Shown here piece after piece: positions 1 to 55,802 of a stretch of 55,802 nt of DNA (positions are counted from its first letter, which is position 1; each line of letters opens with the position of its first letter). Position numbers and translations under genes: made by a program. Source of the stretch: a virus. Taxonomy: Duplodnaviria; Caudoviricetes. The notes beneath the pieces are model-generated. The model ran no database searches. It worked only from the letters and a program-made list of their open reading frames with translations, and was not told where the DNA came from. The DNA is taken from positions 1-55,802 of IMG/VR virus record IMGVR_UViG_3300043451_000181; one strand, 5' to 3'.

Positions 1-1
1 G

Positions 2-832
2 AACAACGTGATCATCAAGAAGTCATTCAGCGATGGCATCGAGTTCTTGCGAGGCGAGACTCTCAAAGAGACGGACCTCGACAAGATGGTCGTGAGTTAC
101 AGCACGGACATCACAACGGACTACCGAAACGAATATGCGCCGTTTGATCAGCTGAGCAAGCTGACTCAAGCACCAGGCCTGCACTGGGTTGCTCACCACC
201 TCAATGGTGGCTACCGCAACGAAGAGAACTGTATTCCAGGTTTCAACCTGGTGGTGATCGACGTCGATGGTGGAGTCAATCTCAGCACGGTCAAGCTGCT
301 GATGAAGAACTACAAGTTCCTCGTCTACACGACCAAGCGCCATACCGAAGACGAGAACCGTTTCCGCATCATCTTCCCGATCAACTACGAGTTGACGCTC
401 GATGCCAAGGACTACAAAGAGTTCATGAGCAACATCTACGAATGGCTCCCATTCGAATGTGATACGGCTACCGGCCAGCGTGCTCGCAAGTGGATGTCTC
501 ACGACGGCCACTTCGAATACAACGACGGTGACGTGCTCGATGCCCTGCCCTTCATTCCGAAAACCAGTAAGAACGAAGAGCGCAAGGAGCTCCTGAACTC
601 TCAGCACTCCATGGACAACCTCGAGCGTTGGGTCATGAATAACACAGGTGACGGCAACCGCAACAACATGATGCTGCGTTTCGCCATGATCCTGGTTGAT
701 GGTGGTTTCGAATTCGAACCTATCCGTCAGCGCGTCATGAGCCTGAACGAGAAGATTCCCGATAAGTTGGACGAAGCCGAGATCATGAGCACCATCATGA
801 TTACCGTAGCCAAGGCCATTGCAAAACGATGA
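2..832 (+). CDS. DNA primase, C-terminal part (N4 gp43-like; 5'-truncated by window)
   Basis: Frame open from the window edge. Contains a VVIDVDGG acidic primase motif, YTTKRH and a C-terminal PriCT-like GNRNNMMLRFAMILVD segment. Lies upstream of the gp44-like ATPase and SSB, as in N4. Confidence 0.8.
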   Translation, partial: NNVIIKKSFSDGIEFLRGETLKETDLDKMVVSYSTDITTDYRNEYAPFDQLSKLTQAPGLHWVAHHLNGGYRNEENCIPGFNLVVIDVDGGVNLSTVKLLMKNYKFLVYTTKRHTEDENRFRIIFPINYELTLDAKDYKEFMSNIYEWLPFECDTATGQRARKWMSHDGHFEYNDGDVLDALPFIPKTSKNEERKELLNSQHSMDNLERWVMNNTGDGNRNNMMLRFAMILVDGGFEFEPIRQRVMSLNEKIPDKLDEAEIMSTIMITVAKAIAKR

Positions 833-888
833 GCGACGGGCATTCAGACTTTCTGGATGCCTATCGCTATACCTATAAGGAGCCAAAA

Positions 889-1362
889 ATGGGCTGCGAT
901 ATTCACTGGTACTCAGAGACCAAAAAAGACGGCAAGTGGGTCTGCGATCAAGCAGCAAGCTTCAGTGTCGAAGACGAAGATGATCATGTCTACAAGGACA
1001 TGGACAACTTCCCCGGACGTGATCGTGACTACTGGTGGTTTGGATTCATCCAACCCGGTGTCCGCACCGAGTGGGACTTCGGCTTTGATGCGACGTCACT
1101 ACCTGACGACCTGTCTTCAGAAGTACAGCAACTGAATGATCAATGGGATGTCGATGGCCACAGCCATGGGCACCTGACTCGAGGCGATTTCAAAGCCAAG
1201 CTCACAGCAATGGCCGAGATGCGCACCGAGCAGTTGATCAATCCAACGCAAGAGCGTGACCAGATTAATCACTTTGTTGATTGCCTGGAAGGCGTTCTCA
1301 AACACCTGACCTCAGACGTGCCTGATGAAGATCAGCGCGTTGTGTTCTGGTTTGACAACTGA
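889..1362 (+). CDS. Conserved phage hypothetical protein (MGCDIH...DGHSH...RVVFWFDN)
   Basis: AAGGAG RBS precedes ATG 889 (ORF track starts at 829). His/Asp/Cys motifs suggest metal binding. Confidence 0.6.
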   Translation: MGCDIHWYSETKKDGKWVCDQAASFSVEDEDDHVYKDMDNFPGRDRDYWWFGFIQPGVRTEWDFGFDATSLPDDLSSEVQQLNDQWDVDGHSHGHLTRGDFKAKLTAMAEMRTEQLINPTQERDQINHFVDCLEGVLKHLTSDVPDEDQRVVFWFDN

Positions 1363-1410
1363 TCGTGGAAGGCGCCTCCGGGCGCTTCTGCGAACAACCA
1401 AGGAAAGTTC

Positions 1411-2136
1411 ATGTCTGAAACCAACGACCATCTAGTATTGCTGTGTGGCAAATCAGCCACCGGCAAGTCGGCATCACTGATGAATTTAGCTAACCCCGAA
1501 GGTGTGCTTTATCTCAACTGTGAGGCCGGCAAACGTCTGCCATTCAAAGCCAAGTTCATTCAGAAGACCGTTACCGATCCTCTGCAGATCAACGAAGCAT
1601 TTGACTGGGCAGAAACCAACCCCAATATTCACACCATTGTGGTTGACAGCCTCACCTACTTGCTGGATATGTACGAAAGCATTTACGTGCTCAACTCGGC
1701 CAACACCATGCAGGCGTGGGGTCAGTTTGCTCAGTATTACAAAACACTGATGCAGCAATATGTCGCACGTTCTACCAAGCGCGTGATCTTCATTGCCCAT
1801 ACATCCGACACCCTCAATGAGGGCGAGATGATTATGGAGACGAAGGTCCCCGTCAAAGGCAGCTTGAAGAACAACGGCATTGAGAGTTACTTCACCGTCG
1901 TCATCGCGTCGAAGAAGGTACCTCTCAAAACCCTCAAGGACTACGGCTCAGATCTTCTGACCGTGACCCCTGAGGAGGAAGCGCTTGGATTCAAGTACGT
2001 CTTCCAAACCAAGATCACAAAGGACACTGTCAACGAGCGTCTGCGTGGTCCGCTGGGGTTGTTCGAGACCAAGGAAACTTACATCGACAACAACATGCAA
2101 CTGGTCTTAGACCGACTCCACGAGTACTACGCTTAA
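1411..2136 (+). CDS. AAA-family ATPase (N4 gp44-like, Sak4-like)
   Basis: Walker A GKSATGKS and Walker B IVVDS; located between primase and SSB. Confidence 0.8.
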   Translation: MSETNDHLVLLCGKSATGKSASLMNLANPEGVLYLNCEAGKRLPFKAKFIQKTVTDPLQINEAFDWAETNPNIHTIVVDSLTYLLDMYESIYVLNSANTMQAWGQFAQYYKTLMQQYVARSTKRVIFIAHTSDTLNEGEMIMETKVPVKGSLKNNGIESYFTVVIASKKVPLKTLKDYGSDLLTVTPEEEALGFKYVFQTKITKDTVNERLRGPLGLFETKETYIDNNMQLVLDRLHEYYA

Positions 2137-2183
2137 CCGCGCGGTAGTCAATCACAAACCAAACCATAGAAAGAAATTCCATC

Positions 2184-2918
2184 ATGAACATGCTCGCAAA
2201 TCTGACGACCGACTCCTCCATTGCCGACGAAAAAGACTCCGTAGGCGGCGGTGGTGTACTCGAGTCGGGCATTTACGGCTGCAAAATCGCCATGGCCTAC
2301 TTGAGCAAAGCAGGCTCCGGCGCATTGGGCCTCGTGTTGACCTTGAAGACCGATGCAGGTCGTGACCTCAAACAGACTCTCTGGATGACGTCGGGTACTG
2401 CAAAGGGCGGCAAGAACTACTACGAGAAAGACGGTGAGAAGCACTATCTCCCAGGCTTTTTGCACGCCAACAGCCTCGCGTTGTTGACCGTGGGCAAAGA
2501 AATCTCTCAACTGGAAACCGAGACCAAAGTGGTCAACGTGTACAGCGCTGAAGCCAAGGCCGAAGTGCCCACGAAAGTGGAAGTGCTGATGGACTTGCTG
2601 AACCAAGAGATCATCGCTGGTGTGATCAAACAAACCGTCGACAAGACCAAGAAGAACGAAGCTGGTGCATACGAAGCCACGGGTGAAACTCGTGACGAGA
2701 ATGACATCGACAAGCTCTTCCGTGCAAAAGATCGCATGACCACCGCTGAAATCCGTGCGCAAGCCGAGACAGCGACGTTCATCGACACCTGGAGCAACAA
2801 GTGGACAGGCCAGACGAAAAACAAAGCCAAAGGTGCTTCCGGCACTGCTGGTGCTCCACAAGCCGCAGCAGGTGCTCCCGCTGCAGCCAAGAAGCCTACG
2901 ACTAGCTTGTTCGCTTAA
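2184..2918 (+). CDS. ssb: Single-stranded DNA-binding protein (N4 gp45-like)
   Basis: Synteny, KNYYEK...YLPGF motif and an Ala/Pro-rich tail ending SLFA, as in N4 SSB. Confidence 0.85.
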   Translation: MNMLANLTTDSSIADEKDSVGGGGVLESGIYGCKIAMAYLSKAGSGALGLVLTLKTDAGRDLKQTLWMTSGTAKGGKNYYEKDGEKHYLPGFLHANSLALLTVGKEISQLETETKVVNVYSAEAKAEVPTKVEVLMDLLNQEIIAGVIKQTVDKTKKNEAGAYEATGETRDENDIDKLFRAKDRMTTAEIRAQAETATFIDTWSNKWTGQTKNKAKGASGTAGAPQAAAGAPAAAKKPTTSLFA

Positions 2919-2940
2919 TAGCGAGCTCCGGTGAGTCCAA

Positions 2941-2971
2941 AGGGATGGTTTAATACCCATCCCTATTTTTT
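2941..2971 (+). terminator. Intrinsic terminator after ssb
   Basis: AGGGATGG-N8-CCATCCCT hairpin followed by ATTTTTT. Confidence 0.75.
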
Positions 2972-2989
2972 CGTCCACCAAGGAGCACT

Positions 2990-3187
2990 ATGAAAATCGA
3001 AGGTTCAACACCTGTCAAGCTCGAAGTGACTTTGGAAAATGTGACACACATCCTCAATGCCTTGGGTACCCAACCCTATGACAAAGTGGCCGGTGTGATT
3101 GCATCCATCCAAAGCCAGACAGCTCAGCAGATCAGGGCTTTAACTGAAACCGAACCGTCAAATCCTGATGGGGAGCAAAAGCCATGA
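2990..3187 (+). CDS. Hypothetical protein
   Basis: AAGGAG RBS; 65 aa with an IL-AL-xxPYxxV helical motif; overlaps the next gene by ATGA. Confidence 0.65.
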   Translation: MKIEGSTPVKLEVTLENVTHILNALGTQPYDKVAGVIASIQSQTAQQIRALTETEPSNPDGEQKP

Positions 3188-3468
3188 TCGAACAGCAAGA
3201 GAAACTGCCTCAAAAACTCACCGTTGCCGACATTTATTGCAAGATCAAGATGTCTGAGTACACGCTGCTAGGTGATGGTCGTACCACTGTTTGTCAACTC
3301 ACTCTTGAGAATGGCTTCACAGTGATCGGTACCAGCGCTTGCGTGAGCAAAGAGCAGTACAACCAAGCCTTGGGCGAGAAATTCGCCTACGAAAAGGCAT
3401 TTGAAGAGATTTGGCAACTGGAGGGCTACCTCCTGCGTCAACGTCGTTTTGAAGCTGGATTGGAGTGA
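3184..3468 (+). CDS. acb2: Acb2-like cyclic-nucleotide sponge (N4 gp49/Sf6 gp66 family)
   Basis: TTVCQLTLENGFTVIGTSACVS...GEKFAYEKAFEEIWQLEGYLL matches the family signature (NGFxVxGxSAC, IWxLEGYLL). Confidence 0.85.
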   Translation: MIEQQEKLPQKLTVADIYCKIKMSEYTLLGDGRTTVCQLTLENGFTVIGTSACVSKEQYNQALGEKFAYEKAFEEIWQLEGYLLRQRRFEAGLE

Positions 3469-3956
3469 CCATGAAGCAATACCTCGGGGTCAAACTGATC
3501 CACGCAAAACCCATGACTCGTCTGGAGTACAACAGCTTTCGCGGCTGGGATGTCCCCACGGACGAGAACCCAGACGACCCAGGCTACCTGGTGGAGTACC
3601 AAGATGGTGGCCAAGCCAACACCAAGGACTACGCCGGCTACGTGAGCTGGTCACCGAAAGCCGTCTTCGAGCGCGCGTATCACCCAACCGATGGCTTGAC
3701 CTTCGGCTTGGCGATCGAAGCCATGAAGATGGGCTACAAGGTGACCCGTGAGGGTTGGAACGGCAAGGGCATGTTCCTGTACTACGTCGGGGCAGATTAC
3801 TACCCCGTCAAGACAGAAGCTGCCAAGAGCTTCTATGGCTTGAACAGCATGGTTCCGTACCGTGCCTACATCGCCATGAAGACCGTGACCAACGAAGTGG
3901 TGCCATGGGTTGCCAGTCAATCCGACATCCTCGAATCTGACTGGATCATCCTATGA
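3465..3956 (+). CDS. tad2: Two-domain protein: N-terminal GYLVEY/SWSPK domain fused to DUF2829 (Tad2-like sponge); N4 gp48-like
   Basis: The C-terminal half FGLAIEAMKMGYKVTREGWNGKGMF...PWVASQSDILESDW is the DUF2829 signature. Confidence 0.75.
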   Translation: MTMKQYLGVKLIHAKPMTRLEYNSFRGWDVPTDENPDDPGYLVEYQDGGQANTKDYAGYVSWSPKAVFERAYHPTDGLTFGLAIEAMKMGYKVTREGWNGKGMFLYYVGADYYPVKTEAAKSFYGLNSMVPYRAYIAMKTVTNEVVPWVASQSDILESDWIIL

Positions 3957-4264
3957 GCGACGCTGTAGAAACCAAACCCGAAGCTGTCGAACAGGCTGAG
4001 ACCGTGCAAGTCACGGACCTCGATCAGTTCGTCAACCTCTTGATCCGCTGGCATGACACCAAGGTGCGTTTGCTCAAGCACATGCAAGAAATCCCGGCAG
4101 ACGCCGTTGTCGAAATCGATGGCGTGGACCATGCGTTCACACCAGAGATGCGACAAGGTTTCAACCTGGGCATCACCATTGCATTGAGTGAGCTCGGCAA
4201 CTTACCCTTCGCTGCTGAAGTAGACGAAGAACCTGCAGCTGCCAATGACGAGCAAAGTCATTAA
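3953..4264 (+). CDS. Hypothetical protein (N4-like conserved)
   Basis: 103 aa, overlapping both neighbours; GxxIALSELGNLPF motif. Confidence 0.6.
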   Translation: MSDAVETKPEAVEQAETVQVTDLDQFVNLLIRWHDTKVRLLKHMQEIPADAVVEIDGVDHAFTPEMRQGFNLGITIALSELGNLPFAAEVDEEPAAANDEQSH

Positions 4265-4826
4265 GGTTGTAGGTCAAGACCCCAGTCTTCGCAACTGGGG
4301 CCTGGCAGTTGGCACCCTGGATCTGGAAACCAAAAAACTCACGGTCGATTATGTTGATCTCACGAATCCTGTATTGCCCACCGGCAAGCAAGTCCGTCAG
4401 AATAGCACCGACCTTGAGTCAGCACTCCAGCTCTATAAAGGAGCCGCTGACGCCGCAATAGGCGCCCATGCAGTATTCGTAGAAGTCCCGGTCGGCAGTC
4501 AATCTGCTCGAGCGATGGCTTCCTACGGCATCTGCGTGGGAGTCCTTGGGGCATTGAGAGCGAACGGTATCCCCTTCTTCGAAGTGACCCCAACAGAGGT
4601 CAAACTTGCAACCGTAGGCACCAAGACAGCCACCAAGCAAGAGATGATCAACTGGGCAATGGCAGCACATCCTGAAGCTAATTGGCCCACGTACAAGCAA
4701 AAAGGTGAGACCATGGTGAGTGAGGCGAAAGCCGAACACATGGCCGACGCCATTGCTTCGATCTATGCAGGCATGACCTGCAATGCGTTTCAACAGATGC
4801 TGCCTTTCATCAAGGCAGCGAATTAA
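4245..4826 (+). CDS. RuvC-like Holliday junction resolvase
   Basis: VVGQDPSLRNWG (catalytic D), FVEVP (E), ATKQEM and EHMADA (C-terminal D): RNase H/RuvC fold motifs. Confidence 0.85.
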   Translation: MTSKVIKVVGQDPSLRNWGLAVGTLDLETKKLTVDYVDLTNPVLPTGKQVRQNSTDLESALQLYKGAADAAIGAHAVFVEVPVGSQSARAMASYGICVGVLGALRANGIPFFEVTPTEVKLATVGTKTATKQEMINWAMAAHPEANWPTYKQKGETMVSEAKAEHMADAIASIYAGMTCNAFQQMLPFIKAAN

Positions 4827-4837
4827 GGGAATACCAA

Positions 4838-5155
4838 ATGCAAATCCAATTCAAGCAAAGCGAAATCATTGCTGCACTGAAACAGTACATCGTGACTCAA
4901 GGCATCAACCTGCAAGGCAAGAGCGTGGAAATCGCGTTCTCAGCTACGCGCGGTGCTGCCGGTATCGTTGCTGATGTCACTATCGATGATGCCCAGATCC
5001 CTGGCTTCAGCGATGCAGCTGCAGATGATGCTAAGCCCGCCTTGACTGTGGTTCCCACCGCAGAAACCAAAGCAGCCGAAGAAGTCAAGCCAAAAGCTCT
5101 GGCTCCTGAAACTGCTGAAGGTCCCGCAGCACCGACCACGAGCCTTTTTAATTAA
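4838..5155 (+). CDS. Hypothetical protein
   Basis: 105 aa with RBS; Ala/Pro tail ending TTSLFN resembles the SSB tail (TTSLFA). Confidence 0.65.
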   Translation: MQIQFKQSEIIAALKQYIVTQGINLQGKSVEIAFSATRGAAGIVADVTIDDAQIPGFSDAAADDAKPALTVVPTAETKAAEEVKPKALAPETAEGPAAPTTSLFN

Positions 5156-5163
5156 GGCTGTGT

Positions 5164-5349
5164 GTGCAGTGGCTTAAAAGTATCGGCTACATCGTAGCCG
5201 CAATGCTGGCCATTGCAGTAGTCATCCTTGCAGGAACCTTCATCTCCGCAGTGCTTGCTGCCATCGGTGCTTTCATCGTTGGCGCCTTTGCTGTCGGATT
5301 CGTAGCGCTCCTGATCAAGGAACTCTGCGAAGGCGGATTGCGCAAATAG
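5164..5349 (+). CDS. Small membrane protein
   Basis: 61 aa with two hydrophobic segments; GTG start. Confidence 0.5.
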   Translation: MQWLKSIGYIVAAMLAIAVVILAGTFISAVLAAIGAFIVGAFAVGFVALLIKELCEGGLRK

Positions 5350-5402
5350 CGCATCTAAGATCAACCCGAGATCTAGAATAGTGGGGCTCTAAGCCACTAG
5401 AT

Positions 5403-5423
5403 TGACACCCCGGAAAGACGGGG
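5403..5423 (+). repeat. TGAC-R-stem-GARAGA motif, copy 1
   Basis: TGACA CCCCG GAAAGA CGGGG. Confidence 0.85.
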
Positions 5424-5717
5424 ACCATCACGTATGGGGACTGGCAACGGGTTAGCGCCGTTGTTCATTGCTTTTAGCCATGAGACTCCTTCCCTACACT
5501 GCTTTATGTGAGCAGTCCCCACCCGTGATGGTGAACGCAGTAGCGTAGGTTGAAAGCCCATAACAGGCCGTAGAGCTAGTAGCCATCAACCCATTACTCG
5601 AGCGACGGCCAAAGCCTGAACTCCATGTCCGGCCATGATACGGGGACCGGCACAAGCTGGATTGTTTGTAATTGCGACACGAGAACGCCTGGAGATCAGA
5701 AGTCCAGCAGAACGGCG

Positions 5718-5738
5718 TGACGCCTCGGAGAGACGAGG
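5718..5738 (+). repeat. TGAC-R-stem-GARAGA motif, copy 2
   Basis: TGACG CCTCG GAGAGA CGAGG. Confidence 0.85.
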
Positions 5739-5944
5739 ATTTTTTGTGAACTTGTCTTGGGCTGCTGCAGCGGCAGTGCTAGACGTTGACAAGACTCCCT
5801 TCGAAAGGAGCCCGGTCAACGAGACAAACCTCACGACGGTGCATCAAGACGAGTTCACAAAGAATCGAAACACGAAGACAAACAAGTTCAAGGGTTGCTC
5901 ATTCTAGATGTCGAGCGAACCTGAGGCTAACGCATCCGAGGGCG

Positions 5945-5965
5945 TGACATCCTGGAGAGACAGGA
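5945..5965 (+). repeat. TGAC-R-stem-GARAGA motif, copy 3
   Basis: TGACA TCCTG GAGAGA CAGGA. Confidence 0.85.
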
Positions 5966-6064
5966 ACCAAATTCAAGAGCAGCGGTAATATACGGACTAC
6001 CAGCATGAGCTACCAGGTACCGCGGTAAATCCTGGGGCAGGCAATAGTGCACACAAGCCTCGTA

Positions 6065-6085
6065 TGACACATCGGAGAGACGGTG
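6065..6085 (+). repeat. TGAC-R-stem-GARAGA motif, copy 4
   Basis: TGACA CATCG GAGAGA CGGTG (one U-G wobble). Confidence 0.85.
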
Positions 6086-6166
6086 CTTATGAATGGGGGT
6101 TACGCTTTTATATCGTGGCGATAGTAGCTGTAGGGTAACTTCTTACCTGTAGCCCCCACCCATAAG

Positions 6167-9100
6167 TTATTTAACGACTGCCAGCCCAGCCTGGACTGTC
6201 AAGAGCTCATCCAATACCCCTGGCAGCTGCAACGCACCCCCACGGAAAGGCATGTTGCCGGCGTGATGTACCAGTGAGGAATCCAGAACGATGGGTCCCA
6301 AATCCACAAATCTGTTCAGCAGAATCATGCTCAACGCCCGAGCAGGGCGTTCCCTCATCGTCTCGAACAAGACACGCTGCACACGGTAGAAGTACTTCAT
6401 GAAGGGCGTGAAGCCCATGTCATCTAGGTACTGCAAGTTGCGCTGCATTGGCACGTCGTAGTGCACGAATGCGTTCAAGGTCTTTAGGATCGCCTTGTCA
6501 TGGCTCATCGGTTCCTTGCCTGTGGTCAGGTGCTCGTACATCGCATAGCGAGCCACGAAGTCTGAGTACTGAGTAGCACGGCTGAGCACCTTGTAGAGCG
6601 GCGTGTCGTGGGTCATGTAGACCACCTTGCTTGCCTTGCGCACACTCTCAGGCAACTTGTTGGTCCACTTCTCCAGCTTCTCGCTGAGCTCGCTCTTGTA
6701 GCTGTAGGGATCTTCCTGCAGGTCCACGTCTTCCACGATCGTGGGCATCAAGCCAGCTTCGACCAACTTGGTCACTGGGTTGCGCGCGATCTCGTTCTGC
6801 AAGCGAACCACCTCTTGCTCGAGCACTGAGCGGTTGCCGGCATAGCCAGAGTCCAGCTTCATCTGGATTTCCATCAAGCGCTTGCTGTGCTCTTCGTAGG
6901 CCATGATGCCGCGCAGTGCCGTCCACTGACGCTTCCAGCCATCATCCACACCGAGCAACCAAAGCAACGACACGTTGCTGTGAATGTTGCCCAAGAGCGT
7001 GATCAAGTTCTTGACCACGATGATATCTTTGACTTCCTTGTAGATCTCCTGCCAGCCACGCTCACCCTTGACGACAGCAGCACCCATGCGTTTGGCCCAA
7101 TCGTCGGCTTCCTCTTGAGACTTGCCGCGGTACAGAGCCAGCGAGTTGAAGAGGTTGCGAGCCATGAGCTCCACACCTTCCAAGTCCTTGCGCTCCTTGT
7201 TCAGGAAGTCACCGGCCGAGAGTTTGCGGTAGCCGAAGATCACGTCCACAGAATCCTTGCGAACCATGATTGAGTCACGGCCCCAGATCTTGCGAATGTC
7301 CATGCGCGTCTGCTCAGGCAACAGGTCCCAGAGCTCGCGGTTCTCGGGATCGCTCGAGAGCGGACCGATCTCCACGTAAGACCAAGGCGTCACCGACTTC
7401 TCTACCGTGTACTGGGTCAAGAGCGCCGTGATCGCTTGCTCGTTCAGCTCACGGCCCTTGTGCTTGTCGATGATCGAACCAGCCAAGGTGCCCATGACCT
7501 TGTCGAAGCGGTTCTCGCGCTTCAAGATTCGATCCTTGGTTTTGCCACCCATCATGTGGGCCCAGTTCACGACGTGTCCGTTGTCGTTATAGACCGGAGC
7601 CACGTTCACTTGCTTGTTGGCCGTCGGATCGAAGTTCGTATTCGAAGCCATGGCAGCCAACTCACCTTGCTTGGCAATCATCACCGAGTTCTGCAGCGAA
7701 GCGTTCCACGTGCCTTGGTAGGTGTTCGTGTTCATGAACCCGTTGTGGATCATCGTGCCCTTGGCTTTCATACCCGTCAACGACATCACACCCGACACAC
7801 GACGGGTCAGACCACCGTCACGGCGGATGTAGATGTGCTGCTTCATGCCGTAGACACCGGCCGCATCAGGGACGTTCTTGTCTGACGTCACCAGGTCACC
7901 CTTCTCGTAGCCCTGGGCTACCAGGCGAGCACCCTCTTGCTCATTGGCTACCTGAATCGTCACGTAAGCATCGTAGATCTCAGGCGTGTAGCCATGGGTC
8001 ATCTGCACACGGTTGCCATTAAAGAGGCGATCTAGCGATTCCTGCTCCATGTCCTTGTGCAACTTCAGCATCAGGTCGACCCCGTTGCCATCGGTGCGCA
8101 GGTTCTCTTGCTCCATGATGGACGACACCGCTTGGCGATCCTTCACGGTGCTGTACTTGATCGCGTACAACGAAACCAACGAAGCAATCTTGCTCTCTTC
8201 TGCAGCGGCTTGGGCTTCGGTGATCTGGCCAGCGTATTGGGTGTCCAACATGCGAGCAATCACGTAGGCATTACGCATCAGGAACGGCACGGTGTTCAGG
8301 TCCGTGGCTTTGAAGTAGCCAAGGCCTTTGGCCATGTTGATGTGCATCTGCTTCAAGCCCGTCGTCAACGACGCTTCTACCGCGGCAATTTCTTGGTCCA
8401 ACGCGGTGTTGCTGCTGACCATCTGCGCAATCTGAGCCAACGAGTACTGACCCATCAAGTTGTGGGCACCGCTTCGCAGCAGCACCGAAGTCAATGCAAC
8501 CTTGTCTTCCTTACCCAACGACTTGCCGCCATTTTTGAACTCTTTCAGCAACACGCTGGCCGTTTGCGCGATGGCATTCTGGCGAAGGTTCTCGCTGTGC
8601 TTCGTCATCAGGAGCAAGGCCTGAACCAACTCTGCAGGGCCCTTCATCTCACGCATCAAGCCAGCCCACACACCATCACGCTCATCGGTGGCATGATCAC
8701 GCAGGCTTCGCAGTGCCGTCATCACGGCAGCAGCACGACCCGAAGCCGCCACCTTGCCGATCGCAGCACCCCACTTCACGATACCGGAGGAGGAGTTGCG
8801 AACGATCGGGCTGTTGGCAAAGTCGATGACCTTCTGCTTGGAGGCGTCGACCAGATCCTTGGTCATGTCTTCGACCACGGCGCCGTACTTCTGGAACGCG
8901 GTCTCACCGGCATTGGCCTTGAAGCGATGCTTGGCTTCGATGTCCATCAGGCGATCGACCAGTGCTTCCAACTTGGAGTCAGCCTTCTGACCCGCGTAGG
9001 TGTTGGTGGCCTTGTGGTTGAAGTAGGCCAAGATCTGTTCGAACCAAGCGTTCAAACGATCGAAGAGCGACTTCTCGTTGCCCACATTCACGCGACCAGC

Positions 9101-12100
9101 TTCCGTCTTGAAGTTCAGCAGACCCTTGAACTTCTCATTGGCTAGGCCCAGCGCAGCAAAGCGAGACAGGTAGTCCGAACGACCATCGTTGCCACCTTCG
9201 ATGTTGAAGACGAAAGCATGATCCGCTGCTGTGAAGCCAGCGTTCACGAAGTCCTGAACGGTCAGCGTTTCCTTGGCTTCGGTGAAGAGCTTGTAGAGCT
9301 CGCGGTATGCCGGCTTGGTGGTGATGTCGTTGATGCTCAGTGCCGAGGCCACTGTGGCTTCGACCTGCTCCATCACGAACACTTCCTGTGCACTGGCTGC
9401 AAAGTTGGAGTTCACCAACTTCGAAGCAAACGGTGCCACCCCAGTCTCGATCGCCTTGAGCCAAGCATCCATCGGAGTGCTGGCCATGGACGACTTCATC
9501 GCTTCCTTCAAGGTACCGAACGGACCGTAGACCGACTGCACCATGCCAGAGAGCAAGTTGCTCATGTGGCTTTGGAAGGATGGGCTGACGTTGCCCTTGT
9601 CCAAAGACTTGAACACTTGCTGGGCAGTGAACTCCGCCCCTGCTTGCTGGCTTTGCTGAGACAGATTGATGCTTGTGGTTTCGTTGGTTTGTTGGCTGGC
9701 TTCGTTGAAGAGACCAGACACGTTGCTCACCAACACCGACAGACCACTGTCCATGTTTTCATCAGGCTTCTTGTAGAGCAAGCCGACCAGCGTGGAGATG
9801 AACTTCTGCATGCCGGTCACCAGAGCACTGCCACGAGTCTTGGACTCGAAGGTGATCTTGGTCAAGACTTCCTTCTGGAAGTCCAGATTGCTCATGCCCC
9901 AAGCCACGAATTCTTGAACGTCATTCAGTGCCGCATCGAACTGGGTCAGGCCATTGGCTGCAGCGAACTCCTTGGCCTTGGCCATGAGAGATTCCAGCTC
10001 ACCCACCAGCTTCTTGCCTTCGGCCGTGGGGTTGGCAATCGTCTTGGCCACGGCGGCATGGATCAATTCATGCAGCAAGGTCTCAGCCGTCAAGCCAGAG
10101 TTCTTGAACTCAGGGCTCAGGACGTAGATCGACTCTGCATTGCCCTTCACCACGTACCAACCGCGTGAGGGGGACTTGGCTTTCTCGAGCACTTGCTCTT
10201 CCGTCGTGCGCGAGGTCACGTACTGGATCGGCAGATCAGCTGAGACCACACGGCTGACCAGTTGCAGCAACTTGCGGTTCACAGGGCTGAGGCGCCCTGC
10301 CGCCGACAACAGATCAATCACCTGCTTGGCCGTGGCATTCGGGTTTACCCTGAAGAATTCCACCAGATCACGATCGCTGGCGATGGCAGGCTTGCCCAAC
10401 TCACCGATCGAGCTCTTGCCGACCGTCTTGTCCTGCTCGATCACCACCGGATCGGCCTTTACGGACGTCTCAGCCAAGGCCTTATTCAGGGCCTCTGTGG
10501 CCGCAATGAGGGTTGGGTCTACCGCAGACACCTGCAGGTGCTTTTGGAGGGCTTCCTGCGCGTTTTGGCGGTCCTGCTTGGTCACCATGTACTCGCCACC
10601 TTCCCAGGTGTACTGGTCGATAGATGTCATCTGAGCCAAGGTCTCCAAACGGACGCGGTTGGCTTCGAACTGGGCACGGAAAGCCAGATCCAACACTACC
10701 GATGCCAGTTTGTCGTCAGCAATCTCGTTACGCAGCGCGTAAGGGAGCTGCGCACGCAGTGCCTGCTTGATGCCGGCCAGTGCTTCGGGGGAAAGTTCCC
10801 CTGCCTGAGCCATCTGGGCTGCGTTTTGCAGCACGCGCACAAGCATGTTGTAACTTTCGGTCGCTGGCGAGAATTTGAGCATGCCTTCCCAAGTCGATTG
10901 GTTGATGGCTTGGGCTGTTTTCTCCACATTGCCCACCCCGTTCGCCGCTTCGTCGTGCACGTTCAGTGTTTCAGTCCCGATCAGAGACATGTGCATGATG
11001 AAACTGTCCAGCGAGTGCATGAAGTACGGCAAACCGGCAACCCCGGGGTTGCGTTCGCTCTGAGTCAGGGCTTGACCCACGAATGTCGACACGGGATAGC
11101 CGTTTTTCTTCGGAATGCGCTTGCCCAACTGGATCTTGACGCGGTTGCTGGCCTCGTCGCTCGTCATTGGACTGTTCTTGGCCATCATCAGGCCAGCATC
11201 GAGCTCGTTGTTGTCGACCGTGTAAGCAGTGTTGGCCATAGGCATGATGGCCTTGACCTTCTCACGCAAGGCTTGCTCTTGAGCCATCGTCATGTTGTGG
11301 ATCGGGACCTTCTTGCCGTCACGTTCAACGGTGTCGATCTCGCCTGCCTCGATCAAGCGTTGGATTTCCTTGGCCTTGAGGTCTTGGTAGATCGCGTTGT
11401 AGATCTCGAACGATCCTTGGATCGTGCGGTTGATGTCATTGCGGCGGTTCAGGTACGTTTCGAAGTACGCCTTCATGGTGTCTTCAACACGTGAGCCGAT
11501 CTGCTCATAGAACTTGTCGGCCAGCTTTTGACGGTCTGCCTTCGTGAAGCGCTTCTCCATCAGTTCGTCGATGGGGGTGTTCTCGGACAGGTTGGTACCC
11601 AGCAGCTGGTTCAAACCAAAGATCAAATCCGCACGACTGGTCTTCTTGTCTTGGCCAGTGGCCACCGCTTCGATGCGGTCAATCACTTGCTGGACGAAAG
11701 CTTCCTGCATGCTGCGCACCGAACCATCAATGGACGAACCAAAGATGAAAGCGGTCAGCGGTGTCTTGGCCAGCTTGCGGCCGTCGGTGGTGACTTTTTC
11801 GTTCTCGTCGATCAGTTTTTTGGTAAAGACGCTGATGGCTGCAAAGTCCTTGGTCACGGCGATGCCGTTCAAGATCTGGAAGGCCAAGTCTTCGTACAGG
11901 TCCAAGCTGGTCGCGCGCTCGTACCAGTGGTTGTAGTTCTTGACGCCGTCGTCGCTCTTGTACATGCCGCCACGGTTCAGACGGGTGAACAAGTTCTTGG
12001 CCGTATCGGCAGCACCCAAAGCCAACTGAGTCAAGATCGGGCCGTTGGTCTTGCCGTCCACGCCCACCAGCATGTGCACAGTGACATCGTTCACGTCAGC

Positions 12101-15100
12101 ACCGGACTCTTGCTGAGCCACGGCATTCAACACTTTGCCGTAAGCCACCAGGGCCTGGAGAGATTGCATGCCTTCACGACCGGCAGCAAACTCAGCAACC
12201 TCTTGCTTCTGACCGCCGGTCAAGGCATTGGCATCATTGGATTCGATTGCCGCGGCAACGGCCATGGCAAGCTTCTTGATCGCACCGTCGTTCTCAGCCA
12301 TGCGATCGTTGAACAACTGCAGCGTGGCCACATTGTTCTGCTGGTCCACCTTGACCCCAAATGCCTGAGCCACGGCCAACTCGAATCGGTCCATGGCCTT
12401 GCGGTCGTTCAGGTTCAACTTGGTCACCCACTCAGGGCGGTAGAACATGAAGCGATGGATCTTGCTGCCTTGCAAGTTCATGTCTTGAGTTGCCACACCC
12501 ACACGGAAGTTTCGCCACACTTCGTAAGTCGCATAGAAGGCCTGCTCCAGTTTGTTGGGGCTGTTCTTCTCTGCGTCTTGCACCAAGTTCTTCATGCCTT
12601 CGAGCTGAACTTCCAAGCCGTCGTTCTTGGCTTGCATGTTCAAACGGTTCTCGACGTGCAATTTGGACTCGTCGTACTCCTTCCAGCCAGCGGCTTGCAG
12701 GATCACGGTGTCACCCAACACGTTCAACGCATTCCACATGGCTGGGATGATGCGATGGGGGACTTGCTGGGCTGCGTCCAAGATCTTGCGTTGCTTCTCG
12801 GTGATGTTCTGGCCGGTCTTCTTTGCGTAGGCCTGAGAAAAACGACGTGGGACCCAAGAAGCGTAAGCGGGTGAAGCCTCGGAGCTGAACATACGAGTCA
12901 GCACACCGCGTGAGCCTACGGAGGAATCCTTGATCTCCTTGTTGGCGCCGGTTAGCTTGAGATTGCTGCGAACCACGCGCACGTACTCAAACTGGGCAAA
13001 CTCGTTGTCCACGTTCAAGCCATCGATGAATTCGTTCATCTCGGCACCGGTGTAATTCACGGTGTCAATGAGGTCTTGTGAAGCCAAGAGCACAATGGCT
13101 TGCAGGCCAAAAGCTGTCTGCAGTTTGGCCATGTAATTGGCTTCGGCTTTTGCGTTGGCTTTCAGGCCCAAGGCGTCGACGATGTGCTTGCCGATGTTGG
13201 CAGCGGCACGGTCTTGCGTCGTGGCCAGATCCGACAAGGCTTTCATGCCCGCAGTGGTCACCGACAAGTCCATGTTCTCGCGCAAGCCATTCATCTTCAG
13301 GATGGCTTCGGAGTCCTTCAATGCCGTACCGTTGACGGTCTCAGCCATCCAGCTGTAGGCACCATAGGCAATGGCCGTGACGAGGTTCTCGTCCACCGAA
13401 CCATCTGCATTGAAGAAGTCTTGGAGCGGATCTTCGAACAAGAAGTCTGCTCGTGGCTTGACACCCTTTAAATTGGCCAAGCCACCCTTGATCAATTGCT
13501 CACGGATCAGGGGTGCCCACTTATTGGCAAACTTCTGGAAGTTGGTCAGCGAGCCAATCTCTTCGTCGGTCAATGACTCTTGGAAGAAGTCCGTGGGTAC
13601 CACTGTGCCGGCATTCCACAGGCTCAGCAGGTTGCCGACCGACACCAGGGGACGATCCTTGGCGATGTCCGCATCCTTTTCGATGCGCTTCTTAGTCTGG
13701 GTCAGGAAAGCCACAGCCTTGTTGAGGGTGCGATACACAGCACCCAACTTGGTACCTGCAGGCAACACTTCATCGGCCGACTTGTCTTGAAATACCGACA
13801 AGCCTTGAGTGCTCGACGCATCTTCAAGTGCCGCTTCGGGCACGTCTTCGACTGTGGTACCTTCCTCAGTAGACTGGGTTTCAGCTGTAGTCGACTTAGT
13901 AGATTCAGTCGACACAGTTTCTACAGTCTTCGCAGAAGAGCCGGAGGCTTCCTCAGTTACTCCATCGGCTTGAGCCGCTTCAGCTGTGTCAGCTGACTTG
14001 CTGCTCTGTACATCTGGCTTTGCGGATCCTTGTTCATCGCTTGCAGCTCCTGCTTCGGCACTTGCTTCTGCCGGGGCCGTAGCTTGCTCTGTCGAGCTCT
14101 CTTGAACTCCCGGGGCGGGTGATACGTTCTTGACATTGGAACCACCAAACTTGACTTTGTACGCTGCAGTCAGCTCGTCATAGGCAGAACTCAGTGCAGC
14201 TGCTTCAGTTTGGATTTCCCGCGGCAACTTTGCCGATGCCTTGGTGATGTCCAAACCACCGTTTTCTTGACGGGCGTCTGCCGAAGCAAACTTGCCCTCT
14301 TCCACTTTCCAATTCCCATCGGCCAAGCGCACCAGACGGCGATCAGCGCCGCCGGCCTTGACTTCGGCATAGGCATCGGTGACCAACTTGGCTTTCTTGG
14401 CATGGCCTGTGGCAAATGCCTTGAGCAGGATCAGGAAGCGTGCAGCTTCCTTGCGGTCTCCAGTGGCCAGTGCATTGCCGACTTCCTCTCGGTAGTCCTT
14501 GATGCCCAGCATGCGTGGTTTGCCTTTGGTAGGGTCGGCCGCTGCACCCAGGTAAATCTCTTGGCTGGTCTCACCCATGGTGAGCAGACTGTTGGCATGC
14601 GCACGCGCCTTCGAGAACACACGGAAGTACGCGCGCTGGTCTGCAGTCAGGCTTTCTGACTGAGCCAATCGCTGAGCTGTCTCATCGGACAAGCGCTCAG
14701 GTGCAGCCATCGACAAATTGATGATCTTGTCGGCTGCTGCTTGTGAAGCCACAGGGTCTGCGGCCGTGATGTTCTTGGCTTCCGCTTCGACATCCACATC
14801 AACCGACTGCAGGTCTTTACGAAAACGGGAGACCGTGTCCTTGGATGCCTGAATCTGGTCTTCCAATGCAGTGATTTCTTGCTGGCGAGTGGCCAACGTC
14901 TCTGCTGCAGCCTTCTCATCGAAGCGATCAATCTTGCCTTGCACACCATCGATCCATGTCTTGATGACATTGACCTGATTGGTGTCGGTAGGATCGGTTG
15001 CGGCCAGCGCATCGTTGGCCATGGCCAGATCTGCTACCAGACCTTCCTTGGTGATGCGGCTCAAACTGTTTTTCAGCGTTTCCACATGGGTCTGCGCATC

Positions 15101-16483
15101 CGACACCACCTTGGCGGCTTGCTCGAGTGCTGCTTGCTTGTCCTCTGCGGACTTGCCTTCTTGCGATGCAATGGCTTGAAGACCTTGCACAGCCAAACCA
15201 GGGTTGTAGGTCGCGCTCTTGGGATCGACTAACGCAGACACGTCGCCGCTTGCGATGATTGCCTTGAGCGTGTCCTGATCGCTGCTCTCCTGTACACGTG
15301 CAACGGCGAGATTGCGAATCGACTCAGGGACTGTGGTGTTCAGGGCTTGCACCCCACCACCCAACAAGCCACCCATGAAGGCGCCTTGGCCGGCAGCATT
15401 ACCCACACCCTCAGCCAATGACTGGTTGGGGTTGATCTGTCGGGTAGCGACGTTGTTGAGGAACTGGCCAGAGCCTTCCTCCAAACCTTCTTGGGTACCT
15501 TCGGCAGCAAACACCTTGGGCACCATGCCGATGCTGGCCTTACCCTTGCCAACGAGAGCCTTCTCGAGGGCAGCACCCCCGGGGACCATCTTGGTGCTCA
15601 GCAACGAAGCGCCGGCTGCGGCCAACGTGGCTTTGCTGGCCAGGTCGGATGCGATTTCCTGTTTGGCTGCGTCGGCACCCACCTCTTGCGCGCGGGCGAG
15701 GTACTCAGGGTTCTGAAGCCAGAGGTCATCTGGCAGGGCCATGAGGCGTTGCATCGTGTCAGAGCCGACATCGATGCCCTGCAACCCAGCACTGAAGCCA
15801 ACAGCACCGGCTGTAGCGCTCTTCTCGAGAGCGGCTTCACCCAACTTGGTAGCGGCCAGCTTCGGCGCTGCCTTGGCGGCAACCTTGGCACCGGCTTCCA
15901 CGGTACGGCCGACCTTGCCGGTCACGCCCAACTGTGCGGCTTGCTGAGCCAAGAACTCAGGGATGCTCGTGGGATCCTTCATGGCTTCCCAGAAAGACGA
16001 TCCGAACTCGGTAGCCACCTGAGCCGCTGTGCCGGCAAGCCCATCACCCACGGCATCCTTGACGGCTTGGCCACGTTCGGCCGTGACAGCACTTTTTTCT
16101 TGGGTCTTGTACTGGGACAAGGCCGATTTCATCTTCTCTTGATCGTCTTGCCACTCGCTGAGTTTTTGCGTGGCAGGACCATAGAAATTGCCAGTCATGG
16201 CCTTGTCGACAACCATGGTGGGCAGCTTCAGAAGCGTTTCTGCACCTTGCACACCCGCCAGACCCACATCAGCAAAGTCTTCCAGCACCGAAGAACCCGT
16301 GCGGCTCTTCCAATAGAGATCGTCGTTGCGGGTATTGGTGCGAATTTCTTCTTTCAGCTGCGCAATCTTCTCATCGCTGGCTTTTTGCACCGCATCGTAC
16401 TTGGCATTCAGACCGTATTCCTTTTGGCGGTCCATTTCTTGAGTGATGCGGTCGTTGAAGTAGTCGCGGTAACTGTCTGCCAT
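6167..16483 (-). CDS. Virion-encapsidated RNA polymerase (N4 gp50-like vRNAP)
   Basis: 3438 aa with no Cys seen on reading, a known vRNAP hallmark. T7-like motifs: A (GVDGKTNGP), B (RKLAKTPLTAFIFG), C (LNVHDE). Located at the end of the late operon. Confidence 0.96.
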   Translation of the reverse strand: MADSYRDYFNDRITQEMDRQKEYGLNAKYDAVQKASDEKIAQLKEEIRTNTRNDDLYWKSRTGSSVLEDFADVGLAGVQGAETLLKLPTMVVDKAMTGNFYGPATQKLSEWQDDQEKMKSALSQYKTQEKSAVTAERGQAVKDAVGDGLAGTAAQVATEFGSSFWEAMKDPTSIPEFLAQQAAQLGVTGKVGRTVEAGAKVAAKAAPKLAATKLGEAALEKSATAGAVGFSAGLQGIDVGSDTMQRLMALPDDLWLQNPEYLARAQEVGADAAKQEIASDLASKATLAAAGASLLSTKMVPGGAALEKALVGKGKASIGMVPKVFAAEGTQEGLEEGSGQFLNNVATRQINPNQSLAEGVGNAAGQGAFMGGLLGGGVQALNTTVPESIRNLAVARVQESSDQDTLKAIIASGDVSALVDPKSATYNPGLAVQGLQAIASQEGKSAEDKQAALEQAAKVVSDAQTHVETLKNSLSRITKEGLVADLAMANDALAATDPTDTNQVNVIKTWIDGVQGKIDRFDEKAAAETLATRQQEITALEDQIQASKDTVSRFRKDLQSVDVDVEAEAKNITAADPVASQAAADKIINLSMAAPERLSDETAQRLAQSESLTADQRAYFRVFSKARAHANSLLTMGETSQEIYLGAAADPTKGKPRMLGIKDYREEVGNALATGDRKEAARFLILLKAFATGHAKKAKLVTDAYAEVKAGGADRRLVRLADGNWKVEEGKFASADARQENGGLDITKASAKLPREIQTEAAALSSAYDELTAAYKVKFGGSNVKNVSPAPGVQESSTEQATAPAEASAEAGAASDEQGSAKPDVQSSKSADTAEAAQADGVTEEASGSSAKTVETVSTESTKSTTAETQSTEEGTTVEDVPEAALEDASSTQGLSVFQDKSADEVLPAGTKLGAVYRTLNKAVAFLTQTKKRIEKDADIAKDRPLVSVGNLLSLWNAGTVVPTDFFQESLTDEEIGSLTNFQKFANKWAPLIREQLIKGGLANLKGVKPRADFLFEDPLQDFFNADGSVDENLVTAIAYGAYSWMAETVNGTALKDSEAILKMNGLRENMDLSVTTAGMKALSDLATTQDRAAANIGKHIVDALGLKANAKAEANYMAKLQTAFGLQAIVLLASQDLIDTVNYTGAEMNEFIDGLNVDNEFAQFEYVRVVRSNLKLTGANKEIKDSSVGSRGVLTRMFSSEASPAYASWVPRRFSQAYAKKTGQNITEKQRKILDAAQQVPHRIIPAMWNALNVLGDTVILQAAGWKEYDESKLHVENRLNMQAKNDGLEVQLEGMKNLVQDAEKNSPNKLEQAFYATYEVWRNFRVGVATQDMNLQGSKIHRFMFYRPEWVTKLNLNDRKAMDRFELAVAQAFGVKVDQQNNVATLQLFNDRMAENDGAIKKLAMAVAAAIESNDANALTGGQKQEVAEFAAGREGMQSLQALVAYGKVLNAVAQQESGADVNDVTVHMLVGVDGKTNGPILTQLALGAADTAKNLFTRLNRGGMYKSDDGVKNYNHWYERATSLDLYEDLAFQILNGIAVTKDFAAISVFTKKLIDENEKVTTDGRKLAKTPLTAFIFGSSIDGSVRSMQEAFVQQVIDRIEAVATGQDKKTSRADLIFGLNQLLGTNLSENTPIDELMEKRFTKADRQKLADKFYEQIGSRVEDTMKAYFETYLNRRNDINRTIQGSFEIYNAIYQDLKAKEIQRLIEAGEIDTVERDGKKVPIHNMTMAQEQALREKVKAIMPMANTAYTVDNNELDAGLMMAKNSPMTSDEASNRVKIQLGKRIPKKNGYPVSTFVGQALTQSERNPGVAGLPYFMHSLDSFIMHMSLIGTETLNVHDEAANGVGNVEKTAQAINQSTWEGMLKFSPATESYNMLVRVLQNAAQMAQAGELSPEALAGIKQALRAQLPYALRNEIADDKLASVVLDLAFRAQFEANRVRLETLAQMTSIDQYTWEGGEYMVTKQDRQNAQEALQKHLQVSAVDPTLIAATEALNKALAETSVKADPVVIEQDKTVGKSSIGELGKPAIASDRDLVEFFRVNPNATAKQVIDLLSAAGRLSPVNRKLLQLVSRVVSADLPIQYVTSRTTEEQVLEKAKSPSRGWYVVKGNAESIYVLSPEFKNSGLTAETLLHELIHAAVAKTIANPTAEGKKLVGELESLMAKAKEFAAANGLTQFDAALNDVQEFVAWGMSNLDFQKEVLTKITFESKTRGSALVTGMQKFISTLVGLLYKKPDENMDSGLSVLVSNVSGLFNEASQQTNETTSINLSQQSQQAGAEFTAQQVFKSLDKGNVSPSFQSHMSNLLSGMVQSVYGPFGTLKEAMKSSMASTPMDAWLKAIETGVAPFASKLVNSNFAASAQEVFVMEQVEATVASALSINDITTKPAYRELYKLFTEAKETLTVQDFVNAGFTAADHAFVFNIEGGNDGRSDYLSRFAALGLANEKFKGLLNFKTEAGRVNVGNEKSLFDRLNAWFEQILAYFNHKATNTYAGQKADSKLEALVDRLMDIEAKHRFKANAGETAFQKYGAVVEDMTKDLVDASKQKVIDFANSPIVRNSSSGIVKWGAAIGKVAASGRAAAVMTALRSLRDHATDERDGVWAGLMREMKGPAELVQALLLMTKHSENLRQNAIAQTASVLLKEFKNGGKSLGKEDKVALTSVLLRSGAHNLMGQYSLAQIAQMVSSNTALDQEIAAVEASLTTGLKQMHINMAKGLGYFKATDLNTVPFLMRNAYVIARMLDTQYAGQITEAQAAAEESKIASLVSLYAIKYSTVKDRQAVSSIMEQENLRTDGNGVDLMLKLHKDMEQESLDRLFNGNRVQMTHGYTPEIYDAYVTIQVANEQEGARLVAQGYEKGDLVTSDKNVPDAAGVYGMKQHIYIRRDGGLTRRVSGVMSLTGMKAKGTMIHNGFMNTNTYQGTWNASLQNSVMIAKQGELAAMASNTNFDPTANKQVNVAPVYNDNGHVVNWAHMMGGKTKDRILKRENRFDKVMGTLAGSIIDKHKGRELNEQAITALLTQYTVEKSVTPWSYVEIGPLSSDPENRELWDLLPEQTRMDIRKIWGRDSIMVRKDSVDVIFGYRKLSAGDFLNKERKDLEGVELMARNLFNSLALYRGKSQEEADDWAKRMGAAVVKGERGWQEIYKEVKDIIVVKNLITLLGNIHSNVSLLWLLGVDDGWKRQWTALRGIMAYEEHSKRLMEIQMKLDSGYAGNRSVLEQEVVRLQNEIARNPVTKLVEAGLMPTIVEDVDLQEDPYSYKSELSEKLEKWTNKLPESVRKASKVVYMTHDTPLYKVLSRATQYSDFVARYAMYEHLTTGKEPMSHDKAILKTLNAFVHYDVPMQRNLQYLDDMGFTPFMKYFYRVQRVLFETMRERPARALSMILLNRFVDLGPIVLDSSLVHHAGNMPFRGGALQLPGVLDELLTVQAGLAVVK

Positions 16484-16503
16484 AAGATCTTTCTGCTACG
16501 CAT

Positions 16504-16537
16504 AAAAAAAGAGGGGCACCGTTTCCAGTGCCCCCTC
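16504..16537 (-). terminator. Intrinsic terminator just upstream of the vRNAP gene
   Basis: GAGGGGGCAC...GTGCCCCTC hairpin followed by T7 on the minus strand. Confidence 0.7.
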
Positions 16538-16549
16538 ATTATCCGCTAA

Positions 16550-18055
16550 TCACGGCGCTAGGTTACTCATATTTCCTAGCGCTTCTCGCAGGAAAACCCG
16601 ACGTTGAACCTTCTGTGCAGCTTCTGCCTCGGCAATGCGCTTTTTGACGACGTCTGTGCGCATGGCTTCTTGCAAAATCTCGCGCGCATTGTTGGCTCGA
16701 GTGTTGTCTTTGAACCAACCGCCTTTGGCTGTTGAAATCGCATGACGCATGTCGTTGACCGAAGGGGTCACGAACACACCAGACCCTGGTTTGGTCTCAA
16801 TACCACGGTTTGCCATCTCGTAAACCAAAGCCTGCATGTCTGCCACGTCTTCTTCGGTGCCCAAACCAGTGGTTTTATCGATGAGACTCGGTACGTTCTT
16901 GCGCAGATCTTCGTAGGCCTGAACTGCAGTGGGATTGCCAGGAGCATTCCAGTTTGTTTCCTTGGTCTCGTTGAGCATGACCTTTTCTTGGGCATTGCCA
17001 AGTGCCTTGTTGAAGGCGTCATTGCCCACCAAAACGCTGTTTGCGTTGCTGTCGAAACTTGAACGGATACCGTCTTTGGCCTTTTTCAGCAGGCGAGGAG
17101 TGAATTGACCTGATGCTGCCAACGAATCCACGAAGTTGTTGGCCACGGCCGTGTCGCCCTTCATAAAATCACGGGCTTTGGGTACCGTGACTTGACGATT
17201 TGCACCGGCTGCTTTGTCGAAAGCGGTCAATTGCTCTTCGGTGTAGGAACCAAAGTTCGGTTGACCCAAGGAATCCACTGGCAAACCAGCAGCCTTGGCA
17301 ATCACACCCATGTTTCGGCCGATCACGTCCTTGTTGGCAATGTGCTCTTGCACTGCTGCCGCTGTGGCGTTCTCGATCTTGCGAAGTTCTTGGTTGTCCT
17401 TGAAAGCTTCCTGTGCTTCGGTGAGTTTCAGCGTGCCCATGCTGTTTTGCGTGGCTTGGCCAGCATTGCGCAGCTTCATCCCCTGGAGCTCGATAGGCAT
17501 CTTGTCCTTTTCAAACGTCCAACGGGTCAAGTCACGTTCGCCAGAGACGATCGCCTTGGTCAGATCAGCCGGCAAACGGAGGTCTGGGTTGTCAGCCATG
17601 AGCTTCAACGCAGCATCTTTGTTGCCCAAGGCTGCTTCGCTTAGGATCGACTGGACGATCGGACGTTGCTTTTCGTCCGTCATGAAGTTGTTGTACTCAA
17701 TGCCTTGCTTCTCACGCGTTTGCAGGGTACCCAGGCGGGTGTCCATTGCACTACGGGCAGCGGCTTGGTCGATCTGAGCACCGAATCCAGACAACATCTG
17801 AGTCAGCTCACCTGAGTCCTGCATGCGCTTGAACTCATCTGGGCCCTTGGCCGCGTAGATGGTGTTCATGAACTGGTTCAGGTTGTTTTCTTTTTGCTGT
17901 TGCCAGTTGGCTTTGTCCACCGTCTCCTGTTGCTTCAGGATGTTGTTGAACGAGTTGAAACCATCATTGATGGTCATGCCGGCAATAGCAAGTGGGCGGC
18001 TGGCTTCGGCCAGCGAAGGACCATTGACGGTCCTCCAAGTGATGGGACCGTTCAT
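16550..18055 (-). CDS. Internal virion/ejection protein (N4 gp51-like)
   Basis: 501 aa, starts MNGPITWRTV, Cys-free, immediately upstream of vRNAP. Confidence 0.7.
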   Translation of the reverse strand: MNGPITWRTVNGPSLAEASRPLAIAGMTINDGFNSFNNILKQQETVDKANWQQQKENNLNQFMNTIYAAKGPDEFKRMQDSGELTQMLSGFGAQIDQAAARSAMDTRLGTLQTREKQGIEYNNFMTDEKQRPIVQSILSEAALGNKDAALKLMADNPDLRLPADLTKAIVSGERDLTRWTFEKDKMPIELQGMKLRNAGQATQNSMGTLKLTEAQEAFKDNQELRKIENATAAAVQEHIANKDVIGRNMGVIAKAAGLPVDSLGQPNFGSYTEEQLTAFDKAAGANRQVTVPKARDFMKGDTAVANNFVDSLAASGQFTPRLLKKAKDGIRSSFDSNANSVLVGNDAFNKALGNAQEKVMLNETKETNWNAPGNPTAVQAYEDLRKNVPSLIDKTTGLGTEEDVADMQALVYEMANRGIETKPGSGVFVTPSVNDMRHAISTAKGGWFKDNTRANNAREILQEAMRTDVVKKRIAEAEAAQKVQRRVFLREALGNMSNLAP

Positions 18056-18609
18056 TAGCGCACTCCGTTTTGAGCCATGTAATCACCCACCGACTGGTAG
18101 GCACCGGAATTGGAAGCCACACGAGCTCGCTGACGGTCTTCTAACGAAGCGTTGGTCGTCTGCTTCTGGGCAGCAAAGTTGCGCTCAAATTGAGCCTTGT
18201 TGTTGGCCAGCGTGTCCTTGGCCAACTCGTACTGCTTCATGCCGAGGTAAAGACTGCCCAGACCTTGAGCTGCACCCAAAGCCAAACCGCCCCAACCTTG
18301 TTGCTGAAGGCCGTTCTTGTCGGTCGAACCAAGCACACCCCAGTCACGCATGGACTGCAACCAACCGGGGGTTGTTCCGGGTACATAGCCTGTGTTACCA
18401 ACGATCGGCGCATTGACCGCGTTGCCGGCAAACATGCCTTCATTCGGGGCCAAGCCATTGGTGCCCATAGGCATTTGTTCCCAGTCAGCACCAGTCATGG
18501 GAACTGCCGGTGCTGCAGCAACGGGAGCAGGCGCTCCCCATGCGGACATTCCCGCATAAGCGGGTTGTTGCTGGGCTTTATACCAGTTCAACAGTGAATA
18601 ATCAGCCAT
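18055..18609 (-). CDS. Virion structural/ejection protein (N4 gp52-like)
   Basis: Gly-rich hydrophobic segment, then KAQFERNFAAQKQTTNASLEDRQRARVA; synteny. Confidence 0.75.
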   Translation of the reverse strand: MADYSLLNWYKAQQQPAYAGMSAWGAPAPVAAAPAVPMTGADWEQMPMGTNGLAPNEGMFAGNAVNAPIVGNTGYVPGTTPGWLQSMRDWGVLGSTDKNGLQQQGWGGLALGAAQGLGSLYLGMKQYELAKDTLANNKAQFERNFAAQKQTTNASLEDRQRARVASNSGAYQSVGDYMAQNGVR

Positions 18610-20914
18610 AGATCTTCTCTCCTAACGTGTCTTGAATCTTCGGAAGGGTGAGTGCTACATCCACGTAGGAGGAAATTGCAGTGATCCCCAATGTTCCGAT
18701 ATTGCCATAGTGTACCGTTCTATTGAAATAATCATCGGGTTTCTCCCCGAAGATTACGAACGGGTCGAGCCGGCTTTCCTTGCCTAAAAGCTCGTCCGCC
18801 GTTTCCAGTTCCTTGCTCTTTTCCTCTTCGTAGGTCTGAAGCATTTTTGCCTCATCCAACAAGTCTGAAAACTTGACCTCCATGATGGCTTTGCTCAAGC
18901 CAGTGGAAAGCATGAGCATGTCGCCGGCGAAGGGAGCGCCCTTCACCCCATTTTGAAAAAGCTCGTAGCCACCATAGACGATCGCCACAATGGCGATCAA
19001 GGTAGCCAGTTCAACACCAAAGACCTTCACGAACAACTTGAAGATCTGCGGCAAAACGTACATACCCACCACCAGGTTGAAAATCACTGTGGCAATGATG
19101 GCTTCGGTCCCCGTCAGTTGCAGCGCTGAAGCAATCCAAGAACCTCCATCGCTACCAGCATCAAGCACAGTCAACACCACGGCCACCACAATCAAAACCA
19201 CTTGGAACCAGGACTGCTGGTACCACTTGATTTCTTGGGTCGCGCGTGCGTTGAAGACAAGATGCAGGGCCCGAGCGTAGAGAACCTCACGCACCTGCAG
19301 GGAGTAGTTTTCCGTGATAGTTCGATCCAGCGGGATCAACAAGATGTCGTCCGTGTCATCGGCCGTCGTGTTGTACCCATTCCAGATGTAGTAGGTCATC
19401 TTGAGACCTGCCACCATTACCTCTTCGTAGAGGTTGGCCGAGATCTGGTGTCGGTACACGTGCACGCGCAAAGGCACCGTGACAAAGGACTCGCTGTACG
19501 TGGTCACTCCATACTCGTTGGTGACCTCGTTCGTCACCTTCTGGCTGATCGGCACATCGGCAAAGTCACTGCTGTAGTGATCGATGGCTCCAATGGATCC
19601 TGCGCGCACGCGCTTGTAGATGCCATTGTTGTGCAAGGTCATCTTGAAAGCACCGTCCTGAATCACCGTGGTGTTGCGGGTGAAGAGGTTGTGGAACAGG
19701 CTACCGAAGTTGCCAAACCAACCACCTCCTCCACCGCTGAAAATGCTCGCCACCATCTCGATGTCTTGGAACACCATGGCCATGAGGATGCCCATCTCGG
19801 GTGACGAGTTGCCACCATAGGCTTCATGCTGGGTGTCGAAGTAGTCGAACAGGTATCGGCACTCTGTCTGGTCCGTGGAGACCGACGGTACCGCAAAGGT
19901 CAGGATCGCTTGCTCGACATCACCGATGTTCGGGTTGCTGTTAATCGCATCCGACATCATGTCGTAGTCCATGCCCAGCTTCTTGAGCATCTTCTTTGAC
20001 GTCGTGTAGGCCGAGCTGCTTTGGCTCAAGGGCGCCTTGTTCAAGCGGAAGTACGTCATGGGGAAGTACGAGCCCGACACCGCAGAGCTCTCGATGTAGA
20101 CGTTGTCCAGCTGGCTCCATGTGCCGGCACCGTGCTTGTACATCCAGAACTTGGTCTGGTTGCCCACGCGGTACTTGACCTGGAAGAATCCGTCGTTGGC
20201 ATCGAACTCAGTCATGCCCAAGTTGAAGTGCTGCTCGACTTCGTTCAGGCCCACCATGTAGACCGCCGTGACCTTCACGTAAGGCGTGTTGGCCGTTGGG
20301 CTTGCAACCATCGGGCTTGCTGTGGTCAGCTCGCGAACGTCGTCGACGTTGAGCGGCCGCTTAGGTGTGTAGCCAGCGTTTGCCGCGGTACCCCACGCTG
20401 CCGTGACAGAGCTCGAGATGCTGTCGATCAGGTTGCTGGGGACAATGACTTGCATGTCCTTCAGGTAGACCTTGTTGCCCCCGTGCTGCGCAGTCAAGCC
20501 AACGATCTCATTGCTTGCGTAGTCATATCCGTAGTCGGCTGAGAGCTTCATCCACGCTACGTGCAGAAGATTGGCCACGCCAAAGTGCGAGTAATCGATC
20601 GAGATCTGTTGACCTTCGATGAGTTCTAGAACCGTTTCAACATCGTGCCGGCCTTGGGTGGCTGAATAGACTTCGCCTGAGGGCAAGCCATACGCATAGT
20701 GGTCTTCGGCCCAGCGATACATGCGCTCGGCTTTAGACCCCAGACCACCGACCAGCTCTTCGATTTGATAGTCGGGCAGGTTGCCTTCTTGGAAGAGTGC
20801 CTTTATCGTGGCCGTCTTGATGGAGTCAGGAATGCCGGCGTCCTGCACCACCCGTTGCACCTGGGTGGCTACCGTCGTTTTATATTCGCTATCGAAGAGA
20901 CCCAGAAAACTCAT
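18602..20914 (-). CDS. N4 gp53-like virion protein with C-terminal membrane segments
   Basis: 770 aa, starts (S)FLGLF, KWYQ motif followed by hydrophobic helices; synteny. Confidence 0.7.
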   Translation of the reverse strand: MSFLGLFDSEYKTTVATQVQRVVQDAGIPDSIKTATIKALFQEGNLPDYQIEELVGGLGSKAERMYRWAEDHYAYGLPSGEVYSATQGRHDVETVLELIEGQQISIDYSHFGVANLLHVAWMKLSADYGYDYASNEIVGLTAQHGGNKVYLKDMQVIVPSNLIDSISSSVTAAWGTAANAGYTPKRPLNVDDVRELTTASPMVASPTANTPYVKVTAVYMVGLNEVEQHFNLGMTEFDANDGFFQVKYRVGNQTKFWMYKHGAGTWSQLDNVYIESSAVSGSYFPMTYFRLNKAPLSQSSSAYTTSKKMLKKLGMDYDMMSDAINSNPNIGDVEQAILTFAVPSVSTDQTECRYLFDYFDTQHEAYGGNSSPEMGILMAMVFQDIEMVASIFSGGGGGWFGNFGSLFHNLFTRNTTVIQDGAFKMTLHNNGIYKRVRAGSIGAIDHYSSDFADVPISQKVTNEVTNEYGVTTYSESFVTVPLRVHVYRHQISANLYEEVMVAGLKMTYYIWNGYNTTADDTDDILLIPLDRTITENYSLQVREVLYARALHLVFNARATQEIKWYQQSWFQVVLIVVAVVLTVLDAGSDGGSWIASALQLTGTEAIIATVIFNLVVGMYVLPQIFKLFVKVFGVELATLIAIVAIVYGGYELFQNGVKGAPFAGDMLMLSTGLSKAIMEVKFSDLLDEAKMLQTYEEEKSKELETADELLGKESRLDPFVIFGEKPDDYFNRTVHYGNIGTLGITAISSYVDVALTLPKIQDTLGEKIYG

Positions 20915-20931
20915 GCACTGCCCTGACTATG

Positions 20932-20957
20932 AAAAAAGGGAGCACCGGGCTCCCTTG
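20932..20957 (-). terminator. Intrinsic terminator after gp54-like gene
   Basis: AAGGGAGC...GCTCCCTT hairpin with a T run on the minus strand. Confidence 0.65.
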
Positions 20958-20974
20958 GTTTGCTGCTTGGCTAG

Positions 20975-21616
20975 TTAGGCACCCACACCGGCCAGCAGCT
21001 TCGTGACCGCTCGGCCCACGGCTTGGTCGTTGAGCATGTTGGTTCCGTCTGCAACCGTACCCTCGTCCGTGGTGCGACGCACGTTCCAACTGTCCACCAT
21101 GATCTTGGTGGCCTTCTGCTCGGCATCGCGCTTGAAGCCATCGGACTGAGCTGCGTACAGGGACTTCTGACGGCCCAGCACAGAGTCGGGATCCACACCC
21201 AGAGCTTGAGTCTGACCACGCTCGGTGGCTGTCTTCTGGGTAAGCAAGGCAATCTCTTCGTTCGTGCGAAGGATGTTGGCCATGGTCAAGTCGTACTCCG
21301 CGCGCAGCTTGCACTCTTGGGCAACCAGCACGGTGTTCTCGGTGACAGCGTTCAAGCGCTGTTGCTCGACCAGAGCAATTTGTTTGGTAAGCAGCTGAGC
21401 TTCCAGATCCGCCTTCTGCTTGGTCAGGAGGAACTGGGTAGCGGTCTGCAAAACCTGTGTCATGGCACCCAGGTAGACCTCGGAATACTCCGCACCCTTG
21501 ATGCGGTTCTTGCTGAACTCCGACTCGAGGTGAGTCGCGGCAGCTTTCATCAAGACATCAAAGACACCTTGGCCATCAAGCGTGGCTGAGGTCAGGTCGG
21601 CGGTAGTAATCGTCAT
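20975..21616 (-). CDS. Structural protein (N4 gp54-like)
   Basis: GxGVFDVLM...EFSKNRIKGAEYSEVY and YAAQSDGFKRDAEQK motifs; synteny. Confidence 0.75.
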   Translation of the reverse strand: MTITTADLTSATLDGQGVFDVLMKAAATHLESEFSKNRIKGAEYSEVYLGAMTQVLQTATQFLLTKQKADLEAQLLTKQIALVEQQRLNAVTENTVLVAQECKLRAEYDLTMANILRTNEEIALLTQKTATERGQTQALGVDPDSVLGRQKSLYAAQSDGFKRDAEQKATKIMVDSWNVRRTTDEGTVADGTNMLNDQAVGRAVTKLLAGVGA

Positions 21617-21641
21617 AGGTCTACTTGGGATTTGGGTTTAA

Positions 21642-22220
21642 TTACTCGACACCACCAGCCATGGCTTGACGTTGAGCCAAGTCATGCAACTCTTCTTGAG
21701 TCAGGGGTTCGAGTTCCTCAATGGCGAACTCACGGATGAGCTTGCCCTTGCGGGTCTTGTTGCCACGGCTGTCTTGCACGGTGTGGAAGACTTGGCATTG
21801 ACGCTCGCGCAAGTGCTGCAAGATGATGTTGGGGATGTGCCAACCTTCTTCAGCATTGAACGGGATGTACTTGCTGACCGAACCAACAACCGAATTGCCC
21901 ACGGAGATGATCTCGCCGGGCCATTCTTTCTTTGCTGGGTTCATACAAGTCAAACGCACGCGCACCAGACGGTGGGCTTCGTCTTTGAGACGTTTGTTGC
22001 GTTGACCTTCGGTCTCTACGCCGGGTGCAGTAACTGCAGCGGCAGGTGTTTCTGGCTTTTCAGCTTCGCCGTTTACCGCGGCATTCACCTTATCACGCAG
22101 CTTCTCCAAACCAATGGAGGGGTGATAGGAGATGCCCATCATGTCGGCACGAGCCTTGAGAGCGGCGAGCTCGTCTTGGGTGGTTACTTGAGTATCGGTG
22201 TCTTGAGTTTGTTCAGACAT
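21642..22220 (-). CDS. N4 gp55-like protein
   Basis: LKARADMMGISYHPSIG, RLTCMNPAKKEWPGEI and LTQEELHDLA motifs; directly downstream of the capsid gene. Confidence 0.75.
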   Translation of the reverse strand: MSEQTQDTDTQVTTQDELAALKARADMMGISYHPSIGLEKLRDKVNAAVNGEAEKPETPAAAVTAPGVETEGQRNKRLKDEAHRLVRVRLTCMNPAKKEWPGEIISVGNSVVGSVSKYIPFNAEEGWHIPNIILQHLRERQCQVFHTVQDSRGNKTRKGKLIREFAIEELEPLTQEELHDLAQRQAMAGGVE

Positions 22221-22249
22221 TGCGTTCTTTCAGAGTTGAGGAAAACAGA

Positions 22250-22279
22250 AAAAGGAGAGGAGGTTGCCCTCCCCTCCTA
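22250..22279 (-). terminator. Intrinsic terminator after major capsid gene
   Basis: AGGAGGGGAGG...CCTCCTCTCCT hairpin plus T run on the minus strand. Confidence 0.65.
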
Positions 22280-22285
22280 GGCTAC

Positions 22286-23452
22286 TTACATCTTGGCAGC
22301 AGTCTTGATCAGAGCGATACGCTCAGGACGCAAGCACATGAAGCCGTAGTACCACTTGATGCTCATGAAGCCAGTCTCACCATAAGGATCCAACTGGTTA
22401 GCCGTAGCTTCGCCAGGGGCCTTGTGCATGATCTTGAACTTCACAGTCTTGCCGTCGGTTTGGAAGCCGATGGTTGTGAAGGACTCGTCGCCCACCACCA
22501 AGATTGGGAACACGTCGTACTTGCCAGCAGTTGCGTGGAAAGATGCGTCGTCAGCAGTTGCACCAGCACCAGCCCACTTCATCATCTCTGGGTGAACCAC
22601 GAGACGGAACTGGTCAACAGTACCGATTTCGCCGTTCAGAGTCGTACCCACGGCATCACCGTAGCGCTCCACACCGACGAAGGCGGGGTTGTTGTGCAAG
22701 TCCTTCATTGCCTTGAAGATAGGCAACAGCTCAGAGCCGATGTAGGCCACGCGAGCAGAAGGGATGGTCTTGGTGTCGATCATGCGAGAACCGGTGATGA
22801 TCTTGGTTTGCTTGGGGCAACGGTTCTGATCCAACTGGATCGAAGTGCGCATCAAGTCGCCATAGGTCACGACGCAGTTTTCGTCGATCGAGCTGTTGCC
22901 AGTAGCAGTGCCGGCATAACGAACCACACCAGCAGAAGCGATCAAGTCGATCTGCAAGCTGTCTTCGATGATCTCGTTCGCGCCGAGGATCATCTCGCGG
23001 TTGATGTGCTCGAGCAATTGCTCGTCGGTGTCGAAGTCCATCGATTCTTGGGTGTACTCATCGAAGAAGCCGAACTTCTCGAGAGTGCCTTCCAATTCGA
23101 TACGCTTGAAACCAACACGGTTCACGCGGCCGCCGGTCTCAGACAGAGCAGGCATCTTGCCGGGGATGGTACCGATGTCCTTGCTGGAACCGTAGAGGTT
23201 ACCGCCAGCATAGGAAGCACCAGCAGCGTCCAAACCTTGGTCGTTGATGTTGCGATCATCGAGCAAAGGCATGTAGTGGTAACGCTTGATCTTCTTGCCG
23301 TAGTTCTTAGGCATGGAAGTCACGTCAGCCAACTGCGTGAAGAAGGTCAGTTTTGGCAGTTCAACCAGCGCTTTCTTAGCGTAGTACTGGTTGACGATTT
23401 GAGAGCCGACGGTAGAGGCCGTCGAGGGAGGGTTTTTGAATTGCATCGACAT
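22286..23452 (-). CDS. Major capsid protein (N4 gp56-like)
   Basis: 388 aa; MPKNYGKKIK, YMPLLDDRNINDQGLDA, ETGGRVNRVGF and DPYGETGFMSIKWYYG are N4-type MCP motifs. Confidence 0.93.
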   Translation of the reverse strand: MSMQFKNPPSTASTVGSQIVNQYYAKKALVELPKLTFFTQLADVTSMPKNYGKKIKRYHYMPLLDDRNINDQGLDAAGASYAGGNLYGSSKDIGTIPGKMPALSETGGRVNRVGFKRIELEGTLEKFGFFDEYTQESMDFDTDEQLLEHINREMILGANEIIEDSLQIDLIASAGVVRYAGTATGNSSIDENCVVTYGDLMRTSIQLDQNRCPKQTKIITGSRMIDTKTIPSARVAYIGSELLPIFKAMKDLHNNPAFVGVERYGDAVGTTLNGEIGTVDQFRLVVHPEMMKWAGAGATADDASFHATAGKYDVFPILVVGDESFTTIGFQTDGKTVKFKIMHKAPGEATANQLDPYGETGFMSIKWYYGFMCLRPERIALIKTAAKM

Positions 23453-23467
23453 AGGTCGTTCCTTCGT

Positions 23468-24682
23468 TTACAGAAATTGTTTGTTTACGTGCTTCGCAAA
23501 CTCTTCGTCGGACATGGCCAGAGGGTTGAAGTCCGAATTCGAGTCTGCTACCACTGACTTCGTGGAGCTTGCGGCTCGCTTTTTGTCTTTCAGCTTGTCG
23601 TCGTCGACCTGCTTCGGTTTCGGTTGAACCACCACCTTCTCTGCAGCAGGTTTCGTCTGAGTCTGGGAGCTACCCTGAGCCAAACTGTTGAACTCGCCTC
23701 GAGCGTGAAGTGCATCACCGACTTGCCGGTAGGCTTCGATATCTGACACGCCAACCAAGCGACCAAACATGCGCTCGTTGTCAATCTCCTTCGTGATGCG
23801 GTCATAAATGCCACTGGAAACGTGGTCATTGATCACACGCAACAGCTGGGGATTTCCAGCGATCACACCTTTGCTTGCAGCGTCCCACTTAGTGCTAACA
23901 ATCTCGAGCGTCCGGTTGTACGAAGGAGTTCCTTGAATGTCATCAAGGACCGTATCCAGCTCAATCTCGCGGTCGTCAACAGTGTAAGTTGACTGCTTAT
24001 ACGCGCTTGCCTTTTCAGCGGACAGATCCATAGGATCAATTCCGCTGTCCTTAACCAGCTTATTGATTGCGGCTGCATCTTTACGATTCAGGTCAATCAG
24101 GAAGCTGATCTTCTCTTCGCTCAAGAGGTCAGCTCTTTCGAGCAACTTCATGAGTTTCAGATTGGGTTTAAGAGCGGCCATCTTCTTGTTGTAGTTGGCC
24201 CCCATCTGCATCAGGGTGACAGCTTCGTCAACGCTGTTGACTTTGATGTCTCGCCCGTTTGCTTTGAAGGGAGCCAGAAGACGCTCGTACTCTGCCTTGA
24301 AATCAATTGTAGATTCTTCTGTGGTCTTTTTCTCATCGACCTTCTCAGAATCTTTTTGCTCAGGGGTTTTATCCTGAGCTTTAGTTGGATCATCGCCTTC
24401 GGCCGACTCCTCCTCGCCCGGCTTAGCAGCCGGCTCGTCGTCATCGCCCTTGGCTTCATCGTCTTTCTGCTCGTCGTCTTCAGACTTCGAGTCAGCGTTG
24501 TCGGTGTTTTGATCGTCCTGGTTGTCTTGAGCACCAGCCGAATCATCGGTACCGGTTTCTTCCTCTTCTTCTTCCACCGTGGTGGTGGTTGTAGAAACAG
24601 GACCGGTCATGTTCATGATTTCCTCATCCGACATGGAGAGGTAATCAGGCTCTTGGACTTGGGTGTTGGTTCCGTCAGACAT
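23468..24682 (-). CDS. N4 gp57-like protein (scaffold-like; often annotated tape measure)
   Basis: Acidic N-terminus, PFKANG...LMQMGANY motif, C-terminal PLAMSDEEF; upstream of MCP. Confidence 0.75.
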   Translation of the reverse strand: MSDGTNTQVQEPDYLSMSDEEIMNMTGPVSTTTTTVEEEEEETGTDDSAGAQDNQDDQNTDNADSKSEDDEQKDDEAKGDDDEPAAKPGEEESAEGDDPTKAQDKTPEQKDSEKVDEKKTTEESTIDFKAEYERLLAPFKANGRDIKVNSVDEAVTLMQMGANYNKKMAALKPNLKLMKLLERADLLSEEKISFLIDLNRKDAAAINKLVKDSGIDPMDLSAEKASAYKQSTYTVDDREIELDTVLDDIQGTPSYNRTLEIVSTKWDAASKGVIAGNPQLLRVINDHVSSGIYDRITKEIDNERMFGRLVGVSDIEAYRQVGDALHARGEFNSLAQGSSQTQTKPAAEKVVVQPKPKQVDDDKLKDKKRAASSTKSVVADSNSDFNPLAMSDEEFAKHVNKQFL

Positions 24683-25020
24683 TATTCAGTCTCCTCAGCT
24701 GCGATGGCTTCAAGTTCTGCTTCATCCACTTCGATGTTCTTGCGAGCCATGGAGGCTTGCGTGGCAATCGTGGAGAAGTAGGCGTTGAGGTTGCCGATGG
24801 AGTCGATCTGAGTGATGATCGATTTTTGCATCTCGGGAGATTGAAGGCCGGGATTGCTCTTGGCTTGAACCAGACGAATGGCTTCTTTTTCGAAGTAGCC
24901 TTCCATCACGATTGTCTTGAAGTCCTTGTTGGTCTTCAAGCGCTCGAGGGCGTTGCCAAGGTCAACTAGCTTACGTGCTGCCTTGATGTTTTCTTCGATG
25001 ACTTTGCTTTGGTTGCTCAT
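24682..25020 (-). CDS. N4 gp58-like protein
   Basis: ALERLxxNKDFKTIVMEGYF motif; between portal and gp57 (ORF track allows an upstream start at 25038). Confidence 0.7.
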   Translation of the reverse strand: MSNQSKVIEENIKAARKLVDLGNALERLKTNKDFKTIVMEGYFEKEAIRLVQAKSNPGLQSPEMQKSIITQIDSIGNLNAYFSTIATQASMARKNIEVDEAELEAIAAEETE

Positions 25021-25085
25021 GTCTACCAGTGCTTTCAAAAAGTTAATAGATGGGGATGTGAATTGAACTCACACCCCGGATCATA

Positions 25086-27269
25086 TTACTTTTTCGAAGT
25101 GGCCTTATTCATAACGTATTCTTTTAGCAAGTCGTGGCTTCGTTCTTCGCGTGCGAAGTCATGTTCCATGGTCTTCATCTGCATCTGGCTGCGAGCTTGT
25201 TCACCGTGCAATTCCTTCTCGCGCTCTTGTTTTACGCCGGACTCTTGTTCGACGAAATCCAAGTTCTTGAGATCGGTATCGGACTTCACGTTTGCAGCGA
25301 TCTGACCTTCGGTTGCAGACTTGGCTTGGTTGAGAACTGCAGTGGCTTGGTGCTGTGCAGCCATGGCGTTCTCTTTGGCAATCTGAGCCTTGAGCAATTC
25401 GATCTTGAGCATCTGCTCTTCCTGAACCAGGGGGTCTGGTTGAGGCTGGAAGGTCTCGATCTTGTGGGCCAGGTCAGGCATCTTGCGCAAGCGCATGATG
25501 TCGGCGAGCACCATCTGCATGAGGGAACGATCGCCATTGGGGCCAACGGTCTGCAGCAAGAAAGCCAGCTGCTCGGCCTTGTTGTTGTCTTCTTCGGCCG
25601 TGCTGATCGAGAGCTTCAGGTCGAAGTTGCCACCCAGGTCATCGCGGCGGACGGTCACGAACTCATCGTTGGTGATGCGAACCACTTCTTCGTCGCTCAA
25701 GAACTCAGCGTTCATAGCAATGATCTTGCGGCCGATACGGGTGATGCCGTTTGACAGGCGACGCAGAATGCCAAGCTCGCGCTTCGATGCAGCATCCAGT
25801 GCACCACGCACAGCAGCGGCCACGTCACCCAAAGACGAACCACTCACACCTTGTGAGTACGCCTTCACGCCGGTCATCGACTCGGCTTCCATGTTCTGCA
25901 GCTGCAGCATGAATTGGGCGGAGGCTGGGATCTCGGGGTAGGTGTGCATGAAGACACCCTGGCGAGGATCCACGTTCGCGTTGAACTCGTAGTCCAGACC
26001 CTTGTCGAACTTGCGACGGTTCGTGGCATCGAGCATGTCCTTGCGGATACCCGTCTGGCCATTGGCCGACTTGCCCATGATGTCGATCATGCCGCGCGTG
26101 ACAGCACCCACCACCTTCTGGTTGTCTTCCAAGAGGGCGCCGTCTGGCTCACCGTAGTTGGCCTTGCGCACAGGCAAGTAGTGCTCGATGACGAAAGGGA
26201 TCTTCTTGTCTGGGAAGGGGTTCTTCTCCATGCGGATCATCGTGTCACCCACCCAAGCGGCAACGAATGGCTCGGCTTTGCCATCACCGTTGATGTCCCA
26301 GTAGCCCCAGTACTCGTGAACCACGAGCTTCTTGCGGGGCTTGTCATGGAAGTTGAAGCTGCGCACACCGTCCGAGGGTGTGTGATCCGGGGTGCCCAAC
26401 ACCGTGTTGGCATCCACGTTCACGTACTCGAGGTTCTTGTAGCGTTTGTTCTTCTTGAGCTCGGACATCGAGGTCTCGAAGGTGTAAACCAAGAAGCCAG
26501 CCTTATCGATGTTGCCCATGCAGGTGGGATCGATGATGACGTTTCGGAAGTCACACACATCCAAGGTCGGACGGTTGACGACCGTCTTCATCTGCTTTTC
26601 TTTGCGGGTGCCATTGACGATCGGTTCGATCGGTTGGCCTTGTTCTTTGTAGAGCTGGTGCGCTTGCTTGAGCTCTTCAGGAACATCCGTCATGTACTGA
26701 CTGGGAGATTCCTTTTCCATCTGGTCCAAGTGCTGGTGCATCGGGCCAAACTCAGGGTTGATCACGTACTCCACATTGGGGACTTCAACCTCAACTTCTT
26801 CCTCTTGGAATTCCCAACCCACTCGGGTAATGACAGTTCCTTCGTCGACGGCTGCGCGCACGTATTCGTCGATGAACTTGACCTTGTCGATATGGATATT
26901 GAACTGGTTGTTCAACACCAGTTCGTTTTGTTTCGCTGCATCGCGGTCTTCCCACGTCACAGGCTTCACGTTAAACACGGAGTCTGTGGAAAGGAAAGGC
27001 TCGCTCAATGCAGCGTATCGCCACTCGGCTTGTTTCCGGATTAACTTCGGAACAATGCTCGAGTTTCCCTTGGGTGTATTGACCTTGGCCGAACCAGTGA
27101 CGTTCAGGTTGTCAAGCCACTCAGTGATCTTGGTCTTCTGAAGATTGTGCGTCGGAATGGCGAACGTCAGATCCTGCTTGAGCGTACCCAGCTTCGGTGG
27201 ATTCTTCCAGTTCGTGAGTGATGGAGCTTCGAGCCCGAGCTGCTGTGCTTGCGTATCGTTGTCAGTCAT
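25086..27269 (-). CDS. Portal protein (N4 gp59-like)
   Basis: 727 aa; LTNWKNPP, PKLIRKQAEWRYAALSEPFL and LDFVEQESGVKQ motifs. Confidence 0.92.
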   Translation of the reverse strand: MTDNDTQAQQLGLEAPSLTNWKNPPKLGTLKQDLTFAIPTHNLQKTKITEWLDNLNVTGSAKVNTPKGNSSIVPKLIRKQAEWRYAALSEPFLSTDSVFNVKPVTWEDRDAAKQNELVLNNQFNIHIDKVKFIDEYVRAAVDEGTVITRVGWEFQEEEVEVEVPNVEYVINPEFGPMHQHLDQMEKESPSQYMTDVPEELKQAHQLYKEQGQPIEPIVNGTRKEKQMKTVVNRPTLDVCDFRNVIIDPTCMGNIDKAGFLVYTFETSMSELKKNKRYKNLEYVNVDANTVLGTPDHTPSDGVRSFNFHDKPRKKLVVHEYWGYWDINGDGKAEPFVAAWVGDTMIRMEKNPFPDKKIPFVIEHYLPVRKANYGEPDGALLEDNQKVVGAVTRGMIDIMGKSANGQTGIRKDMLDATNRRKFDKGLDYEFNANVDPRQGVFMHTYPEIPASAQFMLQLQNMEAESMTGVKAYSQGVSGSSLGDVAAAVRGALDAASKRELGILRRLSNGITRIGRKIIAMNAEFLSDEEVVRITNDEFVTVRRDDLGGNFDLKLSISTAEEDNNKAEQLAFLLQTVGPNGDRSLMQMVLADIMRLRKMPDLAHKIETFQPQPDPLVQEEQMLKIELLKAQIAKENAMAAQHQATAVLNQAKSATEGQIAANVKSDTDLKNLDFVEQESGVKQEREKELHGEQARSQMQMKTMEHDFAREERSHDLLKEYVMNKATSKK

Positions 27270-27328
27270 AATCTGCGTCGTTCTTTAGGTACCTAAGATC
27301 ATCCCGTTAAACCTTGAAAGTAAACAGA

Positions 27329-27748
27329 ATGGACATTCAATCTCTTCATTCGGCATTCATTATGCCAACAAAGGCTTCTGATAAAGCAGGAGCGTTCGAC
27401 ATCTACATGCCTCAGGCGGGTGAAGCCAAAGGTGATAGCCAATTGGTTGGTCTCGGATTTGCCGCGGCAGTTCCCGATGGCCATGTGGCTTTATTGCTGC
27501 CCCGCTCGAGTGCCGGTGCTAAACACGGTGTCGAGTTGAACAACACATGCGGTGTCATTGACGCCGATTATCGCGGAGAATGGAAGGCAGCGATCAAAAC
27601 CAAGTCAGGAATTCCATTTTCCTGGAATGCAGGTGATCGCGTGCTGCAGTTCTTGGTGGTTCCGATCGCCAACGTGACCCTAAACCAGGTTGATTCTCTC
27701 GATGAAACGGCGCGCGGTGAAGGTGGATTTGGGTCGACCGGCAAATAA
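27329..27748 (+). CDS. dut: Trimeric dUTPase
   Basis: All five motifs present: AGAFDI, PRSS, GVIDADYRGE, Q (RVLQ), RGEGGFGSTG. Confidence 0.95.
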   Translation: MDIQSLHSAFIMPTKASDKAGAFDIYMPQAGEAKGDSQLVGLGFAAAVPDGHVALLLPRSSAGAKHGVELNNTCGVIDADYRGEWKAAIKTKSGIPFSWNAGDRVLQFLVVPIANVTLNQVDSLDETARGEGGFGSTGK

Positions 27749-27765
27749 AACCCGACGAACCAAAG

Positions 27766-27793
27766 AAAAAAGCCCCAATTACGGGGCTTTTTT
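27766..27793. terminator. Bidirectional intrinsic terminator
   Basis: AAAAAAGCCCC-AATTAC-GGGGCTTTTTT between convergent genes. Confidence 0.85.
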
Positions 27794-27815
27794 CATTTCC
27801 GGAATCAGACGTTGG

Positions 27816-27863
27816 TCAGCATTTCTTGCCGCCGCCGCCCTTTCCACCTTTACCTTTTTTCAT
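27816..27863 (-). CDS. Micro-protein MKKGKGGKGGGGKKC (15 aa)
   Basis: GAAGGA RBS 7 nt upstream of ATG; lies between the gp67-like stop and the terminator. Confidence 0.5.
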   Translation of the reverse strand: MKKGKGGKGGGGKKC

Positions 27864-27907
27864 GGGTAATCCTTCGTTGTTCAAACCTTGGAGCCCCAAG
27901 TATAGGC

Positions 27908-28651
27908 TTAAACCCAGCCGTTTCGCTCGATTCGGTTGTACTGCGCGCCCTTGTCGATCTGCAGGTTCTGGTTTTCCAGGGCCTGGCAAGCCATTTCGTA
28001 GCGCTGGAAGTAGAGGTTGCCCGTGTTGTCCTCGCCACCCAAGCCGGCAGGGGTGTGCACACGTGAAGCCACGAAGAAAAGCAAGGGCTCCAAATGGGTG
28101 TCCGGCAGCTCCAGCTCGTACATGTCAGGCTCGATATCGTTGTCTTCGACAATGATCTTTGGGTGCGCCGCGCGAAAGACGACTTCCAACGTGTCGGTCT
28201 TGAGTTCCTCGAGCAAGGTGTCCTTCTTGGCCACGATGTCAGCCGGCACTGTGAGAACACGCTGGGTGGGGGTGTTCATCGAGTAGATGTCCACCGCGTT
28301 GTTCACCGAGAACTCGAAGCCAGACTCAGCAAACACGTGCTCCACCTTCATCAGGTTGTCCTTGTAGGGCATGGCCGTGTCATCGATGTACTTCAGAGGC
28401 TGGCGAGAGCGGGTGTTGGACTGGCAGTACTGGCTGCTCAGCTGGTAAGTGGTCAGGCCTTGCTGCAGCTCAATGACAAAGCGACCTTCCTTCAGGTTGA
28501 AGCGCTGGTAGATCGCAGCCAGACCCAGGTTGATGTGGGCAACGACCTTGCCATAGTCGGCTTGTCGGATCTCGCCCATCGTGCCGCCGCCGATGGAGAT
28601 TTGAGAGAGCTCGCCTACGGTGAGCTGGGTGAAGACTTCTTGCAGTTTCAT
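27908..28651 (-). CDS. Head-tail adaptor-like virion protein (N4 gp67-like)
   Basis: QLTVGELSQ, INLGLAAIYQRF and C-terminal RNGWV; directly downstream of terminase. Confidence 0.75.
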   Translation of the reverse strand: MKLQEVFTQLTVGELSQISIGGGTMGEIRQADYGKVVAHINLGLAAIYQRFNLKEGRFVIELQQGLTTYQLSSQYCQSNTRSRQPLKYIDDTAMPYKDNLMKVEHVFAESGFEFSVNNAVDIYSMNTPTQRVLTVPADIVAKKDTLLEELKTDTLEVVFRAAHPKIIVEDNDIEPDMYELELPDTHLEPLLFFVASRVHTPAGLGGEDNTGNLYFQRYEMACQALENQNLQIDKGAQYNRIERNGWV

Positions 28652-28660
28652 GGGTATTCC

Positions 28661-30274
28661 TTACACGATGTATGAGGACCGGCGGTCTTCGGGTTCGTCG
28701 TCAACGTCGAGCTCCCACATGCCGTCGGCTGTCTTGCCGGATTTCATCGGGGCCTCTTCCGATGGTCTCCAGGGAGTCAGTGACGAGAGCATCGAGATCG
28801 TGTCGATGAAGTCATCGTGCTTGCTGCGGAAACCAGAAACAGAAACCAGGCTCAATTCATTGATGGCTTCTGCAATTGTAGGCTCGGTCTTCTTCTCTAC
28901 CGGGAAAAAGACTTTGCGTGCTTTGAACAGAGGAACCACGGTATTAAACCGAACGAGCTTGTTGGTGTTGGGTCGGATTCCGGGCTTGGTGTCGTTACCT
29001 TCCGAAGCAAGAGGGAAGTAAACATTCCGGTCAAGCATTTGCCCCTGGATCCATTGGATGAACCCGCCCTGTTGACCAGTAACCTCAATGCCCACAGATT
29101 GTGGACGGTAGATCTGCGCGAGACGGAATAGGTCATTGACGTTGGCATCCATGAGTTGACGTTTGCACACCCCGTCCACCCACAACCAGTCGCCCACATT
29201 GTTGTAGGCCCACACACTGATCACAGAGAAGTCGGACTTGTCCTTGATCGACGTTGCAAAGTCGGTCGTGATGTAGAAGTTGAAGCGGCTCTTATTGCGC
29301 AGCACAGAGTCGATGTTGTACCAGCAGATGTCTGAGTCTTGGATCATTCGATCCTCTTCACTCATGATTCGCAGCATCAATTCCTGGTTGAACGTATCGA
29401 CCTTGCCCAGCTTCACGGCGTTGTCGTACTGCTGCTTCACGTACTGGTAGGTAAAGCGATCAGGCCATGAGCCACGGAACTCTTGCTCGGTACAAGGAAA
29501 CTGCTCGCACACTGGAAACACGTTCACCGCCCAAGCACCAGACTCAACAGCCTTGTACAACGGATCCTTCGCATTGAAGGGGGTACCAGACCAGACGATC
29601 ATGTTCTTGGTTGGGTGAAGCGCGTAGTCCACCGCTTTGTAGACGGTGTCCTCCACAGCAGCAATCACAGTGGCCGAACGCGCGTCCTCGTCTGAGATCA
29701 AGTCATCGAGCACAGCCAGTTGCGGACGTTTACCCAGTTCCTTCGCACCGCGCACACCGGTCTTCGCGCCGTAGCCCTTGACGATGAACACCTTGCCGTC
29801 GGCATTCTGGAATTCCCAGCGGATGTCCGTGAAACGGATATTGGGGACGTACTGCTTCAGAAAGTCGGAGTTTTCCCAGCGGAACTCCAAGTTCTTGCGC
29901 ATGTTCTTCACACCGTTCTCGATCGAGTCCGACACGTAGAGAGCCAGGTCGATCCGGCCGAACCCGGGCAGCTCGCCGTAGGTGGCCACGTACAGGAACA
30001 GGTATTCCCCCATCACGGTGGTTTTCGCAATACCGCGGTGACAGAGGTTGATGATTCGCCGGCCCCCATAGGTGATGGTGTCCAGCATCCGGTAGTGAAC
30101 CAACGGGGTCTTGTTCTCTTCACCCTGCGCGCCGTTCACCAGCTTGATGAAGGTGACGAACTCGAGTGCAAAGTCACTCGGCACATAGCTCGGGTCGACC
30201 GAGTAGTCGGTCTCGTTCAGGTATTGCTCGACTGTCCATGGGGCCAGTGCTTCAGCTACGGGATCAGTCATCAA
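28661..30274 (-). CDS. terL: Terminase large subunit (N4 gp68-like)
   Basis: CHRGIAKTT Walker A variant, AVLDD Walker B, SGTP, and nuclease motifs YITTDFA and KHDDFID. Confidence 0.95.
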   Translation of the reverse strand: MMTDPVAEALAPWTVEQYLNETDYSVDPSYVPSDFALEFVTFIKLVNGAQGEENKTPLVHYRMLDTITYGGRRIINLCHRGIAKTTVMGEYLFLYVATYGELPGFGRIDLALYVSDSIENGVKNMRKNLEFRWENSDFLKQYVPNIRFTDIRWEFQNADGKVFIVKGYGAKTGVRGAKELGKRPQLAVLDDLISDEDARSATVIAAVEDTVYKAVDYALHPTKNMIVWSGTPFNAKDPLYKAVESGAWAVNVFPVCEQFPCTEQEFRGSWPDRFTYQYVKQQYDNAVKLGKVDTFNQELMLRIMSEEDRMIQDSDICWYNIDSVLRNKSRFNFYITTDFATSIKDKSDFSVISVWAYNNVGDWLWVDGVCKRQLMDANVNDLFRLAQIYRPQSVGIEVTGQQGGFIQWIQGQMLDRNVYFPLASEGNDTKPGIRPNTNKLVRFNTVVPLFKARKVFFPVEKKTEPTIAEAINELSLVSVSGFRSKHDDFIDTISMLSSLTPWRPSEEAPMKSGKTADGMWELDVDDEPEDRRSSYIV

Positions 30275-30467
30275 ACCTCCTGCGGTACATCTTTTCTACT
30301 TGGGCCACGGGCCCACGCTCAGCCATCCAGAAGATGGTGAAGATCGAAGGCGCCATAACTAGCCCCACAACCCAGCCCAACACCGGACTCACCAACGTGG
30401 CGAACAAAGCACCCCACCCTGCTGCCGACACCAAGGCAACGAACGCACATTGAGCAAAGAGCTTCAT
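30264..30467 (-). CDS. Small membrane protein
   Basis: 67 aa with two hydrophobic helices; overlaps both neighbours. Confidence 0.55.
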   Translation of the reverse strand: MKLFAQCAFVALVSAAGWGALFATLVSPVLGWVVGLVMAPSIFTIFWMAERGPVAQVEKMYRRRFDD

Positions 30468-31168
30468 TCAACTTCTTTCGCTTCAACGTCCACCACCTCA
30501 GCGGGAATCACGCGGCTATGGGCCACATCCTGTGCGGTCACCTGCCCAGCTTCCATGGCCAAGCGCTGCGCGCGGGCCAGCTCCAACGTAGCCTGCCTCA
30601 ACGCACCAATCGACCCATCCTCTTTCACTTTCACATCCAGCTCGACCTTCTGGGTCTCGGGCATTTTGAGGTGGGTCAGCAGTGAATTGGCCGCATCGCT
30701 TCGCACCTTCTCACTCTTCGCAGCCACCATCAGCTCGGCCTGCACATTCAAGGCCTTCTGGTACAGGTCCTGGTTCAGGACGTAGCTCGGGATGAGCGTC
30801 TGCTCGAAGATCAGGTTCACCAGCTTGCTCTTGTTGTAGGCAGTGACGTAGCTCGCAATATCCTTGGCCGTCACACCCTGAGCAGCAAACCTCGTGATCT
30901 TGTCGGGGAAGGTCTTGGAATAAGCCTCGATGTTCGTGGCCCCCATCAGCTTGTGGCTCACGTACTTCACGGCATTCACATATTCCTGCACCTTGAACCG
31001 GCCATCAGCCATGACCTTGGTGTAGGACAAGAGGTTATCCCGATAGCTTTCATACATTTCGGGATCTGCAAGAGTCGTATTGATCTGGTCAATCAACTCC
31101 TGGTTGATGCTCTTCTTCACCTTATCGGGAAGAGCCATCTTGAACTGGTCTACAGTCAAAGCACTCAT
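30464..31168 (-). CDS. N4 gp69-like protein (putative terminase small subunit)
   Basis: YVNAVKYVSHKLMG and SEKVRSDAANSLLTHLK motifs; upstream of terL. Confidence 0.75.
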   Translation of the reverse strand: MSALTVDQFKMALPDKVKKSINQELIDQINTTLADPEMYESYRDNLLSYTKVMADGRFKVQEYVNAVKYVSHKLMGATNIEAYSKTFPDKITRFAAQGVTAKDIASYVTAYNKSKLVNLIFEQTLIPSYVLNQDLYQKALNVQAELMVAAKSEKVRSDAANSLLTHLKMPETQKVELDVKVKEDGSIGALRQATLELARAQRLAMEAGQVTAQDVAHSRVIPAEVVDVEAKEVE

Positions 31169-31484
31169 TGGGTTTCCTATAAAACAACCTTATAGGGTGC
31201 ATATAGTAAACCAAAAGAAAAATAGCCTAAAGACCGTATAACCTAAGTACTACATATAAGACCCATTAAAAATATAAAAGGGAGTGGGGGTGAACGGCGG
31301 GGGGACCCGCAGTTTATCGAGAAACCAATCCCCTCGACTTTGGTCGGGAATATCGCTGCTTAATTTTTAGGCACGGGTTTTTGGGAAATTTGCAAAATGG
31401 GTATGGATGTAGGACTGAGTGGTCTAACACACTCAACTCAACCACCCCCCCCCCCTGTAGCTGCGCTACCTCGCTCCTACTTTC

Positions 31485-31503
31485 GCACTCCGTGCATCGG
31501 TGG
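31485..31503 (+). promoter_or_regulatory. vRNAP hairpin promoter P1
   Basis: GCAC-TCC-GTGC-ATCGG-TGG; template strand forms a stem with a GGA triloop, as in N4 early promoters. Confidence 0.75.
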
Positions 31504-31538
31504 GCAATCTCGCCCTATCCATCCTAGGAGTACTCAAC

Positions 31539-31739
31539 ATGTTCGGAGCAATCATCAACGTCATCGTCTCTCTCTGCGCTGCCGCATCCAAGTATGCAAA
31601 AGCACTGGAAGCCTCTGGCGACATGGTCAATCGCGTCGTCACCGTAGCGGACAAGCACGTCCAAAACTGGGAACTCGAGCAAGACCAAAAGATCCAAGCT
31701 GCCAAAGCTCTCGTCCTCGAGAACAAGAAGCCCAAGTGA
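31539..31739 (+). CDS. Early hypothetical protein
   Basis: AGGAG RBS before ATG 31539; followed by an ACCCTC-TTCG-GAGGGT hairpin. Confidence 0.65.
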   Translation: MFGAIINVIVSLCAAASKYAKALEASGDMVNRVVTVADKHVQNWELEQDQKIQAAKALVLENKKPK

Positions 31740-31830
31740 TAACCCTTACCCTCTTCGGAGGGTTTGGGACCTCACACATTACACATTCAAGATAGTCAGT
31801 TCTTAGATAGAACGACTAGCTCAACTGAGT

Positions 31831-31850
31831 TGGGCTCCGCCCATCTGTGG
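31831..31850 (+). promoter_or_regulatory. vRNAP hairpin promoter P2
   Basis: TGGGC-TCC-GCCCA-TCTG-TGG. Confidence 0.8.
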
Positions 31851-32000
31851 ATACCGATACCTGTCAACTGCAGGTTTGGTGAGGAAAGACTGAGCGAAGT
31901 CTCATTCCATTAAAAATCCCCAAGTAAGTGACCACTCACTAACTTAATTCCCATTCCGATATCTACCCGATATCTCAACTCAATTCAAAGGAGAACTCTC

Positions 32001-32222
32001 ATGTTCGATCGCAAAACTATCTCTCGTCTGTTCTACATCCATCGAGAACTCGGCCTTGCTGTGTTCATGATGGTCTCTGCCTGCATAGAGCTCGTTGCGA
32101 GCCTCTTCGTAGATCAACCATGGCAATACCTTGCCTACGCCTTTGCGGCTGCTCTAGCCCTCATTGCTGCCCTTCTGGTGCGCAATGTCATCCGCTTCGA
32201 ACAGAAGTGGGGTGGCAAATGA
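32001..32222 (+). CDS. Early membrane protein
   Basis: AAGGAG RBS; two hydrophobic helices. Confidence 0.65.
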   Translation: MFDRKTISRLFYIHRELGLAVFMMVSACIELVASLFVDQPWQYLAYAFAAALALIAALLVRNVIRFEQKWGGK

Positions 32223-32404
32223 GTGCCGCTCAATGCTCAGCCCAAACCAAGGCTGATATCTATTCAGCCTGGTGCCAAGCTATGCCGCCACTACAGGTGG
32301 CCAAGGCTCTGGGCCGCGTGCCCATGACCGTCATCAGCGAGTACGTCCGACTGGACGATGAAGCTCGCTATACCCAACAACCTGACCAAGGGAAAACCCT
32401 ATGA
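32219..32404 (+). CDS. Small HTH-like early protein
   Basis: ATGA-coupled; PLQVAKALGRVPMTVISEY resembles an HTH. Confidence 0.5.
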   Translation: MSAAQCSAQTKADIYSAWCQAMPPLQVAKALGRVPMTVISEYVRLDDEARYTQQPDQGKTL

Positions 32405-32490
32405 AACAACGACTTATCAACCTCGGCTACATCGTCCTCAACACCATCCTCTGGGGTGGTATCGGGGCAATGCTGGCATGGCGAGGGTAA
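32401..32490 (+). CDS. 29-aa membrane peptide MKQRLINLGYIVLNTILWGGIGAMLAWRG
   Basis: ATGA overlap with the previous gene; AAGGGA RBS; below the ORF-track cutoff. Confidence 0.55.
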   Translation: MKQRLINLGYIVLNTILWGGIGAMLAWRG

Positions 32491-32603
32491 TCAGCAGCCA
32501 TCCTTTGATCTAGCTCAAACCTTACAGCTTAATTACATCTGACCTGATGCCACCTGTAGGTACATTCCAGCCGGCTGAATGGCATCACCTCTCAACACCT
32601 TTT

Positions 32604-32622
32604 GGGCTCCGCCCTTTGGTGG
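32604..32622 (+). promoter_or_regulatory. vRNAP hairpin promoter P3
   Basis: GGGC-TCC-GCCC-TTTGG-TGG upstream of the Drc/gp2-like gene. Confidence 0.8.
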
Positions 32623-32663
32623 CAAATCCTGCCGAATCTCTTTAACTCTCTTGGAGCACTCTC

Positions 32664-32936
32664 ATGTCATTCAATCAATCCAACGCTCAGCGTAACGACC
32701 AAGCCAACAACGACAGCTGGAAAGCTCAGGGCTTCCTGAACTTCTATCTGCCTGCCAAAAACGGCCAGCGCAAGAAGCTCGGTGCTATTCCGCTCAAGGA
32801 ATCCAAGCACAGCGAGAAAGCACTGTTGCAGTGGCTGAACGAAGATCCTTCTCGCGTAGCCATGATCCTCAGCAAGCTCGAGGTGGAATACCAATCCGCC
32901 ACTCCTGCTGATGCGAGCGGCTTCGACCTCAACTAA
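32664..32936 (+). CDS. ssDNA-binding RNAP II cofactor (N4 gp2 / LUZ7 Drc-like)
   Basis: AQGFLNFYLPAKNGQRKKLG resembles the Drc AYLNFHFP...DG...RL motif as I recall it; acidic DL tail; just upstream of RNAP II subunit 1. Confidence 0.65.
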   Translation: MSFNQSNAQRNDQANNDSWKAQGFLNFYLPAKNGQRKKLGAIPLKESKHSEKALLQWLNEDPSRVAMILSKLEVEYQSATPADASGFDLN

Positions 32937-32952
32937 ACGGGTTCCTCGCCCA

Positions 32953-32988
32953 GACCATCATCCCGTAAGGGGTGGTGGTCATTTTTTT
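32953..32988 (+). terminator. Intrinsic terminator
   Basis: GACCATCATCCC-GTAA-GGGGTGGTGGTC-ATTTTTTT. Confidence 0.8.
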
Positions 32989-33027
32989 GTCCAGTGCACT
33001 GCAGAAAAGACAGTCCATCTTTAGTTT

Positions 33028-33046
33028 GGACTCCGTCCGTGGCTGG
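33028..33046 (+). promoter_or_regulatory. vRNAP hairpin promoter P4
   Basis: GGAC-TCC-GTCC-GTGGC-TGG upstream of RNAP II subunit 1. Confidence 0.75.
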
Positions 33047-33077
33047 CGCTTTTGCCAGATCCATAGACGAGGAACCC

Positions 33078-33983
33078 ATGGAACCAATCAAACAAGTCAT
33101 CTTGCAAGAGATGAATGAGGAGCGGTACAACCGCAAGCACATCGATGCCAAGATCAAAGACTTCATCACCAATGACACCGAGACTTCTAACAAGGTCTTC
33201 ATGGGTGTCATGCTGGTGGAGAAGTACATGGCTGGCCAGTACTACGAATCCAAGATGAAGAGGATTGCTCAGCTTCAGCAGCTGGACATCCCAGACCTGG
33301 TGCTCGAGATATTCATTGGCGTGGCCTACTGCATGCGAGATGAGTTGTTTACCTCTGCCTCGGCAAAGATTGCAGCTCGGCTCAAGTTCAGTGACAAGGT
33401 AGAAGCCATCGCCACAGTAGCGGAACTACTTGCAGTGCTCTGTCAAACCGATGCCTTCGACATCGACAAGGCAGACAAGATGGCAAGCCTGACCATTGTG
33501 TCCCGTATGAAACTGCCAGCCAATCTGGTGGACTTCATCGAGAACAGTGAGTACCTGCCACCCATGGTGTGCAAGCCGCTGAAGTTGACCCACAACTACA
33601 GCAGCGGATACCTGACCCACAACGATTCGTTGATCCTGGGCACTGGTAATCACCATGATGGTGACATCTGTCTCGATGTCCTCAACACCATGAATGGTGT
33701 GGCCTTGAAACTCGACACCGAGTTCCTGTCCACCGTGGAAGAGGAGCCAACCTTCGAGCTGGATAGCCAGGAGAAGGAAGACCTGTGGCGTGACTTCAAG
33801 ACTCAGAGCTACAAGTTCTACAGTCTGATGGTCCAGTGTGGGAACAAGTTCTACCTTAATCACAAGGTGGACAAACGAGGCAGGATCTACTGCTCCGGTT
33901 ACCACATTACTACTCAGGGCACTGCGTTCAAGAAAGCCTCGATTGAGCTCGCTCATGAAGAGATCGTGACCGGTACTCCATGA
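33078..33983 (+). CDS. RNA polymerase II subunit 1 (N4 gp15-like)
   Basis: YLPPMVCKP and HKVDKRGRIYCSGYHITTQG (DxRGR motif); GAGGA RBS before ATG 33078. Confidence 0.92.
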   Translation: MEPIKQVILQEMNEERYNRKHIDAKIKDFITNDTETSNKVFMGVMLVEKYMAGQYYESKMKRIAQLQQLDIPDLVLEIFIGVAYCMRDELFTSASAKIAARLKFSDKVEAIATVAELLAVLCQTDAFDIDKADKMASLTIVSRMKLPANLVDFIENSEYLPPMVCKPLKLTHNYSSGYLTHNDSLILGTGNHHDGDICLDVLNTMNGVALKLDTEFLSTVEEEPTFELDSQEKEDLWRDFKTQSYKFYSLMVQCGNKFYLNHKVDKRGRIYCSGYHITTQGTAFKKASIELAHEEIVTGTP

Positions 33984-34240
33984 CCTTCGCGACCTACTTC
34001 TGGAGAAACGACAAGGTTGAGATCCTTGACCGTCTCATCTTTGTCGAAGAACTCAACCAGAGCTCCATGCTGAAGTACCTGTATTGCCCTGCCGTCCTTT
34101 TACGAGGTCCAGGCAAGCAGACGTGGTGTGGGTACTTCGCTGAAGGGGAGAACTTCAAAAAGTATTGGGAAGCCACCTGGGCATTCCAGTTACCTGATGA
34201 GTTCAGGCTCTCACTGCTGATCATGGGGGTAACCCTATGA
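33980..34240 (+). CDS. Small paralog 1 of tandem family
   Basis: N-terminal YFWRND; C-terminal LPDEFRLSLLIMGV. Confidence 0.7.
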   Translation: MTFATYFWRNDKVEILDRLIFVEELNQSSMLKYLYCPAVLLRGPGKQTWCGYFAEGENFKKYWEATWAFQLPDEFRLSLLIMGVTL

Positions 34241-34449
34241 GCTACTACGTATGGGACGGTAAAGCCGTCACCGTCATGGAGTTCTACTCAGATGTGGAAC
34301 GCCGCCACAACACCTGGGTCTATGACCCAGCTGAAGCACCTCAAGAAAGGTTTGGGCTCATGATCCGCCGTCGCTGGAATCAGATGATGCCGGAGGATGT
34401 CCCACCTGAATTCAAAGCTTATCTTCTACTTCTCGGAGTTTCCACATGA
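34237..34449 (+). CDS. Small paralog 2 of tandem family
   Basis: YYVWDG; DVPPEFKAYLLLLGV. Confidence 0.7.
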   Translation: MSYYVWDGKAVTVMEFYSDVERRHNTWVYDPAEAPQERFGLMIRRRWNQMMPEDVPPEFKAYLLLLGVST

Positions 34450-34655
34450 AAGACTTTTACGTATGGGCAGGCGGTCGCTTGCTCGAGTTCGACCACTGGC
34501 ATGAAGTACGCAAATTCAAGCGTTGCTGCCTGTTCAAGCCCAAAGCCATGGACCAATGGCGAATGGTGCGCAAGCACAAATGGCACGCATCCCAGAAGGC
34601 TTTGATGCCCAAGGAATTCATCCTGGCCCTGCTCATTGCAGGTGTGCAGACATGA
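34446..34655 (+). CDS. Small paralog 3 of tandem family
   Basis: FYVWAGG; LMPKEFILALLIAGV. Confidence 0.7.
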   Translation: MKDFYVWAGGRLLEFDHWHEVRKFKRCCLFKPKAMDQWRMVRKHKWHASQKALMPKEFILALLIAGVQT

Positions 34656-34876
34656 AGCAACGCTATTACCTGTACCGCATGGGTACTCTGGTCATGCTCG
34701 ATGACATCACACTCGATGATGCCAAGACATATCAGGGTTACTACGTACTTGATCTAGGCCCTGACCTGCAGTCTCCCACCCATGGGATGCTGCTAGGCGG
34801 ACGGATCAGAGAACTGTCTGCCGACAAGTTCCCTACCGACTTCAGAGCCAAGCTACTGGTGTTGGATGTCCCATGA
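34652..34876 (+). CDS. Small paralog 4 of tandem family
   Basis: ATG 34652 (ATGA overlap); YYLYRMG; KFPTDFRAKLLVLDV. Confidence 0.7.
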   Translation: MKQRYYLYRMGTLVMLDDITLDDAKTYQGYYVLDLGPDLQSPTHGMLLGGRIRELSADKFPTDFRAKLLVLDVP

Positions 34877-35127
34877 TCATTGGAATTGCACGCCTCTACT
34901 ACGCGGGCCAACTCGTGATGTACATGCACTGCAGACAAAACGAAACCATCCGCTTTTCAGGTATCCCACCTGAAATCTACGACGGTGGGTACATCAAGTA
35001 TCCGCCCGGTCACAAGTTCTTCCCCACTCAGTGGAGCAGATGTGACTCGACACCAGTACTACTGGAAGACGTCCCCAAAGAACTTCTAGTGCTAGAACTT
35101 CTCAATCCACCTCAGGAGATCACATGA
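34873..35127 (+). CDS. Small paralog 5 of tandem family
   Basis: LYYAGQL; EDVPKELLVLELLNPP. Confidence 0.65.
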   Translation: MIIGIARLYYAGQLVMYMHCRQNETIRFSGIPPEIYDGGYIKYPPGHKFFPTQWSRCDSTPVLLEDVPKELLVLELLNPPQEIT

Positions 35128-35357
35128 AAGACCGTGTTCTTACCTTTGTCGATGGGAAGTTCTACAAAGACTTCCCTTCCGCAGCGGGCATCACTGCAAA
35201 ACTGCGCGAACAGATACCTGTCGGCACCTACATCTACCTTCCTGACGGGGGGCACTGGAGGGCGCATTGGTATCTCTTCAAGTGGAACAGTTTCACCCCA
35301 ATCAACCTGTCTGATGTCCCAAAGGAGATCAAGGCAGCACTTCTCATCCTCATCTAA
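35124..35357 (+). CDS. Small paralog 6 of tandem family
   Basis: TFVDGKF; SDVPKEIKAALLILI. Confidence 0.7.
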   Translation: MKDRVLTFVDGKFYKDFPSAAGITAKLREQIPVGTYIYLPDGGHWRAHWYLFKWNSFTPINLSDVPKEIKAALLILI

Positions 35358-35371
35358 CCAAGGAACCCATC

Positions 35372-36616
35372 ATGTCAATGACCTTCTACACCGGCTGGCA
35401 ATATCTGCTCATCGATGCTGCCACCCACTATGGCCACGATAAAGCCACGTTCGAACAACGCATCGCTTTCATTGAAGCCAATCTCCACCAGCTGGAGGCA
35501 TTGGCTGATCGCGCTGATTCCAAACCCTTGTACCTCAAGGCTGTGATGGCTATCCGTAAAGCCCAACAAGGCTTGCCCACTGGGCACCTTGTGGGTGTCG
35601 ATGGCTGCTGCTCTGGCATCCAGGTCATGTCCGTGCTGACCGGCTGTGAGGCTGGTGCCAAGGCTACTGGCCTCGTCGACCCCGATGTGCGTGCTGATGC
35701 CTACAGTGCTTGCACCACAGCCATGGACGAGATCCTCGGTGGCGGCTTCCACGTGTCTAGGGCTGATGCCAAGTCAGCCCTGATGACCAGTTTCTATGGC
35801 TCCAAGGCCCAGCCAAAGATCATCTTCGGTGAGGACACCAAGGAACTGGCAGCCTTCTATGAGGCGGCCAAAGCCATTGCACCTGGTGCCTGGGAACTGC
35901 TGCAGGACCTCTTGGCCAGCTGGCAACCCTACGCACTGAGTCATCAGTGGGTACTGCCGGACGGCTTTGATGCTCGTATCAAGGTCATGACCAAGAAAGA
36001 AGCACGCATTGAAGTCGATGAGCTCGACCATGCCAGCTTCACCTACGAGTTCTACGAGAACCAAGGGCAGAAGGCTGGGCTTAGCAATGCAGCCAACCTG
36101 ACCCACAGTGTGGATGCGTACATCCTACGTGCCATGCACCGCCGACTGAACTACGACCGTGAGGTTGTTGAACATGCCGCGGCACTGCTTGAGATCGAAA
36201 TGGTGTCTCGTCATCTGGGCCAGACCCCAGAAGTTGTAGACCCAGCAGATCCCATCTTTGCGTTCATCGCTCACTACGAGCGCAGCACTGTGGCTGATGT
36301 GGTGATCCTGCCCCACCTGACGGCCGAGAACACCTGCTTCCTGTCCAAAGCACACCTCGAGAAGCTGGCTGAGCTTGTCAACAACATGCTTCAGTACCAG
36401 CCATTCGAGCTTGTCACCATCCATGACGAGTTCAAAGCTCATGCCAACAACATGAACTGGGTGCGCTATCAGTACAAGGAAATCCTGGCTGATCTGGCCG
36501 ACAGCAACCTGTTGGACGATCTCCTGAGCCAGATCCACAAGTCTCAAGGCACCTTCCCAAAGTTGTCTCAGAACTTGGGAGATGTCATTCGAAAGTCCAA
36601 CTACGGACTGTGTTGA
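35372..36616 (+). CDS. RNA polymerase II subunit 2 (N4 gp16-like)
   Basis: Motif A GVDGCCSGIQ, motif B RADAKSALMTSFYG, ANLTHSVD, motif C TIHDEF. Confidence 0.93.
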   Translation: MSMTFYTGWQYLLIDAATHYGHDKATFEQRIAFIEANLHQLEALADRADSKPLYLKAVMAIRKAQQGLPTGHLVGVDGCCSGIQVMSVLTGCEAGAKATGLVDPDVRADAYSACTTAMDEILGGGFHVSRADAKSALMTSFYGSKAQPKIIFGEDTKELAAFYEAAKAIAPGAWELLQDLLASWQPYALSHQWVLPDGFDARIKVMTKKEARIEVDELDHASFTYEFYENQGQKAGLSNAANLTHSVDAYILRAMHRRLNYDREVVEHAAALLEIEMVSRHLGQTPEVVDPADPIFAFIAHYERSTVADVVILPHLTAENTCFLSKAHLEKLAELVNNMLQYQPFELVTIHDEFKAHANNMNWVRYQYKEILADLADSNLLDDLLSQIHKSQGTFPKLSQNLGDVIRKSNYGLC

Positions 36617-36657
36617 TCTAAACAGGCGACGTCCCGTCGCTTGGTGATAGGTAGAAC

Positions 36658-36695
36658 TGGGGCTCATCCGAAAGGATGGGCTCCATTTTTTTTTT
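36658..36695 (+). terminator. Intrinsic terminator ending the early region
   Basis: TGGGGCTCATCC-GAAA-GGATGGGCTCCA followed by T10. Confidence 0.85.
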
Positions 36696-36780
36696 GTCCA
36701 ACCCAAAAACTTCTAAACCGATATTCTGACTCGGTCAGAATTTCATTTTTCTACCATACCCAGCCTATAGAAAGAACAAA

Positions 36781-37494
36781 ATGGAAATCACGATCAATCT
36801 GGCCATCGAAGAGGCCATCAAGAAAGCAGTCAATGCTGAAGTCCTCGGCCCAGTGGTCGAAAAAGCTGTGTTCGGTGCGGTCAAGTCCGCCATTGAAGAT
36901 GCCACCGGCTACAGCAGCGAGTTCCGTAAAACCATGGCAGCTCAGCTCAAAGAAGCGCTGCCTCATGGTCTGGGTGTCGATGAGACAGCCAAGTTCCAAT
37001 TCATCCTGAACAACGCCATGCAGGCCCTGGTGCGTGAAACCAACACAGACACCGTGACCATTGCCATGCGCGAAGCCGTCAAGGCTGTGCTGCCTGAAGT
37101 CAACAAGGTAATCAAGGTCACCGAGCTACTGGAAATGGCTCGCGACGGCTTCCATGTTGAAAAGCATGAACCCTTCTATGCCTATTTCGAGGAATCGGAA
37201 TACGGCGGCGGCACGCTGTTCATGGACAGCGAAGAGCACCCAGGCGGCAGCTACCGCTCCCACCAAGATCGTGAAAGCGTGCGCTATGCAGCGCGCTACC
37301 GCCTCGCCTTCAGCAAAGACGGCGAGGTTTACTCCATGCGCATGGACGGCACCGACCTGACCATGACAAAAATCCCCCATGCCATCAGCCATTTAAATTC
37401 CACCCTACTTGCTCTCTATGTGGGCAAGTCCGTGATCGAACTCGACTGTGATCAAGACGACGTTGAATACGCCGCCCAAGCTCAATATGACTGA
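36781..37494 (+). CDS. Hypothetical protein
   Basis: 237-aa ORF with phage-typical codon usage; first middle gene. Confidence 0.7.
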   Translation: MEITINLAIEEAIKKAVNAEVLGPVVEKAVFGAVKSAIEDATGYSSEFRKTMAAQLKEALPHGLGVDETAKFQFILNNAMQALVRETNTDTVTIAMREAVKAVLPEVNKVIKVTELLEMARDGFHVEKHEPFYAYFEESEYGGGTLFMDSEEHPGGSYRSHQDRESVRYAARYRLAFSKDGEVYSMRMDGTDLTMTKIPHAISHLNSTLLALYVGKSVIELDCDQDDVEYAAQAQYD

Positions 37495-37831
37495 AAAAGA
37501 CCTGACCCAAATGTCCCTCGATGACCTCAAAAAGGAAGTCACCGGGGGCAAGATCCGCATCCATCCCCAAACCACCCTCGACTTCGAAGCCCTCGATGTG
37601 GCTGTCGAGCAGTACGAGGAAGCGCAGCGCAACAAGAAGCTACGTGAATGGTTGATTTACCAAGCACCTCCAGGTGTCTATGACCTGTTCATCAAGGAAC
37701 GGGAAAAGCAAGTCCAGCTCATGATTCAGCGCAGCAAATATGCCACTGGTGTCTGGACATTGTTGTGTCTTTTCATGGTTGGTCTTGCTGCTTACCAGAT
37801 CTATCAAGCCTGGAAGTTCACTGCACCATGA
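37487..37831 (+). CDS. Hypothetical protein with C-terminal TM helix
   Basis: Start MTEKDL overlaps the previous stop region; C-terminal hydrophobic segment. Confidence 0.55.
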   Translation: MTEKDLTQMSLDDLKKEVTGGKIRIHPQTTLDFEALDVAVEQYEEAQRNKKLREWLIYQAPPGVYDLFIKEREKQVQLMIQRSKYATGVWTLLCLFMVGLAAYQIYQAWKFTAP

Positions 37832-37956
37832 AAACCATCCTCATCACCATCGCCTGCACAGTGTTAACCACCACATTGCTGCTCGCTGCAGTGACCTTTT
37901 ACTACGTGTCTCAGAAGCCAAAGACATACACCTGCCAGAAACTGGAGGACATATGA
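37828..37956 (+). CDS. Small membrane protein
   Basis: ATGA-coupled; MKTILITIACTVLTTTLLLAAV. Confidence 0.5.
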   Translation: MKTILITIACTVLTTTLLLAAVTFYYVSQKPKTYTCQKLEDI

Positions 37957-38321
37957 GCAAAACCTTAAACGAGCTGATTGCCAAGTGCAGCAGTCTTGAA
38001 ACTCTGGCCCACCGCGCTTTGCTTGCCCTGGACGAAGACGACTTCCCTGAACTCCGTCAGGAGCTCCGTGATGCCCTCGACATCAAAACAAGAAACTCTG
38101 TAACCCTGACGCTTGAAAACTTCCCACCTCTTGAAGATCTCCAATACATGCTGGCTGAAGTGGATGCAGACGAGCTGCCTCTTCTAGAAGAAGACGATGA
38201 GCCAGAAGATGAAATCTGCTCTGGTTGCAGCGGCTCAGGAGAAGGCATGTACGACGGCGCCACATGCACCAAATGCCACGGCTCAGGAATTGAGCCCGTG
38301 GAGAAAGACGATGACCTATGA
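37953..38321 (+). CDS. Protein with C-terminal CxxCxGxG zinc finger
   Basis: GGAGG RBS; CSGCSGSG...CTKCHGSG (DnaJ-type repeat). Confidence 0.65.
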   Translation: MSKTLNELIAKCSSLETLAHRALLALDEDDFPELRQELRDALDIKTRNSVTLTLENFPPLEDLQYMLAEVDADELPLLEEDDEPEDEICSGCSGSGEGMYDGATCTKCHGSGIEPVEKDDDL

Positions 38322-38896
38322 CCTGTAAAGCCAAACAAGAAAACAACGGAGTGTGTCCACACCATAACCTGCAATGTGGGTGGCCTAAATGCAATGAGTT
38401 AGAGCAGGAGCCTGTGGCGTGGGTTCCGTATTTGAGCGACCGTGCCGATGGCGTAAAAGGCCATTACGCAATTGCAAGATGGAACCCAAGGGGTTACCGC
38501 GAAGTGTGGAATCTTCGCCGCCACGAGTGGGGGGCTTACAGCGATGATGTTTTGAGTCTTGAAGAAGCTGATACTTTGCTTCGGCTCATCACGATCCCAA
38601 CACGCAAAGTCACATCCCCGCAGCCACCACAGCGCAAGCCGCTGACGGATGAGTGGATTCCAGTTACACAAGCCTTGCTCAACGAGCAGCATGGCTGGCT
38701 TTACAAGCCTATGTGGATTGCCATGCCAAACGGCCATGTTTGCACAGGCTATTACGAATGGCGGCAAGGCCGATGCCCTGACCGCTTTATTACAGACGAC
38801 CTTGGTGACATGGACGCGTTTTCTGCATCGCACGTCATGCCACTGGTTAAGCCAAAAGCGCCATCAATCGAAGCCGCCCACGGCATTAAGGAGTAA
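38318..38896 (+). CDS. Mosaic hypothetical protein (QEPVAW / RKPLTDE / IEAAHGIK modules; DUF551-like part)
   Basis: ATGA-coupled; WIPV...SHVMPL segment resembles DUF551. Confidence 0.55.
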   Translation: MTCKAKQENNGVCPHHNLQCGWPKCNELEQEPVAWVPYLSDRADGVKGHYAIARWNPRGYREVWNLRRHEWGAYSDDVLSLEEADTLLRLITIPTRKVTSPQPPQRKPLTDEWIPVTQALLNEQHGWLYKPMWIAMPNGHVCTGYYEWRQGRCPDRFITDDLGDMDAFSASHVMPLVKPKAPSIEAAHGIKE

Positions 38897-38899
38897 GGC

Positions 38900-39091
38900 G
38901 TGATCAAAACAGTCCTCGCACCTGGTGCACCTTGGCCTGTCCATGCGCTTGAAGTGCCTTTGCCTGAAAAACCCAAAGTTCAGCCAAAGCCCAAAGCAAA
39001 AACCAAGCCAAAAAAGAAACCTAGCAAGATCGCCAGAACCAACCTCAAATACCTTGAGTGGGCTGGAAAGAATCTAGAAAGTGCTCTATGA
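38900..39091 (+). CDS. Lys/Pro-rich hypothetical protein
   Basis: AAGGAG RBS; GTG start. Confidence 0.55.
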   Translation: MIKTVLAPGAPWPVHALEVPLPEKPKVQPKPKAKTKPKKKPSKIARTNLKYLEWAGKNLESAL

Positions 39092-39279
39092 AGAAATATC
39101 TCGACCTGCTCGCTTACCCGATCGCAGTGCTGACCTGCTACATCCTGATGGCCTTTGCCAATTGGGATCGTGACCCAGGTACCTGGGATTGGAAAGCCAG
39201 AGCTCTTTGGATCATCTGGGCACTGGCCTGGGGCTTTGCCCTGAGCCTGCGCATCAGAACCAACAAGGAATTCACATGA
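39088..39279 (+). CDS. Small membrane protein
   Basis: ATGA-coupled; two hydrophobic helices around WDRDPGTW. Confidence 0.55.
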   Translation: MKKYLDLLAYPIAVLTCYILMAFANWDRDPGTWDWKARALWIIWALAWGFALSLRIRTNKEFT

Positions 39280-39416
39280 ACAGAATGAACCAACCCAGCC
39301 CCAAATGTAAACACGACTGGGCCACAGACAAGGCCTATCCCTTCCCTGCTTTCCGTTGCACCCGCTGCAATGAGTCCAAGCAGTTCCCTGAAGTCAAAGT
39401 AAAGAAAGCCAAATGA
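39276..39416 (+). CDS. Small Zn-ribbon protein
   Basis: AAGGA RBS; CKHDW...CTRC. Confidence 0.5.
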   Translation: MNRMNQPSPKCKHDWATDKAYPFPAFRCTRCNESKQFPEVKVKKAK

Positions 39417-39419
39417 CCC

Positions 39420-39764
39420 ATGACACCGTTGTACCTCAAGTTCAGCAGCTACGCAGCTGACATTCACCCCTGCAATAAGTTTGTAGTTGATTTCACTGCT
39501 GAGAAACTGCTCGACATCATTGGTTGTTGCCACTTCCACGAGCCTTTAACCGTCACTGAAGCCATGGAGCTCCAGGAGATTGGCTCTCCAGCAACCATTC
39601 ACCGCAAGCTCGACGATCTTCTGACAGCCGGCCTCATCTGGCATGAGCAAGTCGGAGACGATCGACGCACCAAATACCTTCGACTCACAGCCAAAGCCAT
39701 TGGTTACTACGCTTTGCTGAGCGAAGCCATGGTCAATGCCAGCTTAGAAAGGACTCAATCATGA
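39420..39764 (+). CDS. Winged-helix (MarR-like) DNA-binding protein
   Basis: SPATIHRKLDDLLTAGLI...DDRRTKYLRLT is a MarR-type wing motif. Confidence 0.7.
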   Translation: MTPLYLKFSSYAADIHPCNKFVVDFTAEKLLDIIGCCHFHEPLTVTEAMELQEIGSPATIHRKLDDLLTAGLIWHEQVGDDRRTKYLRLTAKAIGYYALLSEAMVNASLERTQS

Positions 39765-40102
39765 CTGTCAAGATCCTGAACGACGAATCCAAGAACTTCA
39801 TCGCTGCTGCCTACCGTGAACGAGTATATGACTCCGAAGAACTGGCTCAGCGCTACTTCGTCTCCAAACGGACCATTCAGCGAGTCCTCGTTGAAATGGG
39901 TGTCAACCGCGTGCGCAAGTATCGCGGCCGCAAGGCTGATCCTACCCAGATGCCCATCCAGATGTTTGAGCCTGACAGCCAGGACATCCAGATTCCTGAG
40001 ACTCCTGCACCGACCCTGTCTGCTCCGCTTCAACCACCAGAATCTTTGATGGCTCGCCTGTGGGCCCACATCAAGTTCTGTGCTTCCTACCCCTTCAAAT
40101 GA
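39761..40102 (+). CDS. HTH DNA-binding protein
   Basis: EELAQRYFVSKRTIQRVL HTH. Confidence 0.7.
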   Translation: MTVKILNDESKNFIAAAYRERVYDSEELAQRYFVSKRTIQRVLVEMGVNRVRKYRGRKADPTQMPIQMFEPDSQDIQIPETPAPTLSAPLQPPESLMARLWAHIKFCASYPFK

Positions 40103-40296
40103 ACCACGTTGCCATTTCCCAGCCGCCCATCCGGGCGGTTCCTATGGGCCTCTTTCCCACATTGGGAAGCCTGCAGGAGGTCTTTGATCTCGCAGATTCC
40201 CAGCTCCCCATCACCGACAAGAACAAGCTTTTCAGCTTGCTCTGCACCTACCACAACACTCTCCTGAAAGTTTCTGCATGTCACTCCAAACCATAG
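40099..40296 (+). CDS. Hypothetical protein (N4-like conserved)
   Basis: GLFPTxxSLQEV...LPIT...YHNTLL motif. Confidence 0.55.
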   Translation: MNHVAISQPPIRAVPMGLFPTLGSLQEVFDLADSQLPITDKNKLFSLLCTYHNTLLKVSACHSKP

Positions 40297-41075
40297 ATCG
40301 CATTCGACGTGCGATGAATATCTTTGCCACGAGCGAAGCTGAAATCCGTCCTCACTTCATCGTGACGGGTCCTAGTGGCTCTGGCAAAAGCCACACCATC
40401 CAGGCCCTAGCCGAAGAACTCGATCTGAATTACTTCGAGATCAACGCGGCCAGCCTGACCAAGGAAGGCACGTCTGGTAACAGCGTCTCCAAGGCCCTGA
40501 CCCCTGTCCTGCAATCAGCTGGCCAACCCATGATTTGCTTCGTCGACGAGTTCGACAAGCTTTTCATCAGCGGCAACTCCAACAGCTCATTGGCTCATGA
40601 AACCACCAACGGTGTGCAGAACGAATTCCTTAAGGTACTTGAAGGCACCGCTTCTGTCTATGGCGATTTCGGCAAGTACGTGAACGTCAAGACCGACAAC
40701 GTGCTGTTCGTCTTCGCTGGCGCTTTCAACGGAGAAGAGAATATCGATCTCGATCGCCTGCGAGAGTTCGGCATCAAGACCGAATTCCTTGGTCGTGTTG
40801 GCTTGGCTTATGGCCTGTCCAAAGTCACGCTCGAGGAAATGAAAAATATCCTCGAAAACAGCAAGCTCTTGGAGAAATACCTGAGCCTGTTCCCTGATGT
40901 GGCCAAGATCGACGTAGTCGACCTCATCATGGGCATCCTCGCTGAGAACTACGAGAAGAACACCATCGGTGTTCGCATGATCAACACGCTCATCCATCAA
41001 TACTTCATCGAAGGTGGTATCACCAAGAAAGAAGCCAAAAAGACGAGCTTTCAAAAAACCCTTTCCCTCAAATAA
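40278..41075 (+). CDS. ClpX/HslU-like AAA+ ATPase
   Basis: GPSGSGKS, FVDEFDKL, GVQNEFLKVLEG, TDNVLFVFAGAF and EFLGRV motifs. Confidence 0.8.
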   Translation: MSLQTIDRIRRAMNIFATSEAEIRPHFIVTGPSGSGKSHTIQALAEELDLNYFEINAASLTKEGTSGNSVSKALTPVLQSAGQPMICFVDEFDKLFISGNSNSSLAHETTNGVQNEFLKVLEGTASVYGDFGKYVNVKTDNVLFVFAGAFNGEENIDLDRLREFGIKTEFLGRVGLAYGLSKVTLEEMKNILENSKLLEKYLSLFPDVAKIDVVDLIMGILAENYEKNTIGVRMINTLIHQYFIEGGITKKEAKKTSFQKTLSLK

Positions 41076-41078
41076 CCC

Positions 41079-42098
41079 ATGCAAGTCAAAATCTCTCAAG
41101 CAGTGCCTATGGTCACTGATTTCATCAAGGCTGGAATCGTTCCCATGATTCACGGCTCCCCTGGTATTGGCAAAAGCCAGATCGTCCACCAAATTGCTGA
41201 GGCCCATGGCCTGAAGCTCGTGGACATGCGCTTGAGCCAATGCGATCCCACTGACCTTGCTGGCTTTCCCCAGATCGATGCAGCACGCGGCAAAGCAGGC
41301 TACCTGCCCATGGATACCTTCCCTCTTGAAGGTGAGGCTCCACCCACTGGCTACAACGGCTGGCTGTTGTTCTTCGATGAAGCCAACTCAGCTCCTAAAG
41401 CGGTGCAAGCAGCGGCTTACAAAATCCTCTTGGACCGCATGATTGGTCAGCGCAAGCTGCACAAGAACTGCGCACTCGTCGCTGCCGGCAACTTGGAATC
41501 TGACGGCGCCATCGTCGAAGAAATGAGCACAGCGTTGCAATCACGCTTGGCTCACATCGAGCTCACGCACGATGCCGACGCCTGGGTGGAATGGGCTCAG
41601 TTAAACGGTGTGAACCACAAGATCACCGACTTCATCAAGTTCAAACCTGGCCAGCTCTACACGTTCAAGCCAGACCACAATGACAAGACCTATGCGTGCC
41701 CACGCACCTGGGAATTTGCCAACCGTGTGTTGAACGTCACCGATGAAGGCTCGCCTGCACGCTTGCCCATGTTGGCCGGCACCTTGAGTGAAGGCGTGGC
41801 TCGTGAGTTCCTCACCTTCTGCAAGATCTACGAGAGCCTTCCCAAGCCCGCTGCCATCATCGCTGCTCCTGACACCATCAAAGTGCCAGTGGAACCATCG
41901 ATTCTGTACGCGTTGACTGGCTCCTTGGCTCACAACGCAACTGATCAGAACTTCACCTCCATGATGAAGTTCATTTCTCGTTTGCCTGTGGAATTCCAGG
42001 TGGTCACCATGCGTGAAACCATCCGTCGCAACAAGTCTATGATGAGCCACGCTGCTGTGCAGAAGTGGGTCACAGAGTCTGCGACCAAGCTGTTCTAA
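41079..42098 (+). CDS. MoxR-like AAA ATPase (N4 gp24-like)
   Basis: GSPGIGKS, LFFDE, AAGN, TALQSR and CPRTWE motifs. Confidence 0.85.
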   Translation: MQVKISQAVPMVTDFIKAGIVPMIHGSPGIGKSQIVHQIAEAHGLKLVDMRLSQCDPTDLAGFPQIDAARGKAGYLPMDTFPLEGEAPPTGYNGWLLFFDEANSAPKAVQAAAYKILLDRMIGQRKLHKNCALVAAGNLESDGAIVEEMSTALQSRLAHIELTHDADAWVEWAQLNGVNHKITDFIKFKPGQLYTFKPDHNDKTYACPRTWEFANRVLNVTDEGSPARLPMLAGTLSEGVAREFLTFCKIYESLPKPAAIIAAPDTIKVPVEPSILYALTGSLAHNATDQNFTSMMKFISRLPVEFQVVTMRETIRRNKSMMSHAAVQKWVTESATKLF

Positions 42099-42100
42099 AC

Positions 42101-42124
42101 AAGCCACCTTCGGGTGGCTTTTTT
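42101..42124 (+). terminator. Intrinsic terminator
   Basis: AAGCCACC-TTCG-GGTGGCTT-TTTT. Confidence 0.8.
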
Positions 42125-42136
42125 CTGAAAGTCTCT

Positions 42137-42322
42137 ATGTTTGAATTCTTCAAAAAACTCACCAAGCGACCCTCTGCTGAGGTGCTCGCTCAGGAGAGTC
42201 TCGAGGAAGCACGTCGCTGCTACCTCACGTCCAAGGCTTCGGCCGAATATCACGCCAAGATGGCTGAGTACTACTTGAACGTCGAAGATCGACTGACCAA
42301 GTACCTCGCCACCAAACGATAA
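42137..42322 (+). CDS. Small hypothetical protein
   Basis: MFEFFKK...; helical SAEYHAKMAEYY motif. Confidence 0.55.
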   Translation: MFEFFKKLTKRPSAEVLAQESLEEARRCYLTSKASAEYHAKMAEYYLNVEDRLTKYLATKR

Positions 42323-42353
42323 ATCAAACTGAGCCCATGGGGCTCGATGCCCT

Positions 42354-43502
42354 ATGACTCATCAACTCACTCCTCAAGACGCCCTGAACAAAGCCAAGAT
42401 TGCTCTCATGAGCAAGGCTGACTCGGCGTTCTTCACCACCCTTGCCTTCAGCCTGATTCACGAATTCAGTGATCAGGTGCGCACCGCTGCCACCAATGGT
42501 AAGCGAATCAAATACAACCCCGAGTTCTTCATGTCCTTGGACAACGAAGAGCGCGTGTTCCTGATGCTGCACGAAGCCATGCACTGCGCATACCTCCACA
42601 TGGAGCGCACTGCCGGCCGTGACCATGGACGCTTCAACATCGCAGCTGATCACGTCATCAACCTCCAGTTGAAAGATCGTGGTTTCAAGATGCCCGAATG
42701 CGGCATCGCTGACGATGATTACAGAGAGCTCTCCACCGAGCAGATCTATGACCTCTTGCCTGAGAACCCAAACGGCGGTGGATCGAGCAACGTCCCAGGC
42801 TTTGGCAACGACCTTGAAGAGCCTGAGGGAGGCAACTCCCCAGAAGCCCAAGAGCAGCTCCGTCAGGACATGCAAGACATCTTGGTGCGTGCCGCTCTCC
42901 AATCGCGAATGGCGAATGACAAACCGGGTTCGATCCCCGGCGACATTCAGATCTTCCTGGATCGGTTGCTCAACCCCAAGCTGCCATGGCAGCGGATCCT
43001 GCAGAAGTACCTGAACGCGTTCTCCAAGAACGACTACAGCTTCAAAAAACCGAATCGTCGATTCTTTCCCGACCACTACTTGCCCAGCATGTATGGCGAA
43101 AACCTGATCGACTTCGCAGCATTCGCCGATATCTCTGGCTCAGTGACTGACCATGAATTCCATGTTCAGGTTTCTGAAACAGCCGGGATCATGCGCATGA
43201 TGAAGCCAAAGCAAATCCTCTTTGGCCAGTTCGATACCGAAATCAAATCGGTCGAAAAGATCAACGACTTGCGCGACATGTCGAAGATCCAATTCACCGG
43301 CCGTGGTGGTACGTGCATTGAGCCCGTCATCGAATGGGCTAACAAAAACAAACCACAGCTCCTGATGGTGTTCTCCGATGGTGACTTCAATTTCCCTGAA
43401 GTTCAAACCAAGGTGCCCACCATCTGGCTCGTCTACAACAACCCCAACTTCACGGCACCTTTTGGCAAGGTGATTCACTATGAAATCCAAAACAAAGACT
43501 GA
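42354..43502 (+). CDS. Metallopeptidase + vWA domain protein (N4 gp25-like; DUF2201-type)
   Basis: TAATNG, HEAMH (HExxH), NIAADHVIN, MIDAS-like DISGS, GRGGT and FSDG. Confidence 0.85.
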   Translation: MTHQLTPQDALNKAKIALMSKADSAFFTTLAFSLIHEFSDQVRTAATNGKRIKYNPEFFMSLDNEERVFLMLHEAMHCAYLHMERTAGRDHGRFNIAADHVINLQLKDRGFKMPECGIADDDYRELSTEQIYDLLPENPNGGGSSNVPGFGNDLEEPEGGNSPEAQEQLRQDMQDILVRAALQSRMANDKPGSIPGDIQIFLDRLLNPKLPWQRILQKYLNAFSKNDYSFKKPNRRFFPDHYLPSMYGENLIDFAAFADISGSVTDHEFHVQVSETAGIMRMMKPKQILFGQFDTEIKSVEKINDLRDMSKIQFTGRGGTCIEPVIEWANKNKPQLLMVFSDGDFNFPEVQTKVPTIWLVYNNPNFTAPFGKVIHYEIQNKD

Positions 43503-43824
43503 CATCTTCGAAGCCATTGCCAAAGTCAATGCCAAGAAAGAGCCCAATCATTTCATCATTGAGCTCTCCTATAACAAGAAGCTGGTGTTACCTCACGACG
43601 CCGGCGTGGCCTTCATCAACGCATTGAAAGATGCGGAATTGATGACCGATGACTACGGCAAGGATCCGTGGATTGGGCCCTTGGATAAGGACTCGATCCG
43701 CGTGGCTTCCTTGGCCCATGCGCATTACGAAGACATCAAAGTCGCAGCCCTACTCAAAATCTCGCTTCAAGACCTTCATGAGGCGAGAAGCGGTACCCCT
43801 CAAAGAGACCCTTCATTTGTATGA
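43480..43824 (+). CDS. Hypothetical protein
   Basis: 114-aa ORF overlapping both neighbours. Confidence 0.55.
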   Translation: MKSKTKTDIFEAIAKVNAKKEPNHFIIELSYNKKLVLPHDAGVAFINALKDAELMTDDYGKDPWIGPLDKDSIRVASLAHAHYEDIKVAALLKISLQDLHEARSGTPQRDPSFV

Positions 43825-45080
43825 CCCTCGCCACCATCACCCTCACTGAGGACCAACAAAGTGCCCTAGACGCCTTTCATAAATTCCTGCTCGATCCGAT
43901 TGAGCAAGTGTTTGTGCTCAGCGGCTACTCGGGCTGTGGCAAGTCCACGTTGGTTCGAACCATCATTGATGAAGTCCCTGGCTTCATCCGCGCGGCAAAG
44001 CTCATCGATCCGTCCACCAAGGACTACACAATCGAGCTCACTGCCACCACCAACAAGGCGGCAGAGAACCTGGGCCAGATCACTGGCCACATGGCAGGGA
44101 CGATTCATTCGTTCCTGGGACTGCGCGTCAACACCGACTACAAGACCGGTGTGACGACGCTCACCCCACGCCGTGGGGCCATGCCGTTGGAAGGCTATCT
44201 GCTCTTCATCGACGAGGCCAGCTACGTCGACAAGCAGCTGCTGCAGATGATTTTCCAGCTCACTCGTGACTGCAAGATCGTCTTCATCGGCGACCCTGCG
44301 CAACTGACTCCAGTGAAGGCGACGAGCACACCCGTGTTCGATGCCAACTTCACTGGGGCCATGCTGAGCACTGTGGTTCGACAAGCCGAAGGCAACCCCA
44401 TCGTGGATCTCTCCACGAAGTTTCGCCACACCGTGAACACCGGGGAGTTCTTCAGCTTCAAGCCAGACGGCAATGCCGTCGTCTATCTGCAGCGTGACCA
44501 GTTCAACCAAGCCATCGAGCAAGAGTTCACTCGAGCCGATTGGAAGTACCAAGACTCCAAGGTCTTGGCCTGGACCAACAAATGCGTGATTGGCTACAAC
44601 CACTTCGTGCGCAACTCGGTCAAGGGTGATCCGCACTTTGCCGTGGGTGACTACGCAGTGGTGAATTCCTTCATCACCGTGGGCCAAGGCAAGAGCTTCA
44701 AAACAGACCAGCTCGTTGCCATCACAGGCATCGGCCCGGACGTCGAACACCGCGACGTGATGGGCAAGTGGTACACCTTGGAAAACGATGCAACGTGCTT
44801 CATGCCCAACCACCTGGCAGAGAAGAACAAACGCATTCGTGAAGCCAAGGCGAATAACGAGTTCACGCTCGTAGCCGAGATCGAAAGCCAGTGGATTGAT
44901 TTGCGTGCAGCCTATGCGTGCACAATTAACAAGGCCCAAGGCTCGACTTTCGATCGCGTGTTCATTGACCTCGATGACATCCGTCGTTGCAACTCGGGAG
45001 ACCAAATTGCACGAATGCTTTATGTCGGCGTAAGCCGCGCAAGACACCAAGTTTTCCTCACAGGGGATCTGGTGGCTTGA
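43821..45080 (+). CDS. SF1B (Dda/RecD-like) DNA helicase (N4 gp37-like)
   Basis: GYSGCGKS, IDEAS, GDPAQL, VVRQ, TINKAQGST and YVGVSRA. Confidence 0.92.
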   Translation: MTLATITLTEDQQSALDAFHKFLLDPIEQVFVLSGYSGCGKSTLVRTIIDEVPGFIRAAKLIDPSTKDYTIELTATTNKAAENLGQITGHMAGTIHSFLGLRVNTDYKTGVTTLTPRRGAMPLEGYLLFIDEASYVDKQLLQMIFQLTRDCKIVFIGDPAQLTPVKATSTPVFDANFTGAMLSTVVRQAEGNPIVDLSTKFRHTVNTGEFFSFKPDGNAVVYLQRDQFNQAIEQEFTRADWKYQDSKVLAWTNKCVIGYNHFVRNSVKGDPHFAVGDYAVVNSFITVGQGKSFKTDQLVAITGIGPDVEHRDVMGKWYTLENDATCFMPNHLAEKNKRIREAKANNEFTLVAEIESQWIDLRAAYACTINKAQGSTFDRVFIDLDDIRRCNSGDQIARMLYVGVSRARHQVFLTGDLVA

Positions 45081-45102
45081 TCACCAACCCTTTGAGTAAA
45101 TC

Positions 45103-45621
45103 ATGGAACAGCTTCAATTCGATCCTCGCACCAAAGCGATGGTCAAAGACTCTCTCTACGAGTTTCTCTACGGCCCCGTCCAGAGGAGTTACCAAACTCG
45201 CCTGGACAGCCTGATCATTCGCAACACGATTGCAGGTGGGCACCCCACCAAGTCCTTTCACTACCGCGGTAATCAATACCAATGCGAAGGCGGCACCCGG
45301 CCGCCCCGTGGCTGGAACAAGTTGATGCCACAGTTCAAGGACGAGATGGATGCCCTGCTGGCCGAGTTCTCTGACATCAACAACAGAGAGCTCCCCTTCG
45401 TCATTGGCTACATCGGTCAAGTCCTCAATTCGTCCAACAGCTTCATGGACTACCTCCGTTTGTTTCCCGACTCGGTCCACCAACCAATCAGGCAAATCAT
45501 GGAGACCTGTCCGTGCTGCTCGCAGCAATTGAGCGATGAGAAAGTCGAAGAGCTCATCAACAAGCACCAGAGCGCCATCACTATGATGAAGCACCGTATG
45601 GTCCAAAACCTGCTCTACTAA
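45103..45621 (+). CDS. N4 gp38-like hypothetical protein
   Basis: Between helicase and DNA polymerase as in N4; FHYRG motif. Confidence 0.65.
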   Translation: MEQLQFDPRTKAMVKDSLYEFLYGPVQRSYQTRLDSLIIRNTIAGGHPTKSFHYRGNQYQCEGGTRPPRGWNKLMPQFKDEMDALLAEFSDINNRELPFVIGYIGQVLNSSNSFMDYLRLFPDSVHQPIRQIMETCPCCSQQLSDEKVEELINKHQSAITMMKHRMVQNLLY

Positions 45622-45622
45622 T

Positions 45623-48253
45623 ATGCGTCACATCATCTTCAATCAAGCCAACAGCAGTGGCAACTTCAGTGTTGCTCTGCTGATCAAGGGCTCCGCCTTC
45701 AATGGACAGGAGCTGCGTATCAACTACGTTCAGCCCCTCGTCGATCGAGGCGTCGCTGAAGAGGAAGTGATCGCTTTCACGCTCAAGTACGACGAGAACG
45801 GCAAGGCCACGGCCAAGACGATCAAGGAGTACCTCGCCAACTTGCTGCCAGCACTCGACAGCATTGGCACCAAACACCTGCTGGTAGCAGACGGTAACTA
45901 CTTCAAGATCCTCACGGGGCAAGGCAAAGCCGAGCCTCACATGGGTTACGTGCTTCCTTGCAAGATCAAGGGCTTCGAGCACATGAACGTGGTGCTGAGT
46001 CTCAACTACCAGCAGCTGATCTACAACCCCTCGCTGAATCAAAAGCTCGAGCTCAGTGTGCACACACTGGCTTCGAGCATCAGCGGGAACTACCAAGCCA
46101 TCGGCACCAACATCATTCACAGCGCGCAGTACCCAGAGACCTACTCTGAGATCAAAGCTGCGCTGGAATTTCTGTTGACCAAGCCAGACCTCACCTGTGA
46201 CATCGAAGGCTTCTCTTTGCGCTTTGACAAGGCAGGCATCGCTACGATTGCCTTTGCCTGGGACAAGCACAACGGCATCGCCTTTCCTTGCGATTGGCAT
46301 TCCATCGACCCTGCATTCATGCAAGGGTTCGGTGAGTACGTTCGCAACGATGCGGTGCGTGCACTGCTGCGCAACTTTTTTGAGACCTACACCGGCGCCC
46401 TAACTTTCCACAGTGCAACCTATGACGTCAAAGTCATGATTGCAACGCTGTGGATGAGCAGCTGGCTCGATACGAAGGGTCTGCTTCGTGGATTGGAAAT
46501 CCTCACCCGGGACTTCCATGACACCAAGATCATCGCGTACCTAGCCACCAACTCCACGGCCGGCAATGTGCTGGGCTTGAAGTCACTGGCTCACGAGTTC
46601 GCAGGCAACTGGGCGGTGGAAGTCTCTGACATCCGCAAGGTGCCGCTGAAGGATCTGCTGCAGTACAACTTGGTCGACGCACTCTCCACGCACTACGTGA
46701 AGGAGAAGTACTACCCGATCATGGTGCACGATCAGCAAGAGGATCTCTACAAGGGTCTCATGCTGGGTAGCCAGAAGTTGATCATTCAGATCGAGCTCAC
46801 CGGTATGCCGATGAGTCGAACCAAGATCCAAATCGTCAAGGAACGTCTCGAGGAAATCCAGCTCGAGAACGTGATGAAGATCAACAGCAACAACACCATC
46901 AAAGCGCTCAACTTGCTCTTGCAAGACACCGCATGGAACAAAGACTATGAGTCACGCAAATCCAAGGCCAAAAATCCAGGGAAGATTCTTCCGAAAAATC
47001 GGTCAGTCTTCGATGACATTGAATTCAATCCTAATTCTGGCCCTCAGCTTCAGCGGCTCTTATATGAGCAGATGGGTTTGCCAGTCATCGACTACACCGA
47101 CACGAAGCAACCTGCCACGGGAGCAGAGACGATCGAAAAACTGATCCACCACACAGACGTTCCTGAATACAAGGAAATTCTGGAAGGCTTGATTGGCTAC
47201 GGCAAGGCCACCAAGGTCTTGTCCACGTTCATCCCTGCATTCGAGGAAGCGCTGTCGAAAGACAGCAGCGACATCGTGTGGCTGCACGGCTCGTTCAACT
47301 TGGGCGGTACTGTCTCGGGTCGTTTGTCTTCGAGCGATCCGAACATGCAGAACATCCCAGCGAACTCCATGTACGGTAAGCTCATCAAGGAGTGCTTTGT
47401 CTCTCCTCCTGAGTGGCTCTTCGGTGGTGCTGACTTCAACTCGCTTGAAGACTACATCTCCGCATTGACGACCAAGGATCCAGCCAAGCTGGCTGTGTAT
47501 GAACAAGGCTTCGACGGGCACTGTCTGCGCGCTGCTTACTACTTCAAGGACCAGTGTCCTGACATCGATCCGACTGACCCTGTGTCCGTCAATTCGATGA
47601 AGAAGAAGTACCCAGAGCTCCGACAAGAATCGAAGAGTCCTACCTTCGCGCTGACCTATCAAGGCACTTGGCATACCCTGGTGAACAACTTGGGCTTCGA
47701 TGAAGAGAAAGCCAAGAGCATTGAGAAGGGCTACCACGATCTCTACAAGGTCTCGGATCAGTACATCCAAGATCGCTTGAAACAAGCGGCCCAAGATGGC
47801 TACACCGAGGTTGCCTTTGGCCTACGTGTTCGCACACCGTTGCTCAAACAAGTGGTGTATGGAGCGAAGGGGATGCCCTACGAAGCTGCTGCCGAAGGTC
47901 GCACTGCCGGCAATGCCATGGGCCAGTCCTATGGCTTGCTGAACAACCGTGCAGCGCTCGAGTTCATGCAGAAGGTTTGGGCTTCGCCCTACCGCTATGA
48001 CATCAAGCCAGTGGCTCTGATCCATGATGCGATCTACATCCTGATGCGCAATCACATCGATGTGGTGGAGTTTGCCAACCGTGAGCTCATCGCTTCCATG
48101 CGTTGGCAAGAGCTACCCGAGATCCAACATCCGACGGTCAAGCTTGGTGCGGCACTGGACCTGTTCTATCCAGACTGGGCCCATCCCATTACGCTACCCA
48201 ACGATGCGGATCAAGCCGCTATTTTCCAAACCTGCGCAAAGGAGGCAGCATGA
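45623..48253 (+). CDS. Family A DNA polymerase (N4 gp39-like)
   Basis: 3'-5' exo CDIEG and YNLVD; GTVSGRLSSSDPNMQN; motif A DFNSLE, motif B RQESKSPTFALTY, motif C IHDA. Confidence 0.95.
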   Translation: MRHIIFNQANSSGNFSVALLIKGSAFNGQELRINYVQPLVDRGVAEEEVIAFTLKYDENGKATAKTIKEYLANLLPALDSIGTKHLLVADGNYFKILTGQGKAEPHMGYVLPCKIKGFEHMNVVLSLNYQQLIYNPSLNQKLELSVHTLASSISGNYQAIGTNIIHSAQYPETYSEIKAALEFLLTKPDLTCDIEGFSLRFDKAGIATIAFAWDKHNGIAFPCDWHSIDPAFMQGFGEYVRNDAVRALLRNFFETYTGALTFHSATYDVKVMIATLWMSSWLDTKGLLRGLEILTRDFHDTKIIAYLATNSTAGNVLGLKSLAHEFAGNWAVEVSDIRKVPLKDLLQYNLVDALSTHYVKEKYYPIMVHDQQEDLYKGLMLGSQKLIIQIELTGMPMSRTKIQIVKERLEEIQLENVMKINSNNTIKALNLLLQDTAWNKDYESRKSKAKNPGKILPKNRSVFDDIEFNPNSGPQLQRLLYEQMGLPVIDYTDTKQPATGAETIEKLIHHTDVPEYKEILEGLIGYGKATKVLSTFIPAFEEALSKDSSDIVWLHGSFNLGGTVSGRLSSSDPNMQNIPANSMYGKLIKECFVSPPEWLFGGADFNSLEDYISALTTKDPAKLAVYEQGFDGHCLRAAYYFKDQCPDIDPTDPVSVNSMKKKYPELRQESKSPTFALTYQGTWHTLVNNLGFDEEKAKSIEKGYHDLYKVSDQYIQDRLKQAAQDGYTEVAFGLRVRTPLLKQVVYGAKGMPYEAAAEGRTAGNAMGQSYGLLNNRAALEFMQKVWASPYRYDIKPVALIHDAIYILMRNHIDVVEFANRELIASMRWQELPEIQHPTVKLGAALDLFYPDWAHPITLPNDADQAAIFQTCAKEAA

Positions 48254-48387
48254 AACGCTACCCCGTCGGCAGCGACAACCTCGGCTGGAGCCGCCATTAC
48301 CAGAAGCTGTACAACCAGACTCTGCGTGAATCGGCAGCACACCTAGCCATCTGGTACCTGTTGCTGCATCACATGCACAACGACTAA
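48250..48387 (+). CDS. Small hypothetical protein
   Basis: GGAGG RBS and ATGA overlap; followed by an AAGGCCC-TTCG-GGGCCTT terminator. Confidence 0.5.
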   Translation: MKRYPVGSDNLGWSRHYQKLYNQTLRESAAHLAIWYLLLHHMHND

Positions 48388-48416
48388 ACCCAAGGCCCTT
48401 CGGGGCCTTTTTCTTT

Positions 48417-48689
48417 ATGTCCAACTACCCACACATCACTGACATCACGTTGTTCTACCAAAGTGCCGATGGAAGACATCGAGTAGCCACTTACAAGAGT
48501 CCACATGGCAACGATGAGTGGGATGCGAACGACTGGCTACGCGTTGTCTGTGCAACGCCTTTTGTGCGGGCCACTTGGCTCCGTCTAGAGGTCACCAGAG
48601 ACCGCCCACAAATCCGAAAAGTGTTTACAAGCCCTTTGTATAAAACACTTCAACTCATCAATCCACCAGAAAGAGAACCATGCGATTAA
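48417..48689 (+). CDS. Hypothetical protein
   Basis: 90 aa; C-terminus LQLINPP resembles paralog 5 of the tandem family. Confidence 0.5.
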   Translation: MSNYPHITDITLFYQSADGRHRVATYKSPHGNDEWDANDWLRVVCATPFVRATWLRLEVTRDRPQIRKVFTSPLYKTLQLINPPEREPCD

Positions 48690-49219
48690 CCAACTTCCTA
48701 CGCGACGCCTTCGTGCGCGCAGTCATGCACGATGTGCCTTCCATCAACTATGAAGAGCAAGCCCACAAGCTTGCTCGTGACCACATCCGTGCGATGTTCA
48801 AAAAGGAATTTCCAGACACGGACTACGACAAGGCATGCGAGTCTGAGTGGTTCAACTCTGGTTCAATCAACTTGCCTTATGGCATCTCCGGCATTCACGT
48901 CAAGTGCATGACCGCCTGGGGCATGTTGAAAAACGAAGAGAAGATCTGGGCCAAGCTCGAAGCACTAGGCGAGAAGAAAAAAGAGCAAGAGAAAACGCTC
49001 AATGCACTCGAGTCTCGCTTGAGAGGGGTGGCTTATGCCTGCACCACACGCAAGCAACTCGAAGAAGCCCTGCCTGAATTCAGTGCGTACCTGCCTGAAG
49101 AGGAAGCCAAAGCAGCCAAGACATTACCTGCAGTGGCCAACGTGCTGTCTGAGTTCGTGAAGGCCGGTTGGCCAAAGCAAAACGCCGGCAAGATTGCCGC
49201 GGCAAAAGCAGCGCCATGA
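48680..49219 (+). CDS. Nmad5-like (nucleotide modification associated domain 5) protein
   Basis: MRLTNxLRDAFVRAVM start and TTRKQLEEALPEFxxYLP...LPAV..V C-terminal motif. Confidence 0.65.
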   Translation: MRLTNFLRDAFVRAVMHDVPSINYEEQAHKLARDHIRAMFKKEFPDTDYDKACESEWFNSGSINLPYGISGIHVKCMTAWGMLKNEEKIWAKLEALGEKKKEQEKTLNALESRLRGVAYACTTRKQLEEALPEFSAYLPEEEAKAAKTLPAVANVLSEFVKAGWPKQNAGKIAAAKAAP

Positions 49220-49866
49220 CCTCAGTAGTTGATCGTGTTGACCATCTGGTCACGCAATACGTCTGGGCATTAGAAAATGATTCGAAAGTCGTACCCGGTC
49301 TTCAAGAAAAAATTCGAGACGGGCACTTTCGAGATTTCTCTGCTGCCATTAAAACAATCATCCTGCCTATTCGTCGACTCATTGGCGATGACGATTTGCT
49401 CGTGTGGGAGCTTGCCTACATCTACATGGAAACTTGGTTTCGTCTAGGTGGGTACGGCAAAGCTTTGACAACCAGTTCGGGAAACCGAGTCTGGAAAGAA
49501 TGTGTAGAAAGCCTCAACATCGTGGGCTTGCACTACACCGATCGCGGTGTCCGCACTCTTCCTAAATCAACCACTAACCCCTGTGCTGAGATCGCTATCA
49601 GCCAACCACAACCTTGTGTACTGGCCGAGCCAGAGAAAGAAATTCCCGTGTCTAAAAAGATCATCATTGCCAATGTGACTTTCATCAACAACGTCGACGT
49701 CACCACCATGAACGACGCACAGTTGATCGATGCCATCAAAACCATTGAAGCAGAAATCGCTGACCTCAAGGCCGTCAAGACTAAGAGCGCAAAGATCGCT
49801 GCCAAGATTGCTGAAGCTCAAGAGACCTTAACCAAGGTCGTTGAGATTCTCGACGGTCGTCCATAA
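49216..49866 (+). CDS. Hypothetical protein with C-terminal coiled coil
   Basis: ATGA-coupled start at 49216; possible internal GTG start at 49648. Confidence 0.55.
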   Translation: MTSVVDRVDHLVTQYVWALENDSKVVPGLQEKIRDGHFRDFSAAIKTIILPIRRLIGDDDLLVWELAYIYMETWFRLGGYGKALTTSSGNRVWKECVESLNIVGLHYTDRGVRTLPKSTTNPCAEIAISQPQPCVLAEPEKEIPVSKKIIIANVTFINNVDVTTMNDAQLIDAIKTIEAEIADLKAVKTKSAKIAAKIAEAQETLTKVVEILDGRP

Positions 49867-49890
49867 AAAAAGCCCTCCGAAGAGGGCTTT
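49865..49890. terminator. Bidirectional terminator
   Basis: AAAAAAAGCCCTC-CGAA-GAGGGCTTT between convergent genes. Confidence 0.75.
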
Positions 49891-49908
49891 CTCAAATGAG
49901 CTCGTGGA

Positions 49909-50325
49909 TTACCACTTGCTCATTTTCATGAGGCCATGCTCCATGGCTTCCTCAGCAGCAGACTCGCCGCTGTCCAAGAAGCGCAGCTTGTAGCAAGTGC
50001 TTGCGCACAGTGCAGTCAAGCCGTCATGGATGTTCTCAAGAGCAGTCTCACCCTTGCAGCAAGCTGCACGGTTCTGCTTGAGCCATTGACGAAGCGCTTC
50101 GATCCAATCACAGGCTTTACCCGTGGGCAATGAGAGCCCTGGGTATTCCGTAATCAAACCAAACATGCCCTGATAAGTCTCGGCGAAGTCATCGGCAATG
50201 CCGACGATCTCGTCATAGAACTCGTTCAGAGCTTTGTGTTCCGCATAGGAACGGGTTTGCAGGTGTGCCACGTGCGCCGCAGTGCGGGCGTGGAAACATC
50301 GCATGATCATTTCACCAGTTGACAT
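49909..50325 (-). CDS. Ferritin/Dps-like four-helix protein (DUF5856-like)
   Basis: AHVAHLQTRSYAEHKALNEFYD...ADDFAETYQG...YKLRFL; AAGGA RBS. Confidence 0.7.
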   Translation of the reverse strand: MSTGEMIMRCFHARTAAHVAHLQTRSYAEHKALNEFYDEIVGIADDFAETYQGMFGLITEYPGLSLPTGKACDWIEALRQWLKQNRAACCKGETALENIHDGLTALCASTCYKLRFLDSGESAAEEAMEHGLMKMSKW

Positions 50326-50367
50326 AGGGGATCCTTTCGAAAAGACCCCTGTATTTTAGGACCAATC

Positions 50368-50754
50368 ATGGACAAATCCCACGTAGGCATGGGTCATTAC
50401 ATTTGCCCCGTCTGTGGCAAAAACCACGGCGAAGAGGTGCTCATCAACCGCTTCTTGCGGCCGACATTGACCCGAAACGAATTCCTCGGCTACGACATGT
50501 GCGAAGAGCATAAAAAGCTCTGCCATGACGGCTACACGGCCTTAATCGAGGTCGCCAACCAGCCTAAAAGCTTCACCGACGCTGTGCGCACTGGCAACAT
50601 CGCCCACGTGAAAAACACGGTCTGGGAGCACATCTTCAACATGCCGCTGCCTGACAAGGGTATGGCTTTCGTTGAAGTCGGTGTATTTACCATGCTTCAA
50701 CAGAAAGTCGAAGACGCATCCATCATGCACCAAGCAGAGCTTTATGGCCACTGA
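50368..50754 (+). CDS. Zn-binding hypothetical protein
   Basis: KSHVGM, CPVCG and CEEH motifs; AGGA RBS. Confidence 0.65.
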   Translation: MDKSHVGMGHYICPVCGKNHGEEVLINRFLRPTLTRNEFLGYDMCEEHKKLCHDGYTALIEVANQPKSFTDAVRTGNIAHVKNTVWEHIFNMPLPDKGMAFVEVGVFTMLQQKVEDASIMHQAELYGH

Positions 50755-50829
50755 CGCCTTCCTTACGGAAGATGAGGTTCGCATACTCAAATTCATGGAA
50801 CTCCTTGATTCAGAACCAACGGAATAAAT

Positions 50830-51021
50830 ATGGCAATACACCCCGATTTTGTTCAACAAGCCGACGCTACCCTTCGTGAACTAATGCTCGTTCGAGACCT
50901 CGCCGCAGCCAATGGCAAGCTTGAGGCATGGTGTGCTCTCTACACGAACGGGCTGATGCTCAAGTTCAGGGCCATGAGACATGCTCCAAGCCACCCGAAA
51001 CCTCCACCAGCTGCAGCGTGA
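50830..51021 (+). CDS. Small hypothetical protein
   Basis: GGA RBS; 63 aa. Confidence 0.45.
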   Translation: MAIHPDFVQQADATLRELMLVRDLAAANGKLEAWCALYTNGLMLKFRAMRHAPSHPKPPPAAA

Positions 51022-51223
51022 AGGCGTGGCCTACGAGGTGCCTTCCGAGGGCACCCACGTCGTCGTGCGCACTGTCAACGAGACCATCCACTTCTGGCCG
51101 TCAACCTGTCGGTGGTGGATCGTTGGTTCGTCAACCAAGCGGGGCGGGATCGTCCGCCTCATCAAGTACGTCAAGGGCAAGCAACGGCCTGCAATTCCTG
51201 CAATTGGCCAATTCTGGCCCTAG
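50981..51223 (+). CDS. Small hypothetical protein (HFWPST motif)
   Basis: IHFWPSTCRWW...RGGIVRLIKY pattern seen in small phage proteins. Confidence 0.5.
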   Translation: MLQATRNLHQLQREGVAYEVPSEGTHVVVRTVNETIHFWPSTCRWWIVGSSTKRGGIVRLIKYVKGKQRPAIPAIGQFWP

Positions 51224-51325
51224 AAAAATCAATGACTTAGCTCGCTTCTAACTCCGTGCCTATTGCATGAAGTTTGCGCGCTACGGCCTTGATTCCAAAG
51301 GTGTAATTCCCGGCAAGCAAGCTGT

Positions 51326-51370
51326 CTACGAACCAAGGGGTCGTGGGTTCGAATCCTGCCAGCCGCACCA
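51326..51370 (+). other. 3' half of tRNA-Arg(ACG) (att core; not a complete tRNA)
   Basis: CTACGAA anticodon loop, CCAAG, GGGTC, T arm GTGGG-TTCGAAT-CCTGC, acceptor CAGCCGC-ACCA; no D arm or 5' acceptor strand upstream. Confidence 0.85.
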
Positions 51371-51387
51371 ATAAACGTAGCAAAATC

Positions 51388-51424
51388 AAGGGCTTGGGTC
51401 TTCGGACTCAGGCCCTTTTTCTTT
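51388..51424 (+). terminator. Terminator after the tRNA half
   Basis: AAGGGCTTGGGTC-TTCG-GACTCAGGCCCTT followed by a T run. Confidence 0.8.
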
Positions 51425-51467
51425 GGTCTCTGCAATAGATGACCATCTCTGCAATTGAAAGTTCCCC

Positions 51468-51692
51468 ATGATCCAAGAACACCTACGCACCCTTGCCTTT
51501 AACTGCGGCGGCAAGGCCCACACCGAAGGCCCCATGCGCGCTGTGACCGGCGTGACGCTCACATGGGCCCAGCTGACCAAGTTCGCTGAAGCCATCAAAT
51601 CTGGCCGACACACTTGCTCATCCCTCTGCCACCCAGAGGAGCCTTGCATGTTGACCGCTACGGGCACCTGCCCCAATGGAGACGTGCGATGA
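51468..51692 (+). CDS. Small Cys-containing hypothetical protein
   Basis: 74 aa; first of an ATGA-coupled chain. Confidence 0.5.
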   Translation: MIQEHLRTLAFNCGGKAHTEGPMRAVTGVTLTWAQLTKFAEAIKSGRHTCSSLCHPEEPCMLTATGTCPNGDVR

Positions 51693-51817
51693 GCAACTAC
51701 GACCTTAAGTTCTGGATCTTCGTCTTCGTCCTGTTCTTCCTCTTCCAAGGTGAACCTGACGTCTGGGACTACCTGCGTGCCCGCACCGGCCTGACCGTGG
51801 AGGGCTGCAGCAAATGA
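51689..51817 (+). CDS. Small membrane protein
   Basis: ATGA-coupled; FWIFVFVLFFLFQGEPDVWD. Confidence 0.55.
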   Translation: MSNYDLKFWIFVFVLFFLFQGEPDVWDYLRARTGLTVEGCSK

Positions 51818-51996
51818 TCTCCACCTGGATCCTCGTGGTCTTCCTCACCAGCTCTACCAACAGTGCTGCCGGAGGACCCTTCATCATCGAAAACATCATC
51901 AACCAAGACGAGTGCTTGCGTGTGCAGGAAGTTGTTGAGCGTCGTCTCAGAGCTCCCCGCGCGCTGTGCATCGAAGTCAGAAAGACCAAGCCATGA
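51814..51996 (+). CDS. Small protein with N-terminal hydrophobic segment and two Cys
   Basis: WILVVFL...ECLR...ALCIEV. Confidence 0.55.
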   Translation: MISTWILVVFLTSSTNSAAGGPFIIENIINQDECLRVQEVVERRLRAPRALCIEVRKTKP

Positions 51997-52211
51997 CCAA
52001 AATCAAACACCTCCCCAGCCAGACCTACGAACCCTACGTGCCCAGTAAGGCTCAATTCGTTCGCCCAGGCGGCATGGATGCCTACGAGCTCCCTTCCCGC
52101 GTCGGTGACCAGCGTCACCCCTACAAGCCGCCATCCAATGGCTGCGTAGGTGTGCTGAAGGACCGTACCTCTCACACTGGCCAGTACCAGGAGAACAGGA
52201 CTGGTCGATGA
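51993..52211 (+). CDS. Small hypothetical protein
   Basis: ATGA-coupled; RPGGMDAYELPSR motif. Confidence 0.55.
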   Translation: MTKIKHLPSQTYEPYVPSKAQFVRPGGMDAYELPSRVGDQRHPYKPPSNGCVGVLKDRTSHTGQYQENRTGR

Positions 52212-52411
52212 GGATCGTCAAGCAAAAACTTAACCGACAAGGTAAAGAAGAAGTCACCGTGGTTCTCGAGCCAGGTGACAAGCTCATGTGCTTCCGTGAC
52301 GACCGGTACTTCCGTCTCGGGGGTCAAGTCGATGAAGTGATGGCAGGCCACGTCATCACCGAGTCTGAGCACGTCGTCTGGTGCTCCATCGAGCAACGGT
52401 GGGTGGCATGA
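52208..52411 (+). CDS. Small hypothetical protein
   Basis: ATGA-coupled on both sides. Confidence 0.55.
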   Translation: MRIVKQKLNRQGKEEVTVVLEPGDKLMCFRDDRYFRLGGQVDEVMAGHVITESEHVVWCSIEQRWVA

Positions 52412-52635
52412 GCCTCATTGCACCCATGTCCCCCGAAGAAGCCAGTGCCATCAAGGCCGGTGAGACGCTCTACGTCGAGAAGATCACCGTCCATGGCACC
52501 TACAAGAGCGGCGTTCAGTTCGTTCGTGAGTACCCCGCGGGAATTCACTTGAACCAACTGGACCGCATCTTTCTCAACTACGGTATCGAGTACCCAGACC
52601 CCATGGCTGAGGACCTCGATCCCAGAACACACTGA
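52408..52635 (+). CDS. Small hypothetical protein
   Basis: ATGA-coupled start MSLIAP. Confidence 0.55.
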   Translation: MSLIAPMSPEEASAIKAGETLYVEKITVHGTYKSGVQFVREYPAGIHLNQLDRIFLNYGIEYPDPMAEDLDPRTH

Positions 52636-52640
52636 CCATC

Positions 52641-53060
52641 ATGAAGCCCATGACACTCAGGTTGTTGCCTGTGGGCTTCGACTTCTACCTGCTGCGCACC
52701 GGCCAGCGATTCAAGCTGATCTCTGTGGGGCCATCCGCCATGGGTGGCTACAAGTACAACGTGCTGCAAGAAGGCCATACCCGCGGTACCACTCTGCACC
52801 ATTCCTGCCAGATCAAGCCGGTCATCCGTGCACAGGACCGTGGGGCTCGTTCTGCGGCCCTACAGCAGGCCAAAATCGCTCGCCAAGGGCATCGGTACCT
52901 CTGGAACGAAATGCACGTCATAGCGCTCGAAACCGGAGCTCGGGTGAAGGTTCTGGCCTTTGTTCAACAGGAGCCTTGGTCGGAGTTCACCACCTTCGTC
53001 AATGCGGCTGATTTGCAGCCCCTGCCGATGGCGTACTTCGGAAACCAAGTGCCTCAATGA
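52641..53060 (+). CDS. Hypothetical protein (possibly two small beta domains)
   Basis: 139 aa; last + strand gene before a convergent terminator. Confidence 0.6.
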   Translation: MKPMTLRLLPVGFDFYLLRTGQRFKLISVGPSAMGGYKYNVLQEGHTRGTTLHHSCQIKPVIRAQDRGARSAALQQAKIARQGHRYLWNEMHVIALETGARVKVLAFVQQEPWSEFTTFVNAADLQPLPMAYFGNQVPQ

Positions 53061-53081
53061 AAAGGGCCCCGTAGGGCCCTT
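53060..53081. terminator. Terminator between convergent operons
   Basis: AAGGGCCC-CGTA-GGGCCCTT. Confidence 0.7.
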
Positions 53082-53085
53082 GTCT

Positions 53086-53718
53086 TCATGCTGCGCAACT
53101 TAGGTTGCCACAGACTTCCATGGCTAGGTCAGTATGGTGGATTCGATCATCCAGACCGATGAGGCCACCGTTGACTGCCTTGGTCAGGCCTACCCAATCC
53201 TTGCGCTGAGCGAGCTCATTGCACTTGTGGGTGGACCAGTACCAGCCAGCAGTCTTCAAGCCCCACTCTGGTGTGCGGACAAGATCCGGGTTGCGGACAA
53301 AGTCCACGCCCAAGGCCTTGCCGGCATGGAAGAAATTCGCAGCACCGGTGAGTTGAATGTTGCCAGAGCCACGGTACAGCCAGCCGTCCCCTGACTTTTC
53401 ATCGCGGTTGCCCATGCGGCCACCGTAGATGCGTGAAGCAATGCGTTCCGGGTGACCCTGGTACTTCATGGCTTCTTCCAACGACTCAAAGCCCCAGAGG
53501 CGCTTTGGTGTCTTGGGAAACATCTTGAAGAGCGTAGCTCCACGGTAGCGGAGGTCTTCCTCGAGCTTCGTGAAGTTGCCACTCTCATGACCGCACTGCG
53601 CAATGAACGCTGCCTGCTGGATAGGCGTGTCAATGTGGAAGAGCTGAAACGTCTCGTTCATGGCACCCGCCAGAGCGGGATTGATCTTCAGTTTTTTCAG
53701 TTGTTCAGCGGTGACCAT
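53086..53718 (-). CDS. Endolysin, glycoside hydrolase family 19
   Basis: AAFIAQCGHESG, GDGWLYRGSGNIQLTG..N, AGWYW and VNGG..GLDDR. Confidence 0.92.
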   Translation of the reverse strand: MVTAEQLKKLKINPALAGAMNETFQLFHIDTPIQQAAFIAQCGHESGNFTKLEEDLRYRGATLFKMFPKTPKRLWGFESLEEAMKYQGHPERIASRIYGGRMGNRDEKSGDGWLYRGSGNIQLTGAANFFHAGKALGVDFVRNPDLVRTPEWGLKTAGWYWSTHKCNELAQRKDWVGLTKAVNGGLIGLDDRIHHTDLAMEVCGNLSCAA

Positions 53719-54190
53719 TGGCCATCTCCCTCACTTGGTTGTAGGCGTCGATACAGGCGTTGAGCTGAACGATGGCTCGGTCTCCGTCGGCTGCGATTTG
53801 AGCAATAAGTCGGAGAGTCTCTCGGTCAGATTCGGTTTGACCTTGATCCCGATCGCTGGCGGCAGGGGTGGGATTTCCATTGGCTTGTACGCAACTTGTG
53901 GGCTTGAAGCGCACCCGCCCAGAGCTGATAGCGCGATCAAGAGCAGTTTGCTTTTGAGTGATTGCATCATTGGCTTCTTTCAATTGAATCGTTGTTTGAT
54001 CGAGTTCGGCGCGCACCGCGCTTTCGCGCTCACGCGCCTCCTCGTTCTTCGCGGAAATCTCCGACTGCATTTCTAGGTCCCTTAAGGCATAGCCGACATG
54101 GTGGCCGTAGAAATAGACAGTTAAAGCGGCAGTGATACACCCCAGAATAATCCAGGGGCTCTTCAGTAGCTTCAGGATGGTCAACATCAT
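53705..54190 (-). CDS. Rz: i-spanin (Rz-like)
   Basis: N-terminal TM helix, coiled coil and C-terminal ADGDRAIVQLNAC. Confidence 0.75.
   Translation of the reverse strand: MMLTILKLLKSPWIILGCITAALTVYFYGHHVGYALRDLEMQSEISAKNEEARERESAVRAELDQTTIQLKEANDAITQKQTALDRAISSGRVRFKPTSCVQANGNPTPAASDRDQGQTESDRETLRLIAQIAADGDRAIVQLNACIDAYNQVREMANGHR
53731..53970 (-). CDS. Rz1: o-spanin lipoprotein (Rz1-like), embedded in Rz
   Basis: Signal peptide with lipobox LGGC and Pro-rich mature part; fully nested in another frame of the i-spanin. Confidence 0.7.
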   Translation of the reverse strand: MMQSLKSKLLLIALSALGGCASSPQVAYKPMEIPPLPPAIGIKVKPNLTERLSDLLLKSQPTETEPSFSSTPVSTPTTK

Positions 54191-54738
54191 TGGGCTCGCT
54201 GTTCTGCTCTTGCGTGTGCGAGGTCATGGAGATCTTCCTCAGGCTCGCGGTGATCCGCAGGTGTCGTGGGAGGTGGGGGTGGTGTCCAGTTCTCATCGAG
54301 TTGAGGGTTGGTCCAGCCCATCCAATTCCAGTCCGGCATTACGCTTGGCTTTGGGGCCTCAGCTACCGGTTCGTTTGGGGCTACCACTCCAGGGACAGAA
54401 GCCACGGCTGCTGCAGCTTGCGGCGCCAACACGGGAGCCACCTTGTTGGCAATCATCTCTGATGCCTTCTTTGCCACGCGCATACCGATGAGGGTAGTGA
54501 TAGAACCCGTCATCAACAGCACGATGTCGTTGAGCATCTTGGTGTATGCCATGTCGATCGGAGCCATCGTTTTAAGAGGCTGCTGAACGAACGTCACGGA
54601 ATAGAGCATGGTGAAAACCAAGCCACCAAAGACAAGCATCACGATGCAAACCACGAAGGCCCACACCATGACTTCACAGAATGCGATCAGCTCTTCAGTT
54701 GTTTGGAACAGAGCTCGAGGGGGTTGTTGTTGGTTCAA
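54187..54738 (-). CDS. Two-TM membrane protein (holin-like candidate)
   Basis: Two hydrophobic helices around QPxxxMAPID; Pro-rich tail; within the lysis cassette. Confidence 0.55.
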   Translation of the reverse strand: MNQQQPPRALFQTTEELIAFCEVMVWAFVVCIVMLVFGGLVFTMLYSVTFVQQPLKTMAPIDMAYTKMLNDIVLLMTGSITTLIGMRVAKKASEMIANKVAPVLAPQAAAAVASVPGVVAPNEPVAEAPKPSVMPDWNWMGWTNPQLDENWTPPPPPTTPADHREPEEDLHDLAHARAEQRAQ

Positions 54739-54916
54739 CTTTTTTCTCCAGGACAGGTGCTACTAGGTACTCAGGACAGTCCTGGGTAAACAAGCAATCG
54801 GGTTTTTGACAGCGCTTCGCACTGAAGTTTTTGGGATCCTGACAGTAATACCGATAGCGGTCTTCACAGGCCGTCACCAGTAGTACCAGCAGAGCTAGGT
54901 ACAGCAGCTTTTTCAT
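54695..54916 (-). CDS. Cys-rich lipoprotein
   Basis: Lipobox VTAC, then EDRYRYYCQDP...C...C....CP. Confidence 0.7.
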   Translation of the reverse strand: MKKLLYLALLVLLVTACEDRYRYYCQDPKNFSAKRCQKPDCLFTQDCPEYLVAPVLEKKVEPTTTPSSSVPNN

Positions 54917-55199
54917 TCTTGCCTTTCATCAATAAATCATCAATCTCCCTGCGCATTTTCCGCAGCTCTTTGGCTTCGGATTTTATTTCGGCCCGCATCC
55001 ACTTTGTCTCGATGTAAGCCAAGAAAGAAACCACTACGAATACGACGATGGCAACGTATATGAGGACTCTTCCCAAAAGCGCGAGCGTGCCGAGTGTTGG
55101 ATTCGCAAATCCCACATTATTCCCAGCACTATTACCGACAGTATTGCCGTAGCTATTACCTGCACCCAGATTTCGATTCGGTGGTTTCTGCGTAGCCAT
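54864..55199 (-). CDS. Single-TM membrane protein (start uncertain)
   Basis: Hydrophobic helix followed by a coiled coil; overlaps the upstream gene extensively, so the true start may be nearer 55115. Confidence 0.45.
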   Translation of the reverse strand: MATQKPPNRNLGAGNSYGNTVGNSAGNNVGFANPTLGTLALLGRVLIYVAIVVFVVVSFLAYIETKWMRAEIKSEAKELRKMRREIDDLLMKGKNEKAAVPSSAGTTGDGL

Positions 55200-55801
55200 T
55201 GTCGAGCTTCCTCATCTCTCTGCTGCTTCTTTTTAAGCATCCGGTCGAACTCTTGTTCTTCCAGAATTTGTTCGTACATGCTCAAGAAACGGCTGTAGAT
55301 GTCACGCAGCTCGCGTGGTGCATACACCATTGCTTCCCTGATCTGCACCGACATGTTCTCGAGCTGTAGCTCGATCTCAACGCGGTCGATCGCACTGTCT
55401 TCGATTGTCGTCGTGGTTTTGGAGATTTCCTCCAGCTCCAGACAATAGGCCCGTAGATTCCGACGAATCTCAAAAAAGGTCTTCAGCTGCTCGCAGACCG
55501 CATGAATGGCATGGGTCTGATATTCCTCGTAGCTGAGCTCTTCAACGGGCTCTGATTTTTTCTTCTTCTTGACTACCGGGGCAGGGGCTTCAGGCTTGGG
55601 AGTGTCAGCAACAGGTTGCTGTATCTCGACCTTCTTCTGAGAACCCTGCCCAAATAAACCAAGAAGCCACGACCACAGGCCAGTGACTTCTTTGTAGATG
55701 GCTTTGGCATCGCCAATGCCTTGTTCGACTGTCTTCTTGAGCTTGCCTATCTCAGCCTTGCCCTCGGAGAGCATCTCGCAGCCTTTCCTGACAGCTGCAA
55801 C
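55034..55801 (-). CDS. Coiled-coil protein with C-terminal TM (5'-truncated by window)
   Basis: Frame remains open to the window end; C-terminal hydrophobic helix. Confidence 0.6.
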   Translation of the reverse strand, partial: VAAVRKGCEMLSEGKAEIGKLKKTVEQGIGDAKAIYKEVTGLWSWLLGLFGQGSQKKVEIQQPVADTPKPEAPAPVVKKKKKSEPVEELSYEEYQTHAIHAVCEQLKTFFEIRRNLRAYCLELEEISKTTTTIEDSAIDRVEIELQLENMSVQIREAMVYAPRELRDIYSRFLSMYEQILEEQEFDRMLKKKQQRDEEARQWLRRNHRIEIWVQVIATAILSVIVLGIMWDLRIQHSARSRFWEESSYTLPSSYS

Positions 55802-55802
55802 A

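Follow-up and report, generated by a model that had tools for sequence, protein, structure and literature searches.

In CRISPR and type III antitoxin arrays the units are cut out by a dedicated nuclease, and in these arrays, as in RNA anti-CRISPR mimics, a hairpin or repeat punctuates unrelated inserts. The ornate prophage RNAs GOLLD and ROOL, of 400-900 nt, are found in phage non-coding regions, often near tRNAs, and N4-like phages form a family of the kind known to use hairpin-promoter polymerases. The boxB hairpin of nut sites, with its 5-bp stem and tetraloop-like pentaloop, acts in nascent RNA together with boxA and an N-type protein, with one site per early operon. N4-type promoters are described as hairpins with a 3-nt loop that lie on the template strand upstream of early genes (PMC4496689, PMC9163698). 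The LUZ7 study further reports abundant small RNAs that arise late in infection from a gap upstream of the virion RNA polymerase gene; there are several, shorter than 250 nt, and for one of them, which lacks its own start site, an origin by processing is suggested (PMC9163698).

The locus considered here resembles the LUZ7 cluster in its position. The window, i.e., the whole 55,802-nt stretch of DNA analysed, is a fragment of an N4-like phage. Its ~800-nt non-coding gap (5370-6166) is bounded by the last rightward gene, a listed ORF of 61 aa without PHROG or Pfam matches (5164..5349, + strand), and by the virion RNA polymerase gene (3438 aa; 6167..16483, - strand; phrog_2206, 1753 bits), whose stop codon faces the gap and which is convergent with the array there. 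The LUZ7 gap (orf69-orf70) is syntenic with this array, lying past the SSB/recombination module and upstream of the virion RNA polymerase gene. Although the LUZ7 cluster, which is reported to be transcribed, occupies the same genomic position, it has no sequence similarity to the array, and the TGACA/GARAGA hairpin discussed below was not found in the LUZ7 gap. A blastn comparison of the window gap with cultured phages gave no match. The block upstream of the gap is mainly a replication/recombination module (Sak4, SSB and a RuvC-like resolvase). The preliminary description of this DNA, made from the letters alone, had placed the array downstream of anti-defence genes, which is only in part correct: one upstream protein has a Tad2-like domain, another is Gam-like, and the remainder belongs to replication and recombination.

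Four runs were compared with the window, two of them metatranscriptomes and two labelled RNA-Seq but probably DNA. Among the metatranscriptome contigs, which extend over the genes upstream of the gap, X15 covers 2410-5383 and X18 covers 5121-5352 together with a 34-base stretch; none lies on 5384-6004, an absence that says little either way, since these contigs are of low depth and missing cover is no evidence of silence.

A covarying hairpin in four copies

Exact matches to the motif TGACRNNNNGGARAGAC lie at 5403, 5718, 5945 and 6065, as had been claimed; all are on the + strand and occur only in this gap of the window, and 100 dinucleotide-preserving shuffles of the window yielded 0 matches. 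The loop word GGARAGAC alone is not enriched (6 matches vs 4.9 expected), so the signal resides in the complete motif. A covariance model built from the clade recovers only these four sites in the 55.8-kb window, at 33.7-50.4 bits, and the next-best match scores 9.7 bits (E 3.4). Copy 1 reads TGACA-CCCCG-GAAAGA-CGGGG (5403..5423, 50.4 bits), copy 2 TGACG-CCTCG-GAGAGA-CGAGG (5718..5738, 47.1 bits), copy 3 TGACA-TCCTG-GAGAGA-CAGGA (5945..5965, 40.4 bits) and copy 4 TGACA-CATCG-GAGAGA-CGGTG (6065..6085, 33.7 bits). Copy 2 is the sole one with a T run after it, a terminator-like site. The stems (CCCCG/CGGGG, CCTCG/CGAGG, TCCTG/CAGGA and CATCG/CGGTG, where the fourth stem includes one T·G pair) and the start-to-start spacings of 315, 227 and 120 are as first written. 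The ORFs called mechanically in the gap span 53-90 aa; PHROG searches with five of them and Pfam searches with the two longest gave no match. The + strand of the gap folds better than its shuffles (z -5.8), and the - strand does so more weakly (z -3.7).

The covariation noticed within one genome extends to relatives. A set of 29 distinct copies, drawn from the window and from related loci solely by their sequence pattern and without omissions, is paired in 145 of 145 stem cells, and 45 cells are changed on both sides; none of 500 shuffles reaches this pairing, and sliding the 3' partner leaves 24-47% paired. Copy number among relatives ranges from 0 to 4. The motif is absent from 10 of the 29 related loci with a complete gap, which indicates that it is dispensable, and relatives without it carry at the same place a GUAA-loop hairpin with similar flanks and compensatory stem changes. 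The helices that the preliminary description had seen ending at or beside the T of TGAC are likewise present, and two of them covary in relatives, ACGCC..GGCGT changing to AAGCC..GGCTT and ATACG..CGTAT to ACACG..CGTGT.

Modules between the copies

According to the predicted folds of the gap, unrelated base-paired cassettes do lie between the motifs, all given here on the + strand. A hairpin of the minimum-free-energy fold (5372..5402; ATCTAG..CTAGAT around AGTGG..CCACT) abuts the T of motif 1, and likewise precedes the motif in two relatives (L005 and L010). From the first base past motif 1, a predicted long helix domain (ACCATCACG..CGTGATGGT, GGGGACTG..CAGTCCCC) covers 5424..5532, and its helix base ACCATCA..TGATGGT recurs in relatives. 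A second structured module, delimited by sequence and fold (5533..5717), ends in the helix ACGCC (5685-5689)..GGCGT (5714-5718), the last pair of which takes in the T of motif 2. In 13 relatives the 3' part of the module, CAGAAGTCCAGCAGAACGGCG, is kept, with the change of this helix given above. The following module (5739..5944) comprises, by hairpin alignment and fold, a perfect long hairpin of ~125 nt (5740-5864) and a short ACGC..GCGT helix ending on the T of motif 3. In relatives L007, L017, L019 and L020 the complete 227-nt unit is absent and the preceding motif leads directly to the next module. One contig of run X16 (depth 5), which joins 5713 to 5941, agrees with this unit-less arrangement and may stem from a relative, because its likeness is only 88%.

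Module 3 (5966..6064), recognized by alignment of relatives, is a conserved structured RNA of ~100 nt closed by ATACG (5990-5994)..CGTAT (6061-6065). Among 7 aligned relatives, 15 of its 30 predicted pairs show compensatory change, and in relative L044 its homologue lies, together with its motif, at another place in the genome. The array is completed by a terminal long hairpin, CTTATGAATGGGGG..CCCCCACCCATAAG (6086..6166, from the fold), whose end falls 1 base short of the polymerase stop codon; in relatives, even single-copy ones, a homologous hairpin comes after the last motif. Relatives carry shuffled modules in differing sets and orders, which supports the proposal of exchangeable cassettes.

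No catalogued RNA family matches the motif, in line with the preliminary description. Searches against Rfam 15 yielded 0 matches in the window at gathering scores; with E up to 10 they gave nothing but miRNA-like long-hairpin noise at 5300-6250 and 0 matches in the L064 array. In 20 viral loci the matches were confined to tRNAs and one unrelated sRNA, and 6 cultured-phage loci returned tRNAs plus a weak tmRNA-like match, all away from the motif. Full-text literature searches, an unreliable way to find sequence motifs, returned no published description. Modules 1b and 3 bear what we take to be a likeness to RNase P RNA and 16S rRNA, identities that no Rfam model supports. A hammerhead or HDV-like ribozyme was rejected for lack of an Rfam match in the gap or in the L064 array, and the motif core, by eye, lacks the bases that we take to be essential in these ribozymes. 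The put RNA of HK022 is described as a different RNA with two stems, and the motif was not found at 22-32 kb of HK022. The intervening segment of permuted tmRNA genes was also considered; three alphaproteobacterial genes have a different hairpin there. A search for cloverleaves with ARAGORN or a tRNA covariance model found 0 tRNAs or tmRNAs in the window and 0 among the 27 related loci covered, and there are no weak tRNA matches in the gaps of the window or of L041. T-arm-like words are present in related loci L006, L008 and L041.

Distribution in phages and proximity to tRNAs

The motif is not confined to one genome; it is a widespread, phage-enriched element present in many unrelated phages. 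Among the matches listed from IMG/VR viral contigs, 150 of 191 distinct GTGACANNNNGGAGAGAC matches fold, against ~2% expected from random letters ((6/16)^4, our own arithmetic). Pattern matches fold in 82 of 101 viral cases vs 16 of 120 bacterial and archaeal ones (among the matches listed); the folded motif is thus enriched in phages. In the 155 listed instances with at least three Watson-Crick pairs, the odd pair is G·T in 37, A·C in 1 and another in 5, a disparity showing that it is the motif strand which folds, in the simplest case as RNA. The same G·T bias is equally expected from a single-stranded DNA hairpin on that strand, which counts against the RNA reading favored below. Flanking positions left free by the pattern are nevertheless conserved among the matches listed, 121 of 150 having A at +1 and 95 of 150 having C at +3, such that the 3' flank of the 150 viral instances reads A-A/C-C. 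Complements of the loop or of TGACA within 200 nt are not enriched, and no pseudoknot partner was found. No reading frame is kept across the motif. Where genes are called on both sides (66 instances among the matches listed), both are co-directional with the motif in 41 and both opposite in 3.

Trained on N4-like clade sequences alone, a covariance model detects the motif in Medea1, CS01, Alexa, mEp390 (twice), P7641 and Pokken. Cultured carriers include Pokken-like phages, the lambdoid mEp390, the T1-like CS01 and others, and the motif always stands in unannotated gaps of 380-880 nt; those examined are blank in the records or hold doubtful small ORFs. The 22-23-nt core is identical between unrelated cultured phages, which could reflect horizontal spread instead of a shared reader. 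Annotated neighbors include terminase, integrase, ThyX and ADP-ribosylglycohydrolase; no protein family is common to the motif neighborhoods within 4 kb, the largest covering 14 of 98 loci (among the matches listed).

tRNA genes lie close to a part of the copies. Among the matches listed, tRNAs within 300 nt of the motif are all on the same strand (19 downstream and 15 upstream, with 0 on the opposite strand), and in 11 of 163 instances the distance from the stem to the next tRNA is 4, 4, 5, 5, 5, 6, 6, 6, 7, 11 or 12 nt, i.e., the tRNA starts 4-7 nt past the stem in 9 of the 163. In contig L112 and phage CS01 the motif comes immediately after a ...CCA end. The large tRNA arrays of L112, L116 and L131 contain a single motif among 15-34 tRNAs, so it is not a general tRNA-processing signal. 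Some copies stand between plain tRNA genes or beside ORFs with little other structure.

A possible RNA punctuation mark

The motif probably marks a processing or binding site. The reading that we tentatively put forward is that of a portable sense-strand RNA hairpin that is read by another molecule, parts co-transcribed structured modules and marks a maturation site. The element spans ~25-30 nt: (G)YGACA is followed by five stem pairs with a closing G-C pair, the purine loop GARAGA (a tetraloop-like GARA start plus GA) and A-A/C-C. It would stand, on the sense strand, between independently folding RNA modules sharing one transcript, which include tRNAs, long hairpins, small structured RNAs that are conserved, and pieces resembling tRNA or tmRNA. 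In this phage, the four copies would split the ~800-nt untranslated tail of the rightward replication/recombination operon, if transcribed, into exchangeable modules. Because the stem is free in sequence but paired, the loop and flanks are fixed and no complement lies nearby, we infer that the reader is another molecule, perhaps a protein or ribonucleoprotein common to many hosts or many phages. The next module would have its 5' end 4-7 nt past the motif, a point that for a tRNA is the RNase P cut site, and after the putative cut the motif may stay as the 3'-terminal hairpin of the preceding module. In favor of this reading count the paired stems, the sense orientation, the tRNA spacing, the conserved flanks, the enrichment in phages, the modularity and the late small RNAs from the syntenic LUZ7 gap. 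Less easily fitted to this reading are the window helices, which begin directly after the motif stem and not 4-7 nt on, and the lack of the motif in the LUZ7 gap and in 10 of 29 related loci. A bolder version, which we regard as somewhat unlikely, is that many phage families share an RNA punctuation mark read by a conserved cellular enzyme (e.g., RNase P) or a universal RNA-binding factor, letting phages string, mature and exchange small RNA genes (tRNAs, tRNA- or tmRNA-like RNAs and possible decoys) as integron-like cassettes; the window array would then be one cassette store beside a Tad2-like anti-defence gene.

Known arrays differ from this arrangement in several respects. Unlike CRISPR-like arrays, with near-identical repeats, short unique spacers and cas genes, the motif has stems that vary within one array and inserts of 99-294 nt that are folded and are not spacers; no cas or toxin gene was found near it, and none of the annotated neighbors is cas. 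In phage polycistronic RNAs, tRNA punctuation and RNase III sites are likewise structured elements that set the ends of co-transcribed units, and tRNAs and ~20-bp helices do adjoin the motif; with only 5 bp, however, the conserved hairpin itself is too small to mimic a tRNA or to serve RNase III as a substrate. In contrast to GOLLD and ROOL, the gap content is modular and shuffled and does not form one fold, with no Rfam match at E up to 10. An architectural role, in which the tetraloop-like purine loop docks on a neighboring helix and helps long non-coding RNAs to fold or assemble without cleavage, as in the tetraloop contacts of large ornate RNAs near prophage tRNAs, is unlikely. It would suit the GARA start of the loop, the GUAA-loop hairpin that takes the same place in relatives, the GAACGCC..GGCGT helix often conserved before the motif (in 35 of 155 instances among the matches listed, GAACGC lies in the 60 nt before the motif) and the helix-rich nature of all motif-bearing gaps, which measure 150-900 nt. 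However, different phages have entirely different helices beside the motif, the large-RNA families of Rfam give not even weak matches, some copies stand between plain tRNAs or beside little-structured ORFs, and the conserved single-stranded flanks are left unaccounted for. An elongation signal, i.e., a boxB-like hairpin in nascent RNA that loads a polymerase factor or protects untranslated RNA from Rho and thereby ensures complete transcription of long untranslated arrays and of the genes beyond, is decidedly unlikely. The 'boxB-like' label of the preliminary description fits the loop class, GARA plus GA, and the motif may resemble nut sites in its short 5-bp stem, its purine loop with a tetraloop-like start and its conserved single-stranded neighbor. 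Moreover, mEp390 has two copies in a ~650-nt leader past a promoter-like site beside its repressor gene, and the motif lies upstream of terminase genes in CS01 and one viral contig group and upstream of the tRNA cluster of Pokken. Other features are unlike boxB: the loop has six bases, the flank differs, arrays hold up to four copies, and the motif occurs in N4-like, T1-like and other phages and beside tRNAs. No boxA was noted, no N-like or other conserved partner gene lies within 4 kb, and both mEp390 copies stand in one operon, with none in the 5-kb stretch searched of the opposite early operon. In addition, the window and its relatives have only the convergent polymerase gene downstream, and carriers differ in their polymerases, N4-like phages having their own enzymes and others relying on that of the host.

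A function at the DNA level, as a single-stranded hairpin serving as an N4-kind promoter, a priming site or a strand-specific nuclease or transposase site, appears very improbable. Like N4-type promoters, the motif combines a conserved flank with a hairpin whose stem varies while paired, in an N4-like phage, and N4-type polymerases use hairpin promoters (PMC4496689). The tRNA 5' end 4-7 nt past the stem corresponds, by our own count, to 12.5-15.5 nt from the loop centre, and early and middle start sites of LUZ7 are given as 13-15 nt from the hairpin centre (PMC9163698). A nuclease or transposase site would also explain the identical core in unrelated phages. However, N4-type promoters need the hairpin on the template strand (PMC4496689), whereas the folded strand here is the non-template strand for rightward genes and is co-oriented with transcription. 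The loop has six bases instead of a purine-centred loop of 3 nt, and the motif ends a rightward operon instead of preceding early genes at the first-entering end. Early promoters of the window itself seem to have another hairpin, with GGRCTCCGYCC found three times in front of early ORFs; the N4-like candidates, distinct from the motif, lie at 31832, 32604 and 33028. By family, most carriers (lambdoid, T1-like, integrase-bearing) are not N4-like, the kind known to use such polymerases, and no transposase or nuclease gene is common to the neighborhoods. Neither does the motif resemble a sigma-70 promoter: a scan of 4800-6800 for -35/-10 hexamers 16-18 bp apart found none, and TGACA is -35-like but the -10 position reads AAC/ACC in the viral instances among the matches listed, with tRNAs starting 4-7 nt past the stem where a start would be expected ~7 nt past the -10. 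The least probable reading is a set of terminators or insulators, in which hairpins and long helices merely stop the convergent rightward and leftward units. The array does lie between such units, with a T run after copy 2 and a last long hairpin reaching almost to the polymerase stop codon, and the ends of metatranscriptome contigs from two studies at 5352 and 5383 are a weak hint in this direction. Yet only one of the four copies has the T run that an intrinsic terminator, a G+C-rich hairpin with a U run, would show, and the flank is A-A/C-C in the 150 listed instances; termination has no need of a fixed loop and flanks, tRNAs 4-7 nt behind the motif would then need their own promoter, and the motif also occurs inside operon leaders.

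If the motif serves to mark RNA for recognition or processing, as we tentatively prefer, it would provide a sequence handle to hundreds of unannotated phage non-coding RNA loci and a testable route to the maturation and swapping of phage small RNAs, including tRNA-like and tmRNA-like RNAs that may act on host translation or defence. It would also offer a compact 25-nt part for polycistronic RNA constructs. The question is directly testable in cultured carriers, namely mEp390 (E. coli), CS01 (Cronobacter sakazakii), Pokken (Stenotrophomonas maltophilia) and Medea1 (Pseudomonas syringae). Of 5426 E. coli genomes, 36 contain stretches of the mEp390 leader, none covering at least 80% of the query; in the 12 listed these are unannotated.

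The motif array in its genomic setting

The IMG/VR virus record (55,802 bases, completeness about 77%) is that of an N4-like phage, whose 3438-aa virion RNA polymerase ORF (6167-16483, - strand) matches phrog_2206 over its whole length (1753 bits), with at most 37% identity to the closest cultured relatives by this protein. Upstream of the gap at 5370-6166, the + strand carries genes annotated as encoding a Sak4-like annealing protein, an SSB, an N4 gp49-family protein and a RuvC-like resolvase, together with a protein with a Tad2-like (Thoeris anti-defence 2-like) domain (3465-3956; 85 bits), a Gam-like protein in the ORF directly after it (3953-4264) and two small called ORFs that end at 5349. 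The motif array thus occupies the space that separates the end of a rightward replication/recombination operon from the convergent polymerase gene's stop codon. Low-depth metatranscriptome contigs cover the upstream genes, with contig ends at 5352 and 5383.

The pattern TGACRNNNNGGARAGAC, which describes the 21-nt motif (TGAC-R, then a 5-bp stem with a GARAGA loop), matches four + strand sites (5403, 5718, 5945 and 6065), no - strand site and nothing in 100 window shuffles. All four stems pair as the preliminary description had drawn them, and the helices that it had placed before each copy do end at or beside the T of TGACA (ATCTAG..CTAGAT, ACGCC..GGCGT, ACGC..GCGT and ATACG..CGTAT for copies 1-4). 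A covariance model of the clade finds these four copies in the window and nothing else. The view that the gap lacks a credible ORF holds, as the mechanical ORFs there match no family; likewise, the proposed Rfam check gave no match in the window at gathering scores and no family match in the gap up to E 10. No tRNA was found in the window, and blastn of the gap sequence against cultured phages returned no match. The gap folds better than shuffles by 5.8 standard deviations on the + strand vs 3.7 on the - strand. In the predicted + strand fold, each motif hairpin is flanked by two larger helices, and a long helix directly follows the stem at copies 1 (ACCATCACG..CGTGATGGT), 2 (a 125-nt hairpin, 5740-5864) and 4 (CTTATGAATGGGGG..CCCCCACCCATAAG).

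Covariation and exchangeable modules among relatives

Among 38 related viral loci collected via the RuvC-like protein, 18 carry the exact pattern, each time in the corresponding gap and on the strand of the gene; relaxed scans brought in L035 as well as a variant L019 copy, and the covariance model added L021. Both gap borders are present in 29 loci, 19 with one to four copies and 10 with none. The stem covariation first described within one genome extends to these relatives: no stem position is unpaired in any of the 29 distinct copies, for which the pattern was the sole criterion, and 45 of 145 cells are changed on both sides, a level reached by none of 500 shuffles. The inserts between copies also proved exchangeable, as had been suggested, falling into recognisable module families that differ in number and order among relatives. 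A CAGAAGTCCAGCAGAACGGCG module, a GAGCAGCGG module and a terminal hairpin recur, and the fold of the GAGCAGCGG module is conserved (compensatory change in 15 of 30 pairs). The 227-nt unit (5739-5944) is missing in L007, L017, L019 and L020, where the CAGAAGTCCAGCAGAACGGCG and GAGCAGCGG modules adjoin. One contig of sequencing run X16 (depth 5, 88% likeness) joins 5713 to 5941, exactly skipping this unit, in agreement with the arrangement in those four loci.

Outside this gap, five near-complete related genomes yielded two instances only, a one-mismatch match in G002 and an exact second copy in G004, where a GAGCAGCGG-type module and the motif lie between two genes of another cluster and are followed by an intrinsic terminator. 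In module 3, the structured RNA between copies 3 and 4 (5966-6064), the unpaired stretch AGCAGCGGTAATA is kept in 7 of 7 relatives (alignment A2); it resembles a universal 16S rRNA loop, a relation for which model searches gave no support. Motif-less relatives have, directly after the last ORF, a GUAA-loop hairpin with similar flanks (5' CGACT, 3' ACT(A/C)T(C/T)AAG) and a covarying stem (CATCCC/GGGATG vs CACACC/GGTGTG). In other relatives this hairpin is present too, upstream of the motif units. The loci are L013, L014, L011 and L020 about 7540-7600 (columns 115-150 of alignment A3).

Spread among viruses

The motif is no peculiarity of one genome, being widespread in phages. Scanning viral contigs with TGACANNNNGGAGAGACNNNNNAC gave at least 101 loci, with a perfect 5-bp hairpin in 82 among the matches listed, vs 16 that fold out of 120 loci among the matches listed from cellular genomes (one per bacterial and archaeal species). 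A second viral scan with the 3' flank left free (GTGACANNNNGGAGAGAC), pooled with the earlier loci, gave at least 191 distinct instances, 150 of which fold among the matches listed; these 150 show a stem preference for GCCSG and a 3' flank of A (121/150), then A or C, then C (95/150). The 5' flank is often GGCG among the matches listed. Three or more Watson-Crick pairs are present in 155 of the listed instances, and the pair left over in these is G·T in 37, A·C in 1 and of another kind in 5; this excess of G·T over A·C indicates that the motif strand is the one that folds. Among the listed instances, no conserved reading frame crosses the motif. Of 66 listed instances flanked by called genes, one on each side, both genes run along the motif in 41 and opposite to it in 3, a count made with a crude gene caller and excluding 81 of 163 instances inside long spurious ORFs. 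Among the instances listed, tRNAs within 300 nt (19 starting downstream, 15 ending upstream) are all co-oriented with the motif, none lying on the opposite strand, and 11 start 4-12 nt after the stem, 9 of these at 4-7 nt. Tandem copies at 60-100 nt spacing are common among the viral loci listed. No protein family neighbors the motif constantly, the most frequent occurring at 14 of 98 loci; terminase, integrase, ThyX and an ADP-ribosylglycohydrolase are among the annotated neighbors.

Short blastn queries found the motif core in many cultured phages: the N4-like Pokken, Paxi, Piffle and PB119, the lambdoid coliphage mEp390, the T1-like Cronobacter phages CS01, ESP2949-1 and SG01, Acinetobacter phage Alexa, Klebsiella phage P7641, Pseudomonas phages Medea1, Cruim01 and Itty13, several cyanophages and others. 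A model from the N4-like clade alone recovers the cultured-carrier copies. In all cultured carriers examined the site is an unannotated gap of 380-880 nt. The motif follows gp40 and precedes a tRNA cluster by about 350 nt in Pokken, and follows the integrase gene in Alexa. In mEp390, two copies occupy a ~650-nt leader downstream of a promoter-like site that adjoins the repressor gene; the annotated gp36 (80 aa; L266 2229-2471) overlaps one copy and structured non-coding sequence that is common to P7641 in another order, and is probably not a gene. The CS01 gap (L271 1395-1774), upstream of small ORFs and terminase genes, contains a promoter-like site, a motif copy immediately behind an end in ...GCCGCACCA, and a tag frame resembling that of a tmRNA (ANDDLMLMAA and a stop); it matches the permuted-tmRNA model weakly (27 bits, below cut-off), and ARAGORN found no tmRNA in it. 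In Itty13 the motif adjoins tRNA-like pieces whose stems are long and extended. Such pieces, with D-arm and T-arm words, occur on long stems in the gaps of both Itty13 (L273 1154-2035) and Medea1 (L272 1193-1961), and the stems have a common base, CTGCATCGGAG..CCGATGCAG. This arrangement resembles tRNA-like Y RNAs; an Rfam scan of the Medea1 locus gave no match of that type.

A possible punctuation mark and competing readings

The stem need only pair, whereas the sequence is fixed in the loop, the closing G-C and the single-stranded flanks, and no complementary partner was found near the copies, which together point to reading by another molecule. That the motif strand folds and runs along transcription points to an element working in the sense transcript, and its position, always between independently folding RNAs and with a constant short spacing ahead of tRNA 5' ends, is what a mark for punctuation or maturation would show. 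The array would be transcribed in the sense direction as a polycistronic RNA of independently folding units, and another molecule would read the fixed loop and flanks of the hairpin. RNase P makes the tRNA 5' end, and after this cut the hairpin would remain as the 3' terminus of the RNA before it. We hold this reading tentatively, at somewhat under even chances. Transcription, cleavage and partner are all inferred, the motif is rare within large tRNA arrays and a third of the relatives lack it. In phage LUZ7, several small RNAs appear late in infection at the same genomic position, one apparently by processing (PMC9163698), which shows that rightward-operon tails of this sort can be small-RNA loci; LUZ7 matches the window gap by synteny, but has no copy of the motif there. 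No Rfam 15 model matches the motif in the window, the viral loci or the cultured-phage loci, and no published description was found in the full-text literature, where word queries are poorly suited to sequence motifs. The motif is rated a variant of a known sort, a cis-acting hairpin punctuating polycistronic RNA, with a real chance that it is more than that.

Docking of a tetraloop-like hairpin as an architectural module is an unlikely reading, which would account for the loop class and for the GUAA variant in relatives, but not for the isolated copies between tRNAs. Somewhat less likely is a boxB-like elongation signal, which would suit the copies placed in leaders of mEp390, CS01 and Pokken, whereas nothing lies downstream of the array in the window for it to act upon. 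The strand that folds makes a DNA hairpin, serving as promoter or nuclease site, improbable, as do the carriers outside the N4-like family and the difference between the motif and the early-promoter candidates of the window. Plain terminators are the least probable reading, as U runs are missing at all copies in the window but copy 2 and tRNAs can follow the motif directly.

The early-promoter candidates are three + strand copies of GGRCTCCGYCC (31832-31842, 32604-32614 and 33028-33038), each with a 4-5-bp stem and a 3-nt loop, followed by TGG 11-13 nt from the loop center, and with small early ORFs downstream; they probably serve the N4-type virion RNA polymerase as early promoters, and would place the genome end at about 31.2-31.5 kb. 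At the right end of the window, a leftward ORF block (51705-55802, - strand) follows the rightward early/middle genes.

Follow-up and report, generated by a model that had tools for sequence, protein, structure and literature searches.

Organization of the locus

The window – the whole stretch of DNA that was analysed, a linear, metagenome-assembled IMG/VR record of 55,802 bp that CheckV estimates to be 77% complete – carries near one end the 3' half of a tRNA-Arg(ACG) gene, flanked by short repeats and motifs and preceded by small open reading frames (ORFs). These features are listed below; where useful they are set against two related loci, L129 (from genome G001) and the metagenome contig L179.

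50744..50827, plus strand: remnant ORF of 27 codons (MATDAFLTEDEVRILKFMELLDSEPTE), compared with the DUF4224 gene (16220-16444) and integrase (16444-17535) of L129 and with L179
50830..51021, plus strand: small ORF, about 96% identical to L179 from 191 onward; follows the integrase stop in relatives
50981..51223, plus strand: small ORF whose 3' end overlaps both P-arm repeats; homologous to L129 17929-18204
51189..51204, plus strand: P arm, two direct CTGCAAT repeats (51189 and 51198), invariant in five genomes, GTACTAT in G002
51227..51239, plus strand: first IHF-consensus motif, AATCAATGACTTA, a motif match within a conserved block
51260..51268, minus strand: inverted arm-type copy, ATGCAAT (6/7 match), with counterparts in G002 and in the attR of G296
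51326..51370, plus strand: core, 45 bp, exact 3' half of tRNA-Arg(ACG) from anticodon loop to CCA
51326-51332, plus strand: anticodon loop CTACGAA within the core (core 3' end, ACCA), the likely crossover region
51384..51396, plus strand: second IHF-consensus motif, AATCAAGGGCTTG, overlapping the beginning of the terminator stem
51388..51427, plus strand: intrinsic terminator by folding pattern, a 13-pair stem (51388-51417) and T tract
51430..51455, plus strand: P' arm, two direct CTGCAAT repeats (51430 and 51449)

No Pfam or PHROG family was found for the ORF at 50830..51021, and among the small ORFs around the site these two databases revealed no repressor, excisionase or other named family. 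Gene annotation of the window places phage genes on both sides of the site, as the first-pass annotation (made from the sequence alone) had stated.

The same annotation had called the phage N4-like (Schitoviridae), and gene content agrees: the hallmark giant virion RNA polymerase (vRNAP; 3438 aa, phrog_2206, E=0), both subunits of the N4-type RNAP II (phrog_2166 and phrog_2051) and N4-type structural genes are all present. Portal, major capsid protein and large terminase are encoded, together with replication genes for a Dda-like helicase, DNA polymerase, primase, SSB and Sak4-like annealing protein. The DNA polymerase is at most 55% identical to any in a collection of phage isolates (top match, Pseudomonas phage phCDa), and blastn of 50900-51800 against that collection gave no match. 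Related viral loci recovered by the DNA polymerase number 29. Within this clade the att module lies between the DNA-polymerase region and the lysis cassette, and the hosts are freshwater Burkholderiales.

Both edges of the window fall inside genes (1-832 in a primase gene; 55034-55802 in an ORF of the minus-strand block) and the late, minus-strand genes meet the early/RNAP genes near 31-33 kb (region 30.3-33 kb): the record is thus a permuted fragment. Synteny with G001 places the absent part just past the lysis cassette that adjoins the att site. Separately, an ORF at 48680-49219, 3' of the DNA polymerase, bears an Nmad5 domain (PF18757, 1.4e-16), which hints at a function in DNA modification.

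The core is a host tRNA allele

Letter for letter, positions 51326-51370 reproduce the 3' half of a tRNA-Arg(ACG) gene beginning at the anticodon loop. An anticodon-loop class of tRNA attachment sites was reportedly described by Williams in 2002. The first-pass annotation had recognized the half, had named Burkholderiales as the source of the tRNA and had proposed a search with these 45 bp for the host; its assignment proved correct. Exact matches occur in at least 120 stretches of bacterial genomes: among the named records listed, all are Burkholderiales or unclassified Pseudomonadota metagenome-assembled genomes (MAGs), and among the matches listed, nearly all have the tRNA-Arg 5' half directly before the 45-mer. 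The exact 100-mer comprising tRNA half and terminator matched no bacterial genome, so that in none of the genomes searched is the host's own downstream sequence identical to the P' arm. ARAGORN found no whole tRNA gene in the window, and the sequence upstream of the core shows no pairing with the acceptor 3' strand and hence forms no complete cloverleaf.

The core of the window differs from that of five aligned relatives at exactly three positions, all in the acceptor stem (CCAGCCGCACCA vs CCGGGCGCGCCA); around these positions the surroundings in L179 are otherwise identical to the window. Both variants are natural host alleles: that of the window is found at the loci counted above (at least 120), and that of the relatives matches a tRNA-Arg allele exactly in 38 of the 401 Burkholderiales genomes sampled. 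Since the 3' half supplied by the phage must pair with the acceptor 5' strand of the host to give a functional tRNA, the two alleles look like adaptation to different hosts, judging from the sequences.

Arm repeats, IHF-like motifs and terminator

Around the core the first-pass annotation had noted paired CTGCAAT repeats on both arms, an inverted copy at 51260, two motifs ending in N3-CTT and a terminator behind the tRNA half, and each of these is present. Across the whole window CTGCAAT shows no enrichment (15 copies, compared to 11.0 +/- 3.2 expected). Four of the 15, however, fall within 267 bp, all on the plus strand, a clustering reached in 0.056% of 100,000 random placements of 15 sites (p about 0.0006). 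Matches of viral contigs to a 19-mer from the P arm were in five of eight cases chance matches inside coding sequence.

The pattern AAAATCAANNNCTT, which is wider than the IHF consensus in the form used in print (WATCAANNNNTTR), has two matches in the window compared to 0.04 expected, and both are inside the site. Both also fit the narrower consensus; this is a match of sequence, and the second motif belongs at the same time to a host-like terminator. Terminators of similar build lie downstream of host tRNA-Arg genes, and after integration the phage-borne one would serve as terminator of the restored tRNA gene.

Alignment of six phage copies of attP (five with CTGCAAT arms, plus G002) shows that the repeats at all five arm-type places switch in concert from one integrase lineage to another. 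Five of the six genomes have CTGCAAT twice in the P arm, at the inverted place and twice in the P' arm; in G002 (integrase 73% identical to that of L129), GTACTAT occupies four of the five places and GTACTAC the inverted one. The counterpart of the inverted copy is thus an inverted GTACTA(C) in G002, and it is an inverted CTGTACTATTG in the attR of an element integrated in the Burkholderiales genome G296 (see below). The block AAAATCAATGACTTA is invariant in all six attP copies, and a block CCCTAG(G/A)AAAATCAAT(C/G)ACTTA is common to sites of the window type and the G296 attR. Although the flanks of the window and L179 differ by about 5%, the functional elements of the site are 100% identical: this fits a recent deletion, but also continued use of the site.

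A deletion at the syntenic place of the integrase

No match to a tyrosine or serine recombinase (PF00589, PF00239) was found anywhere in the 55.8-kb window. The absence of an integrase beside the site, which the first-pass annotation had pointed out, is accompanied by the remnant ORF at the syntenic place. By blastn the window matches L129 on either side of a 1.3-kb segment (L129 16266-17558), in place of which it has 61 bp. About 15 codons in the 5' part of the remnant are those of the DUF4224 gene (MATDAFLTEDEVRIL), the next 10 or so have no clear source, and the 3' end bears a resemblance to the last integrase codons and stop that we read as weak (16 of 24 bases). From these comparisons the remnant ORF is the scar of a deletion of DUF4224 and integrase genes. 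About 1.2 kb was removed, taking most of the DUF4224 gene and all of the integrase except about its last five codons.

L179, a contig found via the P' arm, shares 94.8% identity with the window across 1399 bp (94.3% across 2778 bp). It opens with the C-terminal 61 residues of an integrase, encoded by the first 185 bases; this stretch contains HDLRAK and the RIY tyrosine and is 89% identical to its L129 counterpart; the stop codon lies four bases before the ORF that begins at 50830 in the window.

The junction was checked against Logan contigs from four runs of four studies (freshwater, aquatic, wastewater) over 49800-52200, cover of this interval being partial in runs X3, X4 and X7. Positions 50790-50850 are bridged with no differences by contigs of three studies (X1 record 1, X3 record 11 and X4 record 19), and a contig of X7 extends to 50828 with two differences. 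No integrase-bearing variant was seen at the junction among the loose ends listed for the four runs. The deletion of the integrase is real and present in nature.

Integrases in related genomes

Eight genomes carry this type of site. The state of the integrase at the syntenic place is as follows:

Window (G000): deleted
G808: deleted
G411 (L131): deleted
L179: 3' end present; remainder beyond the contig start
G001: present
G807: present
G002: present
G003: present

The gene is therefore gone in three of eight. PF00589 is found in all five of the nearest near-complete relatives, in four of them above the Pfam cut-off. In G001 (99% complete; DNA polymerase 78% identical to that of the window) the order at L129 is a DUF4224 gene (PF13986, 7e-14), a 363-aa integrase (PF00589, 2e-8), three small ORFs and an att site with CTGCAAT pairs, IHF-like motifs and tRNA-Arg half as in the window. 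This integrase is the sole PF00589 match in G001. Compared to it, the integrase of G807 is 95% identical and those of G002 and G003 are 73% identical. A DUF4224 gene plus tyrosine integrase stands just upstream of the site in G001, G807, G002 and L179 (in the last, the integrase 3' end). Rfam searches of five integrase loci of relatives gave nothing at E<=0.1.

The two other integrase-less genomes have different junctions. In G808 the first 16 or so codons of the DUF4224 gene are fused to about the last 22 of the integrase, and the att site is whole. In G411 about nine codons of the integrase run straight into the tRNA half at GAACCAAGG, the deletion having taken the integrase, the P arm and the anticodon-loop portion of the half. 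The integrase has thus been lost three times independently within the clade, and attP was left whole in two of the three cases.

Two further observations concern individual relatives. The DUF4224 ORF of G411 (L131 14365-14589) ends in another frame than that of L129, and this gene, adjoining the deleted integrase, may be decaying too. In G003, a 73.6-kb N4-like relative (L171 3430-3734), the tRNA is dealt with differently: the att core comprises only about 14 bases of a host-type anticodon stem-loop (TGGCTACGAACCAA) flanked by arm repeats of the GTACTAT type and an IHF-like motif. 3' of the P' arm the phage has an entire tRNA-Arg(ACG) gene of its own, whose anticodon stem differs and which may replace the host gene that integration would break.

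Elements integrated at tRNA-Arg(ACG)

Homologues of the L129 integrase (E<=1e-30) are present in seven of the 401 sampled Burkholderiales genomes. The best, in G296, is 59% identical, and a complete tRNA-Arg(ACG) stands 232 bp away from it; the tRNA 3' half recurs 51.5 kb from the whole gene, giving an attL/attR layout. Reading along the half-site, the order of repeat (CTGTACTATTC), CCCTAGGAAAATCAATCACTTA, inverted repeat (CAATAGTACAG) and core is that of the window, and two GT(G/A)CTATAGAAA repeats follow the whole tRNA and its terminator. The first-pass annotation had suggested looking for related prophages at tRNA-Arg. In about 800 sampled genomes no integrated N4-like copy was found. The major capsid protein of the window had two weak matches (23-28% identity) in the 401 Burkholderiales genomes and none in 401 genomes of one family. 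With no integrated copy of the clade found, its lysogeny rests on gene content and the anatomy of the site.

One contig of run X1 (4267 bp, of phage-like depth) begins with 18 letters of the tRNA 5' half, to which the core and P' arm are joined. Either an attL or, just as well, a graph artefact at the 45-bp repeat could account for it; as an attL it would not fit a phage that is unable to integrate.

Unrelated elements share the 45-bp core, and for some of them integrated forms with attL and attR are seen. One viral contig (L006/L008) begins and ends with a copy, the tRNA being whole in one and halved in the other, and in Variovorax soli (L083/L047) whole tRNA and half are 44 kb apart. A separate family of integrative elements on the same core (L002, L004, L005, L007, L014, L081) has arm repeats of the GGGGACTTTTGGGGGACTGG type and a AAATCAAnAACTTAG motif about 25 bp upstream of the core; repeats of this type also follow the tRNA in Ideonella azotifigens and a Mycoavidus MAG. 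Integrases of unrelated elements at this tRNA (L002-L008, L039, L047, L055) and of distant N4-like genomes (G004, G005, G413, G415) were considered as kin and set aside: none has BLASTP similarity to that of L129 at E<=1e-3, and being of other types they are uninformative as to the site in the window. The record of G004 (L167, L168; IMG/VR class provirus) is cut at gene ends, with the integrase at one end and lysis genes at the other, and no tRNA or att site was found within it; this layout fits integration beside the integrase, but shows no junction.

A probable orphaned attP and the alternatives

We consider it highly probable that 51189-51455 is a complete lambda-type attP, orphaned by recent loss of the integrase in a formerly temperate N4-like lineage. 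The first-pass annotation was right in the details of its attP reading (core, arm repeats, inverted copy and two motifs). It had left open whether the integrase was distant, borrowed in trans or recently lost: the integrase of the relatives and the fused remnant favor the last, while the first two found no support.

If the siblings integrate as the anatomy of the site suggests, their integrase would bind the core and the CTGCAAT repeats of the arms, bending of the arms would come from the two IHF-consensus sites, and strand exchange would take place at or close to the anticodon loop in the tRNA-Arg(ACG) gene of the host. The 45-bp half and terminator of the phage would then replace the displaced host half, and the tRNA gene would stay whole. 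Given the deletion of the DUF4224 and integrase genes, the site in the window is an orphan and the phage unable to integrate alone; it is probably an obligately lytic descendant of a temperate ancestor.

The phage might instead still be temperate, with an integrase encoded in the unseen 23% of its genome, or supplied in trans by a co-infecting or resident sibling with identical arm repeats. The record is after all incomplete at 77%, all its arm and IHF-like elements survive unchanged relative to L179, which bears an integrase, G808 retains a whole site although it too has no integrase, and run X1 contains the attL-like contig. That contig, however, is equally explained by a graph artefact, and no loose end bearing an integrase was among those listed at the junction in the four runs. 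Moreover, the 99%-complete G001 has only the syntenic PF00589 match, and genes for tail fibres, thymidylate synthase and ribonucleotide reductase occupy the stretch of G001 that corresponds to the segment absent from the window. We therefore regard continued temperance as unlikely.

It is very unlikely that the phage retains the tRNA half for a separate RNA role (as a decoy or substitute for a cleaved host tRNA, or as the tRNA-like 3' end of a transcript), the repeats being incidental. The half is intact, ends in CCA and has a terminator behind it, and in Rfam it weakly resembles the tRNA-like 3' end of tmRNA (14.9 bits, compared to a gathering score of 47); but there is no 5' half and no tRNA call, the same half adjoins integrases in siblings, the arm repeats covary with integrase lineage, and G411 lost the anticodon-loop portion of the half together with its integrase. 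That the missing integrase reflects misassembly or a chimeric contig is conceivable for a metagenome-assembled fragment, yet extremely improbable given that contigs of three different studies bridge the identical junction and that two other genomes bear different deletions of the same gene.

Comparison with known systems

N4-like phages are usually treated as strictly lytic, and for this reason have been put forward for therapy; an attP is still unusual in this carrier family. Temperate phages are familiar as a source of virulent derivatives through loss of the integrase or repressor, and there, as probably here, loss of integration genes leaves a lytic phage with relics of a lysogeny module; in the present case, however, three independent losses have occurred in a natural N4-like clade and attP is whole after two of them.

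The orphaned attP resembles tRNA-targeting tyrosine-integrase modules of temperate phages and genomic islands, the principle of which is given in the abstract on Islander (PMC4383910), in the identity block from anticodon loop to tRNA 3' end by which the gene is restored and in arm-type repeats on both arms; between arms and core it has matches to the IHF consensus. In those modules the integrase usually lies beside the site, as it does in the relatives of the window. Here, by contrast, the carrier is an N4-like podovirus from which the integrase has been deleted and the site left untouched. The G296 element (51.5 kb) has the same target gene, the same P-arm order and a nearly identical IHF-like block, but it is not recognizably N4-like (the window's capsid protein did not find it), its integrase gene, on the P' side, is oriented toward the tRNA, and its arm repeat is like GTACTAT rather than CTGCAAT.

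Lysogenic N4-like lineages have been known since 2023. As far as its main text goes, a survey of that year (PMC10654107), in which N4-like genomes come largely from IMG/VR, reports hallmark genes of lysogeny (integrase, transposase or DGR) in 54 N4-like uncultured genomes and proviruses, a tendency of lysogeny genes toward particular subfamilies, and integrated N4-like regions in Moraxella and Enterococcus. Its integrase-encoding N4-like genomes are in this respect like the relatives of the window. In that main text, however, the word attP is absent, tRNA is used only for host prediction, and attachment sites, a tRNA-Arg target or integrase-deleted derivatives are not described. At the level of listings, the literature on N4-like/Schitoviridae lysogeny likewise yielded no description of an N4-like attachment site or of an integrase-deleted derivative. 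We believe that no N4-like attachment site has been described base by base before this one, with its target gene, arms and predicted bending sites.

Implications for N4-like phages

A more speculative and rather doubtful extension is that the lysogeny module is unstable in this clade, that phages retaining a whole attP without an integrase are not simply dead remnants and might borrow the integrase of co-infecting siblings whose arm repeats are identical (a parasitic lysogeny), and that the core swap marks a host shift. Were this so, the swap of core alleles would record recombination with the tRNA gene of a new host. The two alleles are in any case a possible marker for host assignment.

In nature, nearly the same phage exists side by side in a temperate and an integrase-less form, and presence or absence of an integrase in a single genome is thus a poor guide to the lifestyle of a lineage. 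Pairs of genomes with and without the gene (L179 or G807 vs the window or G808) amount to a natural experiment on what lysogeny costs and gains an N4-like phage.
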